Positions 1-64,000 of a stretch of DNA of 64,000 nt are shown here, piece after piece. The number at the start of each line of letters is the position of its first letter. Position 1 is the first letter of the stretch. The notes under the pieces are model-generated. The model saw nothing but the letters and a program-made list of their open reading frames with translations. It was not told the origin of the DNA and searched no databases. Made by a program: the position numbers and the translations under genes. The DNA is taken from the IMG/VR virus record IMGVR_UViG_3300035698_035310, positions 124,001 through 188,000 of that record, one strand, 5' to 3'.

Positions 1-118
1 ATGCACAAGAGAAATTTGTCGATAATTTAGATGATATTGAAACAGAAATTCAAGATCACGTTAATGGTGTTTGGGACGATATCGCTGCGTAATTTAATTT
101 TATATAAGGAGAAATAAT

Positions 119-370
119 ATGACTGAAGAACAGAAAAAAGCAGAACAAAAGAAAAACACTACAAATGCTGCCGTAGGTGGTAGTGCAGGAATTGCTGGCG
201 AGGACGTTGTTGATACAATTCTTGGTATCGGCGAAACCGCACTGGATGTAACATTGGATGTGTTATCTGCTGGTACTGAAGTTGCTGGTGATGCATTAGG
301 CGTTGCAGGTGATGTTGCTGAAGGTGCCGCAGAAATCGTTGGTGGCGTGCTTGGCGCAATAGCAGATTAA
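119..370 (+). CDS. small Gly/Ala/Asp-rich hypothetical protein
   Basis: 83-aa ORF with AAGGAG SD upstream; no recognisable motif. Confidence 0.65.
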   Translation: MTEEQKKAEQKKNTTNAAVGGSAGIAGEDVVDTILGIGETALDVTLDVLSAGTEVAGDALGVAGDVAEGAAEIVGGVLGAIAD

Positions 371-372
371 TC

Positions 373-591
373 ATGGCTGAACAAAAATTGATTAATGCGC
401 TAGAACGTGAAACCGAAGGGCTACGAATTGATTACATGGATCACTTAAAGGTGCTGACGATGGTTAAAGATAATGACCATGATGGCGTTCGTGACCAACT
501 GTATGATATGGACACATGCCAACGTGATTCAATTTATAGCGAAATAGAACGATATGATACAGTGTTTTTTGAAGCATTAGGAGATATGTAA
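373..591 (+). CDS. hypothetical protein
   Basis: 72-aa ORF; its TAA overlaps the next ATG (TAATG). Confidence 0.65.
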   Translation: MAEQKLINALERETEGLRIDYMDHLKVLTMVKDNDHDGVRDQLYDMDTCQRDSIYSEIERYDTVFFEALGDM

Positions 592-1130
592 TGGATGAAC
601 GTGAATTTACCAAAACGTGGTGGAAAAATTTGTGTGCAGACGAAGATCGATTGATTAAATGGCTCCAGAAACTGCAACATACAGAACGACACGGTTTCTA
701 CGATAATCACGATGCGATAGAACGATTTACTGATCCAATGAAGGATAAAAATGCAATCAAAGTTCTTACACAAACCGCTATTGATGAATGGCGTCATGCC
801 GATTTGTTAGTAGGGTTGATTCATAATCGCGGTCTTGCTATTACCGCACCAGTGAAAAGTTTGTATTGGGACGAAATGGAAAAAGTTATCGTCGACCTTG
901 ATACATGCATGGCTGCATTTCACTTGGCAGAGACACTTGCCGCATGGAGATTTGAAATATTCTATGAATATGAAAATACACCCAATGATGTGAAACAATG
1001 GCTGGAGACAGTTATACCAGATGAACAATATCATGGCAAAATCTTTCGCAAATTAACATCCGAAGATACTATTGCACGAATTAAAATCGAACAGCAACGT
1101 GTCATCGAACTTATGAAATCTAAAAAATAA
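591..1130 (+). CDS. ferritin-like (di-iron four-helix bundle) protein
   Basis: two ExxH motifs (DEWRH, DEQYH) with helical spacing typical of the ferritin/rubrerythrin superfamily. Confidence 0.6.
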   Translation: MDEREFTKTWWKNLCADEDRLIKWLQKLQHTERHGFYDNHDAIERFTDPMKDKNAIKVLTQTAIDEWRHADLLVGLIHNRGLAITAPVKSLYWDEMEKVIVDLDTCMAAFHLAETLAAWRFEIFYEYENTPNDVKQWLETVIPDEQYHGKIFRKLTSEDTIARIKIEQQRVIELMKSKK

Positions 1131-1211
1131 TGGAGAGACAAATGGGATTAAATCATAGAAACACTTATATCGTGGTGAATATTGATACAGGAATAACATC
1201 TATTCTTGACA

Positions 1212-2123
1212 ATGATGAACAACTACAACAGTTTTTATAAAGATTCAGTAGAATATTATGAAAGTGAAGAAAAATTTAATAGAAATAATGTTGTGATTGC
1301 AGGTGGTAACATCGTTGAATTGAAAACTAGTGTTATCGTTGTTACTCCTAAAAAAGAACCGGTAACACGCGATTCTATGATTGAAGATTTATTAGGTGAC
1401 GCTGGTGTAAAACGCACTCGTATGCGTAATTCTGGTAATGAATTTGTGAAATATACCAAGCTACCCAATGACGATGACATCGATGACGATTTGACAGAAG
1501 AAGATTATATAAATGAATACGATATTGAAACCGTCGCGTATGATAACAAACAACGAATAAGTGGCGTTGACGAGGGATTGCTTTACGGTGGTTCAACCGC
1601 CAAATTGAATAATGAATTAGCCAAATCTATTGTAGATGATATGGACGACACAGGTAATACAACGGATAAACTTGACGAAGTGCTTGATCGCATAGGAAAA
1701 CGCGTTGAAACACCAACCGAAATCAATAAAATGATTGATCCTATTGTCGAAATAGCCGAAGATACAATCAATAAAGTTACCGATGCAGCACGTGAAGGAA
1801 TCGTCAGTGCACTTGATCGTATTTCATCACCCGATTATCCTGATTTCATTAATGAAATAGTCAATAAAAACATTGATCTTGAAATAGAAAATGATGATAC
1901 ATCATTAGGATCAATGCCACGAGCGTCTGATCCCAAACCACAGGTTGACAAATTGGGTGAAATAGACGATACGGAATATTTTAACAGCGATATCATTCGT
2001 GGTGGAGTGCCACAAAAAAATGATACACAAGAGAGTGATGCACCTACACCCGAAGCTGAACGTTTTCATGAAATGCTCCGTAAACGAGATTTCGGAATGG
2101 GCGGTGGTGGTAGTGCTGGATGA
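1212..2123 (+). CDS. acidic hypothetical protein
   Basis: long Asp/Glu-rich ORF; first ATG at 1212 (track start is TTG 1206). Confidence 0.7.
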   Translation: MMNNYNSFYKDSVEYYESEEKFNRNNVVIAGGNIVELKTSVIVVTPKKEPVTRDSMIEDLLGDAGVKRTRMRNSGNEFVKYTKLPNDDDIDDDLTEEDYINEYDIETVAYDNKQRISGVDEGLLYGGSTAKLNNELAKSIVDDMDDTGNTTDKLDEVLDRIGKRVETPTEINKMIDPIVEIAEDTINKVTDAAREGIVSALDRISSPDYPDFINEIVNKNIDLEIENDDTSLGSMPRASDPKPQVDKLGEIDDTEYFNSDIIRGGVPQKNDTQESDAPTPEAERFHEMLRKRDFGMGGGGSAG

Positions 2124-2340
2124 TGATTCGTTAAAGATAGTTAGAACCGCCGCAAGTGAGGCAGGAGACTATCTGAAGGATGTGTTAGAACCATGTGAAG
2201 GGCATCCTGTGCGAAATGCATACGCACACGTATGGGAGCGCCTTAAACACCATCTAGGCGGGTGTTCATACAAAGACTGTGATAACGACGATGTTCCACT
2301 ATTGTTGGAACTGATTGAAGAAATAAGAAACAAAAAATAG
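2113..2340 (+). CDS. hypothetical protein (start uncertain)
   Basis: C-terminal part of track ORF 1999-2340; GTG 2113 gives a short overlap with the upstream gene. Confidence 0.5.
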   Translation: MLDDDSLKIVRTAASEAGDYLKDVLEPCEGHPVRNAYAHVWERLKHHLGGCSYKDCDNDDVPLLLELIEEIRNKK

Positions 2341-2369
2341 TTGACAGTAAAGGGTTAATGTAGTAGATT
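2341..2369 (+). promoter_or_regulatory. sigma70-type promoter for the tRNA pair
   Basis: TTGACA-N17-TAGATT ending 11 nt before tRNA-Leu. Confidence 0.6.
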
Positions 2370-2380
2370 ATAGATATTAA

Positions 2381-2457
2381 GGGCGTGTATTCCAACCGGT
2401 AGAGAAACGAGACTTAAAATCTCGACAGTGTGGGTTCGAATCCCACCACGCCTACCA
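2381..2457 (+). tRNA. trnL: tRNA-Leu(UAA), short variable arm, encoded CCA
   Basis: acceptor GGGCGTG/CACGCCT; anticodon arm CGAGA-CTTAAAA-TCTCG; T arm GTGGG-TTCGAAT-CCCAC; A73 then CCA. Confidence 0.9.
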
Positions 2458-2461
2458 CATA

Positions 2462-2539
2462 GCTTCCGTCGTCTAACTGGATAAGGCACCCGACTTCTAA
2501 TCGGGATATTTGTAGGTTCGAGTCCTACCGGGAGCACCA
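2462..2539 (+). tRNA. trnR: tRNA-Arg(UCU), encoded CCA
   Basis: acceptor GCTTCCG/CGGGAGC; anticodon arm CCCGA-CTTCTAA-TCGGG; T loop TTCGAGT; ACCA end. Confidence 0.95.
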
Positions 2540-2540
2540 A

Positions 2541-3542
2541 TTAAAAAATATTAATATTTTTTAAAAACATATGAAATGAACTGTATTCGATATTAAAATA
2601 TTGTTGAATTTCATTTGGGGTTTTTTTATCTATATGATACATATGGCATAATATATTTATGCTGTTAAGTATATTGCGTTCAGTGTTATATGGATCACCC
2701 AACACAAAATTAAACATTTTGGATAATACTTTTGCTGATATTTTGTTGGGATTATTCCAACCTAGTGCTGGTTTCAATTTGTTATTATATACACGACCTG
2801 TTATAGATGAATATTTAATCGGAGTATATGGATGTTTAATCGCAGAACGTCGATTGATATGTTTTATATTGGCTGTATCGATTTTTTGTTCAAATAAATA
2901 ATTGTCAAATGGTTCATTGTGTTTAGTTGCCCATTTTAAAATATTATCAAATAATATTTCTTTGGATATTGCATTATCTGAACCTTTTAATGAATTAACC
3001 GAATTCATTAAAAATTGACAATTAGCAGGATGTGAAATAATATCAGGATGCATTTTTAAATCAAATCCGCTTTTTACTGAAAACATATGATCATGGCAGA
3101 CGCCATCTTTTTTTGTTAAGGGATTATAAAATCCATGCTTAACATATAAATCATAACCAAGAAATGTATCATAATATTTTTCAATAAATCTAAATGAACA
3201 TAATTGTTTATATCGTTTATATTGCACGCCGTGCGTTGTAGGCAAACCATTACTTTTTATTAATGACGCACGTTGCCGCTGTCTTGATTCGGTTGTGCGT
3301 ATATTATTAGAATGTATACCACCACATTTGGACGAACAAAAAATATTACCATTTTGATGCTTTTCGTATGATATAATAGATTTACATATGGAACATAATT
3401 TTGGATTTTCTTCATATACATTTTTAACTTTAGCACGACTGTATTTTTGTGAACAGGTTTGTGTACAAAATTTGCTATGACGCTTATCTTTTGGTGTAAA
3501 CTCTATTTTACACTGATGGCATATATATTTGTTTGTTGACAT
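2541..3542 (-). CDS. HNH-type homing endonuclease-like protein
   Basis: N-terminal CxxC/CxxxC repeats plus DHMFSV...HPANCQ...NSLK motif; free-standing, convergent on the tRNAs. Confidence 0.65.
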   Translation of the reverse strand: MSTNKYICHQCKIEFTPKDKRHSKFCTQTCSQKYSRAKVKNVYEENPKLCSICKSIISYEKHQNGNIFCSSKCGGIHSNNIRTTESRQRQRASLIKSNGLPTTHGVQYKRYKQLCSFRFIEKYYDTFLGYDLYVKHGFYNPLTKKDGVCHDHMFSVKSGFDLKMHPDIISHPANCQFLMNSVNSLKGSDNAISKEILFDNILKWATKHNEPFDNYLFEQKIDTANIKHINRRSAIKHPYTPIKYSSITGRVYNNKLKPALGWNNPNKISAKVLSKMFNFVLGDPYNTERNILNSINILCHMYHIDKKTPNEIQQYFNIEYSSFHMFLKNINIF

Positions 3543-3549
3543 ATTGGTA

Positions 3550-3646
3550 TCCTTTCGATTATAAATACGATGGCGGTTGGATTTTCCTTTCGGTGTCCTT
3601 GTGATATATATTTCCAGTATGTATCACGCCGCTATTACTATTTATC
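3550..3646. promoter_or_regulatory. convergent TATAAATA-type boxes flanking a structured element; SD-complementary repeat
   Basis: TATAAATA (+) 3560-3567; GATAAATA (-) 3646-3639; TCCTTTCG at 3550-3557 (SD of the HNH gene on -) repeated at 3585-3592. Confidence 0.6.
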
Positions 3647-3704
3647 TTGACAAACCTTATTTTCTCCTATAATATGAACACATCATTATAAAGGGAGAAA
3701 TAAT

Positions 3705-3884
3705 ATGTTTGATATTTTAGAAGATGCATTTGATATTTTAACTGCGCCAATTCGCAACACGGTTGATGTACTTGAAGGATTGTCGGAAGGCGAACTTCGA
3801 ACGCATGCTATTGCGCAACTTGGTTCGAGTGCGGTTGCGGGTTTGGAAGCATATGAAATCATTGAGCTATTGTTGGAAGATTAA
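3705..3884 (+). CDS. small hypothetical protein, 59 aa (not in ORF track)
   Basis: MFDILEDAFDILTAPIRN...ELLLED; GGGAG SD; TAATG overlap with the next gene. Confidence 0.75.
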   Translation: MFDILEDAFDILTAPIRNTVDVLEGLSEGELRTHAIAQLGSSAVAGLEAYEIIELLLED

Positions 3885-4120
3885 TGGCAAAAGTTATTTT
3901 ACGCGAACCAGTAGATGTAATACGTTGGTGGCCGGGGGGCGACGAAATTGAAAATGTTACCGAGGTTCGTCATACTCAACTAGGATTTATTGGTCATTTG
4001 CAACAAGATGGAAATACGCTCATGGTAAAACCTGGTGATTATGTATTGTCATTTCTTGGAAAGCAAATAATAATGAATGAAGAAATTTTCAAAATCAACT
4101 TTAAAGGTCACAAAGAATGA
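3884..4120 (+). CDS. hypothetical protein
   Basis: 78-aa ORF coupled on both sides (TAATG, ATGA). Confidence 0.7.
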   Translation: MAKVILREPVDVIRWWPGGDEIENVTEVRHTQLGFIGHLQQDGNTLMVKPGDYVLSFLGKQIIMNEEIFKINFKGHKE

Positions 4121-4509
4121 ATCAAGATATATGGGATCGATTAGATAAAGTTAGCACATTCAGGCTTACTTCATATTTGAAAAATGAATATCCACAAGTG
4201 GTTGGTGTCATTCTTTTCAATTTGTCTAGGAAAACGGTTGCTGGTGTAATGGATGAATTACCAGAAAATTTTGCTATGGAAGTTGTAATGCGTATGTTGC
4301 GCACGGATGATGTTCGCAAGGAAGTTATTGATATCATTGAAGACACATTACAGGATGAATTTTTTAATAATGTAGTCACTTATGACAATAAAGAAAAATT
4401 TATAGGTGATATGTTCGATGTTATGGTTCATTCTGATCACATGGTAGAACAGCTTGAAGAACGCAATCGTGAAATGGCTGAAAAAGTTAAGGGGTATATG
4501 GACACATGA
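4117..4509 (+). CDS. fliG: flagellar switch protein FliG, middle domain only
   Basis: YLKNEYPQ (EHPQ motif), LPENFAMEVVMRMLR and LEERNREMAEKVK match alphaproteobacterial FliG-M plus helix MC; N- and C-domains absent. Confidence 0.85.
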   Translation: MNQDIWDRLDKVSTFRLTSYLKNEYPQVVGVILFNLSRKTVAGVMDELPENFAMEVVMRMLRTDDVRKEVIDIIEDTLQDEFFNNVVTYDNKEKFIGDMFDVMVHSDHMVEQLEERNREMAEKVKGYMDT

Positions 4510-5024
4510 TTAATCAATCTATGATAGAAGCATTAATACCGACAATGAAGAACACTGCATTTAAAGGTATTTGCACTAATCCAGATATTCAACTTGATAA
4601 TTTGGCACTTATGACATTTGGTGAATATGTTGATACAATACCGCTTCCTGCAATGTGTTGTAAGTTTGATTTTGCTGGATATGCTGCATTTATCATATTT
4701 GATAGTTCATTGATATATTCTATGGTTGATGTTTTATCTGGTGGTCGTCGTGGCACCGCTGCAATGCGAATTGAAGGCAGGGGATATACAACAATTGAAA
4801 AGCGCATTATTAAAGAATTAGTAATGGAATCAATTGTGAATGAGTTATTGTATGAACTCAATATATTATCAAAAGATATATATATGGAAATAGAACATAT
4901 AAGTCTCAGTCCAGATAATATGAGAAAGCAATTATCTGAAAATGAAATGGTTCAAATTGCACGAATGAGAGTAGACTTGGATGACCGTGGTGGTCGTTTC
5001 GAATTATGCGTTGAAGAACATTAA
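4506..5024 (+). CDS. fliM: flagellar switch protein FliM, middle (CheC-like) domain only
   Basis: FGEYVDTIPLP, DSSLIYSMVDVLSGGRRG, RIEGRGYTTIE and RVDLDDRGG match alphaproteobacterial FliM-M; CheY-binding N-terminus and SPOA domain absent. Confidence 0.85.
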   Translation: MINQSMIEALIPTMKNTAFKGICTNPDIQLDNLALMTFGEYVDTIPLPAMCCKFDFAGYAAFIIFDSSLIYSMVDVLSGGRRGTAAMRIEGRGYTTIEKRIIKELVMESIVNELLYELNILSKDIYMEIEHISLSPDNMRKQLSENEMVQIARMRVDLDDRGGRFELCVEEH

Positions 5025-5036
5025 AGGAGAAATAAT

Positions 5037-5813
5037 ATGGGTTGTGACATTCACATATATCCTGAAATATTTAAAGACGGAGTTTGGCAATTATCTGAAC
5101 CGTTAAATCTTGCTGCATGGTGGGATGAACGTATTTTAGATGAAGCAGATGATTATGATGCTCTTGATGAAGAACATAAATCTATGTCGAAAGAGCAAAT
5201 ATTAGAACAATATAAAAACGACACGCGTGTTCAATGGGAAGGGCCGTGGGATTCTAATTATTCACTTAGGGGTAGAAATTATAATTGGTTTTCGATACTT
5301 GCCAATGTTCGCAATGGATATGGATTTGCTGGTGTAGACACTGGTGATAGTTTTGTTCCTATTCATGCACCTAATGAAGAACCACGCGGTCTTCCTGATG
5401 ATGTGTCATCGGATGTTAAAAAACTTTCTGATAGTTGGGATTCCGACGGTCATTCACATTCATATAACACACTGCAAGAATTATTAGATTATGATTGGGA
5501 TGGTCAAACACGGATAACACGTGGTATTGTTAACGTTGAGAATTTCAAAGAATTTAAAGAAAAAGGTGAACCATCAGCATGGGCGGGTGGTGTTTCTAAT
5601 GTAGAAATAGTTTCTAACGAAGTCATGGCACAAATCGCATTAGGAATTTATGGCACACTTGATAGAAATGAAACTAGATATTATACTCATGTAGAATGGA
5701 AAAATACTTATCGTGAAAATGTTGGTGCAAGTTATTTGCAAGGCATTCTTGATGAACTAACAAAATATGGTAAACCAGAAAATGTAAGAATAGTATTTTG
5801 GTTTGACAATTAA
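5037..5813 (+). CDS. conserved phage hypothetical protein (MGCDIH...VFWFDN type)
   Basis: MGCDIH start, RNYxWFxxLAxVRN, EPRGLPDD, terminal RIVFWFDN. Confidence 0.75.
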   Translation: MGCDIHIYPEIFKDGVWQLSEPLNLAAWWDERILDEADDYDALDEEHKSMSKEQILEQYKNDTRVQWEGPWDSNYSLRGRNYNWFSILANVRNGYGFAGVDTGDSFVPIHAPNEEPRGLPDDVSSDVKKLSDSWDSDGHSHSYNTLQELLDYDWDGQTRITRGIVNVENFKEFKEKGEPSAWAGGVSNVEIVSNEVMAQIALGIYGTLDRNETRYYTHVEWKNTYRENVGASYLQGILDELTKYGKPENVRIVFWFDN

Positions 5814-5821
5814 GGAGATCA

Positions 5822-6037
5822 ATGATGAAACACAATCTTCGGCATATAAATGATGCCCCTATAGATAAACCATTTATTGCATATAAAACGGATGGCGATA
5901 CTGTTATAGCAAAATATGGAGATAGCAATCAACCAGATAATTTACCTTGGGTTAGCGAAAGTCGTGGTTTTGGTAATGAAGATTTTATTGCTTGGCAACC
6001 GCTGCCTGATCTATACATGAATCGTGGTGATTTGTAA
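5822..6037 (+). CDS. hypothetical protein
   Basis: 71-aa ORF, AAGGAG SD, terminal AWQPLP motif. Confidence 0.65.
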   Translation: MMKHNLRHINDAPIDKPFIAYKTDGDTVIAKYGDSNQPDNLPWVSESRGFGNEDFIAWQPLPDLYMNRGDL

Positions 6038-6474
6038 TGCCACATGACAAAATTATAAAAGCGCGTGAAGAAATGCGCAAATCATATGGTTTTTATGGAA
6101 AACTATTAGATGTGTTTGATATACACGCAACTGGCAATGATGAACAACCTGTTTCGACCATTGCTATATATGATAATATTATAGAGTATAATCCTGATTT
6201 TATAAATGATTTAGAACATGATCAAATTATATTTGCTTTGGCGCATGTTATATTGCTTATGATATTCAAATGCAATGAACGTCGTGGTGATCGTGATCGG
6301 TTAATATGGAACAGTGCGTGCAATTATTCAATTAACAATATACTTGTTAAACAAAACATAGGTCGCAAGACTAATGAATGCTTGCTATCTGATGATTATG
6401 ATGATATGATAATTGAACAAATTTACGAAGATTTAATATCAAAAGGATTCAATTATGGGCAAGGTAAAAAATAA
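6037..6474 (+). CDS. DUF2201 N-terminal (putative metallopeptidase) domain-like protein with degenerate HExxH
   Basis: YNPDF, FALAHVILL, RRGDRDRLIWNSACNYSINNIL. Confidence 0.6.
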   Translation: MPHDKIIKAREEMRKSYGFYGKLLDVFDIHATGNDEQPVSTIAIYDNIIEYNPDFINDLEHDQIIFALAHVILLMIFKCNERRGDRDRLIWNSACNYSINNILVKQNIGRKTNECLLSDDYDDMIIEQIYEDLISKGFNYGQGKK

Positions 6475-6502
6475 TAATTGAATATATTATAGAAAGGACT
6501 TT

Positions 6503-6946
6503 ATGATGGGTAAATCCATTTCACAAAACCGCAAAGTGCGCCATAACTATACCATTGATGATGAGTATGAAGCGGGTATTGTATTACAGGGCAACGAAGT
6601 AAAAAGTTTGGCTGTTGGACAGTGCAGCATTGCTGAATCGTATGTTACCATTGAAGGCAATGAAGCATTTTTGGTTAATGCGCATATTGATCCATATGAT
6701 TTAGGTTCTAAGTTTGTGGCACAAGAGCCACGACGTCGGCGCAAATTATTGTTGCATAAACGCGAGATAAAGAATTTGCTTGTCAAATCGCAACAAGGGG
6801 GTTATACTATAGTTGCATTATCGATGTACTTCAATGACACGGGCAAGGTAAAACTTAAAATTGCCACTGCCAGAGGAAAGAAGAACTACGATAAGCGTGC
6901 CACGGAGAAGCAACGTGATTGGGATCGTGATAAGCGCAATTTATAG
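6503..6946 (+). CDS. smpB: SsrA-binding protein SmpB
   Basis: NRKVRHNY, EAGIVLQGNEVKSL, RRRKLLLHKREI, ARGKKNYDKR. Confidence 0.95.
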   Translation: MMGKSISQNRKVRHNYTIDDEYEAGIVLQGNEVKSLAVGQCSIAESYVTIEGNEAFLVNAHIDPYDLGSKFVAQEPRRRRKLLLHKREIKNLLVKSQQGGYTIVALSMYFNDTGKVKLKIATARGKKNYDKRATEKQRDWDRDKRNL

Positions 6947-6960
6947 GAAAGGTTAATACA

Positions 6961-7320
6961 ATGGATTCAGTGTTTATTATTTCATCGACCTCGGCTGGAT
7001 ATGAACATTCAGATACTGTGTTACAGGGTGCATGTTTGACTATGCAAGACGCAATAATTTCATTGGATCGCGTTAAAAAATGCATTGAGTTTGGTTACTT
7101 GAAAAAATTATTTAAAAGATATAGCGAACGCAAATATAACGACAATGATGAAAATTTATATATTAACGTCGTTTCACCAGAATATCGAATAATTGTCATG
7201 GAACAATATAACCAATTTGTAAAAAGTATGACACACAATGATGATATGTATTCTTGGGATTTGGGGCACGGCGATTGGATGGATTTGTTTATCGAAGAAG
7301 TTGAATTTTTTAATAGTTAA
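6961..7320 (+). CDS. hypothetical protein
   Basis: 119-aa ORF with SD, in gene run. Confidence 0.65.
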   Translation: MDSVFIISSTSAGYEHSDTVLQGACLTMQDAIISLDRVKKCIEFGYLKKLFKRYSERKYNDNDENLYINVVSPEYRIIVMEQYNQFVKSMTHNDDMYSWDLGHGDWMDLFIEEVEFFNS

Positions 7321-7334
7321 GAAAGGAAGACAAT

Positions 7335-8366
7335 ATGTTTAATTTTAAAGATGTAGGATGGAAAAAATTAACGGCAGTGGGGACAATTAGTTTCTTTGTT
7401 ATATATTTCATTGTTACGAGCATTCATGTTCAATACGCATCGGTTCGACCACATGTACTCAATGAAAACATTATCGTATATGATGAAATTGATGTTGTTG
7501 GTTATCGAACGATTTCTGCTGCAAGGCAGCTTATCACAATGTTGACTAATAAAACTGGTGGATATATGTCTAACGACAAACTACCACCATATAGTTGGGC
7601 TGATGATATGCCTAATTGGGAGTTTGGTGTTATTAAAGTTCTTCGTGGTTATAACATTGTTCTTCGTGAAAACTTTACACGATCACAAACACAATCAGTT
7701 GAAGATAAAGACGCGGTTGCAGCGATGACTGCACTTAACGTAGACAATCTTTCATGGATGTTCCCATCAGTTGAAGGGTGGCCTTGGACAAAGGGCGAGT
7801 ATGTTAAATCCAGCGAATCGTTGTTTGCACTTGAAAAACGATTACTTGATAACAATCCTGCCGACGGAAACTTTTTCACACGTGCTACATCGTTGGCGAC
7901 ATTTATTAATCGCAGCAATAAAGTTTTAGGTAGCCACAGCCAACTATTATCGGCATCTGTTACCAAAGAACGCATTAACACCGATATGACGGGTGACAAA
8001 AATGCAGAAGAAGCCAAACCACAAGAATATATCAACTCTGATATTTTAACATCGTGGTTACAAATCGATGATAATTTTTGGGAAGCACAGGGTTCAATCT
8101 ATGCATTGAGTGTTATCCTTAAAGCGATGGAAAGCGATTTTTATAAAGTGCTTGAAGATAAGAACGCACTGCCAGCGCTACGCCAGATCATTGTTGAACT
8201 GGAAACTGCTCAGGGATTGGTTTATTCGCCACTAATTATTAATGGTGCAGGTTTAAACTCGACGCCTTATGGACTTGGTGCAAACTATTCGTTAATTTTG
8301 GCAAACTACGTTAGCCGTGCAAGTGCTGCATTGACTGATTTGGAAAAGTTGCTTAAAAACGGATAA
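7335..8366 (+). CDS. DUF2333 family membrane-anchored protein
   Basis: N-terminal TM helix; DDMPNWEFG, FTRSQTQSVED, IDDNFWEAQG, KNALPALRQIIVELE, ANYVSRASAA. Confidence 0.85.
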   Translation: MFNFKDVGWKKLTAVGTISFFVIYFIVTSIHVQYASVRPHVLNENIIVYDEIDVVGYRTISAARQLITMLTNKTGGYMSNDKLPPYSWADDMPNWEFGVIKVLRGYNIVLRENFTRSQTQSVEDKDAVAAMTALNVDNLSWMFPSVEGWPWTKGEYVKSSESLFALEKRLLDNNPADGNFFTRATSLATFINRSNKVLGSHSQLLSASVTKERINTDMTGDKNAEEAKPQEYINSDILTSWLQIDDNFWEAQGSIYALSVILKAMESDFYKVLEDKNALPALRQIIVELETAQGLVYSPLIINGAGLNSTPYGLGANYSLILANYVSRASAALTDLEKLLKNG

Positions 8367-8372
8367 TAACAC

Positions 8373-8400
8373 TTGACGTAATGTAGTATTATGTTATATT
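8373..8400 (+). promoter_or_regulatory. sigma70-type promoter with extended -10
   Basis: TTGACG-N16-TATATT with TG at -15/-14. Confidence 0.55.
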
Positions 8401-8432
8401 GATAATGAAATTGAAACTGTAGGAGAGATTAG

Positions 8433-9512
8433 ATGCAAGAATTTGAAACACAGATTAAAGAAATTAGACAACAGATTAAAAATGGTGATGTTGATCAGGA
8501 TGCGATTGCTGATGTGTTACAAAAATCTGGTATGGATATTGGTGATCTTGGTATTGACATCGATATGGAAAATGCCAAACTTTCTGATATCATGCAACAA
8601 CAAGAAGTTATGACTGGTAACATTGCTGGTTTGATTGTTGATTTGGATGGTGTTACCTCTGCCTTTGGTAGCCAGTTTAATGAAATGAAAGAAAAAACTG
8701 CGCTTGAAACGATTGTTGGTATTTTTATGAAATCCAAATCGATTGAAATGAGCCAAACACGTGTTCGTAATACTGATATCAGCGGCAACTTGAATGAGTT
8801 GATTCGTAAATCAGATACGATCACAACCATTCTCCAACAACAGTTGGAAGTTCTGGACGGCAGATTTAATATTTCTAAAGACAGCCTTAAAGGCGTATTA
8901 TCTGATCGTGAACAAACTGTTGGCGAACTTACTGATACACGTGAAAAGATTTCGGCACTTGATCCGAGACTCATTGAAGCGGAACAAGCAGTTGAAAACG
9001 AAGCAGACCCCAAATTGCGCACACAAAAAGAAACTGCGTTGCAATTGTTGAATGAAGAATACAACACACTTGTTAATGATGAGCAGCGGCTTACTGCACT
9101 TTCACAGACGCAAGAAAAATATGTGGAAATGTATAAAACGTTTGTTGATTCATTGGAGAACCAACGTTCTACGCAGATGGTGTTGATTGCCAAGTTGCAA
9201 ACAGACACGAAGCATCGTACTGTATTATATGATGCGTTAGCCAAATCATTGGTTACTGCATCACAGCAAGAAGTTGCTCATAAAATCAACGACATCGGTT
9301 CAGCGGTTGATAATGAATCACAAGTAACAATGGCAAATCTTGGTTCGGCGGCAAACAATCGCATGGCAGATATGATGGAATCACATGATGGCAATATGCT
9401 CGTTGCTAAAAAGGTTCAAGAAGAGAAAGCGAAAGCGGATGATCGTTTTGAGCGACGGTTTGGTGAAATTATGAAAAAGCACGATGCTGGAGAATATGGC
9501 AAAGCTGCTTAA
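8433..9512 (+). CDS. long coiled-coil protein
   Basis: 359 aa, helical heptad-like composition, GGAG SD. Confidence 0.75.
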   Translation: MQEFETQIKEIRQQIKNGDVDQDAIADVLQKSGMDIGDLGIDIDMENAKLSDIMQQQEVMTGNIAGLIVDLDGVTSAFGSQFNEMKEKTALETIVGIFMKSKSIEMSQTRVRNTDISGNLNELIRKSDTITTILQQQLEVLDGRFNISKDSLKGVLSDREQTVGELTDTREKISALDPRLIEAEQAVENEADPKLRTQKETALQLLNEEYNTLVNDEQRLTALSQTQEKYVEMYKTFVDSLENQRSTQMVLIAKLQTDTKHRTVLYDALAKSLVTASQQEVAHKINDIGSAVDNESQVTMANLGSAANNRMADMMESHDGNMLVAKKVQEEKAKADDRFERRFGEIMKKHDAGEYGKAA

Positions 9513-9549
9513 TCAATAGTTTTTATCTAAGATTAGAAAGGGATAGATT

Positions 9550-10707
9550 ATGAATAATGCGCGAGTAGTACAACAAGCAAATGACGAACACTTTGAGTTA
9601 ACTGACAATGCTGAAACGAAAAGATATTTTGCTAAATTCTCGCGCATTATTTCCCTTTTGAGTTCGATATCGGAATCAGAACGCAAAGCACATAAAGAAG
9701 ATTATGAAGCCGACATTATCATTGATGAATTAAGAAAGTTGTCGAATACATTCGAAGCATTATCGATGAAGTATTTGTTTACAGGTGTTGTTCACAATAA
9801 ACTACCAAAAAATCTTGAGATTGACACAACCGATTCTGGATTTCCGGTATTTCATGAGATATTACAACTTGAAAATGATATGAGCCGGGCAACTGATGAA
9901 TTTGATTCGTTGCCAGATTTTAAAACATTTAAAGATGATATGATCGATCACATGTTAAAGTATCGCACACCCGCCCGTGAATTGCAATTTGGTATGTCAC
10001 AAAAATGTTATTATGATTTGTTGACGCAGCGACGCATGTTTGTTACACGCAATATGCCAACGATTGTTCCAATTGCAACAGAAGGCGACAACGAACTTAC
10101 TTCAAAAAATAAAAAATATCTTATTCATTGGAGTGTTTATGATAGCGCCAAAAACTATCCTAATGTTTATATCATGGTTGTAGAAGATTCTGCCAAACGT
10201 TTTGGTGAGAATACATTGTTGGACGATCCTGAAATATTGAAAGAACTTAAAGATACCATTCTAAATCAATCATTGTCATCATTGAAAATGGTAACGATTG
10301 CGATGAATATCGACAAAGATTTTGAACACTTGCATCCATTAAGTTTGAAACGGATTTATATTGGACCAATGTATAGCAATCGTTATACACACCACAATGA
10401 TAACATCCAACGGGTTCTTAAAGAAGCAAAGCAGGGTTCAGATTGGGTGTTTGCATGGACGGTAGAAACATTGCTTTCAAAAGGAACCAAGACAATCAAG
10501 AAAGGATTGTTTGGCGACCAATTGCTTCAAGTGTATTATGTTGATCAGCACGATCATGAATCATTCCAAAGCGGTAGCACTGAAACTGAGTATCATATGG
10601 TATTACCATACGAATCGTATCAGTGTTTACACGAAGACCCAACCAATCCATTGCATGGAATTTTCATCAAGGTGGTTGATAAAGATGGGCGGATATTGGA
10701 ATTATGA
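9550..10707 (+). CDS. hypothetical protein of the DUF2333/AAA/DUF6638 cluster
   Basis: 385-aa ORF directly following the coiled-coil gene. Confidence 0.75.
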   Translation: MNNARVVQQANDEHFELTDNAETKRYFAKFSRIISLLSSISESERKAHKEDYEADIIIDELRKLSNTFEALSMKYLFTGVVHNKLPKNLEIDTTDSGFPVFHEILQLENDMSRATDEFDSLPDFKTFKDDMIDHMLKYRTPARELQFGMSQKCYYDLLTQRRMFVTRNMPTIVPIATEGDNELTSKNKKYLIHWSVYDSAKNYPNVYIMVVEDSAKRFGENTLLDDPEILKELKDTILNQSLSSLKMVTIAMNIDKDFEHLHPLSLKRIYIGPMYSNRYTHHNDNIQRVLKEAKQGSDWVFAWTVETLLSKGTKTIKKGLFGDQLLQVYYVDQHDHESFQSGSTETEYHMVLPYESYQCLHEDPTNPLHGIFIKVVDKDGRILEL

Positions 10708-10931
10708 TACATTTTGATTTTGTATTAAGTGATGTCGATGCAGAGAATTTAATGTCTTTATTCGGTACTGCTATTGGCAATGATAATAATCAAATCATGA
10801 AAGAGATGGTTAAAGACGACCATGATGTTGATATCATTAAAGCATACAAACGCGATATTGAATATTTAAAAGAGTTGAAACTCAAAATGTCGAATACGCG
10901 GGTTGCAGAAAATGAAATCATTGCCGAGTAA
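10704..10931 (+). CDS. hypothetical protein
   Basis: ATGA overlap with the upstream gene. Confidence 0.6.
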   Translation: MIHFDFVLSDVDAENLMSLFGTAIGNDNNQIMKEMVKDDHDVDIIKAYKRDIEYLKELKLKMSNTRVAENEIIAE

Positions 10932-11116
10932 AGGTCATTTATTTTGGCGCAAAGAATTTTATTCTATGTGTTCTAAACATCAGATTAATAATCCCGATTG
11001 TTCATTGTGTAAAAATGGTAGATGGTGTAATGTATGGAAGCAGCACGTATCGCATATAATATTTATGATTGCTCCAGAGTTGTGGCGTTGGTGGGTTAAT
11101 AAAAGGAGATCGTAAT

Positions 11117-11302
11117 ATGGCATCATTTTCAAAAGAAGAATACATTGCTTATTTGACTAGCAAAATGAAACATCGATGCACAAGATATAAACGTGCTTCT
11201 GATGATAATCAACTTATCAAAAATGATTTGGATATCATATACGATGAACTATCAGAGTTGGAAACAATTATGAATAGTTCTAGAGACACATTTTACTTAT
11301 AG
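11117..11302 (+). CDS. hypothetical protein
   Basis: AAGGAG SD before ATG 11117 (in frame with track ORF 11069). Confidence 0.65.
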   Translation: MASFSKEEYIAYLTSKMKHRCTRYKRASDDNQLIKNDLDIIYDELSELETIMNSSRDTFYL

Positions 11303-11313
11303 GAGATTGTGAT

Positions 11314-11523
11314 ATGACTTTATTATATTTTAATGACGAAGAAAATGCTGCGATTGAAGAATTGGCGGCAAAACAAGGTCTTAGTTGTGCTGGTGTGTTA
11401 CGCCAAGCAGTTCGGCTATATCAACAAGCGCACCATGAACTTGAAAAGGGAAATCAACTTGGTTATTATAATGCACAAGGGAATCGAGTGATTGATAAGC
11501 CGTTTGGATGCATGGGCGATTAA
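11314..11523 (+). CDS. ribbon-helix-helix (CopG-like) small DNA-binding protein
   Basis: LYFNDEENAAIEELAAKQGLSCAGVLRQAV pattern. Confidence 0.55.
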   Translation: MTLLYFNDEENAAIEELAAKQGLSCAGVLRQAVRLYQQAHHELEKGNQLGYYNAQGNRVIDKPFGCMGD

Positions 11524-11531
11524 TAAAGCAC

Positions 11532-11559
11532 TTGACGAATATTGTATTGCGAGTATAAT
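11532..11559 (+). promoter_or_regulatory. sigma70-type promoter
   Basis: TTGACG-N16-TATAAT upstream of the AAA gene. Confidence 0.55.
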
Positions 11560-11602
11560 GTAATCAAACGCCCTATAATGAATGAAATGGAGATAAAGAA
11601 CA

Positions 11603-13525
11603 ATGGATAAAAATTTAATGGAAATCAAAGAAGCAGACATTCTTAAACATTATACATCGGTGTTTGGATTGGTTACTGACTTCAGTTATACTCCTAAAGC
11701 CAAAAAAGATTCAGGCACAGAAGAAGTAGTTTCCGATACCACATACGTTCGTCGCACTAAGCGTTCTCATGTGTCGGGTATTAAATCAACTGGTTCTAAA
11801 TCTAGTGTTGCATTAATGGATACAATCGAAGGCGTTGATGGTGATGATCCGTTGATTACCGAAATTCAAAGCCATATGATTCGTGTCATTCGCCGTGCTA
11901 TGGCTATTGCCAGTGAAGTGGTAGACGTGTTTGGAAATTCAACTAATCTCAATCGTCTTAAAGAAGCAAATGGCAATGGACGTGTTTCCGAAATTGAACG
12001 AATTGAATTTCAAGAATTATTGAACACTGCGTCATTGATTGGATTGTTTGTTACCACAAGTTATGTAACATTTATTCTTTCTGATTATATGACCGACAGT
12101 GACACCATGCAAATTTCCATCGATCCAACCGAAGAAATTGTAATTGACAATCCGGTTATCGCACTGAAAGGCGCACTATGGGAACTTGATGACAATATTA
12201 AAAAATACGCAAAAGATGATATTACGCTAGTCCGCGTAGTGAAAGATTATTTTGCACAGTTGATGGCTGAATTGCAAATTCGTAAATCAGGAATTCGTCA
12301 CGCCGAAGTATTCATTGACAATAACTATCGGGTTGAAGAAGATAAATTTGACATCATTGGTTTTGATACAGCCAAAAAAGGTAAATCAACCAAACTTATT
12401 ATGCAATTTGTTAGACCAGATCAAGTTGTTGGTAATCACATCGCGAAATATCAAGCATTAAAATTAGCAAAAATGGTTGCACTATATGATTTCACACGCC
12501 AACGTAATCCGATATTGGATGTTGCTGGATTTCCACTTGGTGTTATTGGCGACGGTAATCCTGGAACTGGTAAGACAACTCTTTATCAAATGTTTTGTGG
12601 ATTGGTTAATGATTATGCACAGGCGCAAAATCGCCCATTCGTTGTTGAAGTGTTTACGCCTGATATGATTAGTTCATATCAAGGTAAAACCGCACAGAAC
12701 GCTAAACAGGCGCTAACAAGCGGTATGGACCCACACGTATTCGGCAGTGTGCTGTTTGATGATGTCGATCAAACGACAGCAAGCCGTGGTGATGATAAAG
12801 CATCCGCTGGACAACAAGAAGTAACGTCGGTTCTTATGGAAACACTTGCTGGTGCCAATACAATCATCCGTGGGAACGCTTCTGCCTTTTTGTTTAGTAA
12901 TTATCCAGAAAAAGTAGATGACGCCCTACGGCAGCGATGTGGGCTTCGTTGGTTGGTTGATGGGCCACAAACATTGGAAGATTATCAAGATATTCTTGCT
13001 TTATTGTTGGGTAAAAATCATACACTTGACTTGGGTGGTATTGAGTTGTATACTACACAAGATATCAAGAAAGCGATTGGACGTAGTTACGAGAAGCATA
13101 ATCGCCCCACAGAAACTGCATTGATTGAAGTATTTGATCGCGTAGTTGATGAACAGGGCGAGTTGAATACCATCGAAAAAGTTGGTATTTACCTGAAAGC
13201 GATTCAAGGTGCTGATCCACGATTTACAGGTCGATCAATTAAGAATATTACCGATACTTGTAAAATGCGTTCGGCTGATTTTGAAGTTCCTGACGAATGG
13301 GTTGAAAATCCAGAAGTATTTGTTGAACTTGACTATGATCGCAAGGTTGATATGCTTAAAGAGTTAGTTACGCCTATTACAAGCGAAATGGTTTTACAAG
13401 AAACTAACCGTTATGCTGATTCAGAGTTTCGTTATTCTGATAAAAGCGATGAAGCCGAAATTGTAAATATGGTTCGTTATCACCATAATAAAACTGAGGC
13501 TGACAAACGTATCAGAAATGATTGA
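11603..13525 (+). CDS. AAA+ ATPase
   Basis: Walker A GNPGTGKT, Walker B VLFDDVDQ, sensor/Arg-finger FSNYPEKVDDALRQR. Confidence 0.9.
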   Translation: MDKNLMEIKEADILKHYTSVFGLVTDFSYTPKAKKDSGTEEVVSDTTYVRRTKRSHVSGIKSTGSKSSVALMDTIEGVDGDDPLITEIQSHMIRVIRRAMAIASEVVDVFGNSTNLNRLKEANGNGRVSEIERIEFQELLNTASLIGLFVTTSYVTFILSDYMTDSDTMQISIDPTEEIVIDNPVIALKGALWELDDNIKKYAKDDITLVRVVKDYFAQLMAELQIRKSGIRHAEVFIDNNYRVEEDKFDIIGFDTAKKGKSTKLIMQFVRPDQVVGNHIAKYQALKLAKMVALYDFTRQRNPILDVAGFPLGVIGDGNPGTGKTTLYQMFCGLVNDYAQAQNRPFVVEVFTPDMISSYQGKTAQNAKQALTSGMDPHVFGSVLFDDVDQTTASRGDDKASAGQQEVTSVLMETLAGANTIIRGNASAFLFSNYPEKVDDALRQRCGLRWLVDGPQTLEDYQDILALLLGKNHTLDLGGIELYTTQDIKKAIGRSYEKHNRPTETALIEVFDRVVDEQGELNTIEKVGIYLKAIQGADPRFTGRSIKNITDTCKMRSADFEVPDEWVENPEVFVELDYDRKVDMLKELVTPITSEMVLQETNRYADSEFRYSDKSDEAEIVNMVRYHHNKTEADKRIRND

Positions 13526-13541
13526 TTGAAGGGATAAAATA

Positions 13542-14819
13542 ATGCAATTACTTGTCGATAATGAGTTAAAGTATGGAAATTTGTTGTTGGTTGATTCTGC
13601 ACATTTAATCGCACGGTATAATCGTGCATTGAATGTTATATGTGGAAAAAAGACCGAGTTGGAAATTTTTCATATTGATGGCAGTGGATATAGCCCCGAA
13701 GTCGCGAAAGAACTCGACGATAAAGAATATATGAATCCACACGGTGTTAATAAGAAAATCATCATTTTGTCATTAGAACAAGAAGGTCTTCCAGTATTGG
13801 ATTCTTATTTCTCCACTACACGTGATTTGATTAGACGATTTATTCAAGATAATAAATCTGAACTTTTTGCACTAACGAGTCGTGATGTGGTTTATGGCGA
13901 ACTGGAGAATTCAACATTCAAAATTGAAAGTTTCACGGATTTGCTATGTATTAAACGCATCATATTTGAAATCAATACAGTTGGTGATTCCATCAAAAAA
14001 GGAAAACAGCTTACCAGTTTGATTAAATCATTTATGGTTAACGATAATATGTGGCATGATGAAAAAACGGTTGAAGAGATTATTGGGTTATCATCTGTGG
14101 TTGGTGATATTCGTCGACACCAAGTGACGCCGTCGCACACCGAATATAAACAAATCAATTTTTATTCACGGCATTACGGCGGCGTATATGTATTCAATCA
14201 CGACAATGGTGATTATACAGTTATTGCGCATGAAGAACAATACAGAAAAGAGGCTGAAACTTGTCATTTAAATGTTAAATTCATCCACATAGATGATAAA
14301 AAAGAAGTGATTGCATTTTTAAAGAAGAATAACATCGTTGAGATGTATAGTGATCGATATTTGCGCAAGAATATAGATTTGATGCGTGAAAAAATTAATT
14401 TCATCGCAATTGATCATATGTCACAGACGCACACAGACGCAGATTTGACGGATATTAGCGATGATGAAATTAAAAAATATATTTATGATCACTATGATGA
14501 GTTACCTAAAGAGTTCCGCGTTCTTTCAAAAGCAGTAAAATTGATTGATAACGGATATTCTGTGGATTTGGAATCTGGTTCTGATGATATATTTTTCTAC
14601 TTTGCTCGTTCTAGCGATCACGATCTCAAAGATTTGGTTAATCAATTGATTGCGTATTACACGCCGTTAGATTTTCTAAATGTGTTTATATCCAACAAAC
14701 GTGCTTTTTATGAGTTGTATGACGAGTGGTCCAATAGTAAAAAATCATTTGTTGTTAATTACTTGGTTAGAGAATATCAACAAGATAAACACAGAATTAA
14801 AGGTAAATTCTTTGGGTAA
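13542..14819 (+). CDS. DUF6638 family protein
   Basis: YGNLLLVDSAHLIARYNRAL, FHIDGSGYSPE, LFALTSRDVVYGEL, NFYSRHYGGVYVF recalled as family motifs. Confidence 0.7.
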   Translation: MQLLVDNELKYGNLLLVDSAHLIARYNRALNVICGKKTELEIFHIDGSGYSPEVAKELDDKEYMNPHGVNKKIIILSLEQEGLPVLDSYFSTTRDLIRRFIQDNKSELFALTSRDVVYGELENSTFKIESFTDLLCIKRIIFEINTVGDSIKKGKQLTSLIKSFMVNDNMWHDEKTVEEIIGLSSVVGDIRRHQVTPSHTEYKQINFYSRHYGGVYVFNHDNGDYTVIAHEEQYRKEAETCHLNVKFIHIDDKKEVIAFLKKNNIVEMYSDRYLRKNIDLMREKINFIAIDHMSQTHTDADLTDISDDEIKKYIYDHYDELPKEFRVLSKAVKLIDNGYSVDLESGSDDIFFYFARSSDHDLKDLVNQLIAYYTPLDFLNVFISNKRAFYELYDEWSNSKKSFVVNYLVREYQQDKHRIKGKFFG

Positions 14820-14835
14820 TGCAAAATATCGATAT

Positions 14836-15477
14836 ATGAAAACTCGCGAACAACAATGGAAATATGATGTTGAGGCAGTAATATGTAGATTGGAGCAATA
14901 CACTAAACTCGCAGTGCATAATATATATAATTTTTCTCACGACCATGAAGTAATGCGTTATGGATTGTATAAAACATGCAATTATAAAATGACAAAAAAT
15001 AAATGGTATGTTACATTAATGCGGTGGATTAAAACTGAAGATGTATTTGGGCCGTTTGATTCTAAAAAAGAAGCAGAAGAATATATCGAAATTAACCATG
15101 TTATATATTTAACATCGGGAACCAAATTTGATGAGTTAAAAAAAGGCAACGCAATGAATAATTTAGAAGCAGAAAGCAAAGAAGCAATCGTGGATTGGAT
15201 TAAAGAAAATAGCGGATATGTGTATTCACAATTTACATTTGTAAAACAAACCGAAGACGAAATATTACCAACAGTTGACGAGTTTGAAAAAAATTTATAT
15301 AATGTAGCTGAATGGTTGCTTGAATCCGAAGAAGTGTTATCTGATGAAAATAGAGACAATTATCCAGATGCAGAATATCATCAAAAATATATTTTTGGTC
15401 CACTTGATGGTAATTTATATGCACACACCTTTTCAAATGAAAGTGGTGATATTCTATATGTAGTTGTCGGATCGTAA
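14836..15477 (+). CDS. hypothetical protein (may be two in-frame genes)
   Basis: ATG 14836 avoids a long overlap with DUF6638; internal MNNLE after AAGG suggests a second start. Confidence 0.55.
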   Translation: MKTREQQWKYDVEAVICRLEQYTKLAVHNIYNFSHDHEVMRYGLYKTCNYKMTKNKWYVTLMRWIKTEDVFGPFDSKKEAEEYIEINHVIYLTSGTKFDELKKGNAMNNLEAESKEAIVDWIKENSGYVYSQFTFVKQTEDEILPTVDEFEKNLYNVAEWLLESEEVLSDENRDNYPDAEYHQKYIFGPLDGNLYAHTFSNESGDILYVVVGS

Positions 15478-15561
15478 AAATAATCTATATATATTAAAAC
15501 CGTATAATATAACTGATAAATATATCATAAATATTAAACCGAAACAGTTGAGGATAAAACA

Positions 15562-16437
15562 TTGTTTACAGGATATGAAAGTTGGGTGGAGCAATATTTC
15601 AAAGATATTGAATCATCAGAAAAAGTCGTTATTTGTTGTAACGATACATCTGCGTGGAAAATGTATCCAGACTATAATTGGGTGTACAATAAACTTGAGT
15701 TATGCAAATCACAAAATATAGAATCTGGCCCACATGGCGTAAAGCCATCATTTGAACCTGTTTTTAGTAAACCAGTTATTAATTTATATGGTCAAAATCG
15801 TCGTGCGTTGAAAATATTCAGTTGGGAAGATGCGGAGTATTATCCTGGACATTTTTGGATGCCGGTATTTAATGGAACACATCTATCGTCTGATATGGCT
15901 TTGGTTGATGGCGTAAGTCAATGGTGTTATACAATGCAAGCATTTGAAAACGATGACGGGCAATTAACAAGGTATGAATCTGCAAATGGCGAATTTGAAG
16001 AATTGGTTGACAAAGCAAAACTTTGGGCACTGACTAATTTAAAAGGTTATACAGGTATCGTTAATATAGAAACCATAAATGGTAAAATTATTGATTGTCA
16101 TTTGCGTATGATGCCACGATTGGTTGATTTATATAGCGAGGGTTGGTTGGAAGCAGTTTCTATATTATATGACAAACAAACATGGACTTTTAATCGTGGC
16201 ACTGAAAGTGGATACAGTTATACGTTACGTGCATCAGAAAATGGAACATGTTTGATATCTGATAAGGATCGATTTGATGAAATAAAAAACACAGTGAGTT
16301 CTATTCAAAAAATATTTAAAAACGATTGTAATATAGTAAAAAATGGGAGACTTGTAATAGTTAATGGATGCGATGCAACAATAGTAAATGATGCAATAAA
16401 TGAACTTAATGAAATTATTATTTTGACTGATGAATAG
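15562..16437 (+). CDS. ATP-grasp-like hypothetical protein
   Basis: PVFSKPVINLYG, GHFWMPVFNGTHLSSD, YTGIVNIETINGKIIDCHLR. Confidence 0.45.
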   Translation: MFTGYESWVEQYFKDIESSEKVVICCNDTSAWKMYPDYNWVYNKLELCKSQNIESGPHGVKPSFEPVFSKPVINLYGQNRRALKIFSWEDAEYYPGHFWMPVFNGTHLSSDMALVDGVSQWCYTMQAFENDDGQLTRYESANGEFEELVDKAKLWALTNLKGYTGIVNIETINGKIIDCHLRMMPRLVDLYSEGWLEAVSILYDKQTWTFNRGTESGYSYTLRASENGTCLISDKDRFDEIKNTVSSIQKIFKNDCNIVKNGRLVIVNGCDATIVNDAINELNEIIILTDE

Positions 16438-16481
16438 ACAGTGTGTTATTATATATAAAATAACATAATGGAATATTATAA

Positions 16482-17282
16482 ATGACAAAAATTCAAGAAT
16501 TTCTACAAGAAGCTACCGTAATAGATACCGAAACTACCGGCGTAAATTTTAAAGAAGATGAAGTAGTCGAAGTTGCAGGTGGACGTTTAATAAATGATGA
16601 ATGGAAAGTTGAATCGCTTCTCATGGGTTCAAATAATCCAGTTCCACCCGGTGCAAGTGCCGTTAATAACATCAGTAATAAAATGATTGCAGGGCTACCA
16701 AAATTTGATCAATGCATAGAAACTATAAATGATATTGTACATGTAGATTCAACAAAATATATGGTTGCACATAACTCCAATTTTGATAGACGAATGATGC
16801 TTGTTTCTTATGAACGAGCAAATGATACAGTATTCAATAAATTCGAAATTCAAGAAGATTGGATTTGCACATGGAAACTGGCACAACAATTATATCCAAA
16901 AGATGGTGTGATGAAATACAGTTTGGCGTATTTGCGATACTATCTTGAGTTAGACATCAGTGATGATATGCTTGCTCACCGCGCTGGCGCAGATGTTACA
17001 ATGTGTGGCATATTGCTTCAACGATTGATAGAAGAAGCCATCAAGCAAGATAAAATCGATGATACACAAGACATTGGTACACAATTACAAAAACTTTGTT
17101 GGCAACGAATGAATATAGATTTATGGCCTTTAGGAAAGCACAAAGGAACTAAGATATCAGAAGTTCCAACAAAATATCTCATGTGGTGCACCGATAAAAT
17201 TGATTTATTGGATGAAACTCACACTAAATTCGATAAAGATTTATTCACTTCAGTAGTAAAAGTATTAGAATCGAGGCTGTAA
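16482..17282 (+). CDS. DEDDh 3'-5' exonuclease (ExoX/DnaQ-like) with C-terminal DUF3820-like domain
   Basis: IDTETTG, VAHNSNFD, HRAGAD; WPLGKHKG...VPTKYLMW. Confidence 0.85.
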   Translation: MTKIQEFLQEATVIDTETTGVNFKEDEVVEVAGGRLINDEWKVESLLMGSNNPVPPGASAVNNISNKMIAGLPKFDQCIETINDIVHVDSTKYMVAHNSNFDRRMMLVSYERANDTVFNKFEIQEDWICTWKLAQQLYPKDGVMKYSLAYLRYYLELDISDDMLAHRAGADVTMCGILLQRLIEEAIKQDKIDDTQDIGTQLQKLCWQRMNIDLWPLGKHKGTKISEVPTKYLMWCTDKIDLLDETHTKFDKDLFTSVVKVLESRL

Positions 17283-17325
17283 TAGCCGGTTTTTAATAAA
17301 TATCATTAGATCAAAGGGAGATTTA

Positions 17326-17844
17326 ATGATGTTTGGATTGGGTACACTTGGAACTAAATTAATTATTGCTGGTATTGTAGTTGCCGTTATTAGTACTGCT
17401 GTTGGTGGGTTTTTTCTTTATCAAAAAAGCATTGTTTCGGATTTGCAAGATAAAATAGACTTTCAGGCTGAAGAAATAACGACGCTGACTGGCAATGTTA
17501 TAAAGTTGAAGGCAAGCAATGAAAGCTTGGAGTTACAGGCAACAAAAAAAGCAGCAGAAACAAAAGCAGCGTATGCTGAAATAACACGCTTGCGTGTGGT
17601 AGACAGCGAATCTACGGCTCGGGTTAATGAAGTGGAAAGTATACTTCGTGATAGTAATAGAAATAAACAATTAGATTCTGTCAGAAAATCTAAAAGAGCT
17701 AGTTTTCTACTTAGATTGATGGATTTGGATGCTACATGTCAAGTTGTTAATTTCGATAATGTTAATGGAAAATGCGTAAGAGGAAAATGGGTTCCAAAAG
17801 GAGAAAGAGTTATTGAGTTGGAGGTAAAATCCGATGAAAAATAA
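17326..17844 (+). CDS. probable inner-membrane spanin (Rz-like)
   Basis: N-terminal TM helix, long coiled coil, C-terminal Cys pair; overlaps a lipoprotein gene; AATAAATA box upstream. Confidence 0.55.
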   Translation: MMFGLGTLGTKLIIAGIVVAVISTAVGGFFLYQKSIVSDLQDKIDFQAEEITTLTGNVIKLKASNESLELQATKKAAETKAAYAEITRLRVVDSESTARVNEVESILRDSNRNKQLDSVRKSKRASFLLRLMDLDATCQVVNFDNVNGKCVRGKWVPKGERVIELEVKSDEK

Positions 17845-18394
17845 CATTTTATATGCCGTAGTATTATTGATGGTGTTAACTGGATGTGAACAAGTGCAAA
17901 AAACTGAATCTATTAAATTGGTAACTGCTACCACTTATCCTGAATTACCAGACATCGAACCATTATCTGATCCGGGGTTACTACCATGGAAACATAATAT
18001 GCCACGCGATATGGAAGTTATGTCAGTTATAAACAACACTGCATGTCGTAAAGTTAAAACCAAAATAAATGAACGCATACCTTATGTGGTTGAACCTGTT
18101 GAAGAACAAACTAAAACATGGTGGAAAAAATGTGGTGAGCATCCAATATTTCCAGAAACTAATATTCATGTTGGTTTCGATTTAGAAAATTGGAATATAG
18201 TACTTTCTAATTTATTCAAATTAAAAGAACGCAATTGGCAGTATAAACAACGTGTATTGGAAATAAATAATCAACGCGAAACATGGCGCAATCAAGCAGA
18301 GCGCGAACGTATAAAAATACCCATAGAACCACCAAAAAAAGAAGAACCAAAAGAAGAAAAATCGTTTTTTAAATCATTGTTCAGTGACGATTAA
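17834..18394 (+). CDS. lipoprotein, probable outer-membrane spanin (Rz1-like)
   Basis: signal peptide with lipobox VLTG-C, Pro-rich segment; 11-nt overlap with the upstream gene. Confidence 0.55.
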   Translation: MKNNILYAVVLLMVLTGCEQVQKTESIKLVTATTYPELPDIEPLSDPGLLPWKHNMPRDMEVMSVINNTACRKVKTKINERIPYVVEPVEEQTKTWWKKCGEHPIFPETNIHVGFDLENWNIVLSNLFKLKERNWQYKQRVLEINNQRETWRNQAERERIKIPIEPPKKEEPKEEKSFFKSLFSDD

Positions 18395-18398
18395 GTTA

Positions 18399-18427
18399 TT
18401 GACAAATATGCATTATTGACGTATATT
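18399..18427 (+). promoter_or_regulatory. sigma70-type promoter; predicted leaderless dnaJ transcript
   Basis: TTGACA-N17-TATATT; ATG lies 7 nt after the -10 box. Confidence 0.5.
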
Positions 18428-18433
18428 ATATCT

Positions 18434-19279
18434 ATGAAAAAATATTATGAAACATTAGAAGTCGAAAAAACAGCAACCGATGCCGAAATTAAAAAATCGT
18501 ATCGCAAGTTGGCTATGAAATATCATCCTGATACAAATCCCGATGATGTAACAGCCGAAAATAATTTCAAAGAAATAAATGAAGCATATGAGGTTTTATC
18601 CGACGAAACGAAAAAATCTAACTATGATACATTTGGCGATCCTGATGGTAGACCTACACCACACACTAGCCAGCACGGTTTTGGTGGTGGTTTTCAATCA
18701 GCAACAGATTTTAATGATATTTTCAATGATATTATGAATGCACGAAGTGCACCAAAAAATGCTCATGCACAATCACAAATGACTATTACATTGGAAGAGG
18801 CGTATGTAGGATCATCAGTTGAGATAGAAATAACTAATCATAAAAATATATCATCAAAGCAAAATATAAGAATTCCCGCTGGTATTAAACATGGTATGAC
18901 GTTACGCCTTGCGGGTGCCGGTCATCATCACATTGAGGAGTTGCCACCCGGTGATTTATTGGTTAATATACAAATCACACCACATTCCATATTTACTGTG
19001 GTAGATTACAATTTAATCATGGAAGAAAAAATTAGCATGATCGAAGCCGTGTTTGGCAAGGAAATAGAAGTTACTACATTGGCTGGAAAAACTTTGAAAT
19101 TAGAAATTCCAAAAGGAACGCAACCAAATCATAAAATTCGATTAAAAGGTAAAGGAATGCCCGTATTAAACAGAAAAGATGTATTTGGTGATTTATATAT
19201 AATTGTCAATGTTGAAATACCTACGAATATAACACAAAAACAACGAGATTTATTAAGTGAATTTAATGAAGTTTCTTGA
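18434..19279 (+). CDS. dnaJ: DnaJ/CbpA-type co-chaperone (no zinc finger)
   Basis: J domain YYETLEV...YRKLAMKYHPD; G/F linker; C-terminal IPAGIKHG, GDLLV, IPKGTQ. Confidence 0.9.
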   Translation: MKKYYETLEVEKTATDAEIKKSYRKLAMKYHPDTNPDDVTAENNFKEINEAYEVLSDETKKSNYDTFGDPDGRPTPHTSQHGFGGGFQSATDFNDIFNDIMNARSAPKNAHAQSQMTITLEEAYVGSSVEIEITNHKNISSKQNIRIPAGIKHGMTLRLAGAGHHHIEELPPGDLLVNIQITPHSIFTVVDYNLIMEEKISMIEAVFGKEIEVTTLAGKTLKLEIPKGTQPNHKIRLKGKGMPVLNRKDVFGDLYIIVNVEIPTNITQKQRDLLSEFNEVS

Positions 19280-19304
19280 CAAAATATAAGTGTTAAGTTA
19301 TAGT
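19276..19304 (+). promoter_or_regulatory. sigma70-type promoter
   Basis: TTGACA-N17-TATAGT upstream of def-clpA. Confidence 0.55.
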
Positions 19305-19336
19305 TAGTTAATAGTTAATAGCACATAGGATGAAAT

Positions 19337-19867
19337 ATGATAGAAATTGTTTTAGAAGATGATCCAGCATTAAAAATTGTTGTGCCACTATATGATTTTG
19401 ACGAGCCGTTGAATATTGTAACTACACAAGATGAATTCGGTTTAACTGAATTCATTGATGCTATGTTTGTGACCATGAAATTGAATAAAGGTCTCGGTTT
19501 GGCGGCTAATCAAATAGGACAAAACGTTCGCGTATTTGTTATGGATTTTTACGGCGAAGAATTTATTTGTATCAATCCAATAATTGAACAGTCATCAACA
19601 GAATTTACAATAGATCAAGAAGGCTGTTTAAGTTTTCCAGATTTATCATTAAATGTAAAACGATCATCTGAAATATTTGTATCGTATTCAAATATCGATG
19701 GCGTTGAAATTCAAAGATGGTTATCTGGTATTACAGCTAGGTGTTTTCAACATGAACTAGATCATTTGAATGGGATAACATTCGATTCACAAGTTGCAAA
19801 GCTAAGTTTAAAAATGGCTAAAGACAAAAGAAGAAAAAAAATAAAACAAAAACAAAGGAATACCTAA
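19337..19867 (+). CDS. def: peptide deformylase
   Basis: GLGLAANQIG, EGCLS, QHELDHLNG. Confidence 0.95.
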   Translation: MIEIVLEDDPALKIVVPLYDFDEPLNIVTTQDEFGLTEFIDAMFVTMKLNKGLGLAANQIGQNVRVFVMDFYGEEFICINPIIEQSSTEFTIDQEGCLSFPDLSLNVKRSSEIFVSYSNIDGVEIQRWLSGITARCFQHELDHLNGITFDSQVAKLSLKMAKDKRRKKIKQKQRNT

Positions 19868-22126
19868 ATGCCTAACGGATTTGACCAACGACACATTTCT
19901 ATAATGCTTCAAAAAGCAGTAACATTAGCAGAAAAATACGATCACATATATATAACATTAGAACATATCAGTTTAGTATTACTGGATGATAAGTCCGTTG
20001 ATCACGGTATTAAAGAATGCGGCGGCGACATAAAACTTATTAAAGAAATGGTTTTGACTGCATTGTTAGATGAAGCAGATATAACTGAAGCAGGAACTGA
20101 GCCACAACCAACAAGAGCAGTCATCAATGTTATTCAACGGGCAATCCAGCATTCTGTTGGATCAGGCCGCAATACAGTTGAACCATTTTATCTTATGGCA
20201 AGTTTGTTAATGGAAAAAGATTCCGTTGCTGTATGGGCATTAGCACAACAAAATGTTGATCGTGTAAGTTTTATTAGAACTATAAATGTTCCACCATCAG
20301 GACAAAATAAAGGTGGCCCGATGAATGAACTCGATCCTATAACGGGTCAACCTATGCCACAACCTGAAAATGCATTAAGAGATTATTGTGTTAATTTGAA
20401 TGAAAAGGTAATTGCTGGTGATATTGATCCATTGATAGGTCGCGAAAAAGAAATTGAACGGTCACTACAAGTTTTATCTAGACGACGCAAAAACAATCCA
20501 TTGCTTGTTGGTGAGCCAGGAGTTGGTAAAACCGCTATTGCAGAAGGATTGGCATGGAAAATTGTTAATGAAACCGTGCCAAATTATATCAAAGATTCTA
20601 TTGTATATTCGTTGGATATTGGTGCACTTATGGCTGGTGCCAAATTTCGCGGTGATGTCGAAGAACGATTAAAAGCGGTTCTTGCCGGATTGGAAGAAGT
20701 TGGCAAAACCAACAAAACCATATTATTCATTGATGAAATTCATACCATTATTGGTGCGGGTGCTACATCAGGTGGAAGTATGGATGTTAGTAACCTATTG
20801 AAACCCGCACTTGCTGCTGGTTCATTACGTTGCATGGGTTCCACCACATATGCTGAATATAATAAGTATTTCGAAAAAGATGCGGCACTTAAGCGTCGTT
20901 TCAAAAAAATTGATATTATTGAACCTACTGTTGATGAAACAAAAACTATTATCAAAGGTTTGGCAAAATATTTTGCTGAGTATCATGAAGTTAAATTCAC
21001 AAAAGAAGCATTAATGAGTGCAGTTGATTTATCCGTTAAGCATATACACGATAACAAACTTCCAGATAAAGCGATTGATGTTATTGATGAGGCGGCGGCA
21101 GCACAAAGATTATTCGATGGCGAAGATCGCCTTGAAATCATTGATGTTAAACAAATTGAAGAAACCGTTGCAAAGATTGCAAGGATTTCTATTGATGCAA
21201 CATCAAAAACCGACAAAGATAGATTGCGTAACCTTGCAGAAAATCTAACAACACATGTGTTTGGTCAAGAAGAAGCGATTGATGTTCTAACCAAGGCAGT
21301 TAAATTAAGCAAATCTGGATTGCGTGAAGAAAATAAACCGATTGGTAATTTCTTATTCAGTGGACCTACAGGCGTAGGTAAAACCGAAGTTGCAAAACGT
21401 CTTGCCGATGAACTAGACGTTCCGTTGGTGCGATTTGATATGTCTGAATATATGCAAAAGCACGAAGTGTCTAAACTTATTGGATCGCCACCTGGTTATG
21501 TTGGTCATGATGATAGTGATGGATTTTTAATTGAAGAAATTGATAAGCATAATTATTGTGTTTTATTGTTAGATGAAATCGAAAAAGCACACCAAGATAT
21601 ATTCAACGTTCTGTTACAAGTTATGGATAATGCAACACTAACCGGTGGTCGCAATAAAACAGTGCGCTTTGACAATGTTATAATCATCATGACATCAAAT
21701 GCTGGTGCATCAGACCTTGCAAAAGAAGTTATGGGATTTGGCAACGAAGAGCGAGTTGGCGATGATCTTATAGCCATCGAAAAATTATTTACACCTGAAT
21801 TTAGAAATCGTTTGGATAAAATCGTTGGATTTAAACCATTACAACAAGAAATAATGAATAAAGTTGTTGTTAAATTTATAAAACAATTGAAAGTTCAACT
21901 TAAAACACAGGATGTTAAACTTACGTTGATGAAGAAAGCCATTGAGTGGCTTGCCGTTAAAGGATACAGTTCCAAATATGGAGCACGACCACTTTCGCGT
22001 GTAATAGACAATCATATCAAGCAGCCAATATCTGAAGAGTTATTATTTGGTCAACTTGAAAATGGTGGTTCAGTTAAAATTGACATCGTTGAAGACGAAC
22101 TTGAATTCACTTACAAACCAAAATAA
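19868..22126 (+). CDS. clpA: ATP-dependent Clp protease ATP-binding subunit ClpA
   Basis: Clp-N domain, GEPGVGKT and GPTGVGKT Walker A motifs, FIDEIH, RFDMSEY, no ClpB M-domain. Confidence 0.92.
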
Positions 22127-22140
22127 CGGAATAATACGCG

Positions 22141-22326
22141 ATGACAGAAGTATTAAAATCATTATATATACAAAGTGAAATATCGCGCATAACTAAACGC
22201 ATTAAACAATATAATCAAATTTACCATTCGTTAGAAATAAAAGATTTGAATTTAAAACGATTGATAACTAATAAACAACGAGAAATAGATATCTTAGATA
22301 TGATATCAAGAGGAAACAATCAATGA
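22141..22326 (+). CDS. hypothetical protein
   Basis: 61-aa ORF, ATGA overlap downstream. Confidence 0.55.
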   Translation: MTEVLKSLYIQSEISRITKRIKQYNQIYHSLEIKDLNLKRLITNKQREIDILDMISRGNNQ

Positions 22327-22646
22327 CTGAAATAGAAACAAGAGCTACATTATTCGCCGTAAAATCTATGTTCCCAGCAGAACACATTGAAACAGCCAAT
22401 CGATTAGAATGGTGTCAAGAAAACAACATGGAATTTTTTAATGTTAGCATTCGTGGCACCAAAGTGGGTGATGTATTTTATGACGAACAAGAAATGCAAG
22501 AAATTGGCGTTCTTGAATTGCTTGATGCAGATGGTGTCAAAAAAGGCGAGATAAACCTTGAAACATTACCACCAATCAACATCGGTATGGGATTTGTGTT
22601 TCATGATGAAACAGATGCCGCAGCATTTAAGCTGCAATGGAACTAA
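22323..22646 (+). CDS. FKLRW-family small protein
   Basis: LEWCQEN...DETDAAAFKLQWN. Confidence 0.75.
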   Translation: MTEIETRATLFAVKSMFPAEHIETANRLEWCQENNMEFFNVSIRGTKVGDVFYDEQEMQEIGVLELLDADGVKKGEINLETLPPINIGMGFVFHDETDAAAFKLQWN

Positions 22647-22840
22647 TAAAAGTATCAGTTGGCAGTGATACAAATTTAGTTGATAATTCTATAATATGGT
22701 GCAAAGAAAATAATATAAACTTTGAAAAATATGAACCAATTCATAAATCTAATAAATTTGATCGTGATATAATCGTTGGTTTTATTTTTTATTTTTTAGC
22801 AGAAGAGGACGCGTTTGCATTTAAACTGCGATGGGTTTAA
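22637..22840 (+). CDS. FKLRW-family small protein
   Basis: IIWCKEN...EEDAFAFKLRWV. Confidence 0.75.
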   Translation: MELIKVSVGSDTNLVDNSIIWCKENNINFEKYEPIHKSNKFDRDIIVGFIFYFLAEEDAFAFKLRWV

Positions 22841-22906
22841 GTGTTGACATTACCATATTATTAATATATTATATAGTATAGTGAAAATAGAGAAGGATTA
22901 TAAAAT

Positions 22907-23686
22907 ATGAAATTTACATTTCTAGGTGCAGGTAGCGCATTTACGATGGAAAACTATCAATCTAATATGATAGTGACATCAGATTCTGGAAAAAATTTAT
23001 TAATTGATTGCGGTGGCGATGTGCGCCATAGTATGAAAGCGGCAGGATTTGGCGTAGCCGATATTGATGCGATATATGTCAGTCATCTACATTCAGATCA
23101 CACTTCTGGAATCGAATGGTTGGCGTTTAATACATATTTTAATGATGCCTTAAAACAACCAAAAATGTTTATCAATGAAAAACTTTCACGTGAACTTTGG
23201 GAAAATACACTACAAGGTGGACTTGGAAGCATACAAGGAAAAATAACCACCCTTGATTCATATTTTGAAGTTACTCGTGTTATAAAAAACAAATGTTTCA
23301 TTTGGGAGGATATTGAATTTAGACTCGTTCAAGTGATTCATTATATGGATGGATTTGACATTGTTCCATCATATGGTTTGTTGTTTACAGTGAATGGATT
23401 GAGATATTTCTTAACTACTGATGCTCAACATGCTCCTTCGCAAATTCAAGATTTTTACAACATGAGTGATGTTATCTTTCAAGATTGTGAAACTACCCCG
23501 TTTGCATCCGGTGTTCATGCGCACTATGAAGAACTTATAACACTTAATGAAGAAACAAAAGCCAAAATGATACTATATCATTATTCAGATGGCGACAAGA
23601 AAGATTGCACCAACGATGGATTTAGATGTTGGGCAACAAATCAAATGGAAATTGATTTAAATACAGGAACGGTAATTAACGCATGA
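22907..23686 (+). CDS. metallo-beta-lactamase-fold hydrolase (RNase Z / phosphodiesterase-like)
   Basis: FLGAGSAF, LLIDCG, SHLHSDH, TTD, MILYHY. Confidence 0.85.
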   Translation: MKFTFLGAGSAFTMENYQSNMIVTSDSGKNLLIDCGGDVRHSMKAAGFGVADIDAIYVSHLHSDHTSGIEWLAFNTYFNDALKQPKMFINEKLSRELWENTLQGGLGSIQGKITTLDSYFEVTRVIKNKCFIWEDIEFRLVQVIHYMDGFDIVPSYGLLFTVNGLRYFLTTDAQHAPSQIQDFYNMSDVIFQDCETTPFASGVHAHYEELITLNEETKAKMILYHYSDGDKKDCTNDGFRCWATNQMEIDLNTGTVINA

Positions 23687-23886
23687 CAAAAACGTGGTGG
23701 TTTTGGATAATGTTAGCATTGGGTATTATAATACAATATCCATTTGAATTATTCACTTATGGAATGTTGCTAGAGTCAGGCGTGGCTGCATTTTTAGGAC
23801 TCACATCTGGACTAAATATTTTAGAATATTATATGTGGGTTTTGGTGCTATATGCATATCATATGGACAAATTATATATTAAATAA
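23683..23886 (+). CDS. small membrane protein
   Basis: hydrophobic 67-aa ORF, ATGA overlap. Confidence 0.55.
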   Translation: MTKTWWFWIMLALGIIIQYPFELFTYGMLLESGVAAFLGLTSGLNILEYYMWVLVLYAYHMDKLYIK

Positions 23887-23918
23887 TATAGACAATCTAA
23901 CACAAAAATGGTATTATA

Positions 23919-24227
23919 ATGGCAGAACTAAGTGAAGATGAAGAATTAAAACAACTATTAGACGACGATGATTTAAGAGATTATTTCAACGGACGCGACC
24001 CTAATAGAAAAAAATCAGACCCTTTTATATCTGAAGAGACCGCGAACCGTCATAGAGGAAAATCCACTGTTTTAACGACAAAGGATGTTCCAGAAGAAAA
24101 ACAAGAAACACACGGAATATCTTTTACACAACACGTTAAAAGCATTAAAGAAACAGCTAGGCAATACATGTGGATAGGCATATCTGTTGGATTATTCTTA
24201 GCAATTATCATAACCTTAATATTATAG
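23919..24227 (+). CDS. tail-anchored membrane protein
   Basis: C-terminal hydrophobic helix. Confidence 0.6.
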   Translation: MAELSEDEELKQLLDDDDLRDYFNGRDPNRKKSDPFISEETANRHRGKSTVLTTKDVPEEKQETHGISFTQHVKSIKETARQYMWIGISVGLFLAIIITLIL

Positions 24228-24236
24228 AGGAAAAAT

Positions 24237-24608
24237 ATGCAATCTATCGATACATTTATGGCCGATTGGTCATCTAGACAAGATGCACCGGCACATACTT
24301 CCCGTGCTAAAATTTATGAACATTTATTAGTTGAGCTAACAAAGAGCGCACGCGACAATAAAACGGTTCGTATTAACCACATTAAATCAACATATAACAG
24401 AAGTGGCGATTTAAGAACTTTCTTGAAATGGATTACTGGCGAAGCTGATCAAAAATCATTTTCGTTAACTATGGCAGTTCAACCATCTGGTCGTCATTTT
24501 GAAGATGCCCCCAACAAAGATAAGTTGAAAACTGTCGCAGAAAAGTATGGATTTAGGGTCAAATTTGAATATCCTGATAATCAAGGGTATGAGATGGAAC
24601 GAAACTAG
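24237..24608 (+). CDS. hypothetical protein
   Basis: 123-aa ORF with GAGG SD. Confidence 0.7.
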   Translation: MQSIDTFMADWSSRQDAPAHTSRAKIYEHLLVELTKSARDNKTVRINHIKSTYNRSGDLRTFLKWITGEADQKSFSLTMAVQPSGRHFEDAPNKDKLKTVAEKYGFRVKFEYPDNQGYEMERN

Positions 24609-24628
24609 GATTCCGAACGTATGTTAAC

Positions 24629-24668
24629 AAAAAAGGCTACAACGATAAATATTGGTGTAGCCTTTTTT
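24629..24668. terminator. intrinsic terminator (potentially bidirectional)
   Basis: AAAAAAGGCTACA / TGTAGCCTTTTTT inverted repeat. Confidence 0.8.
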
Positions 24669-24835
24669 ATGGGAAATTATTGATACATGGAAGACAAAAA
24701 AGATTTATGGTGGGTGCTTTACGAATATGGATTATATGATGCTATTAAAATTATATATCCCCCACCTTGGAATTTTACATATATATCAAAAAACTAGCAT
24801 ATAAGGTTATTAAACTGATAATATAACTAATACGG

Positions 24836-25084
24836 GTGGAAAAAACTATGAAAAACATTAGACCTGCTACCGATTATAAAATATCTTGTCAAATTACTGA
24901 ATACTTTGCGGAATATAACGAAATAAGCAAATGTGTTGAAATGCTATCAGAAAAAATAGATAATACATCATTATCACCAAAAGAAATGGATATGATTCAT
25001 CAAGAATTGGATGAAAACATGGGAAAACTGGAGGAAGTATCTGGCATCCTTGCAGATTTGGGTTATATACGATTATATGATTAA
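24836..25084 (+). CDS. hypothetical protein
   Basis: 82-aa ORF. Confidence 0.55.
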   Translation: MEKTMKNIRPATDYKISCQITEYFAEYNEISKCVEMLSEKIDNTSLSPKEMDMIHQELDENMGKLEEVSGILADLGYIRLYD

Positions 25085-25138
25085 ATAATGACTATTTACT
25101 AAATTTATGCTACAATAATAAAAAATAAGGAAGCATTA

Positions 25139-25927
25139 ATGAAGCAATTTACGAATAATATATACTTAGGCGATACTCTCGATATGATGAAACAGATTGA
25201 TGACGAATCTATTGATCTGATTATCACCGATCCACCATACGGAATGGCTTATCACGGCAATAGACGCAATGAAAAGGCTGATGCATGGGGAAATGTCGAT
25301 AAAAAATTTGATCATATCGAAAATGATAGCGGCGAAGAGTTTGAAGCGTTATTGTTGAGTTATATCACGGAATGCCTACGTATAATGAAACCAGATACTG
25401 CAATGTATATGTTTTGTAGTTGGCACAAAGTTGGTTTCTTTCAAGCAGAACTTGAAAAGCATTTCACATTAAAGAATTTATTGGTGTGGAACAAAAATAA
25501 TCATACAGTTGGTGATTTGTACGGCAGTTATGCACCAAAGCACGAACTTGTGTGGTTCTGCCATAAAGGTCGCGTGACTATGCAAGATACCAAAAGACAC
25601 ACCGATGTATTAGATCACGATGATGAAACTATATTGAATGATATGGTTATAATGGATCATAAAAAAATACATGATCCAGTTCATCCAACAATGAAACCGA
25701 TTGATATGTTACGAAAGTTTGTTAGAACATCAAGCAAAGAGAATGATTTGATATTTGATGGATTTATGGGTAGCGGCTCAACTGCGGTTGCAGCAGCAAA
25801 AGAAGGTAGACAGTTTATGGGTGCAGAACTATCACCTGAATATCATAAAATAGCATCAGATAAAGCAAATGCAGCCATACAGGATAAGGAAGCAGAAGAT
25901 GCTAGTAAAAGTTACCTTGAATGGTAA
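25139..25927 (+). CDS. beta-class N6-adenine/N4-cytosine DNA methyltransferase
   Basis: TDPPY, HPTMKP, FDGFMGSGST in beta order. Confidence 0.92.
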   Translation: MKQFTNNIYLGDTLDMMKQIDDESIDLIITDPPYGMAYHGNRRNEKADAWGNVDKKFDHIENDSGEEFEALLLSYITECLRIMKPDTAMYMFCSWHKVGFFQAELEKHFTLKNLLVWNKNNHTVGDLYGSYAPKHELVWFCHKGRVTMQDTKRHTDVLDHDDETILNDMVIMDHKKIHDPVHPTMKPIDMLRKFVRTSSKENDLIFDGFMGSGSTAVAAAKEGRQFMGAELSPEYHKIASDKANAAIQDKEAEDASKSYLEW

Positions 25928-25929
25928 AT

Positions 25930-26154
25930 TTAGCCCCAGCGTAGCTTAAAAGCCATCGCTGATTCAAGATTAAAAAATAAAACACCAGTGGAACACATGC
26001 ATGCACCACTGGTGTATCCATCTAAAATAAAATCTTCTTTTACTTTTAGATTTTCAAATAACCAATTATCTATAAATTTTTCAGATATCACTGTATCATA
26101 TTCAAAATATAAATCACTTGTTCTTCTTATTTTATAAAATTCTTCTACAGCCAT
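25930..26154 (-). CDS. FKLRW-family small protein
   Basis: IDNWLFEN...ESAMAFKLRWG. Confidence 0.75.
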   Translation of the reverse strand: MAVEEFYKIRRTSDLYFEYDTVISEKFIDNWLFENLKVKEDFILDGYTSGACMCSTGVLFFNLESAMAFKLRWG

Positions 26155-26351
26155 CTCATTTTGAATCCCATTGAATCTTCTTCATCTAACAACCAGACCA
26201 CCGATGATGGTGGTTTTCGGACATCGGCAGAATCACATATGGCATAACTGTCTTCATCGATATTGTCGATCAGCCATAGTTTAACTTCATCCATTTCGTT
26301 GTTGGAAATATAGAATTTTGTGTTGTTTATTTGACGTATTTTCATATCCAT
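26145..26351 (-). CDS. FKLRW-family small protein
   Basis: KLWLIDN...[12 protein letters not shown]. Confidence 0.75.
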
Positions 26352-26710
26352 CGTAATTTAAATGCAACCACGTCGCTTTCATTATTGAATACAAATTTAT
26401 ACGTTAAATTATTTCGTTTGTCTTCAGTATAAGACCGGACGTAATATTCTTCAACGTTTTCTTTGAGCCACTCATTCATGTTATTTACCGTGACTTCATC
26501 ATAGTTTTGCAACAACGCATAATATGATTGCTGTTCAACAATTTCAAATGATGGCTCCAATGATTTAGACTGAACTGTGTGTATCGTTTCACTGCATATA
26601 TCAACGCATTCATTGCAAATATATACATCTACACTAGCAATTAAATGTTTTACTTGCGATTGATCTTTTTTACAAAATGAACATGTAGGTACTTTATTTT
26701 TTATAGCCAT
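26342..26710 (-). CDS. ClpX C4 zinc-binding domain fused to an FKLRW-family domain
   Basis: [30 protein letters not shown] followed by NEWLKEN...[12 protein letters not shown]. Confidence 0.85.
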
Positions 26711-27051
26711 TTTAATTTAAACGCTGTAACGTCTTCCTTGCATGTAAAGGTGAATTCAACGGTATTAGTGCCGTTGATCGAATAATTGGTTTTGTTTTCA
26801 AATATGTATACTATATCATTATCCACGCACCAATCATCTATTAAATCAACGCCGTCTGCAATCATGGCTGAATATACGTCATACGTTACAATAAATTTAT
26901 ACTTAAAAAATTTTTCTACTTGAGAATGAAAGCCAACTATATCATTTAATAACGTAATATTTGTTGGATTGTTTATTTTTTTAGTATCGACATCAAAATC
27001 TTGTAATATTTCAAATAATACTGCTTTGCGTAATGTATCTATATCATTCAT
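26701..27051 (-). CDS. FKLRW-family small protein
   Basis: IDDWCVDN...[12 protein letters not shown]. Confidence 0.75.
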
Positions 27052-27070
27052 AATACTCGCCCATTATTTA

Positions 27071-27418
27071 TTATATCCATCTTAATTTAAACGCCATCGC
27101 AGATTCTTTGTCATCATAAAACAACACTTCTATTTCTACCATTCCATTATCATCTTCGTCCCAACCAGACCAATCCCAACGCCAATCACTAGTGCAATTT
27201 TCAAGCAACCAATCATGTTCTTCGTGATTGTTAAAATCCCATTCTTCACTAACTTTCGTTCCGTTTTTTTCACGACGTGGTGGATTTATTTTTGTCCCTG
27301 ATATTTTAATATTAACTGTATTTTCGGATATGATCGATTTGTTATATGATGGCGTCGGTATAGACGCTGTCGATACTTCTAATGTATATTTTCTACCACA
27401 ATGAATATCGCCTTCCAT
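27071..27418 (-). CDS. FKLRW-family protein
   Basis: likely start MEGDIH at 27418; DWLLEN...KESAMAFKLRWI. Confidence 0.7.
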   Translation of the reverse strand: MEGDIHCGRKYTLEVSTASIPTPSYNKSIISENTVNIKISGTKINPPRREKNGTKVSEEWDFNNHEEHDWLLENCTSDWRWDWSGWDEDDNGMVEIEVLFYDDKESAMAFKLRWI

Positions 27419-27550
27419 GATTAATCTCTTTTTAATTGTTAATACTTTTTCAGTATAATACCAAATATATACTGATAATGTCAATATCTCTTGACATACA
27501 TTAATGATGTGATATAGTGTTCTTATAACTGATCTTGAAAGGATTTTATA

Positions 27551-28294
27551 ATGGCTTATGTTCGCGCAGTTCAAAACATTTTAGATATGGAAATTGAAGA
27601 TTTATATTTTGAAAGTGATGGAAAATATCACAAAAAAGGCGAGTTGAGGCGATTGGGTGCACGCACAAAATACGTCAAATTAAAGATTTTATTTTATAGT
27701 GCACAAGACAACATGGATGACGAATTGGCATCACAAGCAGAAAAAGCAGCAGATGAAATTAAAAATCCTTGTTACGTCGGCGATGAACGTCGCGAGGAAA
27801 TTTTAGCAAAAATATCACACATCACAGAAGAAGAACGTGCTCAAGGTAAAACGAAACATGCCACATTTTCAGTGGAGGATCGCAACTGGCGCACAAAAGG
27901 TGTTCATGGTATATTTCATAATGAATCTAATTCTATTGTTATTTTCAAAGAGAAACATGGTGATTCATTGTATGATATGAGTTCTGCATTTAATGCTGCT
28001 AGCGCGTTTCTTACTGTGCTACGCGAACGATTGAATGATGGTTGGTATAACGATCAACTCGAGGATGAAGATCATGAATCCAACCAATTGGATTTATTGA
28101 AATCCAATGAAATTATATTAACCGAAGAACAGGAAGCTAGAAAAATTGTCGACATGGCTACCAACCGTAAAATAACAGGAGATTTTATTCGTGCTGGAAA
28201 AGATGCGTATGAATTCTTGCAAGATCGTAGCGAATATGAATATGGTTGTTTTTCTATTGAGACGCCATCGGTTGCTGATTTTACATTGACATAA
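27551..28294 (+). CDS. hypothetical protein
   Basis: 247-aa ORF with AAGGA SD. Confidence 0.7.
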   Translation: MAYVRAVQNILDMEIEDLYFESDGKYHKKGELRRLGARTKYVKLKILFYSAQDNMDDELASQAEKAADEIKNPCYVGDERREEILAKISHITEEERAQGKTKHATFSVEDRNWRTKGVHGIFHNESNSIVIFKEKHGDSLYDMSSAFNAASAFLTVLRERLNDGWYNDQLEDEDHESNQLDLLKSNEIILTEEQEARKIVDMATNRKITGDFIRAGKDAYEFLQDRSEYEYGCFSIETPSVADFTLT

Positions 28295-28346
28295 TTGATT
28301 AATGTGTTATTATTCTATATGAAACATATAGAAAAGGATTATCGCT

Positions 28347-28742
28347 ATGGTACAAAAAATGACACGTGACGAATTTCAAAAAATGGTTGATGACGCGGCT
28401 GGTTATCAGTGCAAGAAAACTGATGGAGTGGTGACTGCACTTAAAATCGAATGGTCTGTTGGCGGTCAATCTGGTGGTAGTTGTTGGGATGAAGGAGACT
28501 CGACATATCATGGAACAAGCGGTGAAGCAGAGCCAGAGTTCGAAGACCTTGATAGTATCTTGCTGGCGGTTGCCCCACAACTCAGTTTTTTACATTATAA
28601 AAAATTAATGCAAAAAATTGAAACCGACGATTACCGTCAAAACGATTACTATGGAAACTACACCGATTACGCAACAAAAACAATCACAGTCGATGATATT
28701 TGGGTGTTTTTGATTGAGTATGACATGATTGAACAAGCATGA
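28347..28742 (+). CDS. conserved phage hypothetical protein
   Basis: WSVGGQSGGSCW, EPEFEDLD, DYYGNYTDY. Confidence 0.7.
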   Translation: MVQKMTRDEFQKMVDDAAGYQCKKTDGVVTALKIEWSVGGQSGGSCWDEGDSTYHGTSGEAEPEFEDLDSILLAVAPQLSFLHYKKLMQKIETDDYRQNDYYGNYTDYATKTITVDDIWVFLIEYDMIEQA

Positions 28743-29119
28743 CGCATATATTTTTAATAATCGGTTTGCCCGGTAGTGGTAAAACACACTTAGCAAACCG
28801 ATTAAAAAATACTTGTGGTTTAATCATAGATGATATTGTATCATTAGATCAGTTGCCTGATGACGGTAATATCATCATCACTGATGTAAATTTATGCGAT
28901 AATGGCATCTACCATAAAGCATGTGATAAGTTAAAAGAAAAATATGACAATGATGTTAACATACATTCAATATTTTTTCAAAACAATTCTTATGCTGCAC
29001 GATGCAATGTTGAATATAGAAACGACGGACGCGATGTTGAAGGAACTATTCGGAGGTTTGAGAAGATTTATAAACCGCCTATTAATGCAAGGAAAATATG
29101 GAATGGTGTTAACGGTTAA
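28739..29119 (+). CDS. P-loop NTPase / kinase-like protein
   Basis: IIGLPGSGKT Walker A. Confidence 0.7.
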   Translation: MTHIFLIIGLPGSGKTHLANRLKNTCGLIIDDIVSLDQLPDDGNIIITDVNLCDNGIYHKACDKLKEKYDNDVNIHSIFFQNNSYAARCNVEYRNDGRDVEGTIRRFEKIYKPPINARKIWNGVNG

Positions 29120-29234
29120 TCAGTTCTATGATTATTTGATAATTGTAATATATTTTCCGCTAATTTTTGCATTGACATTATCTATTTTTACTGTTAAAGT
29201 GTATTATTATTTATCATAAAAAGGATTAATTATA

Positions 29235-30536
29235 ATGACACATATATCGTTATATAATAGCATGTCGAGAGAAAAAGAAAAATTCAAACCAATAGACGAT
29301 TCTCGCGTAACTATGTATTATTGCGGTATCACCCCTTATGATAAACCACATCTTGGTAACGTAAGAGCGAGTATCACTGGTGATATGATATATAGACTGT
29401 TGCGGGTTTTTTATAAATCAGAAAATGTCATATATGCTAGAAATATTACTGACATAGATGATAAAATCGAAGCAAAAAGCCAAGAAACAGGAAGGTCTGC
29501 GATTGATATAACGAATGAAACTATTCAATGGTTTCATGAAACTATGAAAGTATTACATGTATTGCCACCGGATTTGGAGCCAAGGGTTTCTGATAATGAA
29601 GAATCTATGATGGATATGATTAACATATTACTTGATAAAAATATCGCATATAAATCAAATAATGGTGACATTTATTTTGAATTAGATAAATTTCCAGAAC
29701 ACGGAAAATTATGCCGCCACAGTCGCGAAGATTTAAATATAAATGAAGAACATTCTTCAGAAAAAAAACATCCACAAGATTTTGTTTTATGGAAAGAAAA
29801 TCATCAACGATTTGGTTGGCATATTGAATGTTCCGCGATGATTAAAAAGCATTTGGGTGACACTATCGATATTCATGGTGGTGGTGGTGATTTACGTTTC
29901 CCACATCATGAGAATGAAATAGCTCAAAGTGAAACTGCTAATGGTGTCCCATTGGCTAATTACTGGATGCATAACGGTATGATTACAGTGAACGGAAAGA
30001 AAATGGCTAAATCTACTGGAAGCTTTATTACAGTCGATGAAGCACTAGATCGTGTTCCCGGCGAAGCGATACGATTTTACATGCTTAAGACGCATTACCG
30101 TAAACCGTTTGATTGGTCGTGGGATGGTTTGATGGAAGCCAAGTCTGAACTTGATGGGTTATATAGAAAGATGCAGAAACGCACTTATGTTAAAATGGGT
30201 GGCGTGTCAGTACAAGTATTATATGCGTTGGCTGATGATTTGAATACACCATTGGTGATATCAGAATTATACAAAGAAGCGGATAAGGAAATATCTTCTT
30301 TATTGGATTCGGCGCAGCTATTGGGTATACTGAATCATACACCAGAAGAATGGTTTCATGGCACAACGAAAGATTCATTACTTGATGCATCGTCAATCGA
30401 GGCACTTATTGAAGTACGGAAACTATTGAAAGAAAATGGCGACTATGAATCTGCGGATATAACAAGAGATATATTATTAGGACAAGGCATTATACTTGAA
30501 GATAAACCAGATGGGACAACTTGGCGAAAAATATGA
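29235..30536 (+). CDS. cysS: cysteine--tRNA ligase
   Basis: YYCGITPYDKPHLGNVR, RNITDIDDKI, GWHIECSAM, DIHGGGGDLRFPHHENE, KMAKS. Confidence 0.95.
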   Translation: MTHISLYNSMSREKEKFKPIDDSRVTMYYCGITPYDKPHLGNVRASITGDMIYRLLRVFYKSENVIYARNITDIDDKIEAKSQETGRSAIDITNETIQWFHETMKVLHVLPPDLEPRVSDNEESMMDMINILLDKNIAYKSNNGDIYFELDKFPEHGKLCRHSREDLNINEEHSSEKKHPQDFVLWKENHQRFGWHIECSAMIKKHLGDTIDIHGGGGDLRFPHHENEIAQSETANGVPLANYWMHNGMITVNGKKMAKSTGSFITVDEALDRVPGEAIRFYMLKTHYRKPFDWSWDGLMEAKSELDGLYRKMQKRTYVKMGGVSVQVLYALADDLNTPLVISELYKEADKEISSLLDSAQLLGILNHTPEEWFHGTTKDSLLDASSIEALIEVRKLLKENGDYESADITRDILLGQGIILEDKPDGTTWRKI

Positions 30537-30784
30537 TTATAACACAACAAACTAATAGTCTAGATGAGTGTAGATATGTATGTTTGGACGACAATCAAAA
30601 TCTTACAGAATTAATGGATTTACTATATTGGCTGTCTGAAAATTGTTATAGAGTGCCAGGATTGGAATGGGTGTTTAGACGATTGGATCGATATAATCAA
30701 ATAATTATCACATTTGGTTTTAATTCATTAAGTGATTGTTATAATGATGAATATCATATGGCATTCAAGTTAAAATGGTTGTAG
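30521..30784 (+). CDS. FKLRW-family small protein
   Basis: LYWLSEN...YHMAFKLKWL. Confidence 0.7.
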   Translation: MAKNMIITQQTNSLDECRYVCLDDNQNLTELMDLLYWLSENCYRVPGLEWVFRRLDRYNQIIITFGFNSLSDCYNDEYHMAFKLKWL

Positions 30785-30868
30785 TATAATGTAAATAATA
30801 GATAGACAATTACTTAATAAAGTGTTATATTTAAAGAACATAATATTTTAAAATAGGAAGAGTTATAT

Positions 30869-31923
30869 ATGTTATATAATGACGATTGTTTAGTCGCAAT
30901 GAAAAAATTAATTGAAGAAAATACACAAGTGGATTCTATTGTAACCGATCCGCCATATCATCTAACCAACACAAATGATGAAAATAAAGGTTTCATGGGT
31001 AAACAATGGGATGGTGGCGATATTGCGTTTAATGTTGAAACATGGAAACTCGCATACGATCTTTTAAAACATGGTGGTCATTTAATAGCGTTTAGTGCAT
31101 CAAGAACATATCATCATATGGTGGTAGCCATTGAAAATGCGGGATTTGAAATACGTGATCAACTTATGTGGCTTTATAGTTCAGGTTTTCCTAAAGGACA
31201 TAATATATCTAAAGGATTAGAAAAAACCGGTGCAACACCTGTTGACATTGAAACATGGGAGGGATGGAATACGGTGTTAAAGCCAGCACATGAACCAATA
31301 GTTTTAGCCAGAAAGCCATTAGAACCTGACTCGACTATTGCGCAAAACGTGTTGAAACATGACACAGGTGGTTTGAATATAGCCGACTGTAGCGTGGGCG
31401 ATGAAAAAAGATTCAATCCAAGTGCAAGTAGCAATAAAATTTATGGTCAATTTGAAGGATCAGAAAAAGATGGTAGAGATTCTACAGGTAGATATCCAAC
31501 AAACGTAATTCATGATGGATCAGATGATGTCAATGACGCTTTTCAAAAATATGCCCAATCGGGTGAAAATCCTATTCGTTTTTTTATGGGTCTAAAACAT
31601 CTGAAACTGAACGCAATCATGGATCAGCAAATATTAAAAATACACACCCAACTGTTAAACCACAAGATTTGATGCGTTATTTATGTCGTCTTATTACGCC
31701 TAAAAATGGAATAGTGTTTGATCCATTTATGGGTTCTGGATCAACCGGAATAGCTGCTAAAACTGAGGGTTTTGATTTTATTGGCATTGAACGCGAATTA
31801 GAATATTTTGAAATATCTAAAAAACGAATAGAAACTGCATATCATGTTCCTAACAAAAAAGTAGTGTTGTCTACAGACAACAATGATTCTGTGCCAGACC
31901 TTGATGATATATTCAAAGAATAA
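30869..31923 (+). pseudogene. beta-class DNA methyltransferase interrupted by a -1 frameshift at a T7 tract (31579-31585)
   Basis: TDPPY in ORF 30869-31672; shifting -1 at CGT TTT TTT restores RFFYGSK...NTHPTVKPQDLMRYLC...DPFMGSGSTG. Confidence 0.85.
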
Positions 31924-31943
31924 ATGTAATAGATTTAAATAAA

Positions 31944-32192
31944 ATGTGTAATCCATATATAAAAATATTTGAATATATCATGGATACACAATATTCAGAG
32001 ATATATAAATGGTTGCGCAATCACGGCGAAGATGGTATAGATTGGTGCATAGAAGACTACAATCAACAATATGTAATCAATGGTATGGATAATAACGTGA
32101 GTGTGGAATGTGATATGGTTGTAAAAATATATAATATTGATGTAGCGGCAGTTTTTGAAATGGAGCAAGTTGGTGGGCATAATGGAAAATAA
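31944..32192 (+). CDS. degenerate FKLRW-family small protein
   Basis: IYKWLRNH...DVAAVFEM. Confidence 0.55.
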   Translation: MCNPYIKIFEYIMDTQYSEIYKWLRNHGEDGIDWCIEDYNQQYVINGMDNNVSVECDMVVKIYNIDVAAVFEMEQVGGHNGK

Positions 32193-32403
32193 AAATAGAC
32201 ATATATCAGAAACAGGGCGTCATATTCTTGAAACACATCCATATGTAGTTGAGAATATTGATGACAGCGATTGTTTTGTTGATATCATATATTGGACACG
32301 GGCGGTGTTTGGTGGTAAGGAAGAACGGGTAATAACATGTTGGAATAATTATTATTTTAGACATGAAGTCGATTGTTTTAATTTTAAAATGAGGTGGTTG
32401 TAA
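32182..32403 (+). CDS. FKLRW-family small protein
   Basis: IIYWTRAV...HEVDCFNFKMRWL. Confidence 0.7.
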   Translation: MENKNRHISETGRHILETHPYVVENIDDSDCFVDIIYWTRAVFGGKEERVITCWNNYYFRHEVDCFNFKMRWL

Positions 32404-32996
32404 TGATTATAGGATTGACTGGTGGAATGGCATGTGGTAAATCGACATGTTCTAATATGATTAAGAAAATGGGAATTCAAGTGTTTGATGCTGATGCAGA
32501 AGCACACAAGTTGCTTGAGAGAGATGTGCGTGTTATTCGTGATATACAAGATCAACTACCACAGGCGGTGGACACAATTGATAGTAAAGAATTTATTAGT
32601 CGTGATAAATTATCGAAATTAATGCTAAATGATGATTCAGTTATTGAAATAGTCACTGAAGCAATAACTATTCCATTAAAATATGCTTTACTCCGATTTA
32701 TTGAACGCAATCGAGATAATAGATTCGCCGTTGTGGATGCGCCGATGTTATTTGAGTATAAGTGGGATACATATTGTGAAAAAATAATCACAGTTGATGC
32801 ACCGAGAGATCGACAAGAATTGCGAATAATGAAAAGACATGGTATGACTGAATTAAAAATGATGATATTACTTGATTTGCAGATGACATCAGAAGAACGA
32901 AATTTAAAATCAGATTATGTCATAGATAATGGATCGAGTTTATATAATACCAATGAACAAATAGTAAATATATTCTTGACATTGCAGCAAATATAA
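32403..32996 (+). CDS. coaE: dephospho-CoA kinase
   Basis: IIGLTGGMACGKST, VFDAD, VDAPMLFE, QELRIMKR, VIDNGS. Confidence 0.9.
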   Translation: MIIGLTGGMACGKSTCSNMIKKMGIQVFDADAEAHKLLERDVRVIRDIQDQLPQAVDTIDSKEFISRDKLSKLMLNDDSVIEIVTEAITIPLKYALLRFIERNRDNRFAVVDAPMLFEYKWDTYCEKIITVDAPRDRQELRIMKRHGMTELKMMILLDLQMTSEERNLKSDYVIDNGSSLYNTNEQIVNIFLTLQQI

Positions 32997-33030
32997 AGTA
33001 AAATATATTTTTAATCAATGGAGTATAAGA

Positions 33031-33192
33031 ATGGCAAAAAGTTCAAGAGGGCGCGGAAAAGGATCAACTGGAACCCGTAGCAAATCAAAACATAATAGCA
33101 AACGCGGTAAAGGCGTATTGAAAAAGGCAGCACGTCGTGTGACACGAACTAATTGTGTCCGCCGACCATGTCGTCAAGCAAGAAAGACATAA
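33031..33192 (+). CDS. 53-aa highly basic protein (not in ORF track)
   Basis: GGAG SD; MAKSSRGRGK...RRPCRQARKT, 20 K/R and no D/E. Confidence 0.7.
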   Translation: MAKSSRGRGKGSTGTRSKSKHNSKRGKGVLKKAARRVTRTNCVRRPCRQARKT

Positions 33193-33196
33193 TACA

Positions 33197-33799
33197 ATGC
33201 AGTTTCCATTCATCAAATCAAATGTAACATTGGGGCTATTCATGAAAAATGAATATGTCAAAGTGAAATCACGATATACCAAATTATATGAACTTGCGAG
33301 ACATTATTGGTTTGAATTGGTTTGTTTATCTATTTTAATGATGGTTATTATATCAAGTATGGATAAAACATATACGCCAGTGGTTATAACACCAGTAGGT
33401 GTGGAAACAACATCAAACACTATCGCCGTTCAACCATCAAATACATACATTGATTTAAATTCAATTGTGCGATATAAATCGACGATGATGGACAATGAAA
33501 CTGTTGGTGATATAGAACGGCACGATCTTATTAATGCGCATGAAAACAAGTTTGTTGGTCAACGTATAATTCACACTGGCAAACTTGATATAATAGATAC
33601 AAAATATGATCATTATGCATTATATATATCAACCGCCAGTATATATGATGACGCGAAGTGTAAAATTGATATAGATGATAAAAAAATAATATATACACTA
33701 CGCGAGGACGCAATTGTAACTATAAAAGGGTCAATTGAAGAAATCACGTTCAATTATAATATTGCAGATTGCGTTGTTGTGATGCCTGATGAAAAATAA
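33197..33799 (+). CDS. membrane-anchored hypothetical protein, possible OB fold
   Basis: one TM segment followed by a beta-rich domain; start uncertain. Confidence 0.55.
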   Translation: MQFPFIKSNVTLGLFMKNEYVKVKSRYTKLYELARHYWFELVCLSILMMVIISSMDKTYTPVVITPVGVETTSNTIAVQPSNTYIDLNSIVRYKSTMMDNETVGDIERHDLINAHENKFVGQRIIHTGKLDIIDTKYDHYALYISTASIYDDAKCKIDIDDKKIIYTLREDAIVTIKGSIEEITFNYNIADCVVVMPDEK

Positions 33800-34053
33800 T
33801 GAGTGATGAAAAATCTATATTTCATGACGTTGAAGAATCCAACACCGACGTGGGAATTGAGTATACACTTTGGGGAAGTTATGATATAATCATCGAAGTT
33901 ATGAATTGGCTACATGAACATTATCCATCGACGTGGGGAATTGAATGGACTGTCGATCATCATAATAGACACGACGCGATAAACGTTGTATTCAATTTAA
34001 AAGAATGCAATACTGATGCAGCACTTATGGGGTTTAAATTGAGATGGTTGTAA
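33799..34053 (+). CDS. FKLRW-family small protein
   Basis: VMNWLHEH...DAALMGFKLRWL. Confidence 0.75.
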   Translation: MSDEKSIFHDVEESNTDVGIEYTLWGSYDIIIEVMNWLHEHYPSTWGIEWTVDHHNRHDAINVVFNLKECNTDAALMGFKLRWL

Positions 34054-34433
34054 AAAATTTTATAGCATTGCCACACGATCCGTATTTTTCTAATGTAGTA
34101 ATAACTAATAGAGAGCCGGATAAAATGAGAGTGTATATACAACATAAAGGAGCAACGCCGTATAATAATCAATCACATACAACATTATCTATATTGGCTA
34201 CATCTGTTTATGTAATAGAATTAAACACCATGCCAATAGCAAAATATGTTTTTATAATGTTGTATCATTCAGATGTCATATTGATAAAAAATTTTGTTAA
34301 ACAAAACAACCTTGCTTGTTCGTTTTCAACGGGAAAAATTATAAAGGATCGAAATAATAATAAAAAGACTGGTTATCTATGTTCTACTAATGATGAAACC
34401 GCCGCAATGGCTATTAAAATGATGTGGAGTTGA
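34044..34433 (+). CDS. FKLRW-family protein
   Basis: ends DETAAMAIKMMWS. Confidence 0.65.
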   Translation: MVVKNFIALPHDPYFSNVVITNREPDKMRVYIQHKGATPYNNQSHTTLSILATSVYVIELNTMPIAKYVFIMLYHSDVILIKNFVKQNNLACSFSTGKIIKDRNNNKKTGYLCSTNDETAAMAIKMMWS

Positions 34434-34436
34434 ATA

Positions 34437-34712
34437 ATGAAAATTAACTGCGTGGAAAAAATGGATCATAAACCGGCATATGAAACTGTTGATGTTTGTA
34501 ATGACGGAATACAGGTACATATAATAAAACAGTGCCCGGCAAAATATACATGTTTGTTTCCTACTAGAAATGAGGCAATTATTTTTATTCGTGAATTGAA
34601 AAAAATACCAAGTATTGATTATCAACAGTATCATTTGGGTGATAGAAATCTATTGGAAGTTAATATTCATTCGAAAGACGCATTATTTTTGTTTTCATTG
34701 AGATGGTTATAA
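34437..34712 (+). CDS. FKLRW-family protein, tandem paralog 1
   Basis: ends SKDALFLFSLRWL. Confidence 0.7.
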   Translation: MKINCVEKMDHKPAYETVDVCNDGIQVHIIKQCPAKYTCLFPTRNEAIIFIRELKKIPSIDYQQYHLGDRNLLEVNIHSKDALFLFSLRWL

Positions 34713-34713
34713 T

Positions 34714-34992
34714 ATGTCAATACATATAGAATGCGTAAATCGAATGATTGAACGACCTGTATTCGTAGACATCGAAACTGTTGGTGGTAGAGGTGTTATA
34801 ATACAAGACCAGCATGATTCGATACCAGCAGAATTTAATATATTTTCAGATACGAATAAAGAGTTGCATAAAATAATGAATGAAATATCACGTATGCATG
34901 GTGTAACAATTACAGATACTCGTGATCTCTGGGCAACTATTAATGTTAATACAAAAGAATCATTGCTTTTGTTTTCATTGAGGTGGCGGTAA
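34714..34992 (+). CDS. FKLRW-family protein, tandem paralog 2
   Basis: ends TKESLLLFSLRWR. Confidence 0.7.
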   Translation: MSIHIECVNRMIERPVFVDIETVGGRGVIIQDQHDSIPAEFNIFSDTNKELHKIMNEISRMHGVTITDTRDLWATINVNTKESLLLFSLRWR

Positions 34993-34993
34993 T

Positions 34994-35275
34994 ATGACGG
35001 AATTGTATATACATCAAACTGTGCGGATGCACCATAAGCCATCATTTGAACAATACAACACCTTGGGTGGTGGTGGTTACATCAATTATACGAATGAGTT
35101 TGTACCAGCAGAATTTATTTGCAACGCAGATGATTCTGCAACATTACTTGCGTTTATAGACGAGTTGAGAATATTACCCGGTCTTCAAGTTGACAGAGAG
35201 CATCATCAATCTGAGATTACCGTTAAAATTCATTCAAAAGAAACATTATTAATATTTTGGTTGAGGTGGATGTGA
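34994..35275 (+). CDS. FKLRW-family protein, tandem paralog 3
   Basis: ends SKETLLIFWLRWM. Confidence 0.7.
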   Translation: MTELYIHQTVRMHHKPSFEQYNTLGGGGYINYTNEFVPAEFICNADDSATLLAFIDELRILPGLQVDREHHQSEITVKIHSKETLLIFWLRWM

Positions 35276-35433
35276 TGTTATATAGATTTAAAGATATGGA
35301 CGTTAAGCCGGATGAAAACATAAAAGAATGGTGCAATGAAAATTTAACAGACGGTGAAGTAGAATTTGGTGCTACTACCATTTACATACAATCGGAGATA
35401 GATGCAATGGCGTTTGAATTAAGATGGATTTAA
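35275..35433 (+). CDS. minimal 52-aa FKLRW-family protein (not in ORF track)
   Basis: MLYRFKD...IKEWCNEN...SEIDAMAFELRWI; TGATG overlap. Confidence 0.75.
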   Translation: MLYRFKDMDVKPDENIKEWCNENLTDGEVEFGATTIYIQSEIDAMAFELRWI

Positions 35434-35435
35434 CA

Positions 35436-36158
35436 TTATTTATGTTTACAATTGTCATTATGCCACCTATTTAATGCTCCATAATTTCGAGTTGATAAAT
35501 TGCAATGAGGGCATGTTTTATATGGCTGTGATAATTTTGCTTTAGACATTTTATTTTTAGCCGATATTGTTTTAGGTTTTCCTTTTGCCGCATTGCTCAT
35601 TTTTTGTTTAGTTGTTTCGGAGTGTGTTCTTCCGTATTTACCTGTTAATGCCGCGCTAATACATTTTTTAGTTTCTTTGCTGAGTTTTTTACCTATATTC
35701 GCCAAAAATAATTTTTGTTTGGTTTCTGCTGTATGTTTTTTGCCTACCCCCGCTAAAGATAATTTTTGTTTGGTTTCTTCTGATAATTTCTTACCTTTAT
35801 GAGCATTGCTTATTTTTAATTTAGTTTTTTCAGTATGTTTGTATCCACTTTTACAATAAAATTTATTGTCGCCGTTGTGTTGATTTAGATAATTTGTATT
35901 ATTGGCTGCGTCAATTTTTGATAAAACTTTGCTTTCCCATAATCTGGCTTTTTTTGGATTATTTGGAAATTCTTTACGTATTTCATATATAAAATTTTCT
36001 AATCCATATTTTTGTATAAGGCTTTCGATAATTGCCGATGAAGTAAAATATGTAGACCACAAATCAGATGGGTGGCAGTTTTTAGCATATCTTACCCCAT
36101 AATAATGTTGGCCCGTTTCTAAAAAAGTTATGCGATATGTATAAGGTATATGATTCAT
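35436..36158 (-). CDS. GIY-YIG-type homing endonuclease with NUMOD3-like repeats
   Basis: YTYRIT...HYYGVR, YFTSS; repeated (H/L)(T/S)EETKQK(I/L)S...GK units; terminal CPHC. Confidence 0.85.
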   Translation of the reverse strand: MNHIPYTYRITFLETGQHYYGVRYAKNCHPSDLWSTYFTSSAIIESLIQKYGLENFIYEIRKEFPNNPKKARLWESKVLSKIDAANNTNYLNQHNGDNKFYCKSGYKHTEKTKLKISNAHKGKKLSEETKQKLSLAGVGKKHTAETKQKLFLANIGKKLSKETKKCISAALTGKYGRTHSETTKQKMSNAAKGKPKTISAKNKMSKAKLSQPYKTCPHCNLSTRNYGALNRWHNDNCKHK

Positions 36159-36165
36159 CTTGATT

Positions 36166-36272
36166 TTCCTTGGCTTTTATGATAGTATAAATAATAAAGT
36201 AGTGGGACAGCCCAACTTCCTTGGCGGGTTTTAGTTGTTGAAACCAACTAATTACCACTATATCTATTTATT
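36166..36272. promoter_or_regulatory. convergent TATAAATA-type boxes flanking a structured element; SD-complementary repeat
   Basis: TATAAATA (+) 36186-36193; AATAAATA (-) 36272-36265; TTCCTTGGC at 36166-36174 (SD of GIY-YIG gene on -) repeated at 36217-36225; stem TAGTGG/CCACTA. Confidence 0.6.
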
Positions 36273-36288
36273 TTTTGGAGTTAAAATC

Positions 36289-37506
36289 ATGAATGACCAT
36301 CGCGAGATTGCTACAGCTTTAGACTTATTTCATTTTGAGGAGCATTCACCAGGAATGGTATATTGGCATCCTGAAGGGTTTAAATTATATCGAACCATAG
36401 AAGAATATATGCGAAGCATGCATGAAAAATATGGATATAAAGAAATTAGAACACCAATAATGGTCAATAAATCTTTATGGAAATTGTCTGGTCATTGGGA
36501 TAAATTTCAAGACAATATTTTTATTGCTGGTGAAATAGGTGAAGTAATAAGCGATGAGTTAATTTATACTGACGGGCAATATGTAATGTCTCCGATGAAT
36601 TGTCCAAATCATATACAAGTGTACCAAAAGGGAACAAAGTCTTACAAGATGCTACCTGATCGTTTATTTGAATTTGGTGTGGTGCATCGCAATGAACCAT
36701 CTGGATCATTGGCTGGCATTATGAGATTGCGAAGTTTTACACAAGATGACTCGCATATACACTGTACTGAAGATCAAATTTTGAGTGAAACAACCAATTT
36801 TATCAATATGCTTCAAGAAGTTTATTCTAAGTTTGGGTTCAATGACGTCGCTGTAAAACTTGCCACTCGATGTGAAGAACGCATTGGCGACGATGCCAGT
36901 TGGGATAAAGCCGAGAAAGCATTAGAAGATGCTTGTATACATCTTGGATTGGAATACACAATTAATCCCGGTGAATCAGCATTCTATGGCCCAAAACTTG
37001 AGTTCACGCTACAAGATAGCCTTGGTCGTGATTGGCAATGTGGAACCATCCAGATTGATTTTAACATGTGCGAACGATTGGGTGCTACATACATTGACGA
37101 AAATGGTGATAAGAAACATCCGGTATTGATTCACCATGCTGTATTGGGAAGTTTGGAACGCTGGGTTGGTGTATTGCTTGAGAACAGCAATGGTGAACTA
37201 CCGTTGTGGCTTGCCCCTACACAAGTGGTTGTTGCCAGTATTACCAGTGATGTTAATGACTATGCTGAAGAGAAAATGGTTACACTTAGTGGTATCGGAT
37301 ATCGAGTTGAGTTGGATGACCGAAATGAAAAAATCGGTAAGAAAATCAAAGACGCACAGAAACGACGTATTCCATATATGCTTATTGTGGGTAAAAAGGA
37401 AAAAGAGAATCAAATGGTCAACGTTCGCAAATTGAACGGCGACCAAGATGATATGGAGTTGATAGATTTTATAGGATCATTCGTCAAATCTACAAATGAA
37501 AGGTGA
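36289..37506 (+). CDS. thrS: threonine--tRNA ligase lacking the N-terminal TGS/editing domains
   Basis: starts at DHREI...DLFHF...PGMVYWHPEG; MNCPNH, HRNEPSG, FTQDDSH, AFYGPKL, WQCGTIQ; GGAG SD before ATG 36289. Confidence 0.93.
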   Translation: MNDHREIATALDLFHFEEHSPGMVYWHPEGFKLYRTIEEYMRSMHEKYGYKEIRTPIMVNKSLWKLSGHWDKFQDNIFIAGEIGEVISDELIYTDGQYVMSPMNCPNHIQVYQKGTKSYKMLPDRLFEFGVVHRNEPSGSLAGIMRLRSFTQDDSHIHCTEDQILSETTNFINMLQEVYSKFGFNDVAVKLATRCEERIGDDASWDKAEKALEDACIHLGLEYTINPGESAFYGPKLEFTLQDSLGRDWQCGTIQIDFNMCERLGATYIDENGDKKHPVLIHHAVLGSLERWVGVLLENSNGELPLWLAPTQVVVASITSDVNDYAEEKMVTLSGIGYRVELDDRNEKIGKKIKDAQKRRIPYMLIVGKKEKENQMVNVRKLNGDQDDMELIDFIGSFVKSTNER

Positions 37507-37699
37507 ACGTGTTTTTGATAAAATGAAACTCCCATATCCATGTTACGTTAATTATGGCGTTGACCCAGATATGGTAATCGAATGGTGTGATGAGAATATC
37601 GAGTGTAAATGGGGGTATTTTCATCAAAATAACGGAACTCTTTATATATACATTACAGATGATGTATATGGAATTGCATATAAGTTAAAATGGTCTTGA
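37496..37699 (+). CDS. FKLRW-family small protein
   Basis: VIEWCDEN...DDVYGIAYKLKWS. Confidence 0.75.
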   Translation: MKGERVFDKMKLPYPCYVNYGVDPDMVIEWCDENIECKWGYFHQNNGTLYIYITDDVYGIAYKLKWS

Positions 37700-37750
37700 C
37701 TGTTTTTATTTCTGTGTTAATATACGTATGAATATTAATGGAGAAGTAAA

Positions 37751-38056
37751 ATGGGCATGTTTGATTGGGTTAAAAGTGAATATTCGCTGCCACAAATGCA
37801 ACCACCAACCGATGAGTTTCAAACCAAAGACGCTTTCTGCAATCTTGATGTATACACATTAGATAAAGATGGCATACTGTGGGTTGAATATCAAGATTGG
37901 AGCATGAATGATCTTGGTGATAAAAAACTATCACATTTTGATGGCGAAATGTATTTCTATGGGTCTACCAAAGCTACAGGGCGCATGCAAGAATACTTAG
38001 CAGTATTCATTGATGGGACACTTGAAACAGTAGAGAAAGTTAATTATGGGCCGTAA
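37751..38056 (+). CDS. conserved phage hypothetical protein
   Basis: MGMFDWV, EFQTKD motif. Confidence 0.7.
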   Translation: MGMFDWVKSEYSLPQMQPPTDEFQTKDAFCNLDVYTLDKDGILWVEYQDWSMNDLGDKKLSHFDGEMYFYGSTKATGRMQEYLAVFIDGTLETVEKVNYGP

Positions 38057-39200
38057 ATCAAGACAGCGCGAAGAAGAAATGTTGGCTGGTGAACAAAAAA
38101 TCACCAACCGCTTGAGTTCGCATACGTCACAAACAAAGAAAAAATTTGGCGCACTTGGATGGCAGGAAGTTATATTCAAAGCGATTGCTGAAAATCATAA
38201 ACATTGGATCAATGCACCATCAACGTGGGTGAACACCAAAAAAACTAAAAATATAGACGCGTTGCGCCACGACATGGTTCGTTATGTATTCGGTGTATAC
38301 AAGTGTCCCAAATTTCTTGAAGACGTTTGGCTCCCAACCCATCGCGAAACATATAATTATGCTAATCATAGACGGCATGAATCAGATGAAATTGAGAATA
38401 AAGATGTTCATTATGTTGCATGGTATCTAACTGTCGCACAGGGCGGATCGTTATATAAGTCCAACACCAAAGGTATACTGACCAAAAAAGAAACACATGC
38501 ATTTTTACATGCACCCAAGAATAACACAGTCAAACAAAATATTTGGTGGGCACGTGCTTATTGCGAGAGTGATAACATTGGAACAGCAACAAGAATTGCT
38601 CAATCCAGACTTGTAAATCGCTCGATGTCTAATGAATTTTGGATTTCGGTGATGAGATTCTTTTCAAAATATCCAACCAGCGTCAATGAAATAAATGATT
38701 TGTTGGATTATTTTATATACGCATTACAAGAAAACGAGGATTACACACTTAAAGGTCGTTCATTGGAAGCGGTAAAAATTAGTTGCGTGGAATGGCATAG
38801 ATTTCTTAACAAACAAAAATCTATTGGTGGTGGAACGTGGGCTGGAAGTGCCGTTGATAACGGAAGTTATACCACAGGAAAAGATGAACATAAAGTCAAG
38901 TGGTTGATAACACAAATCAGAACAGGCAATGAATTACTCAAAGAAGGGCAGAAAATGCGCCATTGTGTTGTTTCATACAAACGACGATGCTCAGAAGGGC
39001 ATTGTTCTATTTGGTCACTAACTTCACATGATATGATTGGTAATAACAAACGCTGTTTAACAGTCGAGTTATCTAGTAACAATCAAATCATTCAGTGTCG
39101 TGGATTGGCGAATCGTATGCCGAGACCAATTGAAAATAATATCCTTGGACGATGGTGTGTTGATAATAGTCTTCAGGCCAATCGTAATTCAAGATGGTAA
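38046..39200 (+). CDS. PcfJ-like domain protein
   Basis: ELLKEGQKMRHCVVSY...SIWSL...LTVEL...IIQCRGLANR. Confidence 0.75.
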   Translation: MGRKSRQREEEMLAGEQKITNRLSSHTSQTKKKFGALGWQEVIFKAIAENHKHWINAPSTWVNTKKTKNIDALRHDMVRYVFGVYKCPKFLEDVWLPTHRETYNYANHRRHESDEIENKDVHYVAWYLTVAQGGSLYKSNTKGILTKKETHAFLHAPKNNTVKQNIWWARAYCESDNIGTATRIAQSRLVNRSMSNEFWISVMRFFSKYPTSVNEINDLLDYFIYALQENEDYTLKGRSLEAVKISCVEWHRFLNKQKSIGGGTWAGSAVDNGSYTTGKDEHKVKWLITQIRTGNELLKEGQKMRHCVVSYKRRCSEGHCSIWSLTSHDMIGNNKRCLTVELSSNNQIIQCRGLANRMPRPIENNILGRWCVDNSLQANRNSRW

Positions 39201-39264
39201 TGAATGGTTGACATTATGTTGATTATGATTTATACTCCATATTGTAATAATATAGGATACAAAA

Positions 39265-39615
39265 ATGCATAAACGAAATATACTCGACGAGCCATATTTT
39301 GCCAGAGAGCCTGATTGCAGAGGCGAAGGCGATGATGGCTATATCGGATTTGGCGCAGGTAGTGATTTTAATCGTGAAATAATCGAACCTGGAATTAACG
39401 ATAATTATCCTGATGGTGTTGTTGGTGTTCGCATTGATGGTGATTATTGGGTGGTTGCTATTTTGCCGTATGAAACATATAAAGACGTCTCGATGCAGGA
39501 CATTATTTCAGAATATTGGCCCGAGTTTACCGACGTCGTATGTAGGCCAGATAGTGGCGATCCATGGTGGGACGATGTATATTGGAAGAGAGATTATAAA
39601 GATGGAGAAAAATGA
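39265..39615 (+). CDS. hypothetical protein
   Basis: 116-aa ORF with AGGA SD. Confidence 0.6.
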   Translation: MHKRNILDEPYFAREPDCRGEGDDGYIGFGAGSDFNREIIEPGINDNYPDGVVGVRIDGDYWVVAILPYETYKDVSMQDIISEYWPEFTDVVCRPDSGDPWWDDVYWKRDYKDGEK

Positions 39616-39616
39616 T

Positions 39617-40036
39617 ATGAGCGACACAGATGAAATAAGAACACCAGTAGAAAATATTGATGCAATTCTTGATGTCGACAATTATTTTAATTTGCAAGAA
39701 AAAATTCACAATTATTTTGGATATGTTGAAGATTGGAAAGTGATGGCATTGGTCGATCATCGATCTGATTATTGGATATTACACGAAATTAAAAATGATG
39801 ACGGTGAAACATATGGCGGCGAAGTTTTTTATCACGATGATCCATTTATAGATGGATATAAAACCGAAGGAAATTACTACAGCGCAGTTCTTTATATGCA
39901 ACGATTTCTTCCACAGTGGATATATCGTACAAAAGATTTTACCATGATTTGTATGGACACGCAATGCGACGATAACAAATATATTGGTATATTTTCTAAT
40001 ATGAATGAACAACCAAATATAGTTCCATACGTATGA
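39617..40036 (+). CDS. hypothetical protein
   Basis: GGAG SD before ATG 39617, in frame with track ORF 39413. Confidence 0.65.
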   Translation: MSDTDEIRTPVENIDAILDVDNYFNLQEKIHNYFGYVEDWKVMALVDHRSDYWILHEIKNDDGETYGGEVFYHDDPFIDGYKTEGNYYSAVLYMQRFLPQWIYRTKDFTMICMDTQCDDNKYIGIFSNMNEQPNIVPYV

Positions 40037-40308
40037 TAATACGTTATTCAGACTCTTCAAAATTTTGGAGATATTTAACATTATTTATATTGCCAAAACA
40101 TAAAGCACGTGTATATAATGCAACAGATGAGGAAATAAACGAGTTAAAAAAATGGCTGAGTGATCAAAAAATATGGTTTTTTAGTAATAAAATAGATTAC
40201 TACTCTGCTAAAAATGCGGATCATGCAAAATCATCCAAACCATTGATAACAATACATATTAGAGATGAAGAAGTATTGATGGGTATGAAATTGGCATGGG
40301 AAAATTAA
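40033..40308 (+). CDS. FKLRW-family small protein
   Basis: LKKWLSDQ...DEEVLMGMKLAWEN. Confidence 0.65.
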   Translation: MIIRYSDSSKFWRYLTLFILPKHKARVYNATDEEINELKKWLSDQKIWFFSNKIDYYSAKNADHAKSSKPLITIHIRDEEVLMGMKLAWEN

Positions 40309-40331
40309 TAAGATAATAAAAAGGAAAAACA

Positions 40332-40625
40332 ATGAGTAATATGTATACCATACAGTGGATGGGGTTTAACGAACAACCCAATTACAATCGCGTCTGGGGT
40401 CATATAAAAATGAAAGACGGCAGAGATTATGTTTTTTGGGGAGTCAAAGATAAAAAAATAGAATTCAAACTTCATGATCACGATAATAAAATATCTTATA
40501 TTATTAACCAAAATGAAAAAAAAGGTTATAAAAAAATACATCCCGCACACTATGAAATAATATGTCCAGATTTTATTGAGAATATGGAAATATGGTTTAC
40601 CACACACGTGTTAATGGGAGATTAA
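40332..40625 (+). CDS. WGR-like domain protein, tandem paralog 1
   Basis: NRVWG...YVFWGVKDKKIEFK. Confidence 0.55.
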   Translation: MSNMYTIQWMGFNEQPNYNRVWGHIKMKDGRDYVFWGVKDKKIEFKLHDHDNKISYIINQNEKKGYKKIHPAHYEIICPDFIENMEIWFTTHVLMGD

Positions 40626-40626
40626 A

Positions 40627-40926
40627 TTGAACGGTTCATATGAAATGCAGTGGGTGGGATGGGATAACTCAAAAAACCATGATAAAGTATGGGGTTGGTT
40701 TATCATGAAAAACGGCAAAGCTTGGTGTTTTTGGGGTGCAAGAGGTAAAAAATTAAAATTTAAAATACATCCATCACATGATTCTGCTGAAAAGGTTATG
40801 GAACAAAAAGAAAAAGCAAAATATAAGTTTGTTCCACCGTCGAAGTATGATACACTGGTTAAAGATTTCCTCGACGACGTTGAAGTATGGTGTATGACCG
40901 CAATAATAGAAGAAAAGGTAATGTAA
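40627..40926 (+). CDS. WGR-like domain protein, tandem paralog 2
   Basis: DKVWG...WCFWGARGKKLKFK; TTG start after GGGAG. Confidence 0.6.
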   Translation: MNGSYEMQWVGWDNSKNHDKVWGWFIMKNGKAWCFWGARGKKLKFKIHPSHDSAEKVMEQKEKAKYKFVPPSKYDTLVKDFLDDVEVWCMTAIIEEKVM

Positions 40927-41624
40927 TGAAAATATTATTAGTAAGGCACGGACAATCCGAAGCTAATGCAAATAAAGATTTGCATTATACAATGGCGGAT
41001 CATGCCATACCATTATCAGAGTTGGGTGTAAAGCAAGCACGCGAAGCCGGTAAATTTTTAGGAACTTATTTAGATAACATTGTTGGTATTCCTGCGGTCA
41101 AACCACTTATAAGATTATGGTTAAGCCCATATGAAAGAACTCGCAGAACCGCAAGTAATATAATGATGGGCATCAATGACACCGCCAAGAGCGGCAAACA
41201 TTCAACTTTTAAAATGGATAAACGCGAAAGCATCCGATTGTGTGAACAGCAGTTTGGATTGTTTGATGGTATACCCGACGATGAACGCCACATTAAATAT
41301 CCTGATGAGGCAGATCATTATCAAAAATGCGAAGATCAAAATGGTCATTTTTGGGCACGGATGCCTCTTGGTGAAAGTCGATTCGATGTAGCAAATCGTG
41401 TTCACGAAACATTTGGAACATTTCATCGAGATAATGAAAAACACGGCATTAATACTATTGTTGTGGTATGTCACGGTGTTACGTTGCGTGCATTTGTGAT
41501 GGAATGGTTACATCTTACACCCGAATGGTTTAATGATGAACCCAATCCTGGTAATTGTGATATTCGATTGATTGAAAACAACAAGGATGAAGGTTATATT
41601 CACAGAGGTAAAATAGATGAGTGA
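40926..41624 (+). CDS. histidine phosphatase (phosphoglycerate mutase family)
   Basis: LVRHGQSEAN, SPYERTRRT, RLCEQQFG, GES, VVCHG. Confidence 0.9.
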   Translation: MKILLVRHGQSEANANKDLHYTMADHAIPLSELGVKQAREAGKFLGTYLDNIVGIPAVKPLIRLWLSPYERTRRTASNIMMGINDTAKSGKHSTFKMDKRESIRLCEQQFGLFDGIPDDERHIKYPDEADHYQKCEDQNGHFWARMPLGESRFDVANRVHETFGTFHRDNEKHGINTIVVVCHGVTLRAFVMEWLHLTPEWFNDEPNPGNCDIRLIENNKDEGYIHRGKIDE

Positions 41625-41919
41625 TATTACTATAACCATAACTGAACGCGAACGTGAAATATTAAACACAATCGTCAATGTTTGGGGCAGCGAGGATGAT
41701 GATTTACTTATGCATGGTCATGCATCATATTCAGAAGTTAACGATTTATTAGAAAAAATGAATATTGATATTCCAGAAGGATTGGCTAACATGATGTCTG
41801 GAAAAACATTTAAAAGATATGAAGATATCAAAAAACGTCAAGAAACAAAACATCATTTTGATAAAATAATTACCGACAATCTTAATTCAAAATTTATGGA
41901 GACTAAAAATGACAAATAG
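41617..41919 (+). CDS. hypothetical protein
   Basis: 100-aa ORF in coupled run. Confidence 0.6.
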   Translation: MSDITITITEREREILNTIVNVWGSEDDDLLMHGHASYSEVNDLLEKMNIDIPEGLANMMSGKTFKRYEDIKKRQETKHHFDKIITDNLNSKFMETKNDK

Positions 41920-42169
41920 TATAGATTTTAATATTAATGAAATGGTTCGTGTTAAACTTACTGATCATGGTCGGATGATGCACAAAAAATTTCATGATGA
42001 TTTATTTATGGATTTCTTATTGACACAAAAATATACGCCACCCGAAGAAGATTCCGAGGGATGGAGTAGATGGCAACTTTGGATGTTGATGGAAGTGTTT
42101 GGTTCGCATTTTTCACATGGCTGTGATCTTCCATTTGATATGGGCATACAAATAATACAGGAGAAATAA
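41909..42169 (+). CDS. conserved phage hypothetical protein
   Basis: FNINEMVRVKLTDHG...QLWMLMEVFG. Confidence 0.7.
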   Translation: MTNSIDFNINEMVRVKLTDHGRMMHKKFHDDLFMDFLLTQKYTPPEEDSEGWSRWQLWMLMEVFGSHFSHGCDLPFDMGIQIIQEK

Positions 42170-42170
42170 T

Positions 42171-42608
42171 ATGGGAATTTATATGACACATTACGCATTC
42201 ATTGGGGTTAAATTTTCACCTAGTACACAACTTGTTGATCGCATACAACGTGGATGTAGTCACGATGGTGCAAAAGCCAAATTTTGTTCCGAGTGTGGTG
42301 CTCCGATGTGGAAAGACAAACAAGATCGCGTGAATCAATTTGACGATATACATGAGGAATTAATAGAACCACTATATGAAGAACTAGAAGAGCATTTTAA
42401 TGAACATGTAGTTGTTGGAACAGATCACGATGGTGATGCGATTTATATTGGATACGGAACATCTGTTGAAAATTTTGAAGAATCTAATATTCCATTAATT
42501 GACCAAGAAATTGTAAAAAGTGTGTTACAGCCCATTCTTGAGAAATATAAAATATGGAATCAATGTTCTGATACATTAGGATTTTGGCTTGTGAGTACAG
42601 GGCATTAA
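42171..42608 (+). CDS. hypothetical protein with C..CxxC zinc-ribbon motif
   Basis: CSHDGAKAKFCSECG. Confidence 0.65.
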   Translation: MGIYMTHYAFIGVKFSPSTQLVDRIQRGCSHDGAKAKFCSECGAPMWKDKQDRVNQFDDIHEELIEPLYEELEEHFNEHVVVGTDHDGDAIYIGYGTSVENFEESNIPLIDQEIVKSVLQPILEKYKIWNQCSDTLGFWLVSTGH

Positions 42609-42614
42609 TAATAT

Positions 42615-42767
42615 ATGAAAATATTCAGTCCATGCATTGGTCGATGTAATCTTAAAGAAAATGTATGCACAGGATGTTTACGCACTAAAAATGAAATAAT
42701 TAAATGGCGAAATATGATATTCACTGAACGCATTAATGTAATTAAACGAATTTCTTCTATAAAATAA
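42615..42767 (+). CDS. DUF1289-like small Cys-rich protein (not in ORF track)
   Basis: MKIFSPCIGRCNLKENVCTGCLRTKNEIIKW. Confidence 0.75.
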   Translation: MKIFSPCIGRCNLKENVCTGCLRTKNEIIKWRNMIFTERINVIKRISSIK

Positions 42768-42833
42768 ATCAACACTTGACATAGATGTTAATTCGTTATA
42801 TATTATTCATACACAGAATGAAGGATAATTGCT

Positions 42834-43091
42834 ATGAAAACCAATCATCGACGCAGTTTCAGTGATAAACGACATTCACGTGCTGTATTCAATGAATACA
42901 TTGTCGGCAATTTTTCCAAAATTGCCGATGATGGAAAATATATATCTGCGGGATCGACGTCGGGTGATCATTGTTGTGGTAAACGCGGTATTCGACGCGA
43001 TAAAGCGGGTGCAAAGAAATATGTAAATTCGCGCACAAGATTTCATAACAAAATGGCATTAGATAGACAGATAAACGAAGTGGAGATTTAA
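42834..43091 (+). CDS. basic hypothetical protein
   Basis: 85-aa ORF after promoter and AAGGA SD. Confidence 0.65.
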   Translation: MKTNHRRSFSDKRHSRAVFNEYIVGNFSKIADDGKYISAGSTSGDHCCGKRGIRRDKAGAKKYVNSRTRFHNKMALDRQINEVEI

Positions 43092-43092
43092 A

Positions 43093-44007
43093 ATGAAAAC
43101 CGATGAATACGGAAATCGCATGAAAGATTACGAAAGAATGGAAACCGGAAGACGGTTTATGCCACTTCTACCCGTATATGCGCGGATTGATGGTCGTAGT
43201 TTTAGTAAGTTCACCAAAGGAATGCGCCGCCCTTATGATAAACGCATGTCACGATGTATGATTGAAACAGCAAAATATCTTGTCGATCAAACCGACGCTA
43301 TGATAGGATATGTCCAAAGTGATGAGATTTCTCTTGCATGGTATAGCGATTCAGTTGATAGCCAAATTTTCTTTGATGGCAAGATTCAAAAGATGGTTTC
43401 AGTTCTTGCTGGTATGGCATCAGTTAAGTTTCTCCACGAATATCGAAATACATTTGGTGCACAGGCAGATATGGATGCGCTACCGTTGTTCGACGCACGT
43501 GTATTTCAACTACCTACTAAGGTAGAACTTGCAAACACATTTCTTTGGCGAGAACGTGATGCTACCAAAAATGCTATCAGTATGGCTGCACGATCATTTT
43601 ATAGCCATGCTGAATTACATAAAAAATCTGGTTCTGAAATGCAAGAAATGATGTTCCTAGCAGGACAGAACTTCAACGACTATCCAGCATTTTTTAAACG
43701 TGGAACATTTGTTCGCCGTGAATTAGTAGACATTGAACTGTCTGCTGGTGAATATGCCAACATTCCAGATCGTCATAAACCACATAGCATGTGGGTTAAA
43801 CGCCATCGCATGGTTGAAATGGATATGCCATCATTTGGAACAGTAATGAATCGCGACGATGTAATATTTGAAAAAGATGACCCTATCACTGCCGCTAAAA
43901 AAGTTCATTTTGGTTTATTGGCAGATGATGACGATATAATGAGTTATAATAATCCAATGGGTATGGTATTTGGTGGTGAAAACCCTATCAAAAAAGAAGG
44001 AACGTAA
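43093..44007 (+). CDS. tRNA(His) guanylyltransferase Thg1-like protein
   Basis: RMKDYE, YARIDGRSFSKFT, GYVQSDEISL, FDARVF, WRERDATKNAISM, FKRGTF. Confidence 0.92.
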   Translation: MKTDEYGNRMKDYERMETGRRFMPLLPVYARIDGRSFSKFTKGMRRPYDKRMSRCMIETAKYLVDQTDAMIGYVQSDEISLAWYSDSVDSQIFFDGKIQKMVSVLAGMASVKFLHEYRNTFGAQADMDALPLFDARVFQLPTKVELANTFLWRERDATKNAISMAARSFYSHAELHKKSGSEMQEMMFLAGQNFNDYPAFFKRGTFVRRELVDIELSAGEYANIPDRHKPHSMWVKRHRMVEMDMPSFGTVMNRDDVIFEKDDPITAAKKVHFGLLADDDDIMSYNNPMGMVFGGENPIKKEGT

Positions 44008-44135
44008 TATGAGCATTGATATCACTCTCAATCCTGGTTATGATGGTTGGGGATACACCGATGTTCAGGCTATATATCACGACAGCCGCGAATTAAGTAT
44101 TGTTCATACAGTTGTTTTAAAGTAAGGAGACCATT

Positions 44136-44540
44136 ATGGGCGCTGAATCTATACTAATAATGTTATTCGTTACTAAACATTTAATCTTTGATTGGTGGTT
44201 GCAACCAGCATGGATGGCATTTGAGAAACACGATATGCGTAAGAAAGGCGGATACATCCACGCAGCGTTAAATGTTGTAGGAACTGGTGCAGCATTAATG
44301 ATGTTTTTAGTTGTTATGGCTCATTTTGATATTACATATACACTTGTAGCAGATAACATTATACATTGGTTTCTATTAGGCGAGTTCGTATCACATTATC
44401 TAATGGATTTTGTGAAGATGAATGTCAACCGTAAGATGGGTTGGAAGTGCAACGAACATCAAGCATTTTGGAACTGGACAGGATTTGACCAATGGTTTCA
44501 TATTATGTATCTCGTATTCATGGCAGGTATGATAGTATGA
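44136..44540 (+). CDS. DUF3307-like membrane protein
   Basis: KHLIFDWWLQ, HYLMDFVK, GFDQWFH. Confidence 0.8.
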   Translation: MGAESILIMLFVTKHLIFDWWLQPAWMAFEKHDMRKKGGYIHAALNVVGTGAALMMFLVVMAHFDITYTLVADNIIHWFLLGEFVSHYLMDFVKMNVNRKMGWKCNEHQAFWNWTGFDQWFHIMYLVFMAGMIV

Positions 44541-45037
44541 TTTTAGATTGGGAAAGTAAAATAAATGAAGTATGCACTAAACTTGGCATCGATCCAGAAA
44601 TATATTCAGAAACTGAAGACTTGCAAGAATGGATGGCAAAGCATTTGGGATTTGAAGACTATGCTACATTTGCAGCATTGCCGTCGCCATATGAAATCAT
44701 AAACAAGAAAGCATTTCCAATGCTTCCGGCACACAAAAGTTATGAATATCCACTTATGATGGTTTCAATTGATTTAATAATACATGATTTATTATTATTA
44801 AATGATATTGAGCAAATTGAATTTGAGTGTCAAAATTTCTTAAAATATATCATGGATAATTTTTCCACTGAAATTCAAATTGTATCATTGAGAACAATGT
44901 TCTTTACCAAAAGCAAAGATTTGCACATCGATAAACGAAGAATTCTATTTAATGCAATAAAAAACTCTATACAATGGAATATAATTTCTAAAAAACATAA
45001 TGATTTAGTATTAAATATGAACGGAATTGCTTTGTAA
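44537..45037 (+). CDS. hypothetical protein
   Basis: ATGA overlap at 44537. Confidence 0.55.
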   Translation: MILDWESKINEVCTKLGIDPEIYSETEDLQEWMAKHLGFEDYATFAALPSPYEIINKKAFPMLPAHKSYEYPLMMVSIDLIIHDLLLLNDIEQIEFECQNFLKYIMDNFSTEIQIVSLRTMFFTKSKDLHIDKRRILFNAIKNSIQWNIISKKHNDLVLNMNGIAL

Positions 45038-45040
45038 ATA

Positions 45041-45616
45041 ATGAAAGAATTTGAAGAAATATCACTAAAAGATATATCACAGGGCATAACACCAGACGGT
45101 GATATGTCATTAGAACAACTAACTGCAATTACTCGTAATATTTCAGGATATGATATCACCGATTTATACAAATATTCCAAATTTAAAAACGTTTGTCGTC
45201 GTGGGTTAAAGGACGATAAATCAGAATTAGACGAATTTATGTGGGAAGATTTTACAACATATATTGAAAATAGTAGAATGATGGTGTATGATACTATGAT
45301 AGAGAATGGGGTTAACGAATGTGAATCATATTTCTTATCATTGAAGTTTTTATGGAGTGCGTTACGAAAATTCAGAGGAAAATTCTTCACTGGTGTGAAC
45401 AGTAGATTAGAATACGACAAGATGCCATTAAAGATTGCCATTAATCATTTAATGCATGTTAGACTAAAAAATATAATGGCAACCGATAGCTATAAGTATA
45501 GCGCAAAAGCAGCGAACGGATCACTGGGGCAATTTAGAAAGGAAGCAGCATGGGAAGTATCACGTTATCTAGCAGAAGAGACTGGCACAATTTTTCACGC
45601 AAAAATAACATTATAG
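45041..45616 (+). CDS. hypothetical protein
   Basis: 191-aa ORF. Confidence 0.6.
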   Translation: MKEFEEISLKDISQGITPDGDMSLEQLTAITRNISGYDITDLYKYSKFKNVCRRGLKDDKSELDEFMWEDFTTYIENSRMMVYDTMIENGVNECESYFLSLKFLWSALRKFRGKFFTGVNSRLEYDKMPLKIAINHLMHVRLKNIMATDSYKYSAKAANGSLGQFRKEAAWEVSRYLAEETGTIFHAKITL

Positions 45617-45630
45617 GGAGTAGCAGCACA

Positions 45631-45822
45631 ATGCAATCAAAGCAATATACGTTTTCTATACTTAAAAATGAATCACGTGTAAATTCATCCGAACTATTAA
45701 AATGGATCAATGTGGTGGTTAAAGATAACTGGACTAAAAAAGATTACAAAACCAAAACTGTGTATACATTTAATGATCCGAATGATGCACTTAAATTCAA
45801 GATGCGCTGGACGTTTGCATAA
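45631..45822 (+). CDS. FKLRW-family small protein
   Basis: GGGAG SD; LLKWINVV...DPNDALKFKMRWTFA. Confidence 0.7.
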   Translation: MQSKQYTFSILKNESRVNSSELLKWINVVVKDNWTKKDYKTKTVYTFNDPNDALKFKMRWTFA

Positions 45823-45826
45823 TCAC

Positions 45827-45854
45827 TTGACATTCATATGAGATATGGTATTAT
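45827..45854 (+). promoter_or_regulatory. sigma70-type promoter, extended -10
   Basis: TTGACA-N16-TATTAT with TGn. Confidence 0.55.
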
Positions 45855-45876
45855 ATATTATATATTATAATAACTC

Positions 45877-46209
45877 ATGAAAGGAAATATTATGGAAAGC
45901 ACTCCTAAAAATACCCCTATCACAAAAGAAGAAATCGACAAACTCCGAGAACGATTGGGTCGATCCATGTGTGCCGAAGCGTGGAACGTTGAACTCGACG
46001 ATTATGAAAGACCGGATGACGTTGTCAAAGTAAATGGATTCGAATATCCACGATGGAGAACAAAAACACATTTGGTTGATGCATTTATCAGTGTTCTTAA
46101 TGACGATGGATTTATTGTTGTTTCAGATGGTAGAAAATTAGAATTTGATGAAATTATAGGCAAATCTGAAGAATTGATAAAGTTGATGAAAGAAGAACTT
46201 GGCACTTGA
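45877..46209 (+). CDS. hypothetical protein
   Basis: 110-aa ORF. Confidence 0.6.
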   Translation: MKGNIMESTPKNTPITKEEIDKLRERLGRSMCAEAWNVELDDYERPDDVVKVNGFEYPRWRTKTHLVDAFISVLNDDGFIVVSDGRKLEFDEIIGKSEELIKLMKEELGT

Positions 46210-46233
46210 CATAAACTGCAATTGTGGTATTAT
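46206..46233 (+). promoter_or_regulatory. sigma70-type promoter, extended -10
   Basis: TTGACA-N16-TATTAT with TGn. Confidence 0.55.
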
Positions 46234-46265
46234 AATTACAGATTGCAACAGATAAGGACTTCAAA

Positions 46266-46460
46266 ATGAACACAGTTATTGATATGAACACACGCACAGT
46301 AATCAAATCCGTAATGTCAGTTGAAGAAGCAGAGGCCATCGTAGGTGAAGGACTTATGATTGACGAACTGAACAGCACCTTGGCTTTGTGTGTTGACGAT
46401 GCTGAAATTTGTGAAGCATGTGGCGTGCTTATCGATCAAATCACATCGAAGGGAGAATAA
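46266..46460 (+). CDS. hypothetical protein
   Basis: 64-aa ORF with AAGGA SD. Confidence 0.6.
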   Translation: MNTVIDMNTRTVIKSVMSVEEAEAIVGEGLMIDELNSTLALCVDDAEICEACGVLIDQITSKGE

Positions 46461-46462
46461 TC

Positions 46463-47371
46463 ATGGGTCGCGAAGTAAAACGGGTTGCATTAGATTTTAG
46501 TTGGCCCATCAATAGAACGTGGTATGGTTACGTGAAGCCAGATGATTTATATCCAACCAATTGTGATACATGTGATGGGACTGGCATGACAGACGATTAT
46601 AGACAAATCAGTGAATCGTGGTATACACATCTTTGTCCTCCCGGTGAAGAAGGTTGGTCTGATAAAATTACACAAGATGAAGTAGATGCCCTTGTTGAAA
46701 ATAGGAGATTGATGGATTTCACGCATGAGTGGATTACATCTGAAACTGTCATTAAAATATCAACCAAAGACGAAGTTATTATTCGTCTTGGTCTTGAGCC
46801 AATGGAAGACGATGATGAAGATGTGGATTATGTACAAAATTGGATTGAAAATGGATCGATTGAGTTATCTGACACTGGTGAGTATACCATCACGAGTGGA
46901 TGGGTTAGACGTGAAGATCGTTACGTTCCGACTGCTGCCGAAGTAAATGAATGGTCAAAATCTGGAATGGGTCACGATTCATGCAATCGTTGGATTTGTG
47001 CAGAAACACGCGCCAAACGACTTGGCAAGTATGGTCACTGCACAGTGTGTGATGGTGATGGATCGATTTTTAAGGATGCAGACCATGAAGCCGCGTATGA
47101 TGCATGGATGGAACAAGACCCACGAGCGGGTGAAGGCTGGCAATTATGGGAAAACGTGTCAGAAGGTTCACCGCAAAGCCCCGTGTTTGCAACCAAAGAA
47201 GAATTATCAACATGGATGCAAAACAATGGCGATGGCAATAGCGGTGGTTATAGCAAAGAATCTGCTGACGCATTTATAAATCAAGGTTGGGCACCATCAA
47301 TGATGATTATCAACGGAACGATGATGACTGGTGTTGATAGCGCTGCTGCATTACAAAAAGATACCGTATAA
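46463..47371 (+). CDS. conserved phage protein with two CxxCxGxG motifs
   Basis: MGREVKRVALDFSWP, CDTCDGTG, CTVCDGDG, GEGWQLWENVSEGSPQSPVF. Confidence 0.75.
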   Translation: MGREVKRVALDFSWPINRTWYGYVKPDDLYPTNCDTCDGTGMTDDYRQISESWYTHLCPPGEEGWSDKITQDEVDALVENRRLMDFTHEWITSETVIKISTKDEVIIRLGLEPMEDDDEDVDYVQNWIENGSIELSDTGEYTITSGWVRREDRYVPTAAEVNEWSKSGMGHDSCNRWICAETRAKRLGKYGHCTVCDGDGSIFKDADHEAAYDAWMEQDPRAGEGWQLWENVSEGSPQSPVFATKEELSTWMQNNGDGNSGGYSKESADAFINQGWAPSMMIINGTMMTGVDSAAALQKDTV

Positions 47372-47389
47372 CAAATAGGGAGAAATATA

Positions 47390-47584
47390 ATGTTGGATAT
47401 TAACGAAACCCGTCAAGATGTTGAAAATAATGAAGGTGCATTGTTTTTCGTTGAAACATCAGATAACAACAAATTTCACATTTTCGATAAAGCAACCATT
47501 GAATTGGTCGGCAAGGTATTCGCAGAATCGAATACTGAACTAACCAAAAATGTGGACGAAGTTATTACATTCGTTGATGTATGA
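47390..47584 (+). CDS. hypothetical protein
   Basis: GGGAG SD. Confidence 0.6.
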   Translation: MLDINETRQDVENNEGALFFVETSDNNKFHIFDKATIELVGKVFAESNTELTKNVDEVITFVDV

Positions 47585-47940
47585 TGCAAACAAGGGGATA
47601 TAATATTATGATGAAAATTACACCATGGGCTATTGGATTATTAGTTTTTTCCATTGTAGGTTTTGTGATTGCCGATTTATGGGGCGTTGAATCACAAAGT
47701 GGTTATGCTACAGTAACTCAACATCGATATAATGAAGAATATTCTACATACGACTATGAAACAATGACGACTACCTATTATGATGAAGAATTCATTTTGA
47801 TTTATAAATATGAAAATAATGTTACATCAGATCATGTACGTGAACGCACTTATCATAATTATGATGATGGCGACAAAGCAAAAATTGCTTTCAAAATTGG
47901 TAAGTTCAGTGATAATTTTTACGCTAGTATAGTTGAATGA
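47581..47940 (+). CDS. membrane-anchored hypothetical protein
   Basis: N-terminal TM helix. Confidence 0.6.
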   Translation: MMQTRGYNIMMKITPWAIGLLVFSIVGFVIADLWGVESQSGYATVTQHRYNEEYSTYDYETMTTTYYDEEFILIYKYENNVTSDHVRERTYHNYDDGDKAKIAFKIGKFSDNFYASIVE

Positions 47941-48133
47941 TATGAATCGCACCGAAATAAAAAAAGAACGGAAGCGCATCGACAAAAAAATCGAAGAATA
48001 TCGAAAAGGTATTCTAATAGCACATGCAGAACTACGTGTTATTGAAATGCAATGCGAGCATCCTAAAGAATTTAAGACGATGCATCAAGGCGACAGTGGC
48101 ACTAAATGCCCTGATTGTGGGTATGCCACATGA
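47933..48133 (+). CDS. small protein with terminal CPDC
   Basis: coiled-coil plus CEH...CPDCG. Confidence 0.6.
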   Translation: MNDMNRTEIKKERKRIDKKIEEYRKGILIAHAELRVIEMQCEHPKEFKTMHQGDSGTKCPDCGYAT

Positions 48134-48561
48134 GCAAACCTACATCATGCGGTGTTATAATCACCGACGGCAAAAATATATTGTTGGGTCATTCAACTGG
48201 TAATAAACATTGGGATATTCCTAAAGGTCAAATGGATGCCGGTGAAAGTTATAGAGAAGCTGCGCTACGAGAGTTACACGAAGAAACCGGAATTTTTCTA
48301 ACAGATGACGATGTAGTGGAAATAGGCGTAATGGATTATACATTGCGAAAAAATCTATATTTGTGTTATTATAAAACACCAACGTTGCCAGACATCGATA
48401 CAATTGTGTGTACTTCCATGTGTGAAGTAAAGGGGCGGGTGTTTCCAGAACTTGATAAGTTTGAATATGTTCCGTTCAGTTACATTCGTACATACACTAC
48501 CGAAAATATGGCTAACACAATAGGAAATGTATTGACTTCGCATAAAGACATCGTTGAATAA
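48130..48561 (+). CDS. NUDIX hydrolase
   Basis: Nudix box GQMDAGESYREAALRELHEETG. Confidence 0.92.
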   Translation: MSKPTSCGVIITDGKNILLGHSTGNKHWDIPKGQMDAGESYREAALRELHEETGIFLTDDDVVEIGVMDYTLRKNLYLCYYKTPTLPDIDTIVCTSMCEVKGRVFPELDKFEYVPFSYIRTYTTENMANTIGNVLTSHKDIVE

Positions 48562-48745
48562 TGGTCAATATTACCAAACATGGATATTTTCATTTGATTA
48601 TATCTATGAAAATATTTTATATAACATTATGGTATCGACACACACGATATCATATATGCATTGGTGATAATTTATAAAAATATACTTGACTATGACGATT
48701 AATATGTTATATTAATCGTATCAGTTCAATCGTAGGAGATATTAT

Positions 48746-49951
48746 ATGCGCCAAGAATATGCAATCGACATCGCAACCAATCCCGGCATTCATGCAATCG
48801 GCGTCATCGTCGACGTTTTGACGTTTACAAGCGACCAATATCACAACAGCGAAGACGGCGAATCGCATTTAACGGATTCACTGTGGGATAATTTGTATCG
48901 GTTCTTACAGGTTACTGATCCAGTTAATAAGTATCTCATTGGCGTAGGCTCTGAAGTGCGCGGTGGGGCTGGTGTTCCATTGCCATATGTAATGCCTGGT
49001 TTAGATCAAGTTCACGAAGGCGATACCGTTAAATGGATTATGACTAATAATCTCATGGGTGCAACCATTATCACAATGGATAAGATGGATGGCAACTCTG
49101 GACAAATAATTTATGACACCAACGGCAATCTTCAAATGGCATTTAGTCGTGGTTCAAGCACTGATGGTCAAGATTTAACACGGCATTTCAAACGCATGAA
49201 AAATCTTCCCACTATTAATGTTGGCACCGATCTTCACACCAGTATAGCGGTTCGTGTTGAAGTTGAAATGAAAGAAGAAGTGTTTAATGATTTGAATGAT
49301 CGGGGATTGATTAACAAGCGCAGTGGTGAAAAACAGAGTAATGCGAGAAATTACATCGGAGGACAAATGAATTCCACCGAAGCAACGCAAATATTTTATG
49401 ACAACGTTGATGTTATCGCATATGAGATTATGTTTCCGTTGATGGATACAAAAAAAGAAGAACTTACCGCACTTGGTCTTTATGGCTTTACGGTTGTTAA
49501 ATGGTCAGAACACATTGGTGGTACACTTGGTGATGATATGCTAACAGCCGCGCTTGAACAAGCACATAAAACAACCCCTTGGGCGATTGATGGGTTTGTT
49601 ATGATACCAAATGACCGCGCAGTTCGTGATGCAATTCCTGCACGCAAAGGAAGCAGCTTGAATCCAGTACATACTAAAAAATTCAAGGTAGGGCAGGACG
49701 ACAATGTTGCTGGAACGACAGTTATAAAAGTAGAATGGAAAGTATCTAAAGATGGATATTTAAAACCAACCGTATGCATTGATCCAGTTGATTTGGCAGG
49801 CGTTACAATATCAAAAGCAACGGGAATTAACGCTAAATATATATATGATAATAAAATTGGACCGGGTTCAAAAGTGTCAATAACACGAGCCGGTGATGTT
49901 ATACCAAGGTTATTATCTAGTTCCCCGATGCCAGAACAAAATATGGACTAG
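48746..49951 (+). CDS. ligA: NAD-dependent DNA ligase, N-terminal part (Ia, adenylation, OB)
   Basis: KMDG motif I, SRG, RVEV, DGFV, WKVSKDGYLKPTV, PVDLAGVTISKATG, RAGDVIP. Confidence 0.88.
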   Translation: MRQEYAIDIATNPGIHAIGVIVDVLTFTSDQYHNSEDGESHLTDSLWDNLYRFLQVTDPVNKYLIGVGSEVRGGAGVPLPYVMPGLDQVHEGDTVKWIMTNNLMGATIITMDKMDGNSGQIIYDTNGNLQMAFSRGSSTDGQDLTRHFKRMKNLPTINVGTDLHTSIAVRVEVEMKEEVFNDLNDRGLINKRSGEKQSNARNYIGGQMNSTEATQIFYDNVDVIAYEIMFPLMDTKKEELTALGLYGFTVVKWSEHIGGTLGDDMLTAALEQAHKTTPWAIDGFVMIPNDRAVRDAIPARKGSSLNPVHTKKFKVGQDDNVAGTTVIKVEWKVSKDGYLKPTVCIDPVDLAGVTISKATGINAKYIYDNKIGPGSKVSITRAGDVIPRLLSSSPMPEQNMD

Positions 49952-49995
49952 ATTTATCAAATGGCGACGTCATTCCGCAACTAAAGGAGCAATAA

Positions 49996-50814
49996 ATGAG
50001 CACCACTAACGAATATAATGATAATTATGATAAATGGTTTCATTCACAACTCGCTGAATTTGGCGAATATGAATGGTCTAAACCCAACTCTGATGGAAAT
50101 CAAGTTGATTTGATTCTTGTTGATGTTGAAAATAGCGATGCTGCTAAAAAACAACAACTTATTGATTTTTTCTCAAAGTTGGGTGTTGAATTTCTTGCCC
50201 AAAAATCATTGATTAAATTATATGATGCAGGATTCAATATGCCGGAAGATATCATTAATGCAACCGTTTCTGATATTCAATCAATTGTTGGCGAGGCGAA
50301 TGGTCGCAAAGGAATGGCAAGCCTGAATGAAAAACTGAATCCAGTTGAACCATGGATGCTTGCAGGTGTTACCAAATATTTTGGGCGATCAATTGGTCGA
50401 AAGAAAATGAAAAAGATTTATGATGCTACTGGACATGTAAATGAAACATCAGTTTCAGAGTTAATTAAAATTGATGGCCTCGAAATGAAGAGTGCTGAAA
50501 AAATTGTTGCTGGTTATGATGAATATGCTTCCTTCCTTACCCGCATCCATGATAAGTATACCATCGCAGAGGTTCAAAATACGCCTATGGGTAGCGATTG
50601 GGAGAATCAGGTTGTGACATTCACTGGCTATCGTGATGCGGACGCACAAGCTAAAATCGAAGCACAAGGTGGGCGTATTGGTAGCAGTGTATCCAGTAAG
50701 ACTACATTGGTTGTTACGAAAGACCCTAATTCGACCAGTAGCAAAATTGTAAAAGCGAAAGATTTGGGAATTGAAGTTATCGATCCCGTAGAACTTTATT
50801 CACGACTTAACTAA
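49996..50814 (+). CDS. ligA: NAD-dependent DNA ligase, C-terminal part (HhH + BRCT)
   Basis: own AAGGAG SD; ELIKIDGLEMKSA; BRCT VVTFTGYRD...GGRIGSSVSSKTTLVV...KAKDLGIEVI. Confidence 0.85.
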   Translation: MSTTNEYNDNYDKWFHSQLAEFGEYEWSKPNSDGNQVDLILVDVENSDAAKKQQLIDFFSKLGVEFLAQKSLIKLYDAGFNMPEDIINATVSDIQSIVGEANGRKGMASLNEKLNPVEPWMLAGVTKYFGRSIGRKKMKKIYDATGHVNETSVSELIKIDGLEMKSAEKIVAGYDEYASFLTRIHDKYTIAEVQNTPMGSDWENQVVTFTGYRDADAQAKIEAQGGRIGSSVSSKTTLVVTKDPNSTSSKIVKAKDLGIEVIDPVELYSRLN

Positions 50815-50828
50815 AGGAGTACTATATT

Positions 50829-51311
50829 ATGAATATGATTAAAACAACTTTGATTGCACTAACGATGATGATTGGTTCCACAGCAGCAATGTCTGAAACT
50901 GTTGGTTCAATTAAATTGGCTGGCGGATATGTAACATCATACGCATTAAAAATTCAAGCGTTTGACGATCCACGCGTTCAAGGAGTTTCATGCCATGTGA
51001 GTGATGTAGAGGTCAGTGGAATAACGTTTAATTCTGACCCAAGCAATGCAAGTATTTCGTGTCGACAAACGGGCCAAATCAAAATACATGGTGCAACTAA
51101 AGAACAATGGTGGGGTGATTTGAATGCGGCACCAAACGGCGAAAGTGTGTTTGGTAAAACCAAAGGATGGAATAAAAGCCTTTCCGTTGTCAGAGTTATT
51201 GATAAAAAACGTAAAACTATGGTATATGTTGTATATACACCAAAATGGGGTGAAGATTCTAAGAAAAATGTTGTATCATCAATTAGCATGTATGCACAGA
51301 CTAAAAAATAA
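50829..51311 (+). CDS. creA: CreA family exported protein
   Basis: signal peptide; AFDDPRVQGVSCHVS, SISCRQTG, GESVF, RVIDKKRKTMVYVV. Confidence 0.85.
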   Translation: MNMIKTTLIALTMMIGSTAAMSETVGSIKLAGGYVTSYALKIQAFDDPRVQGVSCHVSDVEVSGITFNSDPSNASISCRQTGQIKIHGATKEQWWGDLNAAPNGESVFGKTKGWNKSLSVVRVIDKKRKTMVYVVYTPKWGEDSKKNVVSSISMYAQTKK

Positions 51312-51886
51312 TGGCTATTCCGACTAAAATATTAGATGTATTAAAACCGAGATTTTCGCTTGACGATATTAAAAAGTTGGAATATTCTAATGTATTCGAT
51401 CAACCAACAGTAAAGGATTATGCTATGATGACACGATATCACGACAATTCAGACAATTATATGAATGAAGTATTATCACATGTTGATAAGTACGCTAGAG
51501 ACGAATATCGTCAATTGGATAAAAGCGCCCCTCGGGGAAATAACTTTGGATATCAAGATCACTCATATAAATCACATACACCAAATGATATCATTTCGGC
51601 AATAGCCGAATTTATGCGTCAGCCATCAAACGTAGCGGCGTTGCTTCTCGATGAACGAAACATTGATCGTATATTAGATCACTCTTCAAGGACACGAGAC
51701 AAAATGGATAAACAGCAACGCGACAGCGAAAATAAACGAACTGAACGTGAAACAACTGAAAAATATAATGAAGCAGTTGATGTTATTGACGAGTTGGAAG
51801 AATTTGGTATAGATAAGTTAGACGAGGAACAACTAGAAATACATGATGAAATGATGGAGATTATAAAAAAATACGAATCTTCTTGA
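51311..51886 (+). CDS. hypothetical protein
   Basis: 191-aa ORF, TAATG overlap. Confidence 0.65.
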   Translation: MAIPTKILDVLKPRFSLDDIKKLEYSNVFDQPTVKDYAMMTRYHDNSDNYMNEVLSHVDKYARDEYRQLDKSAPRGNNFGYQDHSYKSHTPNDIISAIAEFMRQPSNVAALLLDERNIDRILDHSSRTRDKMDKQQRDSENKRTERETTEKYNEAVDVIDELEEFGIDKLDEEQLEIHDEMMEIIKKYESS

Positions 51887-51911
51887 CAACCCGAATGTAA
51901 TGGTATATATT
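51883..51911 (+). promoter_or_regulatory. sigma70-type promoter for RNA unit 1
   Basis: TTGACA-N17-TATATT, unit 1 begins 9 nt downstream. Confidence 0.6.
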
Positions 51912-51919
51912 ATATAAAC

Positions 51920-51982
51920 GGTGGCTAGGACGCTTCTTCCTTCTATTTTTTTGCATAAAACCTAGAGGTTCCAATTTCCACC
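51920..51982 (+). ncRNA. putative structured ncRNA unit 1
   Basis: GGTGG-CTAGGA-N4-TCTTCCTTC-N19-TAGAG-N3-CCAATTT-CCACC. Confidence 0.65.
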
Positions 51983-51992
51983 TAAATTTTTA

Positions 51993-52020
51993 TTGACATA
52001 TTATTATTTTGTGATACTAT
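51993..52020 (+). promoter_or_regulatory. sigma70-type promoter for RNA units 2-3 and downstream gene
   Basis: TTGACA-N16-TACTAT with TGn; unit 2 begins 7 nt downstream. Confidence 0.65.
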
Positions 52021-52026
52021 AAGAAC

Positions 52027-52098
52027 GTGGCAGCTAGGATTTTTCTTCCTTCTTACTCAACTTGAAAATGAAACTTAGAGAACCCAATTTCTGCCCAC
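52027..52098 (+). ncRNA. putative structured ncRNA unit 2
   Basis: GTGGCAG-CTAGGA-N4-TCTTCCTTC-N23-TAGAG-N3-CCAATTT-CTGCCCAC. Confidence 0.65.
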
Positions 52099-52104
52099 CA
52101 GATC

Positions 52105-52198
52105 GAACAGCTAGGAAATTTCTTCCTTCTCACAATGACAGAAGCCTGCCCCATGGGTGGGCTTCACTTACCAGAATTAGAGGTTTCAATTTCTGTTC
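52105..52198 (+). ncRNA. putative structured ncRNA unit 3
   Basis: GAACAG-CTAGGA-N4-TCTTCCTTC-N48 (contains GAAGCCTGCC/GGTGGGCTTC hairpin)-TAGAG-N3-TCAATTT-CTGTTC. Confidence 0.65.
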
Positions 52199-52230
52199 AC
52201 TTTTAATTGTTTTAACGGAGGTCAAAAACG

Positions 52231-54438
52231 ATGAATACACTTTTTGGATTTAATAAATTACACAACAGCATCGCATTACAGAACAAGCAGTCTGTTGTTA
52301 TCGAAACTTTGTCTGGTGATATCGATGATTCACTTATTCTTGCAATCCTTACAGATATTGCACAGTTTGGCTATACGCTAGACGGTAATGTTATCAGTGC
52401 GTTGAAGACGCAATCTGAAAATACATTGGTTGAGTTCCATAAAGAACTAACTGCACAATTGTCTATTATGGTTGGTGCACACGTTACGTATCGTCCATTA
52501 TTCAAGAAATTCCCTAATGATATTCCTGACGATGCAGAATATTTCACTAAACGATTCATTGGTCATGTTACCAATTTATTTGGATTAACACCAGAAAATG
52601 TGGCACCACTTTCGTGTGGTCACGTCATTGATACTCGTTTATTCAACATGGATGATTTCGGCGCTTGCCCAATCTGTCAAATGCAGGTTGATGAAACCAC
52701 GGCTGCGACTGATCGTCCATCGTTGGATGAATCGACACCATTTAAAATCATTGGCTTGGCTACTAGCGACGATGTATACGCCATCTTCACAAACTTATTG
52801 TCGGCTAAAGCATCTATCTCTGCGGAGAATAAAGAACTAATCACCGCATTGGTTGCGGAGAGTAATGTGTTTAATTACATTCCCGATGTTATCCCAATGA
52901 AGGAAAATGTTGCGTTGATTGCTGGTTTGCTTGTTAAACACACTAATGAAGCACTTGATGTATTGGTTAAGCACGTCAACACTTCAACTGATGTATTGCG
53001 CCTTGCTGTTCAATTAAATGATGGTGATGTATCACTTGCAGAACCAACCAAGTTTAAGTTGCGCAACAAAGAACGTCGTATAATCATGGGACTTCTGGAT
53101 GCAGTTAACAAACCAGAAGAAGACATGCTACGTTATCGTATGCAATGGATTCGTTTGGCTGAAGTGTTGCACATTGGTTCAAAGCGCCATCGTTTTCCTA
53201 ATGCATTTAATGCAGTGGACAAGTTGCGTAATGACGCCAAGTCGATTGAGACATTTAACAGCAAAGTTGAAAAGAATGTCCTTGTAGCAAAGGCAACTGG
53301 TTTAGATGATGGATTAATTAAACTATTGGCAACTCGCCCCGGTGAGTTTGCAAGACGTTTGGATTTCATGTTGAGTAATATTGGCAATGTTGTTACGGTT
53401 CTTGACACATTCAAGTCTATTGTTGATAGAGTGGCTTCACCAATGTTGTTGCAAATGGCTTCGCACTTCAACACCCGAACTGAAGTTGCACCATTTCGTT
53501 ATTTCTTACCGAAAGGCAACGTTGCAAAGATGCAAATAGTTGATGACACACGCGCAGTTCTTGATCTTACGATTGTTAAATCAGTTGTTAAGATCATCAA
53601 TGACGAATTAACAAAACGCTTTTCAACAATGGAAAGCCTTGGTAATGTTTTGATTGATCCGATGCTTGAAAATTATCTTGTTCCATTGGCGCAACGTGCA
53701 GCGACTAAAAGTTTGGTTACGGTTGCGCGTGGCTCACGTATCACGTTTTCTGATAAGAACACCATTCGTTTGTTCCTTTACTGGAAAGAAAATGCCGAGG
53801 TTGGACGCACCGATGTTGACTTAAGTGCGGTTGCATATGACCAAAATTGGGACTATGTTGAACATCTTTCTTACACCAACCTATCTGGTGTTGGCAGTGT
53901 CCACTCTGGTGATATTCAATCTGCTCCCAATGGTGCATCTGAGTTCATTGACTTCAATATTAAAGAAGCAATGGAACATGGTATTCGTTATGTAACGATG
54001 AACGTTCTTTCATATAGCGGTCAAGCATTCGACCTATTTGAATCAATCGCTGGAGTTATGGGACGCGATGAACCATCAAGCGGTGAACATTATGAACCAA
54101 CTACAGTTGAGAATAAGTTTGACGTTGGCGGTAACTCACGCCACAACATTCCGTTTGTTGTTGATTTGAAGAAACGCGAAATCATTTGGACTGATTTGGC
54201 TGTGAGTGGTGGTGCATTCAATAACGTAGAACAAAGTTCAGGGGCTATTGTAATGATGTCTAAGGCGGCTGAAGCAATGGTTGACACTAAACCTACCATG
54301 ATTGATTTGTTGCAACTACACTTCGATGCACGTGCCGACAGCGTTGACTATGAGCGTCAGCCTGATAAAGAATACGATACGGTGCTTGGTGTTTCTATGG
54401 CTTCTAATGTAGATGACATCCTAGCCAATTGGTTATAA
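52231..54438 (+). CDS. prokaryotic RING finger family 4 protein with ROT/TROVE-like repeats and C-terminal TerD domain
   Basis: LSCGHVID...GACPICQ RING; helical middle with RPGEFARRLD; TerD-like DVDLSAV, HSGDIQSAPNGASEFID, YSGQAF; GGAGG SD. Confidence 0.85.
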   Translation: MNTLFGFNKLHNSIALQNKQSVVIETLSGDIDDSLILAILTDIAQFGYTLDGNVISALKTQSENTLVEFHKELTAQLSIMVGAHVTYRPLFKKFPNDIPDDAEYFTKRFIGHVTNLFGLTPENVAPLSCGHVIDTRLFNMDDFGACPICQMQVDETTAATDRPSLDESTPFKIIGLATSDDVYAIFTNLLSAKASISAENKELITALVAESNVFNYIPDVIPMKENVALIAGLLVKHTNEALDVLVKHVNTSTDVLRLAVQLNDGDVSLAEPTKFKLRNKERRIIMGLLDAVNKPEEDMLRYRMQWIRLAEVLHIGSKRHRFPNAFNAVDKLRNDAKSIETFNSKVEKNVLVAKATGLDDGLIKLLATRPGEFARRLDFMLSNIGNVVTVLDTFKSIVDRVASPMLLQMASHFNTRTEVAPFRYFLPKGNVAKMQIVDDTRAVLDLTIVKSVVKIINDELTKRFSTMESLGNVLIDPMLENYLVPLAQRAATKSLVTVARGSRITFSDKNTIRLFLYWKENAEVGRTDVDLSAVAYDQNWDYVEHLSYTNLSGVGSVHSGDIQSAPNGASEFIDFNIKEAMEHGIRYVTMNVLSYSGQAFDLFESIAGVMGRDEPSSGEHYEPTTVENKFDVGGNSRHNIPFVVDLKKREIIWTDLAVSGGAFNNVEQSSGAIVMMSKAAEAMVDTKPTMIDLLQLHFDARADSVDYERQPDKEYDTVLGVSMASNVDDILANWL

Positions 54439-54471
54439 GTATAAGCACGTTTTTCGAGAGCGTGTTCGCCG

Positions 54472-54509
54472 AAAAGTGCCCCATAGCTTAGATTGTGGGG
54501 CACTTTTTT
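54472..54509 (+). terminator. intrinsic terminator
   Basis: AAAAGTGCCCCA / TGGGGCACTTTTTT inverted repeat with T tail. Confidence 0.85.
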
Positions 54510-54510
54510 C

Positions 54511-54538
54511 TTGACAATTTATCACCATATGATACAAT
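54511..54538 (+). promoter_or_regulatory. sigma70-type promoter, extended -10
   Basis: TTGACA-N16-TACAAT with TGn. Confidence 0.55.
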
Positions 54539-54568
54539 AAACACTTAATCATTAAAGGAGAATACACA

Positions 54569-55657
54569 ATGGGTTCATGGAATGCAACTTGCGGAATATC
54601 ACAGTTACCAATTCTTGCCGGTGAAAAAATTCGGGTATTCGTTCTTAAACCTGTTCTACATCGCGAGAGATCACCGAACATGATGTGTTACCCCACGGAT
54701 AATTATAGAACATTGGGGATTCCTTTTATTGCTGAATATAATGATTATGGGTCAGTTACAAATATTGAAGAAAACTATAACACCAAAATTATTCACGATG
54801 AATTATCTAAACTGGCAGTTCTACCAAAGGATAAACCATTCACTATTGGTGATGCTGTTGCGTACATTAAAGAACCATCACATGATGATGATCAATATCA
54901 CAGTAATTACTTTGAAGTAGTTGATATTAGTGATGAAAATATTTTAATCCGTGATCGACACAGTGCCAATAAAGATGTAATATCCGTTCCGGTGTCCAAC
55001 CTCAAACATGATAATGGCGAAGGATATTATGACGACTTTGGCGACTTGGGTCAAATTATCGATCTTACCGAACGTGGTGTTTTTGAGATTTCGGGTTGTG
55101 CTTACTTTAACTCAAAACTTCTTGCTGTCCCTGGTTTATTTTATGTTCGTGAAAACATTTGGCAAGCGTTGATTGCCGACATCGAAGAAGAAAGTGAATA
55201 TAAGTGGGGACATAAATCACGAGACACCATGCTAAAACAAATCGATGATTTTTTAGTAGAGTTGAAAGAAACGGTGGATGCGGTTGAAGAGAAAAATAAA
55301 ACTCCAGAAGATGCGGCGGTTGCTGCTTTTAGAATGATGCATGGTATGATAACGATGGGTGGTGAAGAAAATCGTATCGGTAGATTGTTCGAAAGTTCAA
55401 GTGATACTTTTAGTGCTACTCTCTATCGTGAACCGATGCTTGATGCTATACGCAACGATGACATAAAACTAGCAAAATCTATTCTAATTGATGCATACGA
55501 CACTTCATCGTTTATGTTAACAATGATGTGTCTTCGTAAATCATTAGCGCCACAGTGCGGTGCTGGTAGTCAATCTGTTGGTATTGATTATCACACTGCT
55601 CTAGTTGATGCTATTACAACTGAAATCAAGGCGATTGGCACTCATTGGGATGAATAG
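54569..55657 (+). CDS. conserved phage hypothetical protein
   Basis: MGSWNATCGISQLPI, YNDYG, PQCGAGSQ; AAGGAG SD. Confidence 0.75.
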   Translation: MGSWNATCGISQLPILAGEKIRVFVLKPVLHRERSPNMMCYPTDNYRTLGIPFIAEYNDYGSVTNIEENYNTKIIHDELSKLAVLPKDKPFTIGDAVAYIKEPSHDDDQYHSNYFEVVDISDENILIRDRHSANKDVISVPVSNLKHDNGEGYYDDFGDLGQIIDLTERGVFEISGCAYFNSKLLAVPGLFYVRENIWQALIADIEEESEYKWGHKSRDTMLKQIDDFLVELKETVDAVEEKNKTPEDAAVAAFRMMHGMITMGGEENRIGRLFESSSDTFSATLYREPMLDAIRNDDIKLAKSILIDAYDTSSFMLTMMCLRKSLAPQCGAGSQSVGIDYHTALVDAITTEIKAIGTHWDE

Positions 55658-56049
55658 GTGATATCAGGCGACGGTTTATTGCCTAATTCGTGTATCATGT
55701 TCCAATCAGATACAGATGTATTATGGCGTTGGTTATTTGATATAGGTTTTATATTTTTGTAATCATATTTGTTTAATATGTCAAATGGACTCGGCAGTTT
55801 ATCGGCAAAATATAATATCAATTCATCATAATCTTCCGATGTTAAATGATCGTCGTCAAGATATAGATCACTTTCAAATGACCTTGAATAACCATAATTT
55901 TTTAATGAATTGATATCACAATAATACAATAATGATAGAGCAGAGGCATATGGAAGAGCAGGGTAGCAATATTTTATGATACCTAATATTTCTTCTGTGC
56001 AATCCCAATTTCGTGTGAATTCATATCTTTTACACCATTCATTTATCAT
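55642..56049 (-). CDS. hypothetical protein
   Basis: 135-aa ORF. Confidence 0.55.
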   Translation of the reverse strand: MINEWCKRYEFTRNWDCTEEILGIIKYCYPALPYASALSLLYYCDINSLKNYGYSRSFESDLYLDDDHLTSEDYDELILYFADKLPSPFDILNKYDYKNIKPISNNQRHNTSVSDWNMIHELGNKPSPDITYSSQ

Positions 56050-56087
56050 TTGTATAAATCCTTATTATTCTCAATATATCATTTTAT

Positions 56088-56142
56088 AATAAATATAGAC
56101 ATAATCGAAAGTTATATAGTAGTTGGATACCATATAACTTTC
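56088..56142 (+). promoter_or_regulatory. AATAAATA box plus perfect 11-bp hairpin upstream of Seg-like endonuclease
   Basis: GAAAGTTATAT (56107-56117) / ATATAACTTTC (56132-56142). Confidence 0.45.
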
Positions 56143-56172
56143 TAAACAATACGCAACGATAGGAGTGGCGTC

Positions 56173-57036
56173 ATGTCTAAAGATATTTATAACACTAAAT
56201 TTATATTCGGTCAAGATTATCATGGATTTATTTATGAATGGGTTGATAATTCTAATGGTAAAAAATATATAGGATCGCATAAAGGGTCGATTGATGATGG
56301 ATATATAGGTTCAGGAACATATTTTATTTCTGCTTATAAAAAAAGAACCCATTGTTTTAGTCGAATAATATTAGAATATATATCAAAAAATATAGATGAT
56401 ATATATACCATTGAACAAAAATGGTTAAATATGGTAAATAATATATCATCAAATGAATCATATTATAATCTATCAAATAACGCAACAGGGGGAAATTCTG
56501 AAAAAAACTACGCACGAAAAAGAAATGGTGAATTTACTGAAAAAGAAATGATTGCACATGAGCGAAAAGCCAATGGTATATTTACACCAAAAGAACTAGA
56601 GTTTCATAAACGTCGAAAAAATAGATTTTTAAATGGTGATTATACAAAAGCAGAAAAACAGTCTTATATACGATCTAAAGAGCGAAAATCAGCAGGGAAT
56701 TTTACAGATGCAGAAATTAAATATTTTAGTGAACAAAAAAAGAGAAAATCAAATGGTATATTTACACCAAAAGAAATAGAGTTTCATAATAATCAAAGTA
56801 ATCGGAAGTCGGCAGGAAATTTTACAGATGCCGAGTTAAAATGTTTAAATCTCGATAAAATAAGAAAATCAAAAGGCTTATTTACCGATGCGGAATTAAA
56901 AAATTTTAAGAACATGAAGGGAAAACGATGGCTTACCAAAGATTTTATCAATAAATTAATATCAAAAAATTTAATACAACAATATATTGATGCCGGTTGG
57001 ATATTTGGAAAATATAAAAAAATCAATCCCAACTAA
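56173..57036 (+). CDS. GIY-YIG homing endonuclease (Seg-like) with C-terminal repeats
   Basis: GFIYEW...KKYIGSH...DGYIGSG, FSRIILE, EQKWL, YYNL; seven G-x-(F/Y)-T-x-x-E repeats. Confidence 0.88.
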   Translation: MSKDIYNTKFIFGQDYHGFIYEWVDNSNGKKYIGSHKGSIDDGYIGSGTYFISAYKKRTHCFSRIILEYISKNIDDIYTIEQKWLNMVNNISSNESYYNLSNNATGGNSEKNYARKRNGEFTEKEMIAHERKANGIFTPKELEFHKRRKNRFLNGDYTKAEKQSYIRSKERKSAGNFTDAEIKYFSEQKKRKSNGIFTPKEIEFHNNQSNRKSAGNFTDAELKCLNLDKIRKSKGLFTDAELKNFKNMKGKRWLTKDFINKLISKNLIQQYIDAGWIFGKYKKINPN

Positions 57037-60000
57037 ATTTATCAATCCCATCAAAATCTATTTCACTTCCGTCTGATAATGTTAAACTTCCTGACATTTC
57101 TTCCGATGTTGGAAGATTGTTTGGATTGCTATCTGCCGTAAATGTTTCACCATCAACTGTTAATGCCCACCCTTGTGTGCCTTCCATATTTAGTGTATCT
57201 GTTCCCTCGCCGCCCGATATCCAATCACCGCCACCAAATCCGTCGCCGCCTTCGCCACCGAAGATAAACATATCATCGCCACCATTGCCCATTACGTGGT
57301 CATTAGCATCTGTTGCATCGTCGCTATCAAATGTATCATCTGCTTTTTTTCCTTTGTCTTTTCCATCTATTTCATTATATTCAGAACCGCCTTCACCACC
57401 CTCGCCGCCTTCACCACCATCTTTATCTTTTTTATCTTTACCTTTTCCACCTTCACCGCCTTCACCGCCATGTCCATGCCCATGTGATCCACCTTCACCG
57501 CCTTCACCACCTTCATTGCCTTCAACGTCGATAATGGTCGTAGCGGTTCCGGTTCCACCTTCACTGTCCACTATATTATATGTGAAACTATCTTCACCAG
57601 AAAATCCTTCATATGGCGTATAAGTCCATGTTCCATTTTCATTATCTATTATAATTCCATTTTCAGGATCGTCAATGCTGGTAATAGTTATAGTGTCGCC
57701 ATCTAAATCTGTATCATTAGATAGCAAATCTTCAGAAGAAAACGTTATAGAATTATCATCATCAATATCAAATTCATCATCAACACCAAGAGGTGTGGTA
57801 TTTCCTGTTTCATCTACTAACCACGTGGATGATTGTGTGTCAACAGATACAACAGATGCCGTAACAGGTGTATCTCGTTCTATTTCTACTGTTCCATCTG
57901 AATACGTTAATGTGTTAACCGAAGTGTTTGATGTTTCTGTTGTTATGTCTGTAGTAGTTGTTTCTGTAAACACTCGATTAATCACAGTTGTTTTTGTTCC
58001 ATCGTCATTTTCAACAATCGATTCATTATTTACAAATGTTATGGTTGATTCTGGTTCACTCGTTATAATATTTTCTTCTGTTTCTATGGTTGTAACAATT
58101 TCAGGATCAACATATTCGGTTTCGACATTAGTTAATGTTTCCGTTCGTGTATCTGAGGTTATTTCGCTATCAATGTTGGGTGTTCCATTTTCGACTTCAA
58201 CCGTTCCGTCTGAATATGTTATTGTGCTGACGGGAGTTATCGTTGTGGTGGTTGTGGTTTCAGTCGCATATTCATTTGTGGTTGTTGTAGTAGTATCTAT
58301 TTGTTCGCGGTTATTATCCGTATCGATAGTTGTATCACTTTCTATTATGTCGTTAGTTGTTTCCCATGTTTCATCGCCCACAACAGCATCGGTAGTGGTA
58401 ACGTATTCAGTGGTTATTGTTGGTTCTTCATATGTAGTAACAATTTCGTCCGTGGTATCAACTCTTGATTCAGTTGTTGTATCTGCTGTAATAACAGGAT
58501 CGTCCTGTTCAATTTCAACAGTTCCATCTGAATACGTAATGGTTGTTATTTGTGTGGTTGTGGTTGTGGTTGTTGTATCAGTTTCATAATTGTTTGTGGT
58601 TGTGGTCGTTGTATCTAATTGCTCACGGTTATTATCCAAATCATTTGAACGTGACACATCATCTTCGGTTGATGTTGAAATTAAGGTTTCATCGCCTACG
58701 ACAACGTTGGTTGTTACTTCTTCTGACGTAACAATTTGTGGCTCTTCGTAAACAACGTTGGTATCAGTTAACACTTCTTCTCTTGTATCGGTTGTAGGTT
58801 CAACTGTTTCAACTGGCGTTCCGTATTCTATTTCAACTGTTCCATCTGAATAAGTGATAGTGATAACGGGTGTTGTTGTTACGGTTGTAGTTGTTATTGT
58901 ATCATATGTATTTGTGGTTGTGTTGGTAGTATCTAATTGTTCGCGGTTATTATCCGTATCAATAGTGCGAACAGTTTCTGATTCTGTTTCGGTGTTAGAT
59001 AATATTTCATCGCTAACAACTACTGTTGTTTCATGCTCATAGGTTTCAACAATTTCAGGGTCTTCATTCGTAGTTATTGTTTCTGAAGTCACTTCATCGC
59101 GTGTTGATGTATCAGTGGTAGTTTCTATCGCTGGTGTGCCGTATTCTGTTTCTACAGTGCCGTCGCTGTAAGTTATGGTATGAACAGGCGTAGATGTGGT
59201 TGTGGTGGTTGTATCAACCGCATAGGTATCTGTGGTCGTTGTTGTCGTATCTACCCGTTCGTTATTATATTCTGTTTCAATAGTTGTCACTACATTTTCT
59301 TCTGATGCTGTTCCAGTTTGATATTCATCGCCAATTGTATCCACTGATTGCACATCAGTCGTGATTGTAATAACAGGCTCTTCTGTACTTGTGGATATAT
59401 CAATTTCGCGGATTTCATCACGTGTTGATGTATCAATTTGAACTGTGTTATCGGTTGGTTCTGCGCGTTCGATTTCAATAGTTCCATCGCTATATGTAAT
59501 GGTTTGAACTTCGATTGTTGTTGTTGTTTCCAATATGGGCGTTTCAAATGTATCTGTATATTCACGCGTCACAGTAACTATTTCTTGATTATTATCTAAA
59601 TCGTTAACACGCGATGATGAATCATAGAACTCTGTATTAGTTAAAGTTTCTTTGCCGTTGTGAAGGTCGGTTGAAATTTCATATGTGACAACAATGGTTG
59701 GTTCTTCATATGTGGTAACTATTTCATCGGCAATATCGGTTCTTGTTTCTGTATTTGTATTTTTTGTAATAGACGGATCGCCCTGTTCAATTTCAACTGT
59801 TCCATCTGAATAAGTGATAGTTATTACTGGTGTTATTGTGGTGGTAGTCGTTGTATCAATGGCATAGTTATTCGTGGTAGTAGTTGTTGTATCTACTTGT
59901 TCACGATTGTTATCAGTGTCTATTATACGGTCAATTTCTGTCCCGGTTTCTGATCCAATTAGAATTTCATTACCAATTTCATTTGATATTTCAGTTGTAT

Positions 60001-61015
60001 ATTCGGTTGTGATAACAGGTAGTTCTATATCAGTAGCAAATATTGCATCTCTAATCGCAACTGTTGTATCAACTGTGGTGTTGGATTCTATCACAGGGTC
60101 ACCCACAATCGTTTCAATAGTGCCATCACTATATGTAATAGTTTCGGTTGGCGTTGTTGTTTCTGTGACCGTTGAATCAATCGTTGTGGTATCTGTATAA
60201 TTACGAGTCGTTGTGACTATTTCTTGATTGTTTGCTAGATCATTTTCTTTTGAAACTACATCTTCGTATGTTGTTACAACACATGGATCATCGATAACTG
60301 TATTTGAAATAATTTCGTATGAAATTTCTCTAGACATCTCGGTCACTGGTTCTACAGCATCATCGCCACCACCACCATTGGTGCCATTATCAATAGGAAA
60401 CCCAAGATCGGGGTTAAGCACAGAATTAAGAATTGCGTCAAAGTCAATTTCAGGCATAACGTCTGTATTCGCGAGTGGATCATTTGGCACCTCGTCAACG
60501 CTTTGATTTACATCATTTATTGTAGAAAATCCGCTATCTTCCGCACGCTGCTGTTCTTCTTCGGCTACTTTTTTAAATACATCATCGCCATGCATTTCGC
60601 GTGTATCAAATATCAAACTGGCACGATCTATAGCATAATCTATTTGTTCTGATGTAAACCCATTCTCAATTAATTCATTCCTTGTGTAACCATTGACGTC
60701 AATAGATACATTATTTATATCATTAAACGCTACTATATTATTTTCAGTATTGACATATATACCCAACGATGTCTGTATTACTGTGCCTTCTGTGATTAGT
60801 GCACTTAACAATTCCGCTTCTGTTAGTTGTGAACCCATGTGAATATTTTGTGAACCAGAACCAAACACATCTTCTTTATCGCCACCATCACCTTCGTGAA
60901 GTTGTTGTACCGATGCATCAAGGTCAATTTCATCTTCGGTCTGTAAGACAGTTAAATCATCAAGTATTGAGTGATTTTCGCGAACATCGTCGTCGTCATT
61001 TGTTATTTCAGCCAT
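57023..61015 (-). CDS. large acidic Thr-rich repeat protein with cadherin-like/Big domain and RTX-like Ca-binding tail (adhesin-like)
   Basis: eight ~106-aa T(I/L)TYSDGT repeats; LLSNDTDLDGD...GTWTYTP...DSFTY; GEGGEGG tracts; GNGGDD and GGEGTDTL nonapeptides. Confidence 0.8.
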   Translation of the reverse strand: MAEITNDDDDVRENHSILDDLTVLQTEDEIDLDASVQQLHEGDGGDKEDVFGSGSQNIHMGSQLTEAELLSALITEGTVIQTSLGIYVNTENNIVAFNDINNVSIDVNGYTRNELIENGFTSEQIDYAIDRASLIFDTREMHGDDVFKKVAEEEQQRAEDSGFSTINDVNQSVDEVPNDPLANTDVMPEIDFDAILNSVLNPDLGFPIDNGTNGGGGDDAVEPVTEMSREISYEIISNTVIDDPCVVTTYEDVVSKENDLANNQEIVTTTRNYTDTTTIDSTVTETTTPTETITYSDGTIETIVGDPVIESNTTVDTTVAIRDAIFATDIELPVITTEYTTEISNEIGNEILIGSETGTEIDRIIDTDNNREQVDTTTTTTNNYAIDTTTTTTITPVITITYSDGTVEIEQGDPSITKNTNTETRTDIADEIVTTYEEPTIVVTYEISTDLHNGKETLTNTEFYDSSSRVNDLDNNQEIVTVTREYTDTFETPILETTTTIEVQTITYSDGTIEIERAEPTDNTVQIDTSTRDEIREIDISTSTEEPVITITTDVQSVDTIGDEYQTGTASEENVVTTIETEYNNERVDTTTTTTDTYAVDTTTTTTSTPVHTITYSDGTVETEYGTPAIETTTDTSTRDEVTSETITTNEDPEIVETYEHETTVVVSDEILSNTETESETVRTIDTDNNREQLDTTNTTTNTYDTITTTTVTTTPVITITYSDGTVEIEYGTPVETVEPTTDTREEVLTDTNVVYEEPQIVTSEEVTTNVVVGDETLISTSTEDDVSRSNDLDNNREQLDTTTTTTNNYETDTTTTTTTTQITTITYSDGTVEIEQDDPVITADTTTESRVDTTDEIVTTYEEPTITTEYVTTTDAVVGDETWETTNDIIESDTTIDTDNNREQIDTTTTTTNEYATETTTTTTITPVSTITYSDGTVEVENGTPNIDSEITSDTRTETLTNVETEYVDPEIVTTIETEENIITSEPESTITFVNNESIVENDDGTKTTVINRVFTETTTTDITTETSNTSVNTLTYSDGTVEIERDTPVTASVVSVDTQSSTWLVDETGNTTPLGVDDEFDIDDDNSITFSSEDLLSNDTDLDGDTITITSIDDPENGIIIDNENGTWTYTPYEGFSGEDSFTYNIVDSEGGTGTATTIIDVEGNEGGEGGEGGSHGHGHGGEGGEGGKGKDKKDKDGGEGGEGGEGGSEYNEIDGKDKGKKADDTFDSDDATDANDHVMGNGGDDMFIFGGEGGDGFGGGDWISGGEGTDTLNMEGTQGWALTVDGETFTADSNPNNLPTSEEMSGSLTLSDGSEIDFDGIDKFSWD
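57890..60140 (-). repeat. degenerate tandem repeat, ~318-bp period, 8 copies
   Basis: SDGT-coding cores near 60123, 59802, 59484, 59160, 58842, 58524, 58205, 57893; 31-nt identity at 59791-59821 and 58831-58861. Confidence 0.8.
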
Positions 61016-61102
61016 GATACATCCCCTATATTAATATTATGTGCATGATATCAATATTTAAGAAATATGTCAATGAATATCAATGATTTGGTTCAGTCAA
61101 GA

Positions 61103-61342
61103 TTAATCCAATGACCTTATTATAACATCACCGCCAGAAAATTGAACCAGTTCTTCCATTGTTTCTGGCCCGATTATTGCGTCAGGCATCGTATTTTTTA
61201 TATACTGTAACACTGCTTCGGTTTCTGTCGAACTCAATAAATCAAATGTCAATTCAACCATATCGTCATATTTTTTCACGTTGACCGGGAGACCCATGAG
61301 ATGTATAAGTTCTGTTGATATAGGACCAATCATTTTGTTCAT
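61103..61342 (-). CDS. hypothetical protein
   Basis: 79-aa ORF, ATGA overlap. Confidence 0.6.
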   Translation of the reverse strand: MNKMIGPISTELIHLMGLPVNVKKYDDMVELTFDLLSSTETEAVLQYIKNTMPDAIIGPETMEELVQFSGGDVIIRSLD

Positions 61343-61575
61343 TGTTGTTCCTGATTTATAAAAACGCTGCGATGATAATTAGGATATAAACTATGCAAAT
61401 TTTCTTGTGTTAATGGAAAATTTTTACACGTTTTTTTTATAACAGTTAATAATTCTTTTCGATTAATAGACACTCTTACATCGGGTAATTTTTGTCCATG
61501 CCAACTTTTTCGATATATAAACACGATATCGCTATTGGTGCCGATTAAAACTATTTCTTTAATTTCTTCATTCAT
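61339..61575 (-). CDS. hypothetical protein
   Basis: 78-aa ORF. Confidence 0.55.
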   Translation of the reverse strand: MNEEIKEIVLIGTNSDIVFIYRKSWHGQKLPDVRVSINRKELLTVIKKTCKNFPLTQENLHSLYPNYHRSVFINQEQQ

Positions 61576-61611
61576 TATATACTCACTTACATTTATGTCA
61601 ACTATAAATAT

Positions 61612-61863
61612 TTATACCACCGTAATCCATACGTCATTAATATAATCAGCATAACATTCTATGATTTCAGCTTGTGTTGCAGTTGCAGTGTCGATATCAA
61701 GTTTTATTTGTATTTTTCCGTTTGATAATATATATATTAATTCATTCATTTCTTTAAGTGTAAGACCAAGCATACCATCACTCATGATAGATTTCACGAT
61801 ACTTGATGTTCCATCCACATATTGATCTAGTTCATCGATATAAATTTCTATCATTATAACCAC
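61612..61863 (-). CDS. hypothetical protein
   Basis: 83-aa ORF; start could be ATG 61854. Confidence 0.55.
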   Translation of the reverse strand: MVIMIEIYIDELDQYVDGTSSIVKSIMSDGMLGLTLKEMNELIYILSNGKIQIKLDIDTATATQAEIIECYADYINDVWITVV

Positions 61864-62126
61864 CTTAACTTGAATGCCATCGCATATATATCATCTTCAA
61901 GAGCAAACAAAACTTTAGATCGTTTTACACCTTCTCCGTGAAAAAATAGCCAATGTTCTAATTCGATGCTATTTTCATCAGCCCATTCATAATATTCAGA
62001 TAAATTCAACTCCCATCCATACGATGATTCTTTTGCCCACAATCTCATCACCACGCTATAACAATTGGATATCTTTCTATCATCCGGCATGATTTGGTCT
62101 GGAATGGTGTCAGTTATCTTCATCAT
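61854..62126 (-). CDS. FKLRW-family small protein
   Basis: YYEWADEN...DDIYAMAFKLRWL. Confidence 0.75.
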   Translation of the reverse strand: MMKITDTIPDQIMPDDRKISNCYSVVMRLWAKESSYGWELNLSEYYEWADENSIELEHWLFFHGEGVKRSKVLFALEDDIYAMAFKLRWL

Positions 62127-62364
62127 CCACCACGCCGTGCCATCTTAATTTATAACCCATTGAATCTATTTCATCATTAATTTGTATATCTACTGTATTA
62201 CTTGTTCTGTTAATGGTATGTGAAAAATCTATTTTATTATCAAATAACCAAAACAGTCTTTCGCGCTCACCTTCTGTTAATACTGCGCCCGTTCTTTCAT
62301 GTAGCGTCGATTCTATTATATCTATATTATCACAAGATGATAGTTTTTTGCCCATATGAAACAT
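62110..62364 (-). CDS. FKLRW-family small protein
   Basis: LFWLFDN...DEIDSMGYKLRWH. Confidence 0.7.
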   Translation of the reverse strand: MFHMGKKLSSCDNIDIIESTLHERTGAVLTEGERERLFWLFDNKIDFSHTINRTSNTVDIQINDEIDSMGYKLRWHGVVDDEDN

Positions 62365-62563
62365 CCTTATGTGTTGATTTAAAATCTAATATCGTTTTTT
62401 GTGTAATACCATACTCTTTTATAACTATACCAATCGAATTTTTACTTGCGGTTAACACCGACCAATCTCTATCTGTATATGTATATGACGTATCCACATA
62501 AAAAAAATCTAACCACCCTTTCTCAACTGGATTGTTACGACAATCAAAAAATTTATAGTTCAT
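62330..62563 (-). CDS. hypothetical protein
   Basis: 77-aa ORF. Confidence 0.5.
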   Translation of the reverse strand: MNYKFFDCRNNPVEKGWLDFFYVDTSYTYTDRDWSVLTASKNSIGIVIKEYGITQKTILDFKSTHKDVSYGQKTIIL

Positions 62564-62793
62564 ATTTTTATATTCTGTATTGTTTTATGATCTAGATTCA
62601 TTATTACAGCTAGCTCGTTTTGCGATAGAGTGTATTTTTCTACATATTTTTCAAGTAGCAAATCGCTCATTGGGTACGTGCTCATTTTTGGAAAAACCCG
62701 TCTGTGGTACTCACTAAACAATTCACTAGTAGGTTTAATCTTACCTAACACCGTGCCACCTGGAAGTTTCGTCACTGTTGATCCTCTACTCAT
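62560..62793 (-). CDS. hypothetical protein
   Basis: 77-aa ORF, coupled overlaps. Confidence 0.55.
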   Translation of the reverse strand: MSRGSTVTKLPGGTVLGKIKPTSELFSEYHRRVFPKMSTYPMSDLLLEKYVEKYTLSQNELAVIMNLDHKTIQNIKI

Positions 62794-63148
62794 CGACCAC
62801 CCCTATAGATACATACTTCTCATCCATATTAACTATATCTACCACAGTTAATTGATTCTCCATAACTAAAGCCTCTATCGTGGAATATGTCATATCAAGT
62901 GCGCCACCATCAGCAGTGCGACAATATAAACAATACAATCCACCAGCAATATAAACACAGACATGACCAGTAATAATATCTTCATCCTTACGAAGCGTTT
63001 CAACCGCATCACGTAATCCAGGTTCAGCATCAATAAACTTAGCACCATAATCGCCCATCAAACGATTATATTGTTCATCAGTCAATGAATGTATCTCCGC
63101 CGCCAATAACTCTAATAATTCTTTCTCGCCATTTTTATGTTCAGTCAT
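62786..63148 (-). CDS. hypothetical protein
   Basis: likely start MTEHK at 63148 (ATGA overlap), shorter than track ORF. Confidence 0.6.
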   Translation of the reverse strand: MTEHKNGEKELLELLAAEIHSLTDEQYNRLMGDYGAKFIDAEPGLRDAVETLRKDEDIITGHVCVYIAGGLYCLYCRTADGGALDMTYSTIEALVMENQLTVVDIVNMDEKYVSIGVVDE

Positions 63149-63324
63149 AACTGTGCCACACTTATATAATCCTTTAACCAATTCTCTGAATGAAATATAT
63201 ACATCAACCATGATTGAGTGCGTTTATTCTGTATTATATCTTGTATATATATCGCACCCACTTCTTCACGTGCAGCCATTATCGCACCTTCCGGTATATA
63301 CGGGCAATAATGACCAACTGTCAT
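63145..63324 (-). CDS. small protein, tandem paralog B (ends YISVAQL)
   Basis: start MTVGH at 63324 by ATGA overlap. Confidence 0.55.
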   Translation of the reverse strand: MTVGHYCPYIPEGAIMAAREEVGAIYIQDIIQNKRTQSWLMYIFHSENWLKDYISVAQL

Positions 63325-63533
63325 AACTGTGCCACACTTATATAATAACCCATCAGCCATCTCTCAGAATAAAGCAAGTCCACCAACCATTCACAATCAC
63401 GTTCATTATGTATTATATCATATGTATATCTCGCACACACTTCTTCGCGTGTTCCAGTTACACCATTAGGTCGATACCCTTCATAGTTTTCATATTTAAT
63501 GGTTATAGTTACCATCATAGAATCTGTCATTAT
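63321..63533 (-). CDS. small protein, tandem paralog A (ends YISVAQL)
   Basis: start MTDSM at 63533 by ATGA overlap. Confidence 0.55.
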   Translation of the reverse strand: MMTDSMMVTITIKYENYEGYRPNGVTGTREEVCARYTYDIIHNERDCEWLVDLLYSERWLMGYYISVAQL

Positions 63534-63994
63534 GGTATAACAACCCCCGCAACAGGTGCAACACCAACTATTTCGCATTCTACTTCATACACTATACCAT
63601 CTCTAGTCAACGGGCACATATAAGAAAATTCATCTTTATAACCATTCCATCCAGCAAAACCAAGTGCAACGATAGTAAGCAAACCAATCAACATATGCGC
63701 AATAGAGATAAACCATCCATTGTTTTTATAATAAGATTTCAATGTCGAAAGTTCGGTATTTGGTTTATAACTATTGTAGCCATCGTTGGTTATAAAATAA
63801 TCACCTTTGTTATCTATCTTGAGATCATCTTCAAGTAACATGATGCGAAGCGAACGCTGATAATCAAACAACGATATAGATTCTTTGCTGCCATCTACAT
63901 ATTGATGTGAATCATCAAATATAATACGAAATGAACCATCATCATGATTGGCGTATGATGTTGTGCTATAGACAGAACACAATAAAACCAACAC
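63530..63994 (-). CDS. membrane/exported hypothetical protein, probably 5'-truncated by the window edge
   Basis: signal-like N-terminus and one TM helix; frame appears open to the window end. Confidence 0.55.
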   Translation of the reverse strand: MLVLLCSVYSTTSYANHDDGSFRIIFDDSHQYVDGSKESISLFDYQRSLRIMLLEDDLKIDNKGDYFITNDGYNSYKPNTELSTLKSYYKNNGWFISIAHMLIGLLTIVALGFAGWNGYKDEFSYMCPLTRDGIVYEVECEIVGVAPVAGVVIP

Positions 63995-64000
63995 AGCAAT

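What the first reader, a model, noticed from the sequence alone, without database searches (positions are those of the whole stretch)
3543..3646. 87-bp convergent-promoter cassette with an internal anti-SD copy controlling the HNH gene
Seen: upstream of the minus-strand HNH gene, a sense GATAAATA box (3646-3639) and an antisense TATAAATA box (3560-3567) face each other, spanning 87 bp. Between them is a multi-stem element (GCGG...CCGC closing, GTGATA/TATCAC arm, CC-GAAA-GG arm). The gene's SD region (CGAAAGGA, 3557-3550) is repeated inside the element (3592-3585). The antisense transcript would therefore carry a perfect 8-nt anti-SD, partly in a loop. Known: TATAAATA is the T4-type late promoter; T4 endonuclease genes are translationally throttled; P1/P7 c4 antisense RNA works through duplicated target boxes. 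Inference: antisense-RNA control of a toxic mobile nuclease.
Basis: partly seen in the sequence, partly recalled or inferred. Interest (0 to 1): 0.68.

Follow-up and report, generated by a model that had tools for sequence, protein, structure and literature searches.

The report
Recurring control cassette before homing-endonuclease genes
The 87-bp element is real and is one of three look-alike, Y-shaped, promoter-flanked cassettes that sit at the start of all three recognisable homing-endonuclease genes in this huge-phage window; relatives precede such selfish nuclease genes in many other phages, so it is most likely a device that limits when and how much nuclease is made.

Summary
Singly they are weak: TATAAATA occurs 8 times against 11.4 expected, and the 8-mer repeat has p of about 0.03. 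Together they recur. Inward-facing ATAAATA pairs 50-110 nt apart occur three times in 64 kb (0.48 expected), each at the 5' end of one of the three homing-endonuclease (HE) genes. All three fold into the same Y shape, and the arm nearest the HE start carries that gene's Shine-Dalgarno (SD) sequence.

The antisense box at 3560 is the -10 of a sigma-70-like promoter. Its -35, TTGACA (3536-3541), overlaps the HE start codon. The + strand folds far better than the minus strand (-29.4 against -16.4 kcal/mol; six G·U pairs against none). Its first arm can pair with 10+5 nt of the HE ribosome site.

The second copy belongs to a family of at least 35 distinct HE leaders that matches nothing in Rfam. 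In that family the SD copy co-varies with the true SD, but the structure is specific to the sense strand.

Verdict: a real HE control cassette. Antisense control is plausible but unproven. I rate it a new variant of phage T4-style HE regulation.

The parts
2541..3542 (-). HNH-like homing-endonuclease ORF (333 aa). It has two N-terminal CxxC...FCxxxC zinc ribbons and a CHDH...N...N motif. Its stop codon abuts tRNA-Arg (2462-2539).
   Evidence: The homologues P0002-P0005 are 43-47% identical and two carry PF18780, the homing-endonuclease-associated repeat. 47 of 64 HE-type queries hit this ORF. Its GAP32, Vibrio-phage and 735-kb-phage homologues also sit in tRNA clusters.
3550..3557 (-). SD region of the nuclease gene: CGAAAGGA, with AGGA 7 nt before the ATG.
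3536..3541 (+). TTGACA, a -35-like hexamer for the + strand promoter. It overlaps the nuclease start codon (ATGTCAA on the minus strand).
   Evidence: L009 has the same ATGTCAA/TTGACA overlap.
3560..3567 (+). TATAAATA. It is the -10 of the + strand sigma-70-like promoter (18-nt spacer) and also matches the T4 late-type box. Bases 3561-3567 form the 5' strand of helix P1. The predicted + strand start is about 3572-3573.
3569..3636 (+). Y-shaped domain. P2 pairs 3569-3577 with 3628-3636. Arm 1 is 3579-3598 and arm 2 is 3601-3627. There are six G·U pairs on the + strand.
   Evidence: -22.2 kcal/mol, z=-4.5 for 3573-3646.
3585..3592 (+). Internal copy of the SD-region 8-mer at the apex of arm 1. 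It reads UCCUUUCG on the + strand RNA and CGAAAGGA, with a C-GAAA-G tetraloop, on the minus strand RNA.
3639..3646 (-). GATAAATA, a late-type promoter-like box in the nuclease sense direction. Bases 3639-3645 form the 3' strand of P1. The predicted sense start is about 3633.
   Evidence: The equivalent box is present in 29 of 35 E2-family leaders with a fixed 3-nt spacing.
3646..3675 (+). CTTGACA-N17-TAATAT (or N15-TATAAT), a sigma-70-like promoter of the downstream + strand gene 3705-3884.
   Evidence: The consensus CTTGACA-N16/17-TAtaaT recurs at many + strand gene boundaries.
36186..36272 (-). E2, the second cassette, upstream of the GIY-YIG-type endonuclease ORF 35436-36158 (-). It is 87 nt long, and the 9-mer TTCCTTGGC at 36166-36174 is repeated at 36217-36225. 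E2 is a member of the conserved leader family.
   Evidence: 60 bits, E=9e-13 on the minus strand.
56088..56191 (+). E3, the third cassette, in mirror orientation at the start of the GIY-YIG endonuclease ORF 56173-57036 (+). Its SD and ATG lie inside the element. The antisense promoter is TTGACC (56214-56209), 17-nt spacer, TATAAATA (56191-56184).

Best explanation
The 87-bp element (E1) is the 5' control cassette of the HNH-like homing-endonuclease (HE) gene, which is inserted upside-down next to a tRNA pair. It is one of a recurrent class.

Shown by the sequence: two promoter-like sites face each other across about 70 nt that fold into a three-way (Y) structure. On the nuclease strand there is a late-type ATAAATA box about 97 nt before the ATG. 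On the opposite strand there is a sigma-70-like promoter, TTGACA-N18-TATAAATA, whose -35 overlaps the nuclease start codon.

Inferred:
1. Host-type RNA polymerase fires the + strand promoter from early in infection.
2. This makes a compact Y-shaped RNA of about 70-75 nt, or a longer RNA running on towards gene 3705.
3. That RNA is fully complementary to the nuclease mRNA leader.
4. Through the apex of arm 1 it is also complementary to the SD and spacer of the nuclease TIR, which lies outside the overlap.
5. Convergent transcription plus this pairing keep the nuclease silent or low.
6. The nuclease's own late-type promoter allows limited expression late in infection.

The two ATAAATA boxes double as the closing helix P1 of the Y.
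For: 1. Recurrence. Three of three HE genes in the window carry the architecture, against 0.48 box pairs expected. L009, L013 and L148 from other phages do too.
2. Antisense promoter. TTGAC-N17-20-TATAAAT occurs twice in the window (0.18 expected), at E1 and E3, both antisense to the HE gene. L009 has TTGACA-N18-TATAAATA over its ATGTCAA start. This matches the phage's own CTTGACA-N17-TATAAT promoter class.
3. Strand asymmetry. For E1 the + strand gives -29.4 kcal/mol (z=-5.2) and the minus strand -16.4 (z=-2.2). G·U pairs, antisense versus sense, are 6/0 in E1, 2/0 in E3, 3/1 in L009, 5/2 in L148 and 7/1 in L151. The predicted RNA 3573-3646 gives -22.2 kcal/mol, z=-4.5. The predicted sense leader gives z=-1.2.
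4. Pairing. The E1 + strand RNA against the nuclease TIR gives -18.4 kcal/mol (10+5 bp) against -9.9±2.7 for shuffled TIRs, p=0.008. In E3 the antisense RNA covers the true SD and AUG.
5. Late-type box. ATAAATA is the predicted late promoter of Rak2/GAP32-like jumbo phages, which encode a gp55-like factor (PMC5259590). The T at -13 is poorly conserved in T4 relatives (PMC1524935). The GAP32 homologue of this ORF has TATAAATA 19 nt before its ATG.
Against: - There are no transcript data, so both promoters are only consensus matches. The -10 TATAAA lacks the conserved final T and the spacer is 18 nt.
- TATAAATA is not enriched in the window.
- The inverted boxes are explained by helix P1 alone.
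- In the E2 family the structure is clearly sense-strand (67 G·U against 6 A·C in hp2). Only 9 of 35 members keep a full antisense ATAAATA.
- By its architecture, and by its ORF's relatives carrying family leaders, E1 may be a decayed sense leader.
- Cross-element matches are as long as own matches: the E1 interior matches the HE2 TIR over 10 nt. The SD copy may therefore reflect shared ancestry of TIR-like segments.
- The wobble asymmetry could partly reflect strand-biased mutation.
- E2's flanking-strand sigma-70 match is weak (8 of 12).
Confidence: 0.48

Rival explanations
1. Cis-only sense leader, on the phage T4 model. The element is just the nuclease mRNA's own regulatory leader. The ATAAATA box is its late promoter. 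In longer transcripts the box RNA pairs with UAUUUAU next to the SD (P1), closing the Y and hindering ribosome access; late transcripts lack that strand. The internal SD copy is a decoy that occupies, or competes for, the pyrimidine-rich 3' strand of the second arm. The layout is c4-like (b1-b'-b2), all on one strand. The antisense TATAAATA is merely the P1 complement.
For: - The E2 family has the sense box in 29 of 35 members, fixed 3 nt before GUGG, and a TATTTA complement in 25 of 35.
- Family structure: 92% of cells paired against 82% when shuffled; covariation 0.324 against 0.156.
- hp2 wobble pairs are specific to the sense strand, 67 against 6.
- The SD copy co-varies with the true SD (own 7.06 against cross 4.88, p<1e-4).
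- The SD is predicted to be more open in late-start than in long transcripts in 19 members against 6.
- In E3 the AUG lies in P2, whose 5' strand precedes the predicted late start.
- The T4 precedent is I-TevI, segB and mobE (PMC2988022).
- E1 has the same arm order, and a C-GAAA-G tetraloop on the sense strand.
Against: - E1's sense strand folds poorly (z=-1.2 to -2.2), and all six wobble sites favour the other strand.
- E1's SD lies 3 nt outside P1, so it is not sequestered.
- The nuclease is inverted relative to its neighbours, so long sense read-through transcripts, on which the T4 logic depends, are unlikely.
- No conserved upstream anti-SD was found (p=0.076).
- E1 is not a detectable family member (13 bits, E=4).
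- This rival does not explain the -35 TTGACA at E1, E3 and L009.
Confidence: 0.28
2. Flanking-strand element. The + strand promoter and Y-shaped RNA serve the surrounding transcription unit. They would act as a replacement promoter with a structured 5' leader, a processing site or an insulator for the downstream genes that the inverted nuclease cassette cut off from their upstream promoters. Any effect on the nuclease is incidental.
For: - All three HE genes are inverted relative to their neighbours.
- In E2 the element runs straight into the SD and ATG of a thrS-like gene (36289-37506) with no other promoter between. In E3 it runs into the 135-aa gene 56049-55642.
- T4 precedents exist for HE cassettes that carry promoters for neighbouring genes (PMC2988022).
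- The well-folded strand is the flanking strand in E1 and E3.
Against: - E1 is followed at once by a separate, better promoter for gene 3705, so no replacement promoter is needed there.
- In L009, L151 and L153 the well-folded strand is antisense to both the HE gene and its upstream neighbour.
- This rival does not explain the SD copy or its co-variation with the true SD.
- No terminator-like site is scored at E1 or E2.
Confidence: 0.14
3. DNA-level element or chance. The inverted 7-mers and imperfect palindromes could be a recombination or insertion hot-spot, a cruciform, an invertible segment, an operator for the nuclease, or simply AT-rich coincidence.
For: - The boxes are short and AT-rich.
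- Taken singly, the features are within chance.
- I-TevI binds an operator that overlaps its own late promoter (PMC2988022).
- The same cassette type precedes unrelated HE families, as expected of a shuffled module.
Against: - G·U-dependent strand asymmetry and compensatory changes point to RNA.
- The recurrence statistics argue against chance.
- Four assemblies show one identical orientation.
- The repeated words always contain the SD core.
Confidence: 0.07

Closest known systems
Phage T4-type control of homing-endonuclease genes (I-TevI, I-TevII/III, segB, Aeh1 mobE): a late promoter embedded in a hairpin that sequesters the ribosome-binding site (PMC2988022)
   Same: A late-type (T)ATAAATA box lies just upstream of an HE gene. 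The box region forms one strand of a helix whose other strand lies next to or over the TIR. In E3 the AUG is inside the helix, and the predicted late start removes the inhibitory strand. The purpose is the same: to throttle a selfish nuclease.
   Different: Here a branched Y domain of about 60-75 nt carrying a second SD copy sits between the box and its complement. In E1 and E2 the SD is outside the helix, as in seg43(25) of Aeromonas phage 25. The HE genes are inverted relative to their neighbours. A sigma-70-like promoter also fires the other way.
P1/P7 c4 antisense RNA and its duplicated target boxes (recalled from memory; Rfam C4 family)
   Same: A short structured RNA presents a loop complementary to a ribosome-binding site, and a second copy of the target word lies nearby.
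   Different: No match to any Rfam model. As I recall it, c4 is made from the same strand and transcript as its target, whereas the E1 RNA proposed here is cis-antisense. The c4-like same-strand layout fits the E2 family better than E1.
Overlapping 5' leaders from face-to-face promoters (excludon-type or convergent-promoter antisense control; T4 segD in antisense orientation, PMC2988022)
   Same: An inverted gene faces a host-type promoter. The 5' regions are complementary, so transcriptional interference and duplex formation are expected.
   Different: Here the overlap is a conserved, branched structure with a dedicated anti-SD apex, and it recurs at every HE gene in the window.
E2-family HE leader motif defined here (nATAAATA-N3-GUGGUAAUU-hairpin-AAAAC-hairpin with SD copy-GCUGUCCCAC-N4-8-UAUUUA-SD)
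   Same: E1 has the same order of parts: box, P2, long arm, short arm with SD copy, P2', UAUUUAU, SD. It has the same orientation relative to the HE gene. Its ORF belongs to a protein family whose members commonly carry this leader (L013, L242, L255 and others).
   Different: E1 lacks the conserved junction words and scores only 13 bits (E=4) with the family model. Its stable strand is the opposite one.

Membership tests
T4-type late promoter (gp55-dependent) | TATAAATA (core ATAAATA) at -13 to -6 | tested here: met
   3560-3567 (+) is a perfect match. 3646-3639 (-) matches 7 of 8, GATAAATA. The core is present on both sides in E1, E2 and E3.
T4-type late promoter (gp55-dependent) | The motif is over-represented and lies upstream of late genes in the same genome | tested here: inconclusive
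   8 sites against 11.4 expected in the window. About 4-5 of the 8 lie in regulatory-looking positions. The window holds mostly non-structural genes, and the rest of the 359-570 kb genome was not examined.
T4-type late promoter (gp55-dependent) | The phage encodes a gp55-like late sigma factor (with gp33 and gp45) | not tested
   Only 64 kb of the genome was in hand. Related Rak2-like jumbo phages encode a gp55-like factor and use ATAAATA (PMC5259590).
Sigma-70-type promoter (the + strand, antisense to the nuclease) | TTGACA, 17±1 nt spacer, TATAAT | tested here: met
   TTGACA 3536-3541 (6 of 6), 18-nt spacer, TATAAA (5 of 6, lacking the final T). The pattern occurs twice in the window against 0.18 expected, at E1 and E3. 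The tool's stricter scan did not list it because of the missing T.
T4 HE translational hairpin (I-TevI, segB, mobE) | The SD or AUG lies inside the helix formed with sequence upstream of the late start | tested here: not met
   In E1 the SD (3557-3550) lies 3 nt 3' of P1 and is unpaired in the minimum-free-energy fold. The feature is met in E3, where the AUG lies in P2.
c4-type antisense RNA (Rfam) | Match to the covariance model | tested here: not met
   No Rfam family reaches E<=10 at 3543-3646. None matches E2, E3 or 12 family loci.
Intrinsic terminator | GC-rich simple hairpin followed by a U run | tested here: not met
   The scan finds none at 3543-3704 or at E2. The Y is branched and its tail, UAUUACUAUUUAUCUU, is interrupted.
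   E1 scores 13.2 bits, E=4.1 (3582-3648, minus strand). E2 scores 60 bits, E=9e-13.
HNH (His-Me finger) homing endonuclease (the ORF) | HNH catalytic motif and family-model match | tested here: inconclusive
   No Pfam hit. PHROG 'HNH endonuclease' families match only residues 4-115 (E=1e-6 and 3.5e-5). A CHDH...N...N motif is seen by eye. Homologues carry PF18780. The genomic behaviour, free-standing in tRNA clusters of several phages, fits a homing endonuclease.

The most novel reading that the evidence does not exclude
[quoted passage not shown] It consists of a late-type box, a three-way junction with near-invariant junction nucleotides, and a decoy copy of the gene's own SD that co-varies with the true SD. 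The conserved junction could sense a protein or a small molecule, acting as a riboswitch-like or c4-like cis switch. In this phage the module would have been converted at E1 and E3 into a sigma-70-driven trans/cis-antisense RNA. The E1 RNA also pairs with the TIR of the second nuclease gene (-21.7 kcal/mol), which would make a small regulatory network for selfish nucleases.
Probability: 0.3. Interest if true: 0.8.

Novelty: new variant of a known kind. Interest (0 to 1): 0.62.

Why it matters
Homing endonucleases are selfish nucleases that must be kept from harming the phage that carries them. The only well-studied control logic comes from T4: a late promoter plus a hairpin that hides the ribosome site.

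This window shows a richer, recurrent solution in a huge phage. Face-to-face promoters flank a conserved branched RNA that carries a copy of the gene's own ribosome-binding word. The search also uncovered a family of at least 35 distinct leaders, matching no Rfam model, upstream of unrelated endonuclease genes in many metagenomic phages.

If the antisense or decoy-SD mechanism holds, it would be:
- a portable regulatory module that travels with, or is recruited by, mobile nuclease genes;
- a new candidate class of cis-regulatory RNA;
- a practical marker for finding free-standing endonuclease cassettes and late promoters in uncultivated jumbo phages.

Tried and rejected
- **Nucleotide searches.** Near and distant searches of the region against phage records found nothing.
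- **Relatives of the phage.** Only identical copies exist in four assemblies, so E1 shows no variation. One relative at 44% identity lacks synteny. Covariation for E1 itself was therefore impossible.
- **HNH homologue upstream regions.** L011 and L015 lack the element and instead show sigma-70-like promoters. GAP32 and the 735-kb phage have only a simple sense box or a small hairpin.
- **Box-pair pattern scan.** TATAAATA-N56-72-CTATNNCTATTTAT in viral contigs gave mostly chance hits and only E1 and E2 in this phage.
- **E1-only covariance model (R1).** It finds E2 weakly (E=0.058), plus a probably spurious hit at 57679-57758.
- **Shared E2/L013 words.** About half of the 144 stretches found were chance and were filtered out.
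- **Conserved anti-SD upstream of the box.** A fully T4-like sequestering helix (P0) was not significant (p=0.076).
- **Terminator reading.** No terminator-like site was scored.
- **Leader-peptide or alternative-start reading of the internal SD copy.** There is no suitably spaced start codon (read).
- **Rfam and literature.** No Rfam family matches. A literature search on the conserved words found nothing relevant.
- **L151/L153.** They carry a similar box-flanked, antisense-biased element about 90 nt upstream of a GIY-YIG-like ORF, but in a different context. They are treated only as suggestive.

Full report
**1. What the window is**

The window is part of IMG/VR contig IMGVR_UViG_3300035698_035310 (359 kb). 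The same phage lies on a 570-kb ENA contig. G+C is about 35% and nearly all genes are on the + strand. The gene content is typical of huge phages:
- tRNAs, FliG- and FliM-like fragments and an SmpB-like gene;
- a ClpB-like ATPase and an NAD-dependent ligase;
- a thrS-like gene.

The phage's recognisable promoters are sigma-70-like, CTTGACA-N16/17-TAtaaT, on the + strand at gene boundaries. No close relative exists in the collections searched. The intergenic region is identical in four assemblies.

**2. The observation**

Taken singly, the features are not remarkable:
- TATAAATA occurs 8 times against 11.4 expected.
- The 8-mer TCCTTTCG occurs twice against 1.16 expected.
- A repeat of that length between the TIR (the translation initiation region, SD to start codon) and the interior has p of about 0.03.

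The secondary structure is significant, but on the + strand only:

| Segment | Strand | Energy (kcal/mol) | z | Shuffles as good |
|---|---|---|---|---|
| 3560-3646 | + | -29.4 | -4.4 to -5.2 | 0 of 200-300 |
| 3560-3646 | - | -16.4 | -2.2 | |
| 3530-3650 | - | -17.3 | -1.0 | |

The fold is a three-way junction:
- P2 pairs 3569-3577 with 3628-3636.
- Arm 1 (3579-3598) is short and holds the 8-mer copy.
- Arm 2 (3601-3627) is long.

Six G·U pairs make the fold specific to the + strand. In a 100-nt scan of both strands, this site ranks roughly tenth to twelfth among the best-folding sites in the window.

**3. The pattern recurs at every homing-endonuclease gene in the window**

Inward-facing ATAAATA...TATTTAT pairs with a 50-110 nt gap occur exactly three times in 64 kb (Markov expectation 0.48).

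| Element | Coordinates | Homing-endonuclease (HE) gene |
|---|---|---|
| E1 | 3560-3646 | HNH-like ORF 2541-3542 (-) |
| E2 | 36186-36272 | ORF 35436-36158 (-), PHROG 'homing endonuclease', GIY-YIG type N-terminus |
| E3 | 56088-56191 | ORF 56173-57036 (+), same PHROG, GFIYEW...KYIGS |

The three ORFs are not detectably similar to one another. No fourth HE-like ORF was found with 64 HE-type queries.

Each HE gene is inverted relative to its neighbours. All three elements fold into the same Y: P1, P2, a short arm nearest the HE start, then a long arm. Their interiors, however, are unrelated in sequence (43% identity without gaps).

The short arm always carries the SD word of its own HE gene:
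- In E1 it is the 8-mer.
- In E2 it is the 9-mer TTCCTTGGC (36166-36174 and 36217-36225).
- In E3 the true SD and AUG themselves lie inside the element.

**4. The promoters**

The pattern TTGAC-N17-20-TATAAAT occurs twice in the window (0.18 expected). Both sites are antisense to an HE gene:
- At E1: TTGACA 3536-3541, 18-nt spacer.
- At E3: TTGACC 56214-56209, 17-nt spacer, on the minus strand.

At E1 the -35 is the complement of the start codon plus the next codon (ATGTCAA). L009, from another phage, has the same arrangement. Its predicted start, about 3572-3573, falls at the base of P2. At E2 the equivalent match is weak, 8 of 12.

The sense-direction box (GATAAATA at E1, AATAAATA at E2 and E3) has no -35. 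It resembles the late-promoter core ATAAATA, for which there is outside support:
- ATAAATA is the late promoter predicted in Rak2/GAP32-like jumbo phages, which encode a gp55-like factor (PMC5259590).
- The first T is poorly conserved in T4 relatives (PMC1524935).
- The GAP32 homologue of the HNH-like ORF has TATAAATA 19 nt before its ATG, and that gene too is inverted within a tRNA cluster.

Whether this phage has late-type transcription was not tested.

**5. Relatives elsewhere**

Among 199 kb of loci that hold homologues of these nucleases, only four independent box pairs exist. All four lie upstream of HE homologues: L013, L009, L148 and L151/L153.

L013 precedes a 43%-identical homologue of the HNH-like ORF, yet it is clearly homologous to E2, which precedes a GIY-YIG gene. 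Scanning with two words shared by E2 and L013 recovered, after chance hits were removed, 56 distinct cores. Of the leaders with an upstream box, 35 distinct ones were aligned from box to ATG as alignment A5.

Their consensus is:
1. nATAAATA, then 3 nt;
2. GUGGUAAUU;
3. a hairpin of variable sequence;
4. AAAAC(CC);
5. a hairpin containing a copy of the SD region;
6. GCUGUCCCAC, then 4-8 nt;
7. UAUUUA, the SD and the ATG.

The structure is well supported. 92% of cells pair against 82% in shuffles, the covariation score is 0.324 against 0.156 (0 of 500 shuffles reach either), and the signal collapses when the pairing partners are slid.

The downstream ORFs are HE-type but of several families: HNH/HNH_3, NUMOD3, SegE GIY-YIG, DUF559, HNH_repeat and zinc-ribbon forms. 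Many are homologues of the window's HNH-like ORF.

The internal SD copy co-varies with the true SD. Examples are TCGGTGAA, CCAGTCAGAG, TATCAGGAGT, TACGGAGA and GGAGCTAT, each present twice in its own leader. The longest shared word within a leader averages 7.06 nt, against 4.88 nt between different leaders (permutation p<1e-4).

No Rfam model matches any of these elements. A literature search on the conserved words found nothing relevant.

**6. Which strand works?**

For the E2 family the answer is the sense strand, the mRNA leader. The second hairpin has 67 G·U pairs on that strand and only 6 A·C mismatches. The sense box is conserved in 29 of 35 members at a fixed 3-nt spacing. A full antisense ATAAATA is present in only 9 of 35.

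In that family the SD copy forms the 5' strand of a helix with a pyrimidine-rich 3' strand. That 3' strand could equally well pair with the true SD. This is a same-strand decoy / anti-SD / SD layout.

A T4-like reading also fits loosely. In predicted folds the SD is more open in late-start than in long transcripts in 19 members against 6. A conserved upstream anti-SD is not supported (p=0.076).

For E1, E3, L009, L148 and L151/L153 the opposite strand is favoured:

| Element | G·U pairs, antisense / sense |
|---|---|
| E1 | 6 / 0 |
| E3 | 2 / 0 |
| L009 | 3 / 1 |
| L148 | 5 / 2 |
| L151 | 7 / 1 |

E1 and E3 are also not detectable members of the E2 family (13-14 bits, E about 3-4). They share its architecture and its orientation relative to the HE gene.

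**7. Pairing test**

- The predicted + strand RNA 3573-3646 folds at -22.2 kcal/mol, z=-4.5.
- Its arm 1 pairs with the nuclease TIR over 10 contiguous bp plus 5 more, reaching the start codon: -18.4 kcal/mol against -9.9±2.7 for shuffled TIRs (p=0.008).
- It pairs even better with the TIR of the second nuclease gene, -21.7 kcal/mol.

That last result means either trans-regulation or shared descent of TIR-like segments. Cross-element word matches are as long as own matches, which weakens the argument that the pairing is specific to E1.

**8. Conclusion**

E1 is a genuine, recurrent control cassette of a homing-endonuclease gene. It is neither a chance pattern nor a terminator.

A promoter facing the nuclease gene is well supported by sequence, but it is sigma-70-like. 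The structured strand at E1 is the antisense one, and it carries an extended anti-TIR segment.

Against it:
- The symmetric boxes are also the closing helix.
- The late-promoter status is only an analogy.
- The closest sequence family works in cis on the sense strand.
- Nothing is known about transcripts.

I put antisense plus convergent-promoter control at about 0.5. A purely cis T4-like or decoy leader is at about 0.3. A flanking-gene promoter and leader is at about 0.14. The remainder goes to DNA-level or chance explanations.

The finding is a new variant of T4-style endonuclease regulation. The conserved leader family that matches nothing in Rfam is the most interesting by-product.

Noticed in passing
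L198, L202, L207, L211, L220, L226, L257, L266, L275-L277, L283, L291, L309, L323, L324, L327: A second group of 18 sequences has the same core (GTGGTAATT-hairpin-AAAAC-hairpin-GCTGTCCCAC) but no ATAAATA box and no SD or ATG after it. Several follow a TTGACC-N17-TATAAT-like site, and a divergent gene start (GGAGG...ATG on the other strand) lies next to them. Their reverse strand tends to fold better, in 13 of 18. The orientation and function are unexplained.
   Followed up: partly
window 2541-2539 junction; L195 (GAP32), L196 (Vibrio phage 2.275.O), L197 (LR756501): The HNH-like ORF ends exactly at the 3' end of tRNA-Arg. Its homologues in GAP32, a Vibrio jumbo phage and a 735-kb uncultured phage also sit inside tRNA clusters; in GAP32 the gene overlaps tRNA-Met and is inverted. 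This looks like a nuclease lineage that targets tRNA clusters.
   Followed up: partly
window 2574-2632 (+) and 3093-3116 (+): Two terminator-like hairpins with T runs lie on the + strand inside the nuclease ORF, antisense to it. They could stop read-through from the tRNA genes before it crosses the nuclease gene.
   Followed up: no
window 4117-5024, 6037-6946, 36289-37506: The phage encodes short FliG-middle-domain and FliM-like proteins (130 and 172 aa), DUF2201_N and SmpB-like proteins, and a thrS-like gene (about 47% identical to phage and bacterial threonyl-tRNA synthetases).
   Followed up: partly
window 34440-35433 (+): A run of small tandem paralogous + strand ORFs each ends with a repeated motif (TTGTTTTCATTGAG[AG]TGG...) just before the next start codon.
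   Followed up: no
window 57023-61015 (-), 58001-60000: A 1330-aa minus-strand ORF has no PHROG hit, and the region has a very strong AT skew (-0.32). The E1-only covariance model gave a probably spurious hit inside it at 57679-57758 (E=0.0018).
   Followed up: no
window 54470-54540 (+) and other gene boundaries (19275, 27490, 32975, 42775, 45826, 46205, 51882): Canonical terminator-then-promoter modules: a hairpin with a T run is followed directly by CTTGACA-N16/17-TAtaaT. This defines the phage's sigma-70-like promoter class.
   Followed up: partly
L238 1893-1999 (-); L238 and L255 overall: A skipping-rope RNA (Rfam RF02924, 48 bits) and very large tRNA clusters lie beside E2-family leaders in other huge-phage contigs.
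   Followed up: no
Start codons of many HE ORFs (window 3542; L009, L215, L249, L255, L336, L244, L272, L087, L106): Many of these nuclease ORFs start with ATGTCAA. That places a TTGACA -35 hexamer on the opposite strand exactly over the start codon, a possible general way of coupling a divergent or antisense promoter to the gene start.
   Followed up: partly
window 61603-61616: A palindromic TATAAATATTTATA, two overlapping boxes on opposite strands, lies 34 nt upstream of a minus-strand ORF (61339-61575).
   Followed up: no

What the first reader, a model, noticed from the sequence alone, without database searches (positions are those of the whole stretch)
4117..5024. Phage-encoded isolated FliG-middle and FliM-middle domains: a possible flagellar C-ring jammer
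Seen: two ATGA-coupled ORFs. The first has YLKNEYPQ...EVVMRMLR...LEERNREMAEKVKGYMDT and ends where the MFxF motif would lie. The second has DSSLIYSMVDVLSGGRRG...RIEGRGYTTIE...DDRGG. Known: the FliG-M EHPQ motif binds the FliM-M GGxG loop; FliG-N binds FliF, FliG-C contacts the stator, FliM-N binds CheY-P and the FliM SPOA domain binds FliN. The phage keeps exactly the two mutually interacting domains and lacks every other functional domain, and no other flagellar gene is in the window. Inference: the pair acts dominant-negatively or as a decoy to stop or bias rotation or block flagellar assembly. This could exclude flagellotropic superinfection, save proton-motive force, or change host motility.
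Basis: partly seen in the sequence, partly recalled or inferred. Interest (0 to 1): 0.86.

Follow-up and report, generated by a model that had tools for sequence, protein, structure and literature searches.

The report
Phage-encoded truncated flagellar rotor proteins
A giant bacteriophage carries two back-to-back genes that are cut-down copies of the bacterial flagellar rotor proteins FliG and FliM, keeping only the parts that grip each other and losing every part needed to make a motor turn, which suggests the virus interferes with its host's swimming machinery.

Summary
ORF 4117-4509 (130 aa) is FliG middle domain plus helix MC and the first C-terminal subdomain (FliG_CN). It stops exactly at the MFXF hinge. 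ORF 4506-5024 (172 aa) is a complete FliM middle domain and nothing else. The two overlap by ATGA. Both pass Pfam's curated cut-offs and match solved C-ring structures.

The window is part of a ~570-kb contig listed in IMG/VR. GC and GC3 of both genes match the phage, not the GC-rich alphaproteobacterial donors.

The pair is not a one-off. At least six other phage-like contigs carry a fliG'-fliM-fliN operon. In all of them FliG' lacks the FliF anchor and the torque helix. Two of them also end at the MFXF hinge. In the bacterial relatives sampled, these three genes are not adjacent.

Across all phage copies, conservation concentrates on the EHPQ/Arg patch of FliG and the GGxG loop block of FliM, the mutual contact surface.

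Best reading (about 50%): a non-productive competitor for the host FliG_M-FliM_M interface that uncouples or blocks the C ring. The function is untested. I found no stand-alone FliM_M elsewhere and no report in the searchable literature.

The parts
3647..3675 (+). Sigma-70-like promoter match (TTGACA-17-TAATAT) upstream of the co-directional gene string that contains the pair
   Evidence: Consensus scan only, 10 of 12 matches. No terminator-like site lies between 3705 and 5326 on the + strand. This is weak evidence for one transcription unit.
3705..3884 (+). Small upstream ORF, 59 aa, unknown function
   Evidence: no family hit. It abuts the next ORF.
3884..4120 (+). Small upstream ORF, 78 aa, unknown function. 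Its stop overlaps the fliG' start (ATGA at 4117-4120)
   Evidence: No Pfam hit; weak phrog_14585 match (E=0.02). No PADLOC hit.
4117..4509 (+). fliG': 130-aa protein made of FliG middle domain, helix MC and FliG_CN (ARM_C). It starts at the first residue of FliG_M and stops at the MFXF hinge. FliG_N (FliF anchor) and FliG_CC (torque helix) are absent
   Evidence: Pfam and NCBIfam, PDB sequence hits, alignments A3, A4 and A9, AF2 model plus Foldseek.
4186..4197 (+). Codons for E24-Y25-P26-Q27, the alphaproteobacterial form of the EHPQ FliM-binding motif
   Evidence: Identical in all 7 reduced phage FliG' and in the bacterial consensus. The motif's role is taken from PMC6700473.
4291..4293 (+). 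Codon for R59 in ...EVVMRMLR..., aligned with the conserved Arg of the EHPQR patch
   Evidence: Identical in all phage FliG'. Its equivalence to the 'R' of EHPQR rests on alignment position, so it is an inference.
4506..4509 (+). ATGA overlap: the fliM' start codon overlaps the fliG' stop codon (translational coupling)
   Evidence: Sequence. The same tight or overlapping junction occurs in L008, L091, L092, L099 and L100.
4506..5024 (+). fliM': 172-aa protein that is a complete FliM middle domain only. The N-terminal CheY-P-binding peptide and the C-terminal SpoA (FliN-like) domain are absent
   Evidence: Pfam and NCBIfam, PDB sequence hits, alignments A1, A2 and A5, AF2 model plus Foldseek TM 0.86-0.88.
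4701..4799 (+). Codons for residues 66-98 (DSSLIYSMVDVLSGGRRGTAAMRIEGRGYTTIE), the block that holds the GGxG-type FliG-binding loop (GGRRG at 4740-4754)
   Evidence: 30 of 33 residues match the bacterial consensus, against 36% over the whole protein. Most positions are identical in all 8 phage FliMs.

Best explanation
The two genes are a translationally coupled module of a huge (~570 kb) phage. They derive from the flagellar switch complex of an alphaproteobacterial host and have been reduced to the parts that hold FliG and FliM together. Gene 1 makes FliG_M, helix MC and FliG_CN. It can still offer the EHPQ/Arg surface to FliM_M, and probably the ARM surfaces used for FliG-FliG stacking. It cannot bind the MS ring because FliG_N is gone, and it cannot meet the stator because the torque subdomain is gone. 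Gene 2 makes FliM_M with an intact GGxG-type loop. It cannot receive CheY-P and cannot join the FliN base of the C ring. Neither product can replace a host part, so the most likely action is competitive. Phage FliG' would occupy host FliM_M, and perhaps host FliG ARM surfaces. Phage FliM' would occupy host FliG_M. As host FliM and FliN turn over, or as new motors assemble, the wall of the C ring would be uncoupled from the FliG ring. That would stop or derange rotation and switching, and would block C-ring-dependent flagellar export. Shown: domain content, exact truncation points, interface-centred conservation, long residence in phage genomes, and recurrence of the module in other phages. Inferred: binding to host partners, inhibition of motility, and the benefit to the phage (for example excluding flagellum-dependent phages, saving energy, or changing host behaviour).
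For: 1. Domain content and boundaries. 2. Parts needed for motor function are missing; domain roles are taken from PMC6700473: FliG_N binds FliF, the torque helix R281/D289 sits in FliG_CC, FliM_N binds CheY-P, and FliM_C binds FliN. 3. Recurrence: six further distinct phage-like contigs (L008, L091, L092, L093, L099, L100) carry fliG'-fliM-fliN. Every FliG' lacks FliG_N. Four have lost MFXF and carry a 12-residue deletion over the torque helix. L099 and L100 end at the MFXF hinge, as the window does. 4. A profile of phage FliG' separates these proteins (195 bits or more) from about 7,800 bacterial FliG (192 bits or less). 5. In 80 Rhodospirillales-type loci fliM is adjacent to neither fliG nor fliN, so the operon was assembled in phages. 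6. Conservation: all phage FliG' equal the bacterial consensus at E24 Y25 P26 Q27, L48 P49, E55 V56, M58 R59, R62 and E115 R116; all phage FliMs do so in the 66-98 loop block and at 160-166; overall the window proteins are only 44% and 36% identical to the bacterial consensus. Strict retention of the host-type interface argues for a partner that does not co-evolve with the phage, that is, a host protein; this last step is inference. 7. GC is 33-34% and GC3 is 0.29 and 0.22, the same as the phage background; no remnants of the deleted domains survive, and the genes are tightly packed.
Against: No experiment and no complex prediction was possible, so binding to host proteins is unproven. If the two phage products simply bind each other, they would neutralise each other as competitors. 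The closest relatives keep full FliM plus FliN, which a plain sponge model does not need; this hints at a different or broader function, such as a soluble C-ring-like assembly or a CheY-P or FliH sink. The FliG' segment 85-130 is modelled with only moderate confidence (pLDDT 58-78). The host is unknown. No pair of close variants exists, so dN/dS could not be measured.
Confidence: 0.5

Rival explanations
1. Exapted module with a non-flagellar job. The phage uses the FliG_M-FliM_M heterodimer as a structural or scaffolding unit for a process of its own. In relatives the unit would be a FliG'-FliM-FliN assembly.
For: The operon is conserved in phages without any other flagellar gene. Relatives keep FliM plus FliN, which can self-assemble. 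Five phage FliMs carry an extra N-terminal motif that is absent from 80 bacterial FliM ORFs.
Against: The contact residues stay identical to the host type rather than drifting with a co-evolving partner. The CheY-binding motif is kept in relatives, which only makes sense in a flagellar or chemotaxis context. No phage process is known to use such proteins.
Confidence: 0.17
2. Soluble decoy for host regulators that dock on FliG_M or FliM_M, such as c-di-GMP brake proteins, clutch proteins or metabolic enzymes. In relatives it could also soak up CheY-P or FliH. The effect would be to rewire or keep up motility rather than to block it.
For: Relatives retain LNQDEIDSLLGFD and FliN, which are CheY-P and FliH docking sites (roles from PMC6700473). 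FliM_M is a known docking surface for other proteins; PDB 5X0Z, a FliM-SpeE complex, appears among the fold matches.
Against: The window version has lost the CheY-binding peptide, the SpoA domain and FliN. What it conserves most is the mutual FliG-FliM contact, not a distinct regulator site. There is no PilZ, REC or glycosyltransferase partner in the window.
Confidence: 0.15
3. Motor-supporting auxiliary genes. The phage replenishes C-ring subunits so that the infected cell keeps swimming.
For: A 543-kb IMG/VR contig carries full-length FliG, FliM and FliN. Its FliM is 88% identical to Magnetospirillum-type FliM. FliM and FliN are known to turn over in working motors (references in PMC6700473).
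Against: The window proteins lack the FliF anchor, the torque helix, the CheY-binding peptide and the FliN-binding domain, so they cannot function in a motor. The torque helix and anchor are lost in all seven reduced phage FliG'.
Confidence: 0.06
4. Decaying fragments of captured host DNA with no function.
For: Both proteins are truncated. They sit on very long branches. The stand-alone FliM_M is a singleton among 1.84 billion cluster representatives.
Against: The ORFs are intact and cut exactly at domain boundaries, with no leftover sequence and with coupled start and stop codons. Base composition is fully ameliorated. The same truncations recur in contigs whose proteins are only 26-38% identical. 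Key motifs are invariant while roughly 60% of the rest has changed. The models show complete, confidently folded domains.
Confidence: 0.06
5. Not viral. The contig is a bacterial chromosome or plasmid fragment, or a chimeric assembly.
For: Huge-phage bins are sometimes contaminated. One 'UNVERIFIED bacteriophage' record hit by FliG' (MT835480.1) is in fact a bacterial fliF-G-H-I operon.
Against: The same sequence is assembled in six contigs of up to 570 kb and is listed in IMG/VR. The window is dense with PHROG families, and no host flagellar neighbours are present. GC is uniform.
Confidence: 0.04

Closest known systems
Bacterial flagellar rotor protein FliG (Pfam FliG_N / FliG_M / FliG_C; TIGR00207)
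   Same: FliG_M fold with the EHPQ-type motif (EYPQ, as in Alphaproteobacteria) and the conserved Arg, followed by helix MC and FliG_CN. It is 44-46% identical to Rhodospirillales-type FliG over this stretch.
   Different: No FliG_N, so no FliF binding. No MFXF hinge and no FliG_CC torque helix. It is 130 aa rather than about 338 aa, is encoded in a phage, and scores 36.7 bits against an equivalog cut-off of 226.7.
Bacterial flagellar switch protein FliM (Pfam FliM + FliMN_C; TIGR01397)
   Same: Complete FliM middle domain. The GGRRGTAAMRIEGRxYTTIE loop is identical to alphaproteobacterial FliM, and TM is 0.86-0.88 to Salmonella FliM in cryo-EM C rings.
   Different: No N-terminal CheY-P-binding peptide and no SpoA/FliN-like C-terminal domain. 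It is 172 aa rather than about 320-400 aa, and scores 70.4 bits against a cut-off of 219.6. No CheC-type phosphatase motif is present.
Phage fliG'-fliM-fliN operon (defined here from L008, L091, L092, L093, L099, L100)
   Same: Same gene order and coupling. FliG' has lost the anchor and torque helix. The window FliM groups with L008, L091, L092 and L093 (SH-aLRT 98). The phage FliG' sequences tested form one clade in the best tree (SH-aLRT 77).
   Different: The window version has no fliN. Its FliM has lost both terminal regions. It is the most reduced form seen.
Host-encoded motor brakes and clutches that act on FliG or FliM (YcgR-type PilZ proteins, EpsE, MotI), recalled from general knowledge
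   Same: The proposed target surface (FliG/FliM of the rotor) and the proposed outcome (a motor stopped without disassembly).
   Different: No sequence or fold relationship. Those are dedicated regulators, whereas this pair is made of truncated copies of the rotor subunits themselves.
Phage proteins that disable host motility organelles (for example inhibitors of type IV pili; FlaGrab, which binds Campylobacter flagella, PMC7099621; PIT4, which inhibits motility through two-component systems, PMC10714779)
   Same: The concept of a phage product interfering with a motility apparatus or with surface-receptor function.
   Different: Those act on pili, on the external filament, or on regulation. 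None is a homologue of a rotor component.

Membership tests
FliG (flagellar rotor protein) | FliG middle domain with the EHPQ(R) FliM-binding motif | tested here: met
   PF14841, 62.2 bits against a cut-off of 25. E24-Y25-P26-Q27 and R59 are invariant. Foldseek rmsd is about 1 A to FliG_M of 4QRM, 3SOH and 8UMD.
FliG (flagellar rotor protein) | N-terminal domain that binds FliF (MS ring) | tested here: not met
   The protein starts at the residue aligned with bacterial position ~110. PF14842 scores 18.1 bits, below its cut-off of 25, and that match overlaps the M-domain repeat.
FliG (flagellar rotor protein) | MFXF hinge and FliG_CC with the torque helix (R281/D289 equivalents) | tested here: not met
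   The ORF ends at ...GYMDT, aligned to ...LMFT. PF01706 scores 15 bits, below its cut-off of 23.3.
FliG (flagellar rotor protein) | Equivalog-level score (TIGR00207 / NF004260) | tested here: not met
   36.7 bits against 226.7, and 27.4 bits against 550.
FliM (flagellar switch protein) | FliM middle domain with the GGXG FliG-binding loop | tested here: met
   PF02154, 80 bits against a cut-off of 27. GGRRG matches the alphaproteobacterial FliM loop. TM is 0.86-0.88 to FliM in 8UMD and 9N49.
FliM (flagellar switch protein) | N-terminal CheY-P-binding peptide (LxQxEIDxLL) | tested here: not met
   Absent. The protein begins at the first helix of FliM_M. The peptide is present in the other phage FliMs.
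FliM (flagellar switch protein) | C-terminal SpoA (FliMN_C) domain that binds FliN | tested here: not met
   No PF01052 hit. The ORF ends after ...DRGGRFELCVEEH. No remnant lies downstream.
FliM (flagellar switch protein) | Equivalog-level score (TIGR01397) | tested here: not met
   70.4 bits against 219.6.
Phage fliG'-fliM-fliN module (defined here) | FliG' lacks FliG_N and the torque helix | tested here: met
   Alignments A4 and A9. The profile score of 195 bits places it with the phage group.
Phage fliG'-fliM-fliN module (defined here) | fliM immediately downstream, coupled to fliG' | tested here: met
   ATGA overlap at 4506-4509. The same arrangement occurs in L008, L091, L092, L099 and L100.
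Phage fliG'-fliM-fliN module (defined here) | Full-length FliM followed by fliN | tested here: not met
   The window FliM is the middle domain only. No FliN-like sequence exists anywhere in the 64 kb.
CheC/CheX/FliY phosphatases (fold relatives of FliM_M) | Active-site motif [DS]xxxExxN(x22)P | tested here: not met
   No match to the motif. Foldseek TM is 0.62-0.73 to CheC, CheX and FliY, against 0.86-0.88 to FliM.
Known anti-phage defence or counter-defence proteins | Match to a PADLOC model | tested here: not met
   No hit for the pair or for five neighbouring ORFs.
Dominant-negative inhibitor of the flagellar motor (functional class) | Binds host FliG or FliM and reduces motility | not testable with these tools
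   This needs complex prediction or bench assays. Only indirect support exists: interface conservation and loss of all productive domains.

The most novel reading that the evidence does not exclude
A lineage of huge phages of Alphaproteobacteria carries a dedicated operon of virus-evolved rotor proteins: a FliG with no anchor and no torque helix, with FliM and FliN. The window shows it reduced to a minimal FliG_M/CN-FliM_M pair. With it the virus would take direct control of the host flagellar motor during infection, by stopping it, uncoupling it from chemotaxis, or blocking flagellar export. These would be the first virus-encoded components or mimics of the bacterial flagellar rotor, and a natural set of minimal, evolution-optimised C-ring inhibitors.
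Probability: 0.4. Interest if true: 0.9.

Novelty: new variant of a known kind. Interest (0 to 1): 0.78.

Why it matters
If the reading is right, phages do more than use flagella as receptors. They would also encode trimmed copies of the rotor's own subunits to manipulate the motor from inside the cell.

That would add a new class to phage host-takeover functions and would bear on competition with flagellum-dependent phages.

It would also give motor researchers naturally minimised proteins that isolate the FliG_M-FliM_M and FliG ARM-stacking interfaces. The series found here runs from full-length genes, to FliG lacking its N domain and torque helix, to FliG cut at the hinge, to the FliM_M-only partner. 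It amounts to a ready-made deletion analysis done by evolution.

The idea can be tested with simple expression and motility assays in laboratory alphaproteobacteria.

Tried and rejected
1. Isolate phage genomes (INPHARED). There was no DNA match and no tblastn match for FliM'. The single FliG' hit, MT835480.1, turned out to be a bacterial fliF-fliG-fliH-fliI operon inside an 'UNVERIFIED bacteriophage' scaffold, so it is irrelevant.

2. Short FliG or FliM hits that looked like other stand-alone domains (P0126, P0127, P0148, P0186, P0195, P0196, P0200, P0166, P0239). All are frameshifted or fragmentary GC-rich bacterial genes, or lie in ordinary flagellar operons.

3. dN/dS. Every pair of near relatives (L093/L094/L095; L091/L096/L097; the window against L002/L003/L004) is 100% identical at the nucleotide level. 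The distinct types are only 26-38% identical to the window protein, so synonymous sites are saturated. No estimate was possible.

4. AU test of monophyly of all phage FliMs. It did not finish in the time allowed. L098, which falls in the same clade, has 68% GC on a 1.5-kb contig and may be bacterial, so I do not claim that the whole 14-row clade is viral.

5. Synteny between the window and the other phage contigs beyond the module. Only a DNA methyltransferase and two weak matches are shared.

6. Neighbouring genes as flagellar parts. None of the upstream or downstream small ORFs in the window, L008, L092 or L093 matches a flagellar family.

7. PopZ-like motif. There was no Pfam hit and no literature hit for the peptide string.

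8. Literature. Searches for phage-encoded FliG, FliM or switch proteins returned nothing relevant.

9. BFVD. No viral protein there has the FliM_M fold.

10. A hetero-complex prediction was not possible, because the structure tool takes one unchanged chain only.
Full report
**Observation**

The upstream 78-aa ORF is also coupled, by ATGA at 4117-4120. The next gene starts 13 bases after the fliM' stop, behind a GGAG. A promoter-like site lies at 3647-3675, and no terminator-like site follows before 5326. That is weak evidence for one transcription unit.

**Identity of the two proteins**

- ORF1 hits Pfam FliG_M (E=5e-17, 62 bits, cut-off 25). It aligns to positions 113-238 of the 338-position FliG equivalog model.
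- ORF2 hits Pfam FliM (E=3e-22, 80 bits, cut-off 27). It aligns to positions 55-214 of the 320-position FliM model.
- Both fall far below the full-length equivalog cut-offs, as expected for fragments.
- PDB sequence searches return only FliG and FliM chains.
- The AlphaFold2 model of ORF2 (pLDDT 82, pTM 0.77) superposes on Salmonella FliM inside cryo-EM C rings with TM 0.86-0.88 and rmsd 1.7-1.9 A over 167-169 columns. It is a complete FliM middle domain.
- The model of ORF1 (pLDDT 80) matches FliG_M at about 1 A rmsd for residues 1-85. Residues 85-130 are helical with lower confidence.

**Exact boundaries**

Alignments with bacterial proteins give the following.

- ORF1 starts at the residue equivalent to the first residue of FliG_M (bacterial ...MWDKLGNV...). 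It ends at ...KGYMDT, aligned with ...KALMFT of the MFXF hinge.
- ORF1 therefore contains FliG_M, helix MC and FliG_CN (ARM_C). It lacks FliG_N and FliG_CC.
- ORF2 starts at the first helix of FliM_M and ends just after ...DRGGRFEL.... It lacks the CheY-P-binding peptide (LNQxEIDSLLG in relatives) and the SpoA domain.
- EYPQ and GGRRG are the normal alphaproteobacterial forms of EHPQ and GGxG.

Domain roles come from PMC6700473:
- FliG_N binds FliF.
- FliG_M-FliG_CN contacts build the FliG ring.
- The EHPQR motif in FliG and the GGXG motif in FliM make the FliG_M-FliM_M contact.
- The torque helix lies in FliG_CC, beyond the MFXF hinge.
- FliM_N binds CheY-P.
- FliM_C binds FliN.
- FliM and FliN turn over in working motors.

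**Genome context**

The window is identical to part of a 570,549-bp ENA contig and of a 359-kb IMG/VR contig. The protein is recorded on six contigs.

The window has two tRNA genes. It also has many phage-family proteins: a ClpA-like ATPase, NAD-dependent ligase, DNA polymerase exonuclease subunit, methyltransferases, a Thg1-like enzyme and a homing endonuclease.

Window GC is 35%. The two genes have GC 33-34% and GC3 0.29 and 0.22, inside the range of other window ORFs (0.19-0.35).

No other flagellar gene or remnant is detectable in the 64 kb.

**Donors**

The nearest cellular FliMs are from Rhodospirillales and Acetobacterales. Their identity to the window protein is flat at 37-43%. These bacterial proteins are very similar to one another (terminal branches are short, median about 0.1 substitutions per site). 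The phage copy has therefore diverged strongly and is not a recent capture.

**Relatives in other phages**

- *Full-length set.* A 543-kb IMG/VR contig (GC ~50%) has a full-length FliG at one locus. About 240 kb away it has full-length FliM plus FliN, next to TrpRS and a TelA-like gene. Its FliM is 88% identical to Magnetospirillum-type FliM.
- *Operons with a degenerate FliG C-terminal domain.* Four distinct phage-like contigs (GC 30-42%) carry fliG'-fliM-fliN with a FliG' of about 200 aa: L008 (27 kb), L091 (5.7 kb), L092 (3.2 kb) and L093 (40.5 kb). Their neighbours include ribosomal protein S21, a Phage_ABA_S domain protein, an AAA_28 ATPase, DNA methyltransferases and a 1,429-aa protein.
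- *Operons with FliG' cut at the hinge.* Two more carry the operon with a hinge-truncated FliG': L099 (17.8 kb, FliG' 133 aa) and L100 (39.7 kb, FliG' 227 aa, beside TelA, an ART domain protein, RNase H and an aminoacyl-tRNA synthetase).

In alignment A9 all seven reduced FliG' lack FliG_N; six start at the same residue, and L100 has an unrelated ~105-aa leader before it. The four ~200-aa forms have lost MFXF and share a 12-residue deletion exactly over the torque helix (bacterial ...SERAAKMLKEDMDA...). The window, L099 and L100 all end at the hinge.

A profile of the phage FliG' separates the phage set cleanly (195-319 bits) from about 7,800 bacterial FliG (192 bits or less) among 5.8 billion proteins.

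The five phage FliG' tested form one clade in the best tree (SH-aLRT 77). The branches are long, so this is weak. The window FliM groups with L008, L091, L092 and L093 (SH-aLRT 95-98). Those four keep a degenerate CC domain, so truncation at the hinge may have happened more than once.

In 80 Rhodospirillales-type loci fliM is adjacent to neither fliG nor fliN. Magnetospirillum, for example, has FliL-FliM-DUF6468-MgtE_N-like-REC-CheZ. The phage operon therefore brings together genes that are dispersed in the sampled bacterial relatives.

An exhaustive phmmer search of 1.84 billion cluster representatives found no other genuine stand-alone FliM_M. The short hits I inspected were all fragments or frameshifted bacterial genes. 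BFVD holds no viral protein with this fold.

**Selection**

No close variants exist, so dN/dS could not be computed. Indirect evidence for function is strong.

- The ORFs are intact and cut at domain boundaries, with no remnants.
- Gene coupling is conserved, and the truncations recur among proteins that are only 26-38% identical to the window's.
- Composition is fully ameliorated.
- Conservation is focused on the contact surfaces. All seven phage FliG' match the bacterial consensus at E24 Y25 P26 Q27, L48 P49, E55 V56, M58 R59, R62 and E115 R116. All eight phage FliMs match it across most of block 66-98 (which holds GGRRGTAAMRIEGR) and at 160-166. Overall identity of the window proteins to the bacterial consensus is only 44% and 36%.

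**Mechanism**

The window proteins cannot replace host subunits. FliG' has no anchor and no torque helix. FliM' has no CheY input and no FliN base.

What they keep is the mutual FliG_M-FliM_M interface, in host-identical form, plus the FliG ARM elements. I therefore favour a competitive, non-productive interaction with host FliM_M and FliG_M/CN. This would uncouple or prevent the C-ring wall, helped by the natural turnover of FliM and FliN.

I put this at about 0.5. The steps from 'interface conserved' to 'binds host partner' to 'inhibits motility' are inference.

The main difficulty is that the relatives keep full FliM plus FliN, including the CheY-binding motif. This suggests that the ancestral module forms a soluble, stator-blind, MS-ring-free C-ring-like unit, possibly a sink for CheY-P or FliH. 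The window version would then be a further specialisation, or would have a related but different role.

Rivals, with my estimates: exaptation to a non-flagellar role (0.17), decoy for regulators (0.15), motor support (0.06), decay (0.06) and non-viral origin (0.04).

**Comparison and novelty**

The proteins are FliG- and FliM-derived, but they fail the membership tests for functional FliG or FliM because defining domains are absent. No PADLOC model matches and no CheC phosphatase motif is present. Literature searches found no report of phage-encoded FliG, FliM or FliN, or of such truncated pairs. The library is limited to open-access papers and preprints.

I rate the finding as a new variant of known protein kinds in a new biological setting, with high interest because it is surprising and directly testable.

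Noticed in passing
L005:5683-6699; L009:5449-6819 and 6782-7117 (IMGVR_UViG_3300024239_000011, 543 kb): A second huge IMG/VR contig (GC ~50%) encodes a full-length FliG. About 240 kb away it encodes a full-length FliM and FliN, beside TrpRS, a TelA-like gene and an RNA ligase. Its FliM is 88% identical to Magnetospirillum-type FliM, so it looks like a recent capture of the whole C-ring gene set.
   Followed up: partly
L099:6001-6100; L008:6591-6680; L092:1770-1850; L093:8670-8740; L009:5530-5600: Five phage FliMs begin with a motif EPxME(E/D/Q)ILxSxRRI(L/I)xED that is absent from all 80 bacterial FliM ORFs examined. From memory it resembles the N-terminus of the alphaproteobacterial pole-organising protein PopZ. 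Pfam gave no hit and the literature search for the peptide string found nothing.
   Followed up: partly
L091:5217-5546 (-); L093:11057-11389 (-): A small cREC_REC protein (PF20274, 'cyclic-phosphate processing receiver domain', E=1e-20) sits three genes downstream of the fliG'-fliM-fliN operon, on the opposite strand, in two different phage contigs. The window has no counterpart.
   Followed up: no
L001 (MT835480.1 39488-47838): A GenBank record labelled 'UNVERIFIED: Bacteriophage sp.' from human faeces contains an ordinary bacterial fliF-fliG-fliH-fliI operon. The scaffold is probably bacterial, or a contaminated viral bin.
   Followed up: partly
P0293 (ncbi: MAG Pseudolabrys sp., 343 aa): A bacterial protein annotated 'FliG C-terminal domain-containing protein' carries FliMN_C together with FliG_M and FliG_C Pfam domains. 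It is an apparent FliN-FliG fusion lacking FliG_N. It is the best non-phage hit to the phage FliG' profile (192 bits).
   Followed up: no
window 2381-2539; 6506-6946; 43093-44007: Translation-related genes typical of huge phages: tRNA-Leu(TAA) and tRNA-Arg(TCT); an SmpB homologue (from the gene calls of L002); and a Thg1-like tRNA-His guanylyltransferase (phrog_4717, E=6e-81).
   Followed up: no
window 7335-8366; 13542-14819; 19868-22126; 57023-61015 (-): Large conserved proteins of unclear role: DUF2333 (E=8e-91), DUF6638 (E=6e-100), a ClpA-like double AAA+ ATPase (42-48% identical to those of the jumbo phages Atu_ph07, Phosso and PA5oct), and a 1,330-aa protein with a cadherin-like domain on the minus strand.
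   Followed up: no
window 4122-4379 (-) and 4589-4861 (-): Antisense ORFs inside fliG' and fliM' give BLAST hits to antisense ORFs of other fliG and fliM loci. They are shadows of the conserved coding strand, not genes.
   Followed up: yes
window 5037-5813: The gene directly downstream of fliM' (258 aa) belongs to phrog_10141 (E=1e-51, unknown function) and has no Pfam hit. It is not found next to the module in the other phage contigs.
   Followed up: partly

Follow-up and report, generated by a model that had tools for sequence, protein, structure and literature searches.

The phage locus and its carrier

The window analysed here is a stretch of 64,000 nucleotides (positions 124,001 to 188,000) of the IMG/VR virus record IMGVR_UViG_3300035698_035310. 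This record, 359 kb in length, probably represents a huge salt-lake phage, with 32 tRNAs and a uniform GC content. We found in it matches to RIIA (E 5e-127) and to a phage-type PolB (E 2e-202), together with a weak tail-fibre match, and it is called as a virus by both IMG/VR and CheckV; the Pfam models Terminase_6N, Terminase_6C, TerL_ATPase and Phage_capsid gave no match in the record.

A previous sequence-only reading had placed five co-oriented genes between positions 7335 and 14819 of the window, and we confirmed that the five frames are open on the plus strand, exactly where it had put them. The first one (7335..8366) encodes a DUF2333 protein of 343 aa that matches PF10095 over its full length (E 7.7e-91, 304.9 bits for a cut-off of 22, profile positions 13-330 of 330). 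This protein was described as membrane-anchored and, indeed, we predict one N-terminal TM helix at residues 12-30, preceded by K5, K10 and K11; its large C-terminal domain is probably periplasmic. No TM helix was predicted in the other four proteins, which would be soluble, and in the bacterial operon described below TM helices are likewise confined to the anchors.

The next two genes encode CC359 (8433..9512), a core component of 359 aa predicted to be all-helical, and P385 (9550..10707), a two-domain core component of 385 aa. A few small genes had been noticed ahead of the ATPase gene; there are four of them on the plus strand between P385 and the ATPase (10704-11523), and none gave a defence-type match. 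The first (10704..10931, 75 aa), whose first 4 nt overlap the end of the P385 gene, stop codon included, and the second (10912..11115, 67 aa from ATG), which contains four Cys and ends in a hydrophobic stretch rich in Trp, have no family match, and neither has the longer TTG form of the third (11117..11302, 61 aa from ATG, with GGAGA before the start). The fourth (11314..11523, 69 aa) is a possible regulator, as it weakly matches ribbon-helix-helix proteins (RHH_1, E 0.0016, under the Pfam cut-off) and the transcriptional regulator family phrog_3887 (E 7e-4). The module ends with AAA640 (11603..13525), the putative motor of the core, and with a DUF6638 protein of 425 aa (13542..14819). Two sigma-70-like promoter matches, by consensus only, were found on the plus strand: TTGACG-16-TATATT with a TG element just upstream of the CC359 gene (8373..8400), and TTGACG-16-TATAAT, with 11/12 positions the best of the region, 44 nt upstream of the ATPase gene (11532..11559). 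Such sites are not in excess in the region as a whole.

A syntenic bacterial operon with exchangeable anchors

Similar genes had been said to cluster in marine proteobacteria. This was correct: the order CC359, P385, AAA, DUF6638 is invariant in 66/66 bacterial loci, which form two clades, and it is also kept in three low-GC phage-like contigs. The operon is present in one copy in each of 77 of the 151 genomes (51%) that we sampled from one alphaproteobacterial, Rhodobacterales-like order, with flanks that are partly conserved and often metabolic. The literature search returned nothing on the module and the PDB search no match for its proteins overall; with PADLOC equally without a convincing match, its description as uncharacterised stands. 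The phage carries this alphaproteobacterial operon, widespread yet unstudied, in intact form.

The bacterial core is followed by an exchangeable anchor for the inner membrane, either a DUF2333 protein or an 88-aa protein together with DUF1523. In type A loci the anchor consists of the 88-aa protein, which has two TM helices, and DUF1523; in type B loci it is a divergent DUF2333. The proposal that the five genes form one module was borne out, the module being conserved and linked to the membrane, but DUF2333 is no fixed member of it: DUF1523 takes its place in most bacterial versions of the operon, and DUF2333 mostly occurs elsewhere without the core. The canonical DUF2333 commonly stands alone: it was found in 75/401 Pseudomonadota genomes, and in 66 of these 75 the core is absent. 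The phage protein belongs to this canonical subfamily, with a median identity of 42% to 30 canonical loci versus about 26% to the operon-linked alphaproteobacterial type. In the AAA tree the phage clade lies on the type A side, on long branches. In a related contig, L057, the upstream position that holds the canonical type in the window phage is taken by a type-B-like DUF2333; the anchor has therefore been swapped between subfamilies within the phage lineage, which ties DUF2333 to the core.

The four core proteins

By its sequence, AAA640 belongs to the classic AAA clade (PF00004 at residues 318-449, E 9.7e-12, 45.9 bits). Its single AAA module is preceded by an N-domain of about 300 aa, an arrangement also seen in AAA proteins that bind adaptors, and is followed by a C-terminal tail that is conserved. 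The ATPase motifs had been described as intact, and this is the case for the Walker A motif (GxxxxGKT, 316-325; G316..G323-K324-T325), sensor 1 (N433) and the SRH arginines R443/R445, all conserved across 68 AAA-family sequences; the Walker B motif is present, but it reads Asp-Asp (D386-D387) instead of Asp-Glu throughout the family. The pore loop motif Y359-Q360-G361 is conserved too, and the mean column identity of the family reaches 71%. The closest solved AAA domains are those of Afg2, PAN, CbbX, fidgetin and Vps4 (E 4e-8 to 1e-3). With these classic-clade proteins (Afg2/Spaf, PAN/Rpt, CbbX, fidgetin/katanin, Vps4, TRIP13) AAA640 shares Walker A, the aromatic pore loop, sensor 1 and an SRH with two arginines. 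However, only the AAA core of about 160 residues aligns (best E 1e-8), no relatives are known for the 300-aa N-domain and the C-terminal tail, the Walker B motif differs, and the partners CC359, P385 and DUF6638 are unlike known adaptors.

P385 has no Pfam match and 469 homologous clusters. Its AF2 model (pLDDT 87.8, pTM 0.86) consists of an N-terminal helical bundle (14-169) and a C-terminal beta-rich domain (167-385), a fold for which we obtained no convincing PDB or Atlas match. The DUF6638 protein matches PF20343 over its full length (E 5.9e-100, 335.6 bits for a cut-off of 27), as do members of all its 55 homologous clusters; residues D46, D115, E120 and D189 are invariant, and E53, D173 and H211 nearly so. 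Searches of PDB and Atlas gave no lead for this protein.

CC359, also without Pfam match, has more than 1000 homologous clusters. The mean column identity of the family is 69% and its C-terminal half is strongly conserved. The AF2 model shows long helices at 116-189, 193-274 and 279-351, with an overall pLDDT of 60 and confidence only at residues 130-260, and the protein contains no strongly hydrophobic segment. The module had been likened to PspA/TelA-type envelope systems, and a fold comparison of 8433-9512 with PspA, ESCRT-III and TelA was suggested. In such a scheme CC359 would bind membranes as a helical polymer, which a Vps4-like AAA ATPase would take apart. The module does share with PspA/Vipp1/ESCRT-III and their AAA partners, and with TelA, a helical hairpin protein beside an AAA ATPase and a membrane protein, and an envelope-linked logic; the ATPase falls in the clade that includes Vps4, the long helical hairpin of CC359 is predicted with confidence, and by language-model (ESM) features CC359 adjoins a cluster in which 10% of the members carry TelA. 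However, neither sequence nor profile similarity accompanies this likeness. PF04012 (PspA/IM30), PF03357 (Snf7) and TelA are absent among the Pfam matches listed for 30 CC359 family members, with E values up to 5, and hhalign of CC359 against TelA (PF05816) gave a probability of 0.09%. We also applied the TelA HMM to two carrier genomes (G001 and G094): one possesses a bona fide TelA away from the operon and the other none, and at the operon itself the HMM is silent in both. The hairpins of CHMP4B and Snf7 do align with the CC359 model (Z 9.2-9.3, for a model of pLDDT 60), but with scores under those of generic helical bundles and under the background of about 13 that characterises helical models. 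They are even outscored by the alpha-helical pore-forming toxins ClyA, YaxAB and XaxAB. Among natural structures these toxins come closest to the model (Z 10.1-11.7 over 220-261 residues), but they are themselves below this background. The PspA/ESCRT-III/TelA likeness is thus not supported, and we consider this type of remodelling very unlikely. The toxins resemble the CC359 model as elongated helical bundles; in view of the low confidence of that model and of the lack of a strongly hydrophobic segment in CC359, this is a lead only.

Embedded genes and possible roles of the module

Examination of the bacterial operons revealed a new feature, namely hypervariable, lower-GC and mostly co-oriented genes in their intergenic positions. 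Among the 57 type A loci, the AAA/DUF6638 slot is filled in 49 and the CC/P385 slot in 35. In these operons alone we counted 118 inserted ORFs in 77 families, 62 of them singletons; their median GC is 6.6 points under that of the AAA gene, the end of 37/107 overlaps the start of the following core gene by 4 nt, and in 48 of 65 gaps the longer open frame lies on the operon strand. Pfam matches among 69 representatives are Mrr_cat/Mrr_N, DUF559/REase_MTES_1575, NA-iREase1, putAbiC, AbiJ_NTD4, HEPN_RiboL-PSP, Fic, DUF4279, DUF2971, DUF3825 and DUF4145. Most embedded ORFs are without annotation, and the short ones located in high-GC DNA may include spurious frames.

Co-oriented embedded defence genes have been described for Hma, BREX, DISARM and type I RM systems (bioRxiv 10.1101/2024.01.29.577857). 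Like the bacterial operon, type I RM with PrrC or Rlo genes, BREX with BrxU, Hma and DISARM are multi-gene systems with diverse Abi, REase or toxin genes inserted between their components. Unlike them, the module has a core devoid of methyltransferase, helicase, nuclease or other recognisable immune enzyme, and it is far more prevalent and conserved in one order. The core proteins contain no recognisable protease or nucleotide-signalling domain either. PADLOC-DB v2 gave no convincing match of a core protein to any model; the matches that it did give were weak and partial, the beta-rich part of P385 resembling BrxA (E 1.5e-4) and the AAA core, without the rest of AAA640, resembling TRIP13 (E 1.2e-7) and IetA (E 1e-3). 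The earlier idea of a defence module therefore receives indirect support from the embedded genes and none from PADLOC.

Since restriction, abortive-infection and toxin genes acquired horizontally accumulate in these slots, as they do in multi-gene immune systems, we regard defence or conflict as the most likely role. Our preferred reading, held with slightly less than even confidence, is that of a membrane-tethered AAA+ remodelling machine with a conflict or defence role, captured by a huge phage. The proteins would form a complex in which the ATPase ring is tethered at the inner membrane, with the large domain of the anchor facing the periplasm, and in which the pore loop threads or remodels a partner protein. 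CC359 would be the best candidate for this partner or substrate, because it co-evolves with the ATPase at the same slow rate, and P385 and DUF6638 may act as adaptor or sensor subunits. Such a machine could, for example, sense or answer envelope or infection events, and the phage copy might be used against competing phages or to control the envelope of the infected cell.

A bolder version, which we consider possible though less likely than not, is that in marine Alphaproteobacteria the four-protein core and its anchor constitute a new and widespread machine directed against phages or acting in conflicts between elements. Its inner-membrane AAA+ unfoldase platform would be encoded by an operon into which interchangeable effectors (Mrr, AbiC, AbiJ/HEPN, Fic, DUF559 and others) are plugged, perhaps to be held inactive until a trigger; the huge-phage lineage would have taken over this machine in its entirety and given it another DUF2333 anchor to serve the phage. 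An immune or conflict machine of this kind would be among the most prevalent systems of the Rhodobacterales-like order, a dominant marine bacterial group, would have no recognisable relative among known systems, and would, with its embedded genes, provide a natural collection of dozens of defence candidates.

The main rival to the defence reading is a housekeeping function in envelope or protein quality control, for example by an AAA+ machine that extracts or remodels proteins of the membrane or linked to the periplasm, and the phage would employ the module as an auxiliary set keeping the membrane and proteome of the infected cell working. We hold it to be possible rather than probable. The single copy in 77/151 genomes of one order, the very high conservation (71% for the AAA family and 69% for CC359) and the often metabolic flanks look more like lineage housekeeping than mobile defence, and the canonical DUF2333 often stands alone, mostly without the core. 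In the phage the module has SmpB, DnaJ, ClpA/B-like and RNase T genes as neighbours, which suggests a proteostasis role, and in a related phage peptide deformylase and peptidase M3 genes are also nearby. The defence genes would then simply piggy-back on a well-expressed operon. However, this leaves unaccounted for the precise insertion of unrelated Abi, REase and toxin genes into the operon in most loci, a pattern described for immune systems (bioRxiv 10.1101/2024.01.29.577857). In addition, half of the order lacks the module, which is thus not essential. If it is nevertheless an envelope or proteostasis machine, it would provide a first context for DUF2333, DUF6638 and DUF1523, three families of unknown function, and would indicate that huge phages import whole multi-protein host machines, beyond single auxiliary genes.

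As to the phage copy itself, phages carry homologues of host immune components, and a counter-defence decoy could be envisaged, whose proteins mix with or titrate the host's own system and so disable it. The conflict-related appearance of the bacterial operon and the divergence of the phage copy, with its long branches in the AAA tree, are consistent with such a decoy; we consider it very improbable, as all five genes and every ATPase motif are kept, which is more than a decoy needs.

Weakest of all is the idea of a non-functional hitch-hiker, that is, recently captured host DNA without a role in the phage: phages very rarely have the module (DUF6638 occurs in 0 of 50,697 phage records, and no relative was found in 2.9 million IMG/VR contigs), but its GC of 35% is that of the phage and not that of the bacterial loci (58-65%), so that we give this idea almost no credence. 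Furthermore, several related low-GC contigs, two of them longer than 230 kb, keep the module with open frames. The phage proteins are 26-53% identical to their bacterial counterparts and 52-82% identical to those of the low-GC contigs, some shown and some presumed to be phage-like, implying a long residence under purifying selection.

A conserved core with an AAA+ motor

We observed that the five ORFs named in the sequence-only reading are all open, on the plus strand and where it had placed them: DUF2333 (7335-8366; Pfam E 7.7e-91), the 359-aa protein CC359 (8433-9512), the 385-aa protein P385 (9550-10707), the AAA ATPase AAA640 (11603-13525; Pfam AAA domain at residues 318-449) and DUF6638 (13542-14819; Pfam E 5.9e-100). 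CC359 and P385 have no match in Pfam, PHROGs or NCBIfam, and only weak partial matches in PADLOC. Four small ORFs (10704-11523) precede the ATPase gene; the last gives a weak ribbon-helix-helix match, and none of the four resembles the genes lying between core genes in bacteria. Two good promoter-like sites, judged by match to the consensus, lie ahead of CC359 and ahead of the ATPase gene. A weak match of P385 to BrxA was rejected as due to chance, since the aligned part is a beta-rich domain and BrxA is a helical protein.

The sequence-only reading stated that such genes cluster in bacteria, and this is indeed the case: the order CC359, P385, AAA, DUF6638 is kept in 66/66 bacterial loci fetched. 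Across these 66 loci, identity between the phage and bacterial proteins is 42-53% for CC359, 26-43% for P385, 41-50% for the ATPase and 30-40% for DUF6638. Contiguous genes on one strand, in a Hoeflea chromosome as well as in a metagenome contig of 600 kb, encode proteins of about 360, 380, 638 (AAA), 430 (DUF6638) and 375 (DUF2333) aa. With a P385 profile, we found exactly one copy in 77 of the 151 genomes from the order of genome G381, presumably Rhodobacterales to judge from organism names among CC359 and P385 homologues, and 23 of 401 sampled Pseudomonadota genomes were positive; the Pfam DUF6638 model matched 5 of 401 genomes in a separate class-level sample. A single DUF6638 sequence searched against genome contigs for related loci retrieved none.

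AAA640 belongs to the classic AAA clade, and its nearest solved domains are those of Afg2, PAN, CbbX, fidgetin and Vps4, with an alignment limited to the AAA core. Across 68 members of the ATPase family, the Walker A motif, the pore loop Y359-Q360-G361, the sensor-1 N433 and R443/R445 are conserved, and Walker B is Asp-Asp throughout. A conserved soluble core of four proteins with a classic AAA+ motor can be regarded as established, as can long-term purifying selection in bacteria and phages alike.

The homologous clusters number more than 1000 for CC359 and 469 for P385, and every one is unnamed or 'hypothetical'. In the literature, DUF6638 appears in no paper, and DUF2333 and DUF1523 are mentioned merely in passing. 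Sequence and profile searches of the PDB with CC359, P385, DUF6638 and DUF2333 gave nothing below E 0.03. The AAA core excepted, the system lies outside all characterised families.

Membrane anchor and embedded genes

Of the five phage proteins, DUF2333 alone carries a TM helix (residues 12-30); as lysines precede this single helix, the large domain is predicted, probably, to face the periplasm. In bacteria, the anchor (the membrane partner of the core) takes two forms. In the 57 loci of type A, DUF1523 follows the core in 56, and an 88-aa protein with two TM helices follows the core in most (15 of the 17 checked). In the nine loci of type B, a divergent DUF2333 follows the core. DUF2333 itself is present in 75/401 Pseudomonadota genomes, mostly as canonical, stand-alone genes with the core absent.

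In the window and in L057, a related phage-like contig, DUF2333 lies upstream of CC359, whereas the bacterial anchor lies downstream. A rapid maximum-likelihood phylogeny of the ATPases splits off type B with a support of 100 and puts the phage clade formed by the window and L057 (support 99) on the type A side. The core of L057 is 58-61% identical to that of the window and its DUF2333 is type-B-like (37-43% identity); the window DUF2333 is of the canonical subfamily, with a median identity of 42% to 30 canonical loci and about 26% to type B. The core has thus become associated with a DUF2333 in at least three separate ways. This repeated linkage is the strongest evidence given that anchor and core would work together, and the inner-membrane partner is established to be swappable.

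The junctions between core genes (slots) are variable in bacterial operons. When a slot with more than 200 nt of extra DNA was counted as occupied, AAA/DUF6638 was occupied in 49/57 type A loci, CC359/P385 in 35/57 and P385/AAA in 4/57, against 6/9, 0/9 and 2/9, respectively, in type B. By blastp, the 118 embedded ORFs (at least 60 aa) group into 77 families, of which 62 have a single member. They are tightly packed, the end of 37/107 overlapping the start of the following core gene by 4 nt, mostly on the strand of the operon (the longer open frame is there in 48/65 gaps), and their GC is a median 6.6 points below that of the neighbouring AAA gene. Pfam matches among 69 family representatives comprise Mrr_cat with Mrr_N, DUF559/REase_MTES_1575, NA-iREase1, putAbiC, AbiJ_NTD4, HEPN_RiboL-PSP, Fic/DOC, DUF4279, DUF2971, DUF3825 and DUF4145; besides these, there are single matches to HATPase_c_2 and Glycolipid_bind and a weak one to RRG7. 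Most embedded ORFs are without annotation, and these are candidate new defence genes. Slot genes occur in loci L012 and L059-L117, for example at L066:12605-13429, L073:6359-7381, L064:10603-11433 and L061:12525-13073. In the AAA/DUF6638 slot of L057, a 7-kb low-GC contig, a 193-aa ORF (L057:5646-6227) has a twin-arginine-like start (RRTFLK) and is probably exported, as predicted from this start.

Nested, co-oriented defence genes were described in Hma, BREX, DISARM and type I RM systems (bioRxiv 10.1101/2024.01.29.577857), and the bacterial core operon likewise carries mostly co-oriented defence-type genes between its core genes. Its architecture appears to attract defence-type cargo. The same pattern read in reverse suggests, by analogy, that the host operon may itself be conflict-related.

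A possible membrane remodeller

In a confident AF2 model (pLDDT 87.8), P385 consists of a helical bundle at the N terminus and a beta-rich domain at the C terminus. No convincing match to this model emerged from the PDB (Foldseek, VIA) or from the ESM Atlas (best Z 6.3, TM <0.35), in lists filled by the helical half that barely cover the C-terminal domain. The CC359 monomer model is poor (pLDDT 60), a long central hairpin excepted. Among natural structures it comes closest to the ClyA/YaxB/PaxB/XaxAB pore-forming toxins (Z 10.1-11.7); ESCRT-III hairpins score lower (Z 9.2-9.3), and every one of these scores is below the background level for helical models. Weak EAD9 matches were obtained in 7/30 CC359 members; a Pfam scan of representatives of the embedded genes found no EAD9. 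For DUF6638, the ESM Atlas gave no lead with a model of pLDDT 0.38. Several of its acidic and histidine residues (D46, E53, D115, E120, D173, D189, H211) are invariant or nearly so, and DUF6638 may therefore be an enzyme.

The module had been likened to PspA/TelA systems, a kinship that was not borne out. The TelA lead for CC359 arose from language-model features; CC359 has no TelA match in Pfam, a TelA HMM had no match at the operon in carrier genomes, and hhalign gave a probability of 0.09% with shallow alignments. What holds of the earlier interpretation is the module, its membrane link and, in view of the embedded defence-type genes, a possible defence role.

We tentatively favour a membrane AAA+ remodeller with a defence or conflict output. 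The ATPase ring would be tethered at the membrane and would remodel a partner, for which CC359 is the candidate because it is, with the ATPase, the slowest-evolving core component and carries a strongly conserved C-terminal motif. The faster-evolving P385 and DUF6638 could be adaptor or sensor subunits, and the output a defence or conflict response. A complex prediction of AAA640 with CC359 (999 residues) scored 0.00, which is neutral as to binding. The main rival, a housekeeping envelope or proteostasis module, appears somewhat less likely; in its favour are the high prevalence and conservation within one order and the phage neighbours SmpB (6503-6946), an RNase T-like exonuclease (16482-17282), DnaJ (18416-19279) and a ClpA/B-like ATPase (19868-22126).

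The phage carrier and its other genes

The window (bases 124001-188000) belongs to a 359-kb (359,044 bp) virus record of IMG/VR, for which CheckV estimates 94% completeness. The record bears the label 'provirus', yet its GC is uniform from end to end (33-40%); it has 32 tRNAs. It encodes a homologue of RIIA (E 5e-127) and a family-B polymerase of phage type (E 2e-202), and the threonyl-tRNA-synthetase-like gene of the window (36235-37506) has relatives in 469-636-kb phages. Terminase and HK97-capsid Pfam models had no match in the record; with this reservation, we accept the carrier as a huge phage. Its proteins are also found on a 570,750-bp contig, and the true genome may be larger, with packaging genes outside the record.

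The sequence was found in several salt-lake metagenomes, in DNA runs only. The GC of the module is phage-like, and the module recurs in three or more other low-GC contigs; two of these exceed 230 kb and share the flanking gene order. Searches of 50,697 phage records with the region (blastn) and DUF6638 (tblastn) gave no match, and P385 and AAA profiles found no related loci in IMG/VR viral contigs. From the GC, the related contigs and this rarity elsewhere, we conclude that the module was captured long ago and has been maintained, that such a capture is rare, and that an assembly accident does not account for it.

In a 70%-identical phage relative (P0002 contigs, ENA ERZ24794644/45), the ATPase is called as just 447 aa, and ahead of it lie two abutting ORFs (354-370 aa) without window counterpart; the gene may have been split or have taken up an insertion, or its N-domain may have been replaced. 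Among other named phage records, only that of Pseudomonas phage Y11, which is unannotated, has a DUF2333 gene (OQ572412.1:49859-50695; 44% identity to that of the window).

Host-like translation and proteostasis genes cluster around the module; besides SmpB, the RNase T-like exonuclease, DnaJ, the ClpA/B-like ATPase and the threonyl-tRNA-synthetase-like gene, they include a DUF2201-type metallopeptidase (6037-6474) and an NAD-dependent DNA ligase (48746-49951). A 172-aa ORF at 4506-5024 matches FliM (flagellar motor switch, PF02154, E 2.8e-22), which is unusual in a phage. The genes for tRNA-Leu(UAA) (2381-2457) and tRNA-Arg(UCU) (2462-2539) adjoin an HNH-endonuclease-like ORF (2541-3542), which is on the minus strand in an otherwise plus-strand region. 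Outside the window, ARAGORN detected two amber-reading tRNAs with a CUA anticodon (G000:C1:28369-28446 and 221822-221895 of the whole record), which may point to suppression of TAG, or to its recoding, in part of the phage; the record was read without an alternative genetic code. Finally, a minus-strand ORF of 1330 aa (57023-61015), without PHROG match, lies at a sign change of the GC skew.
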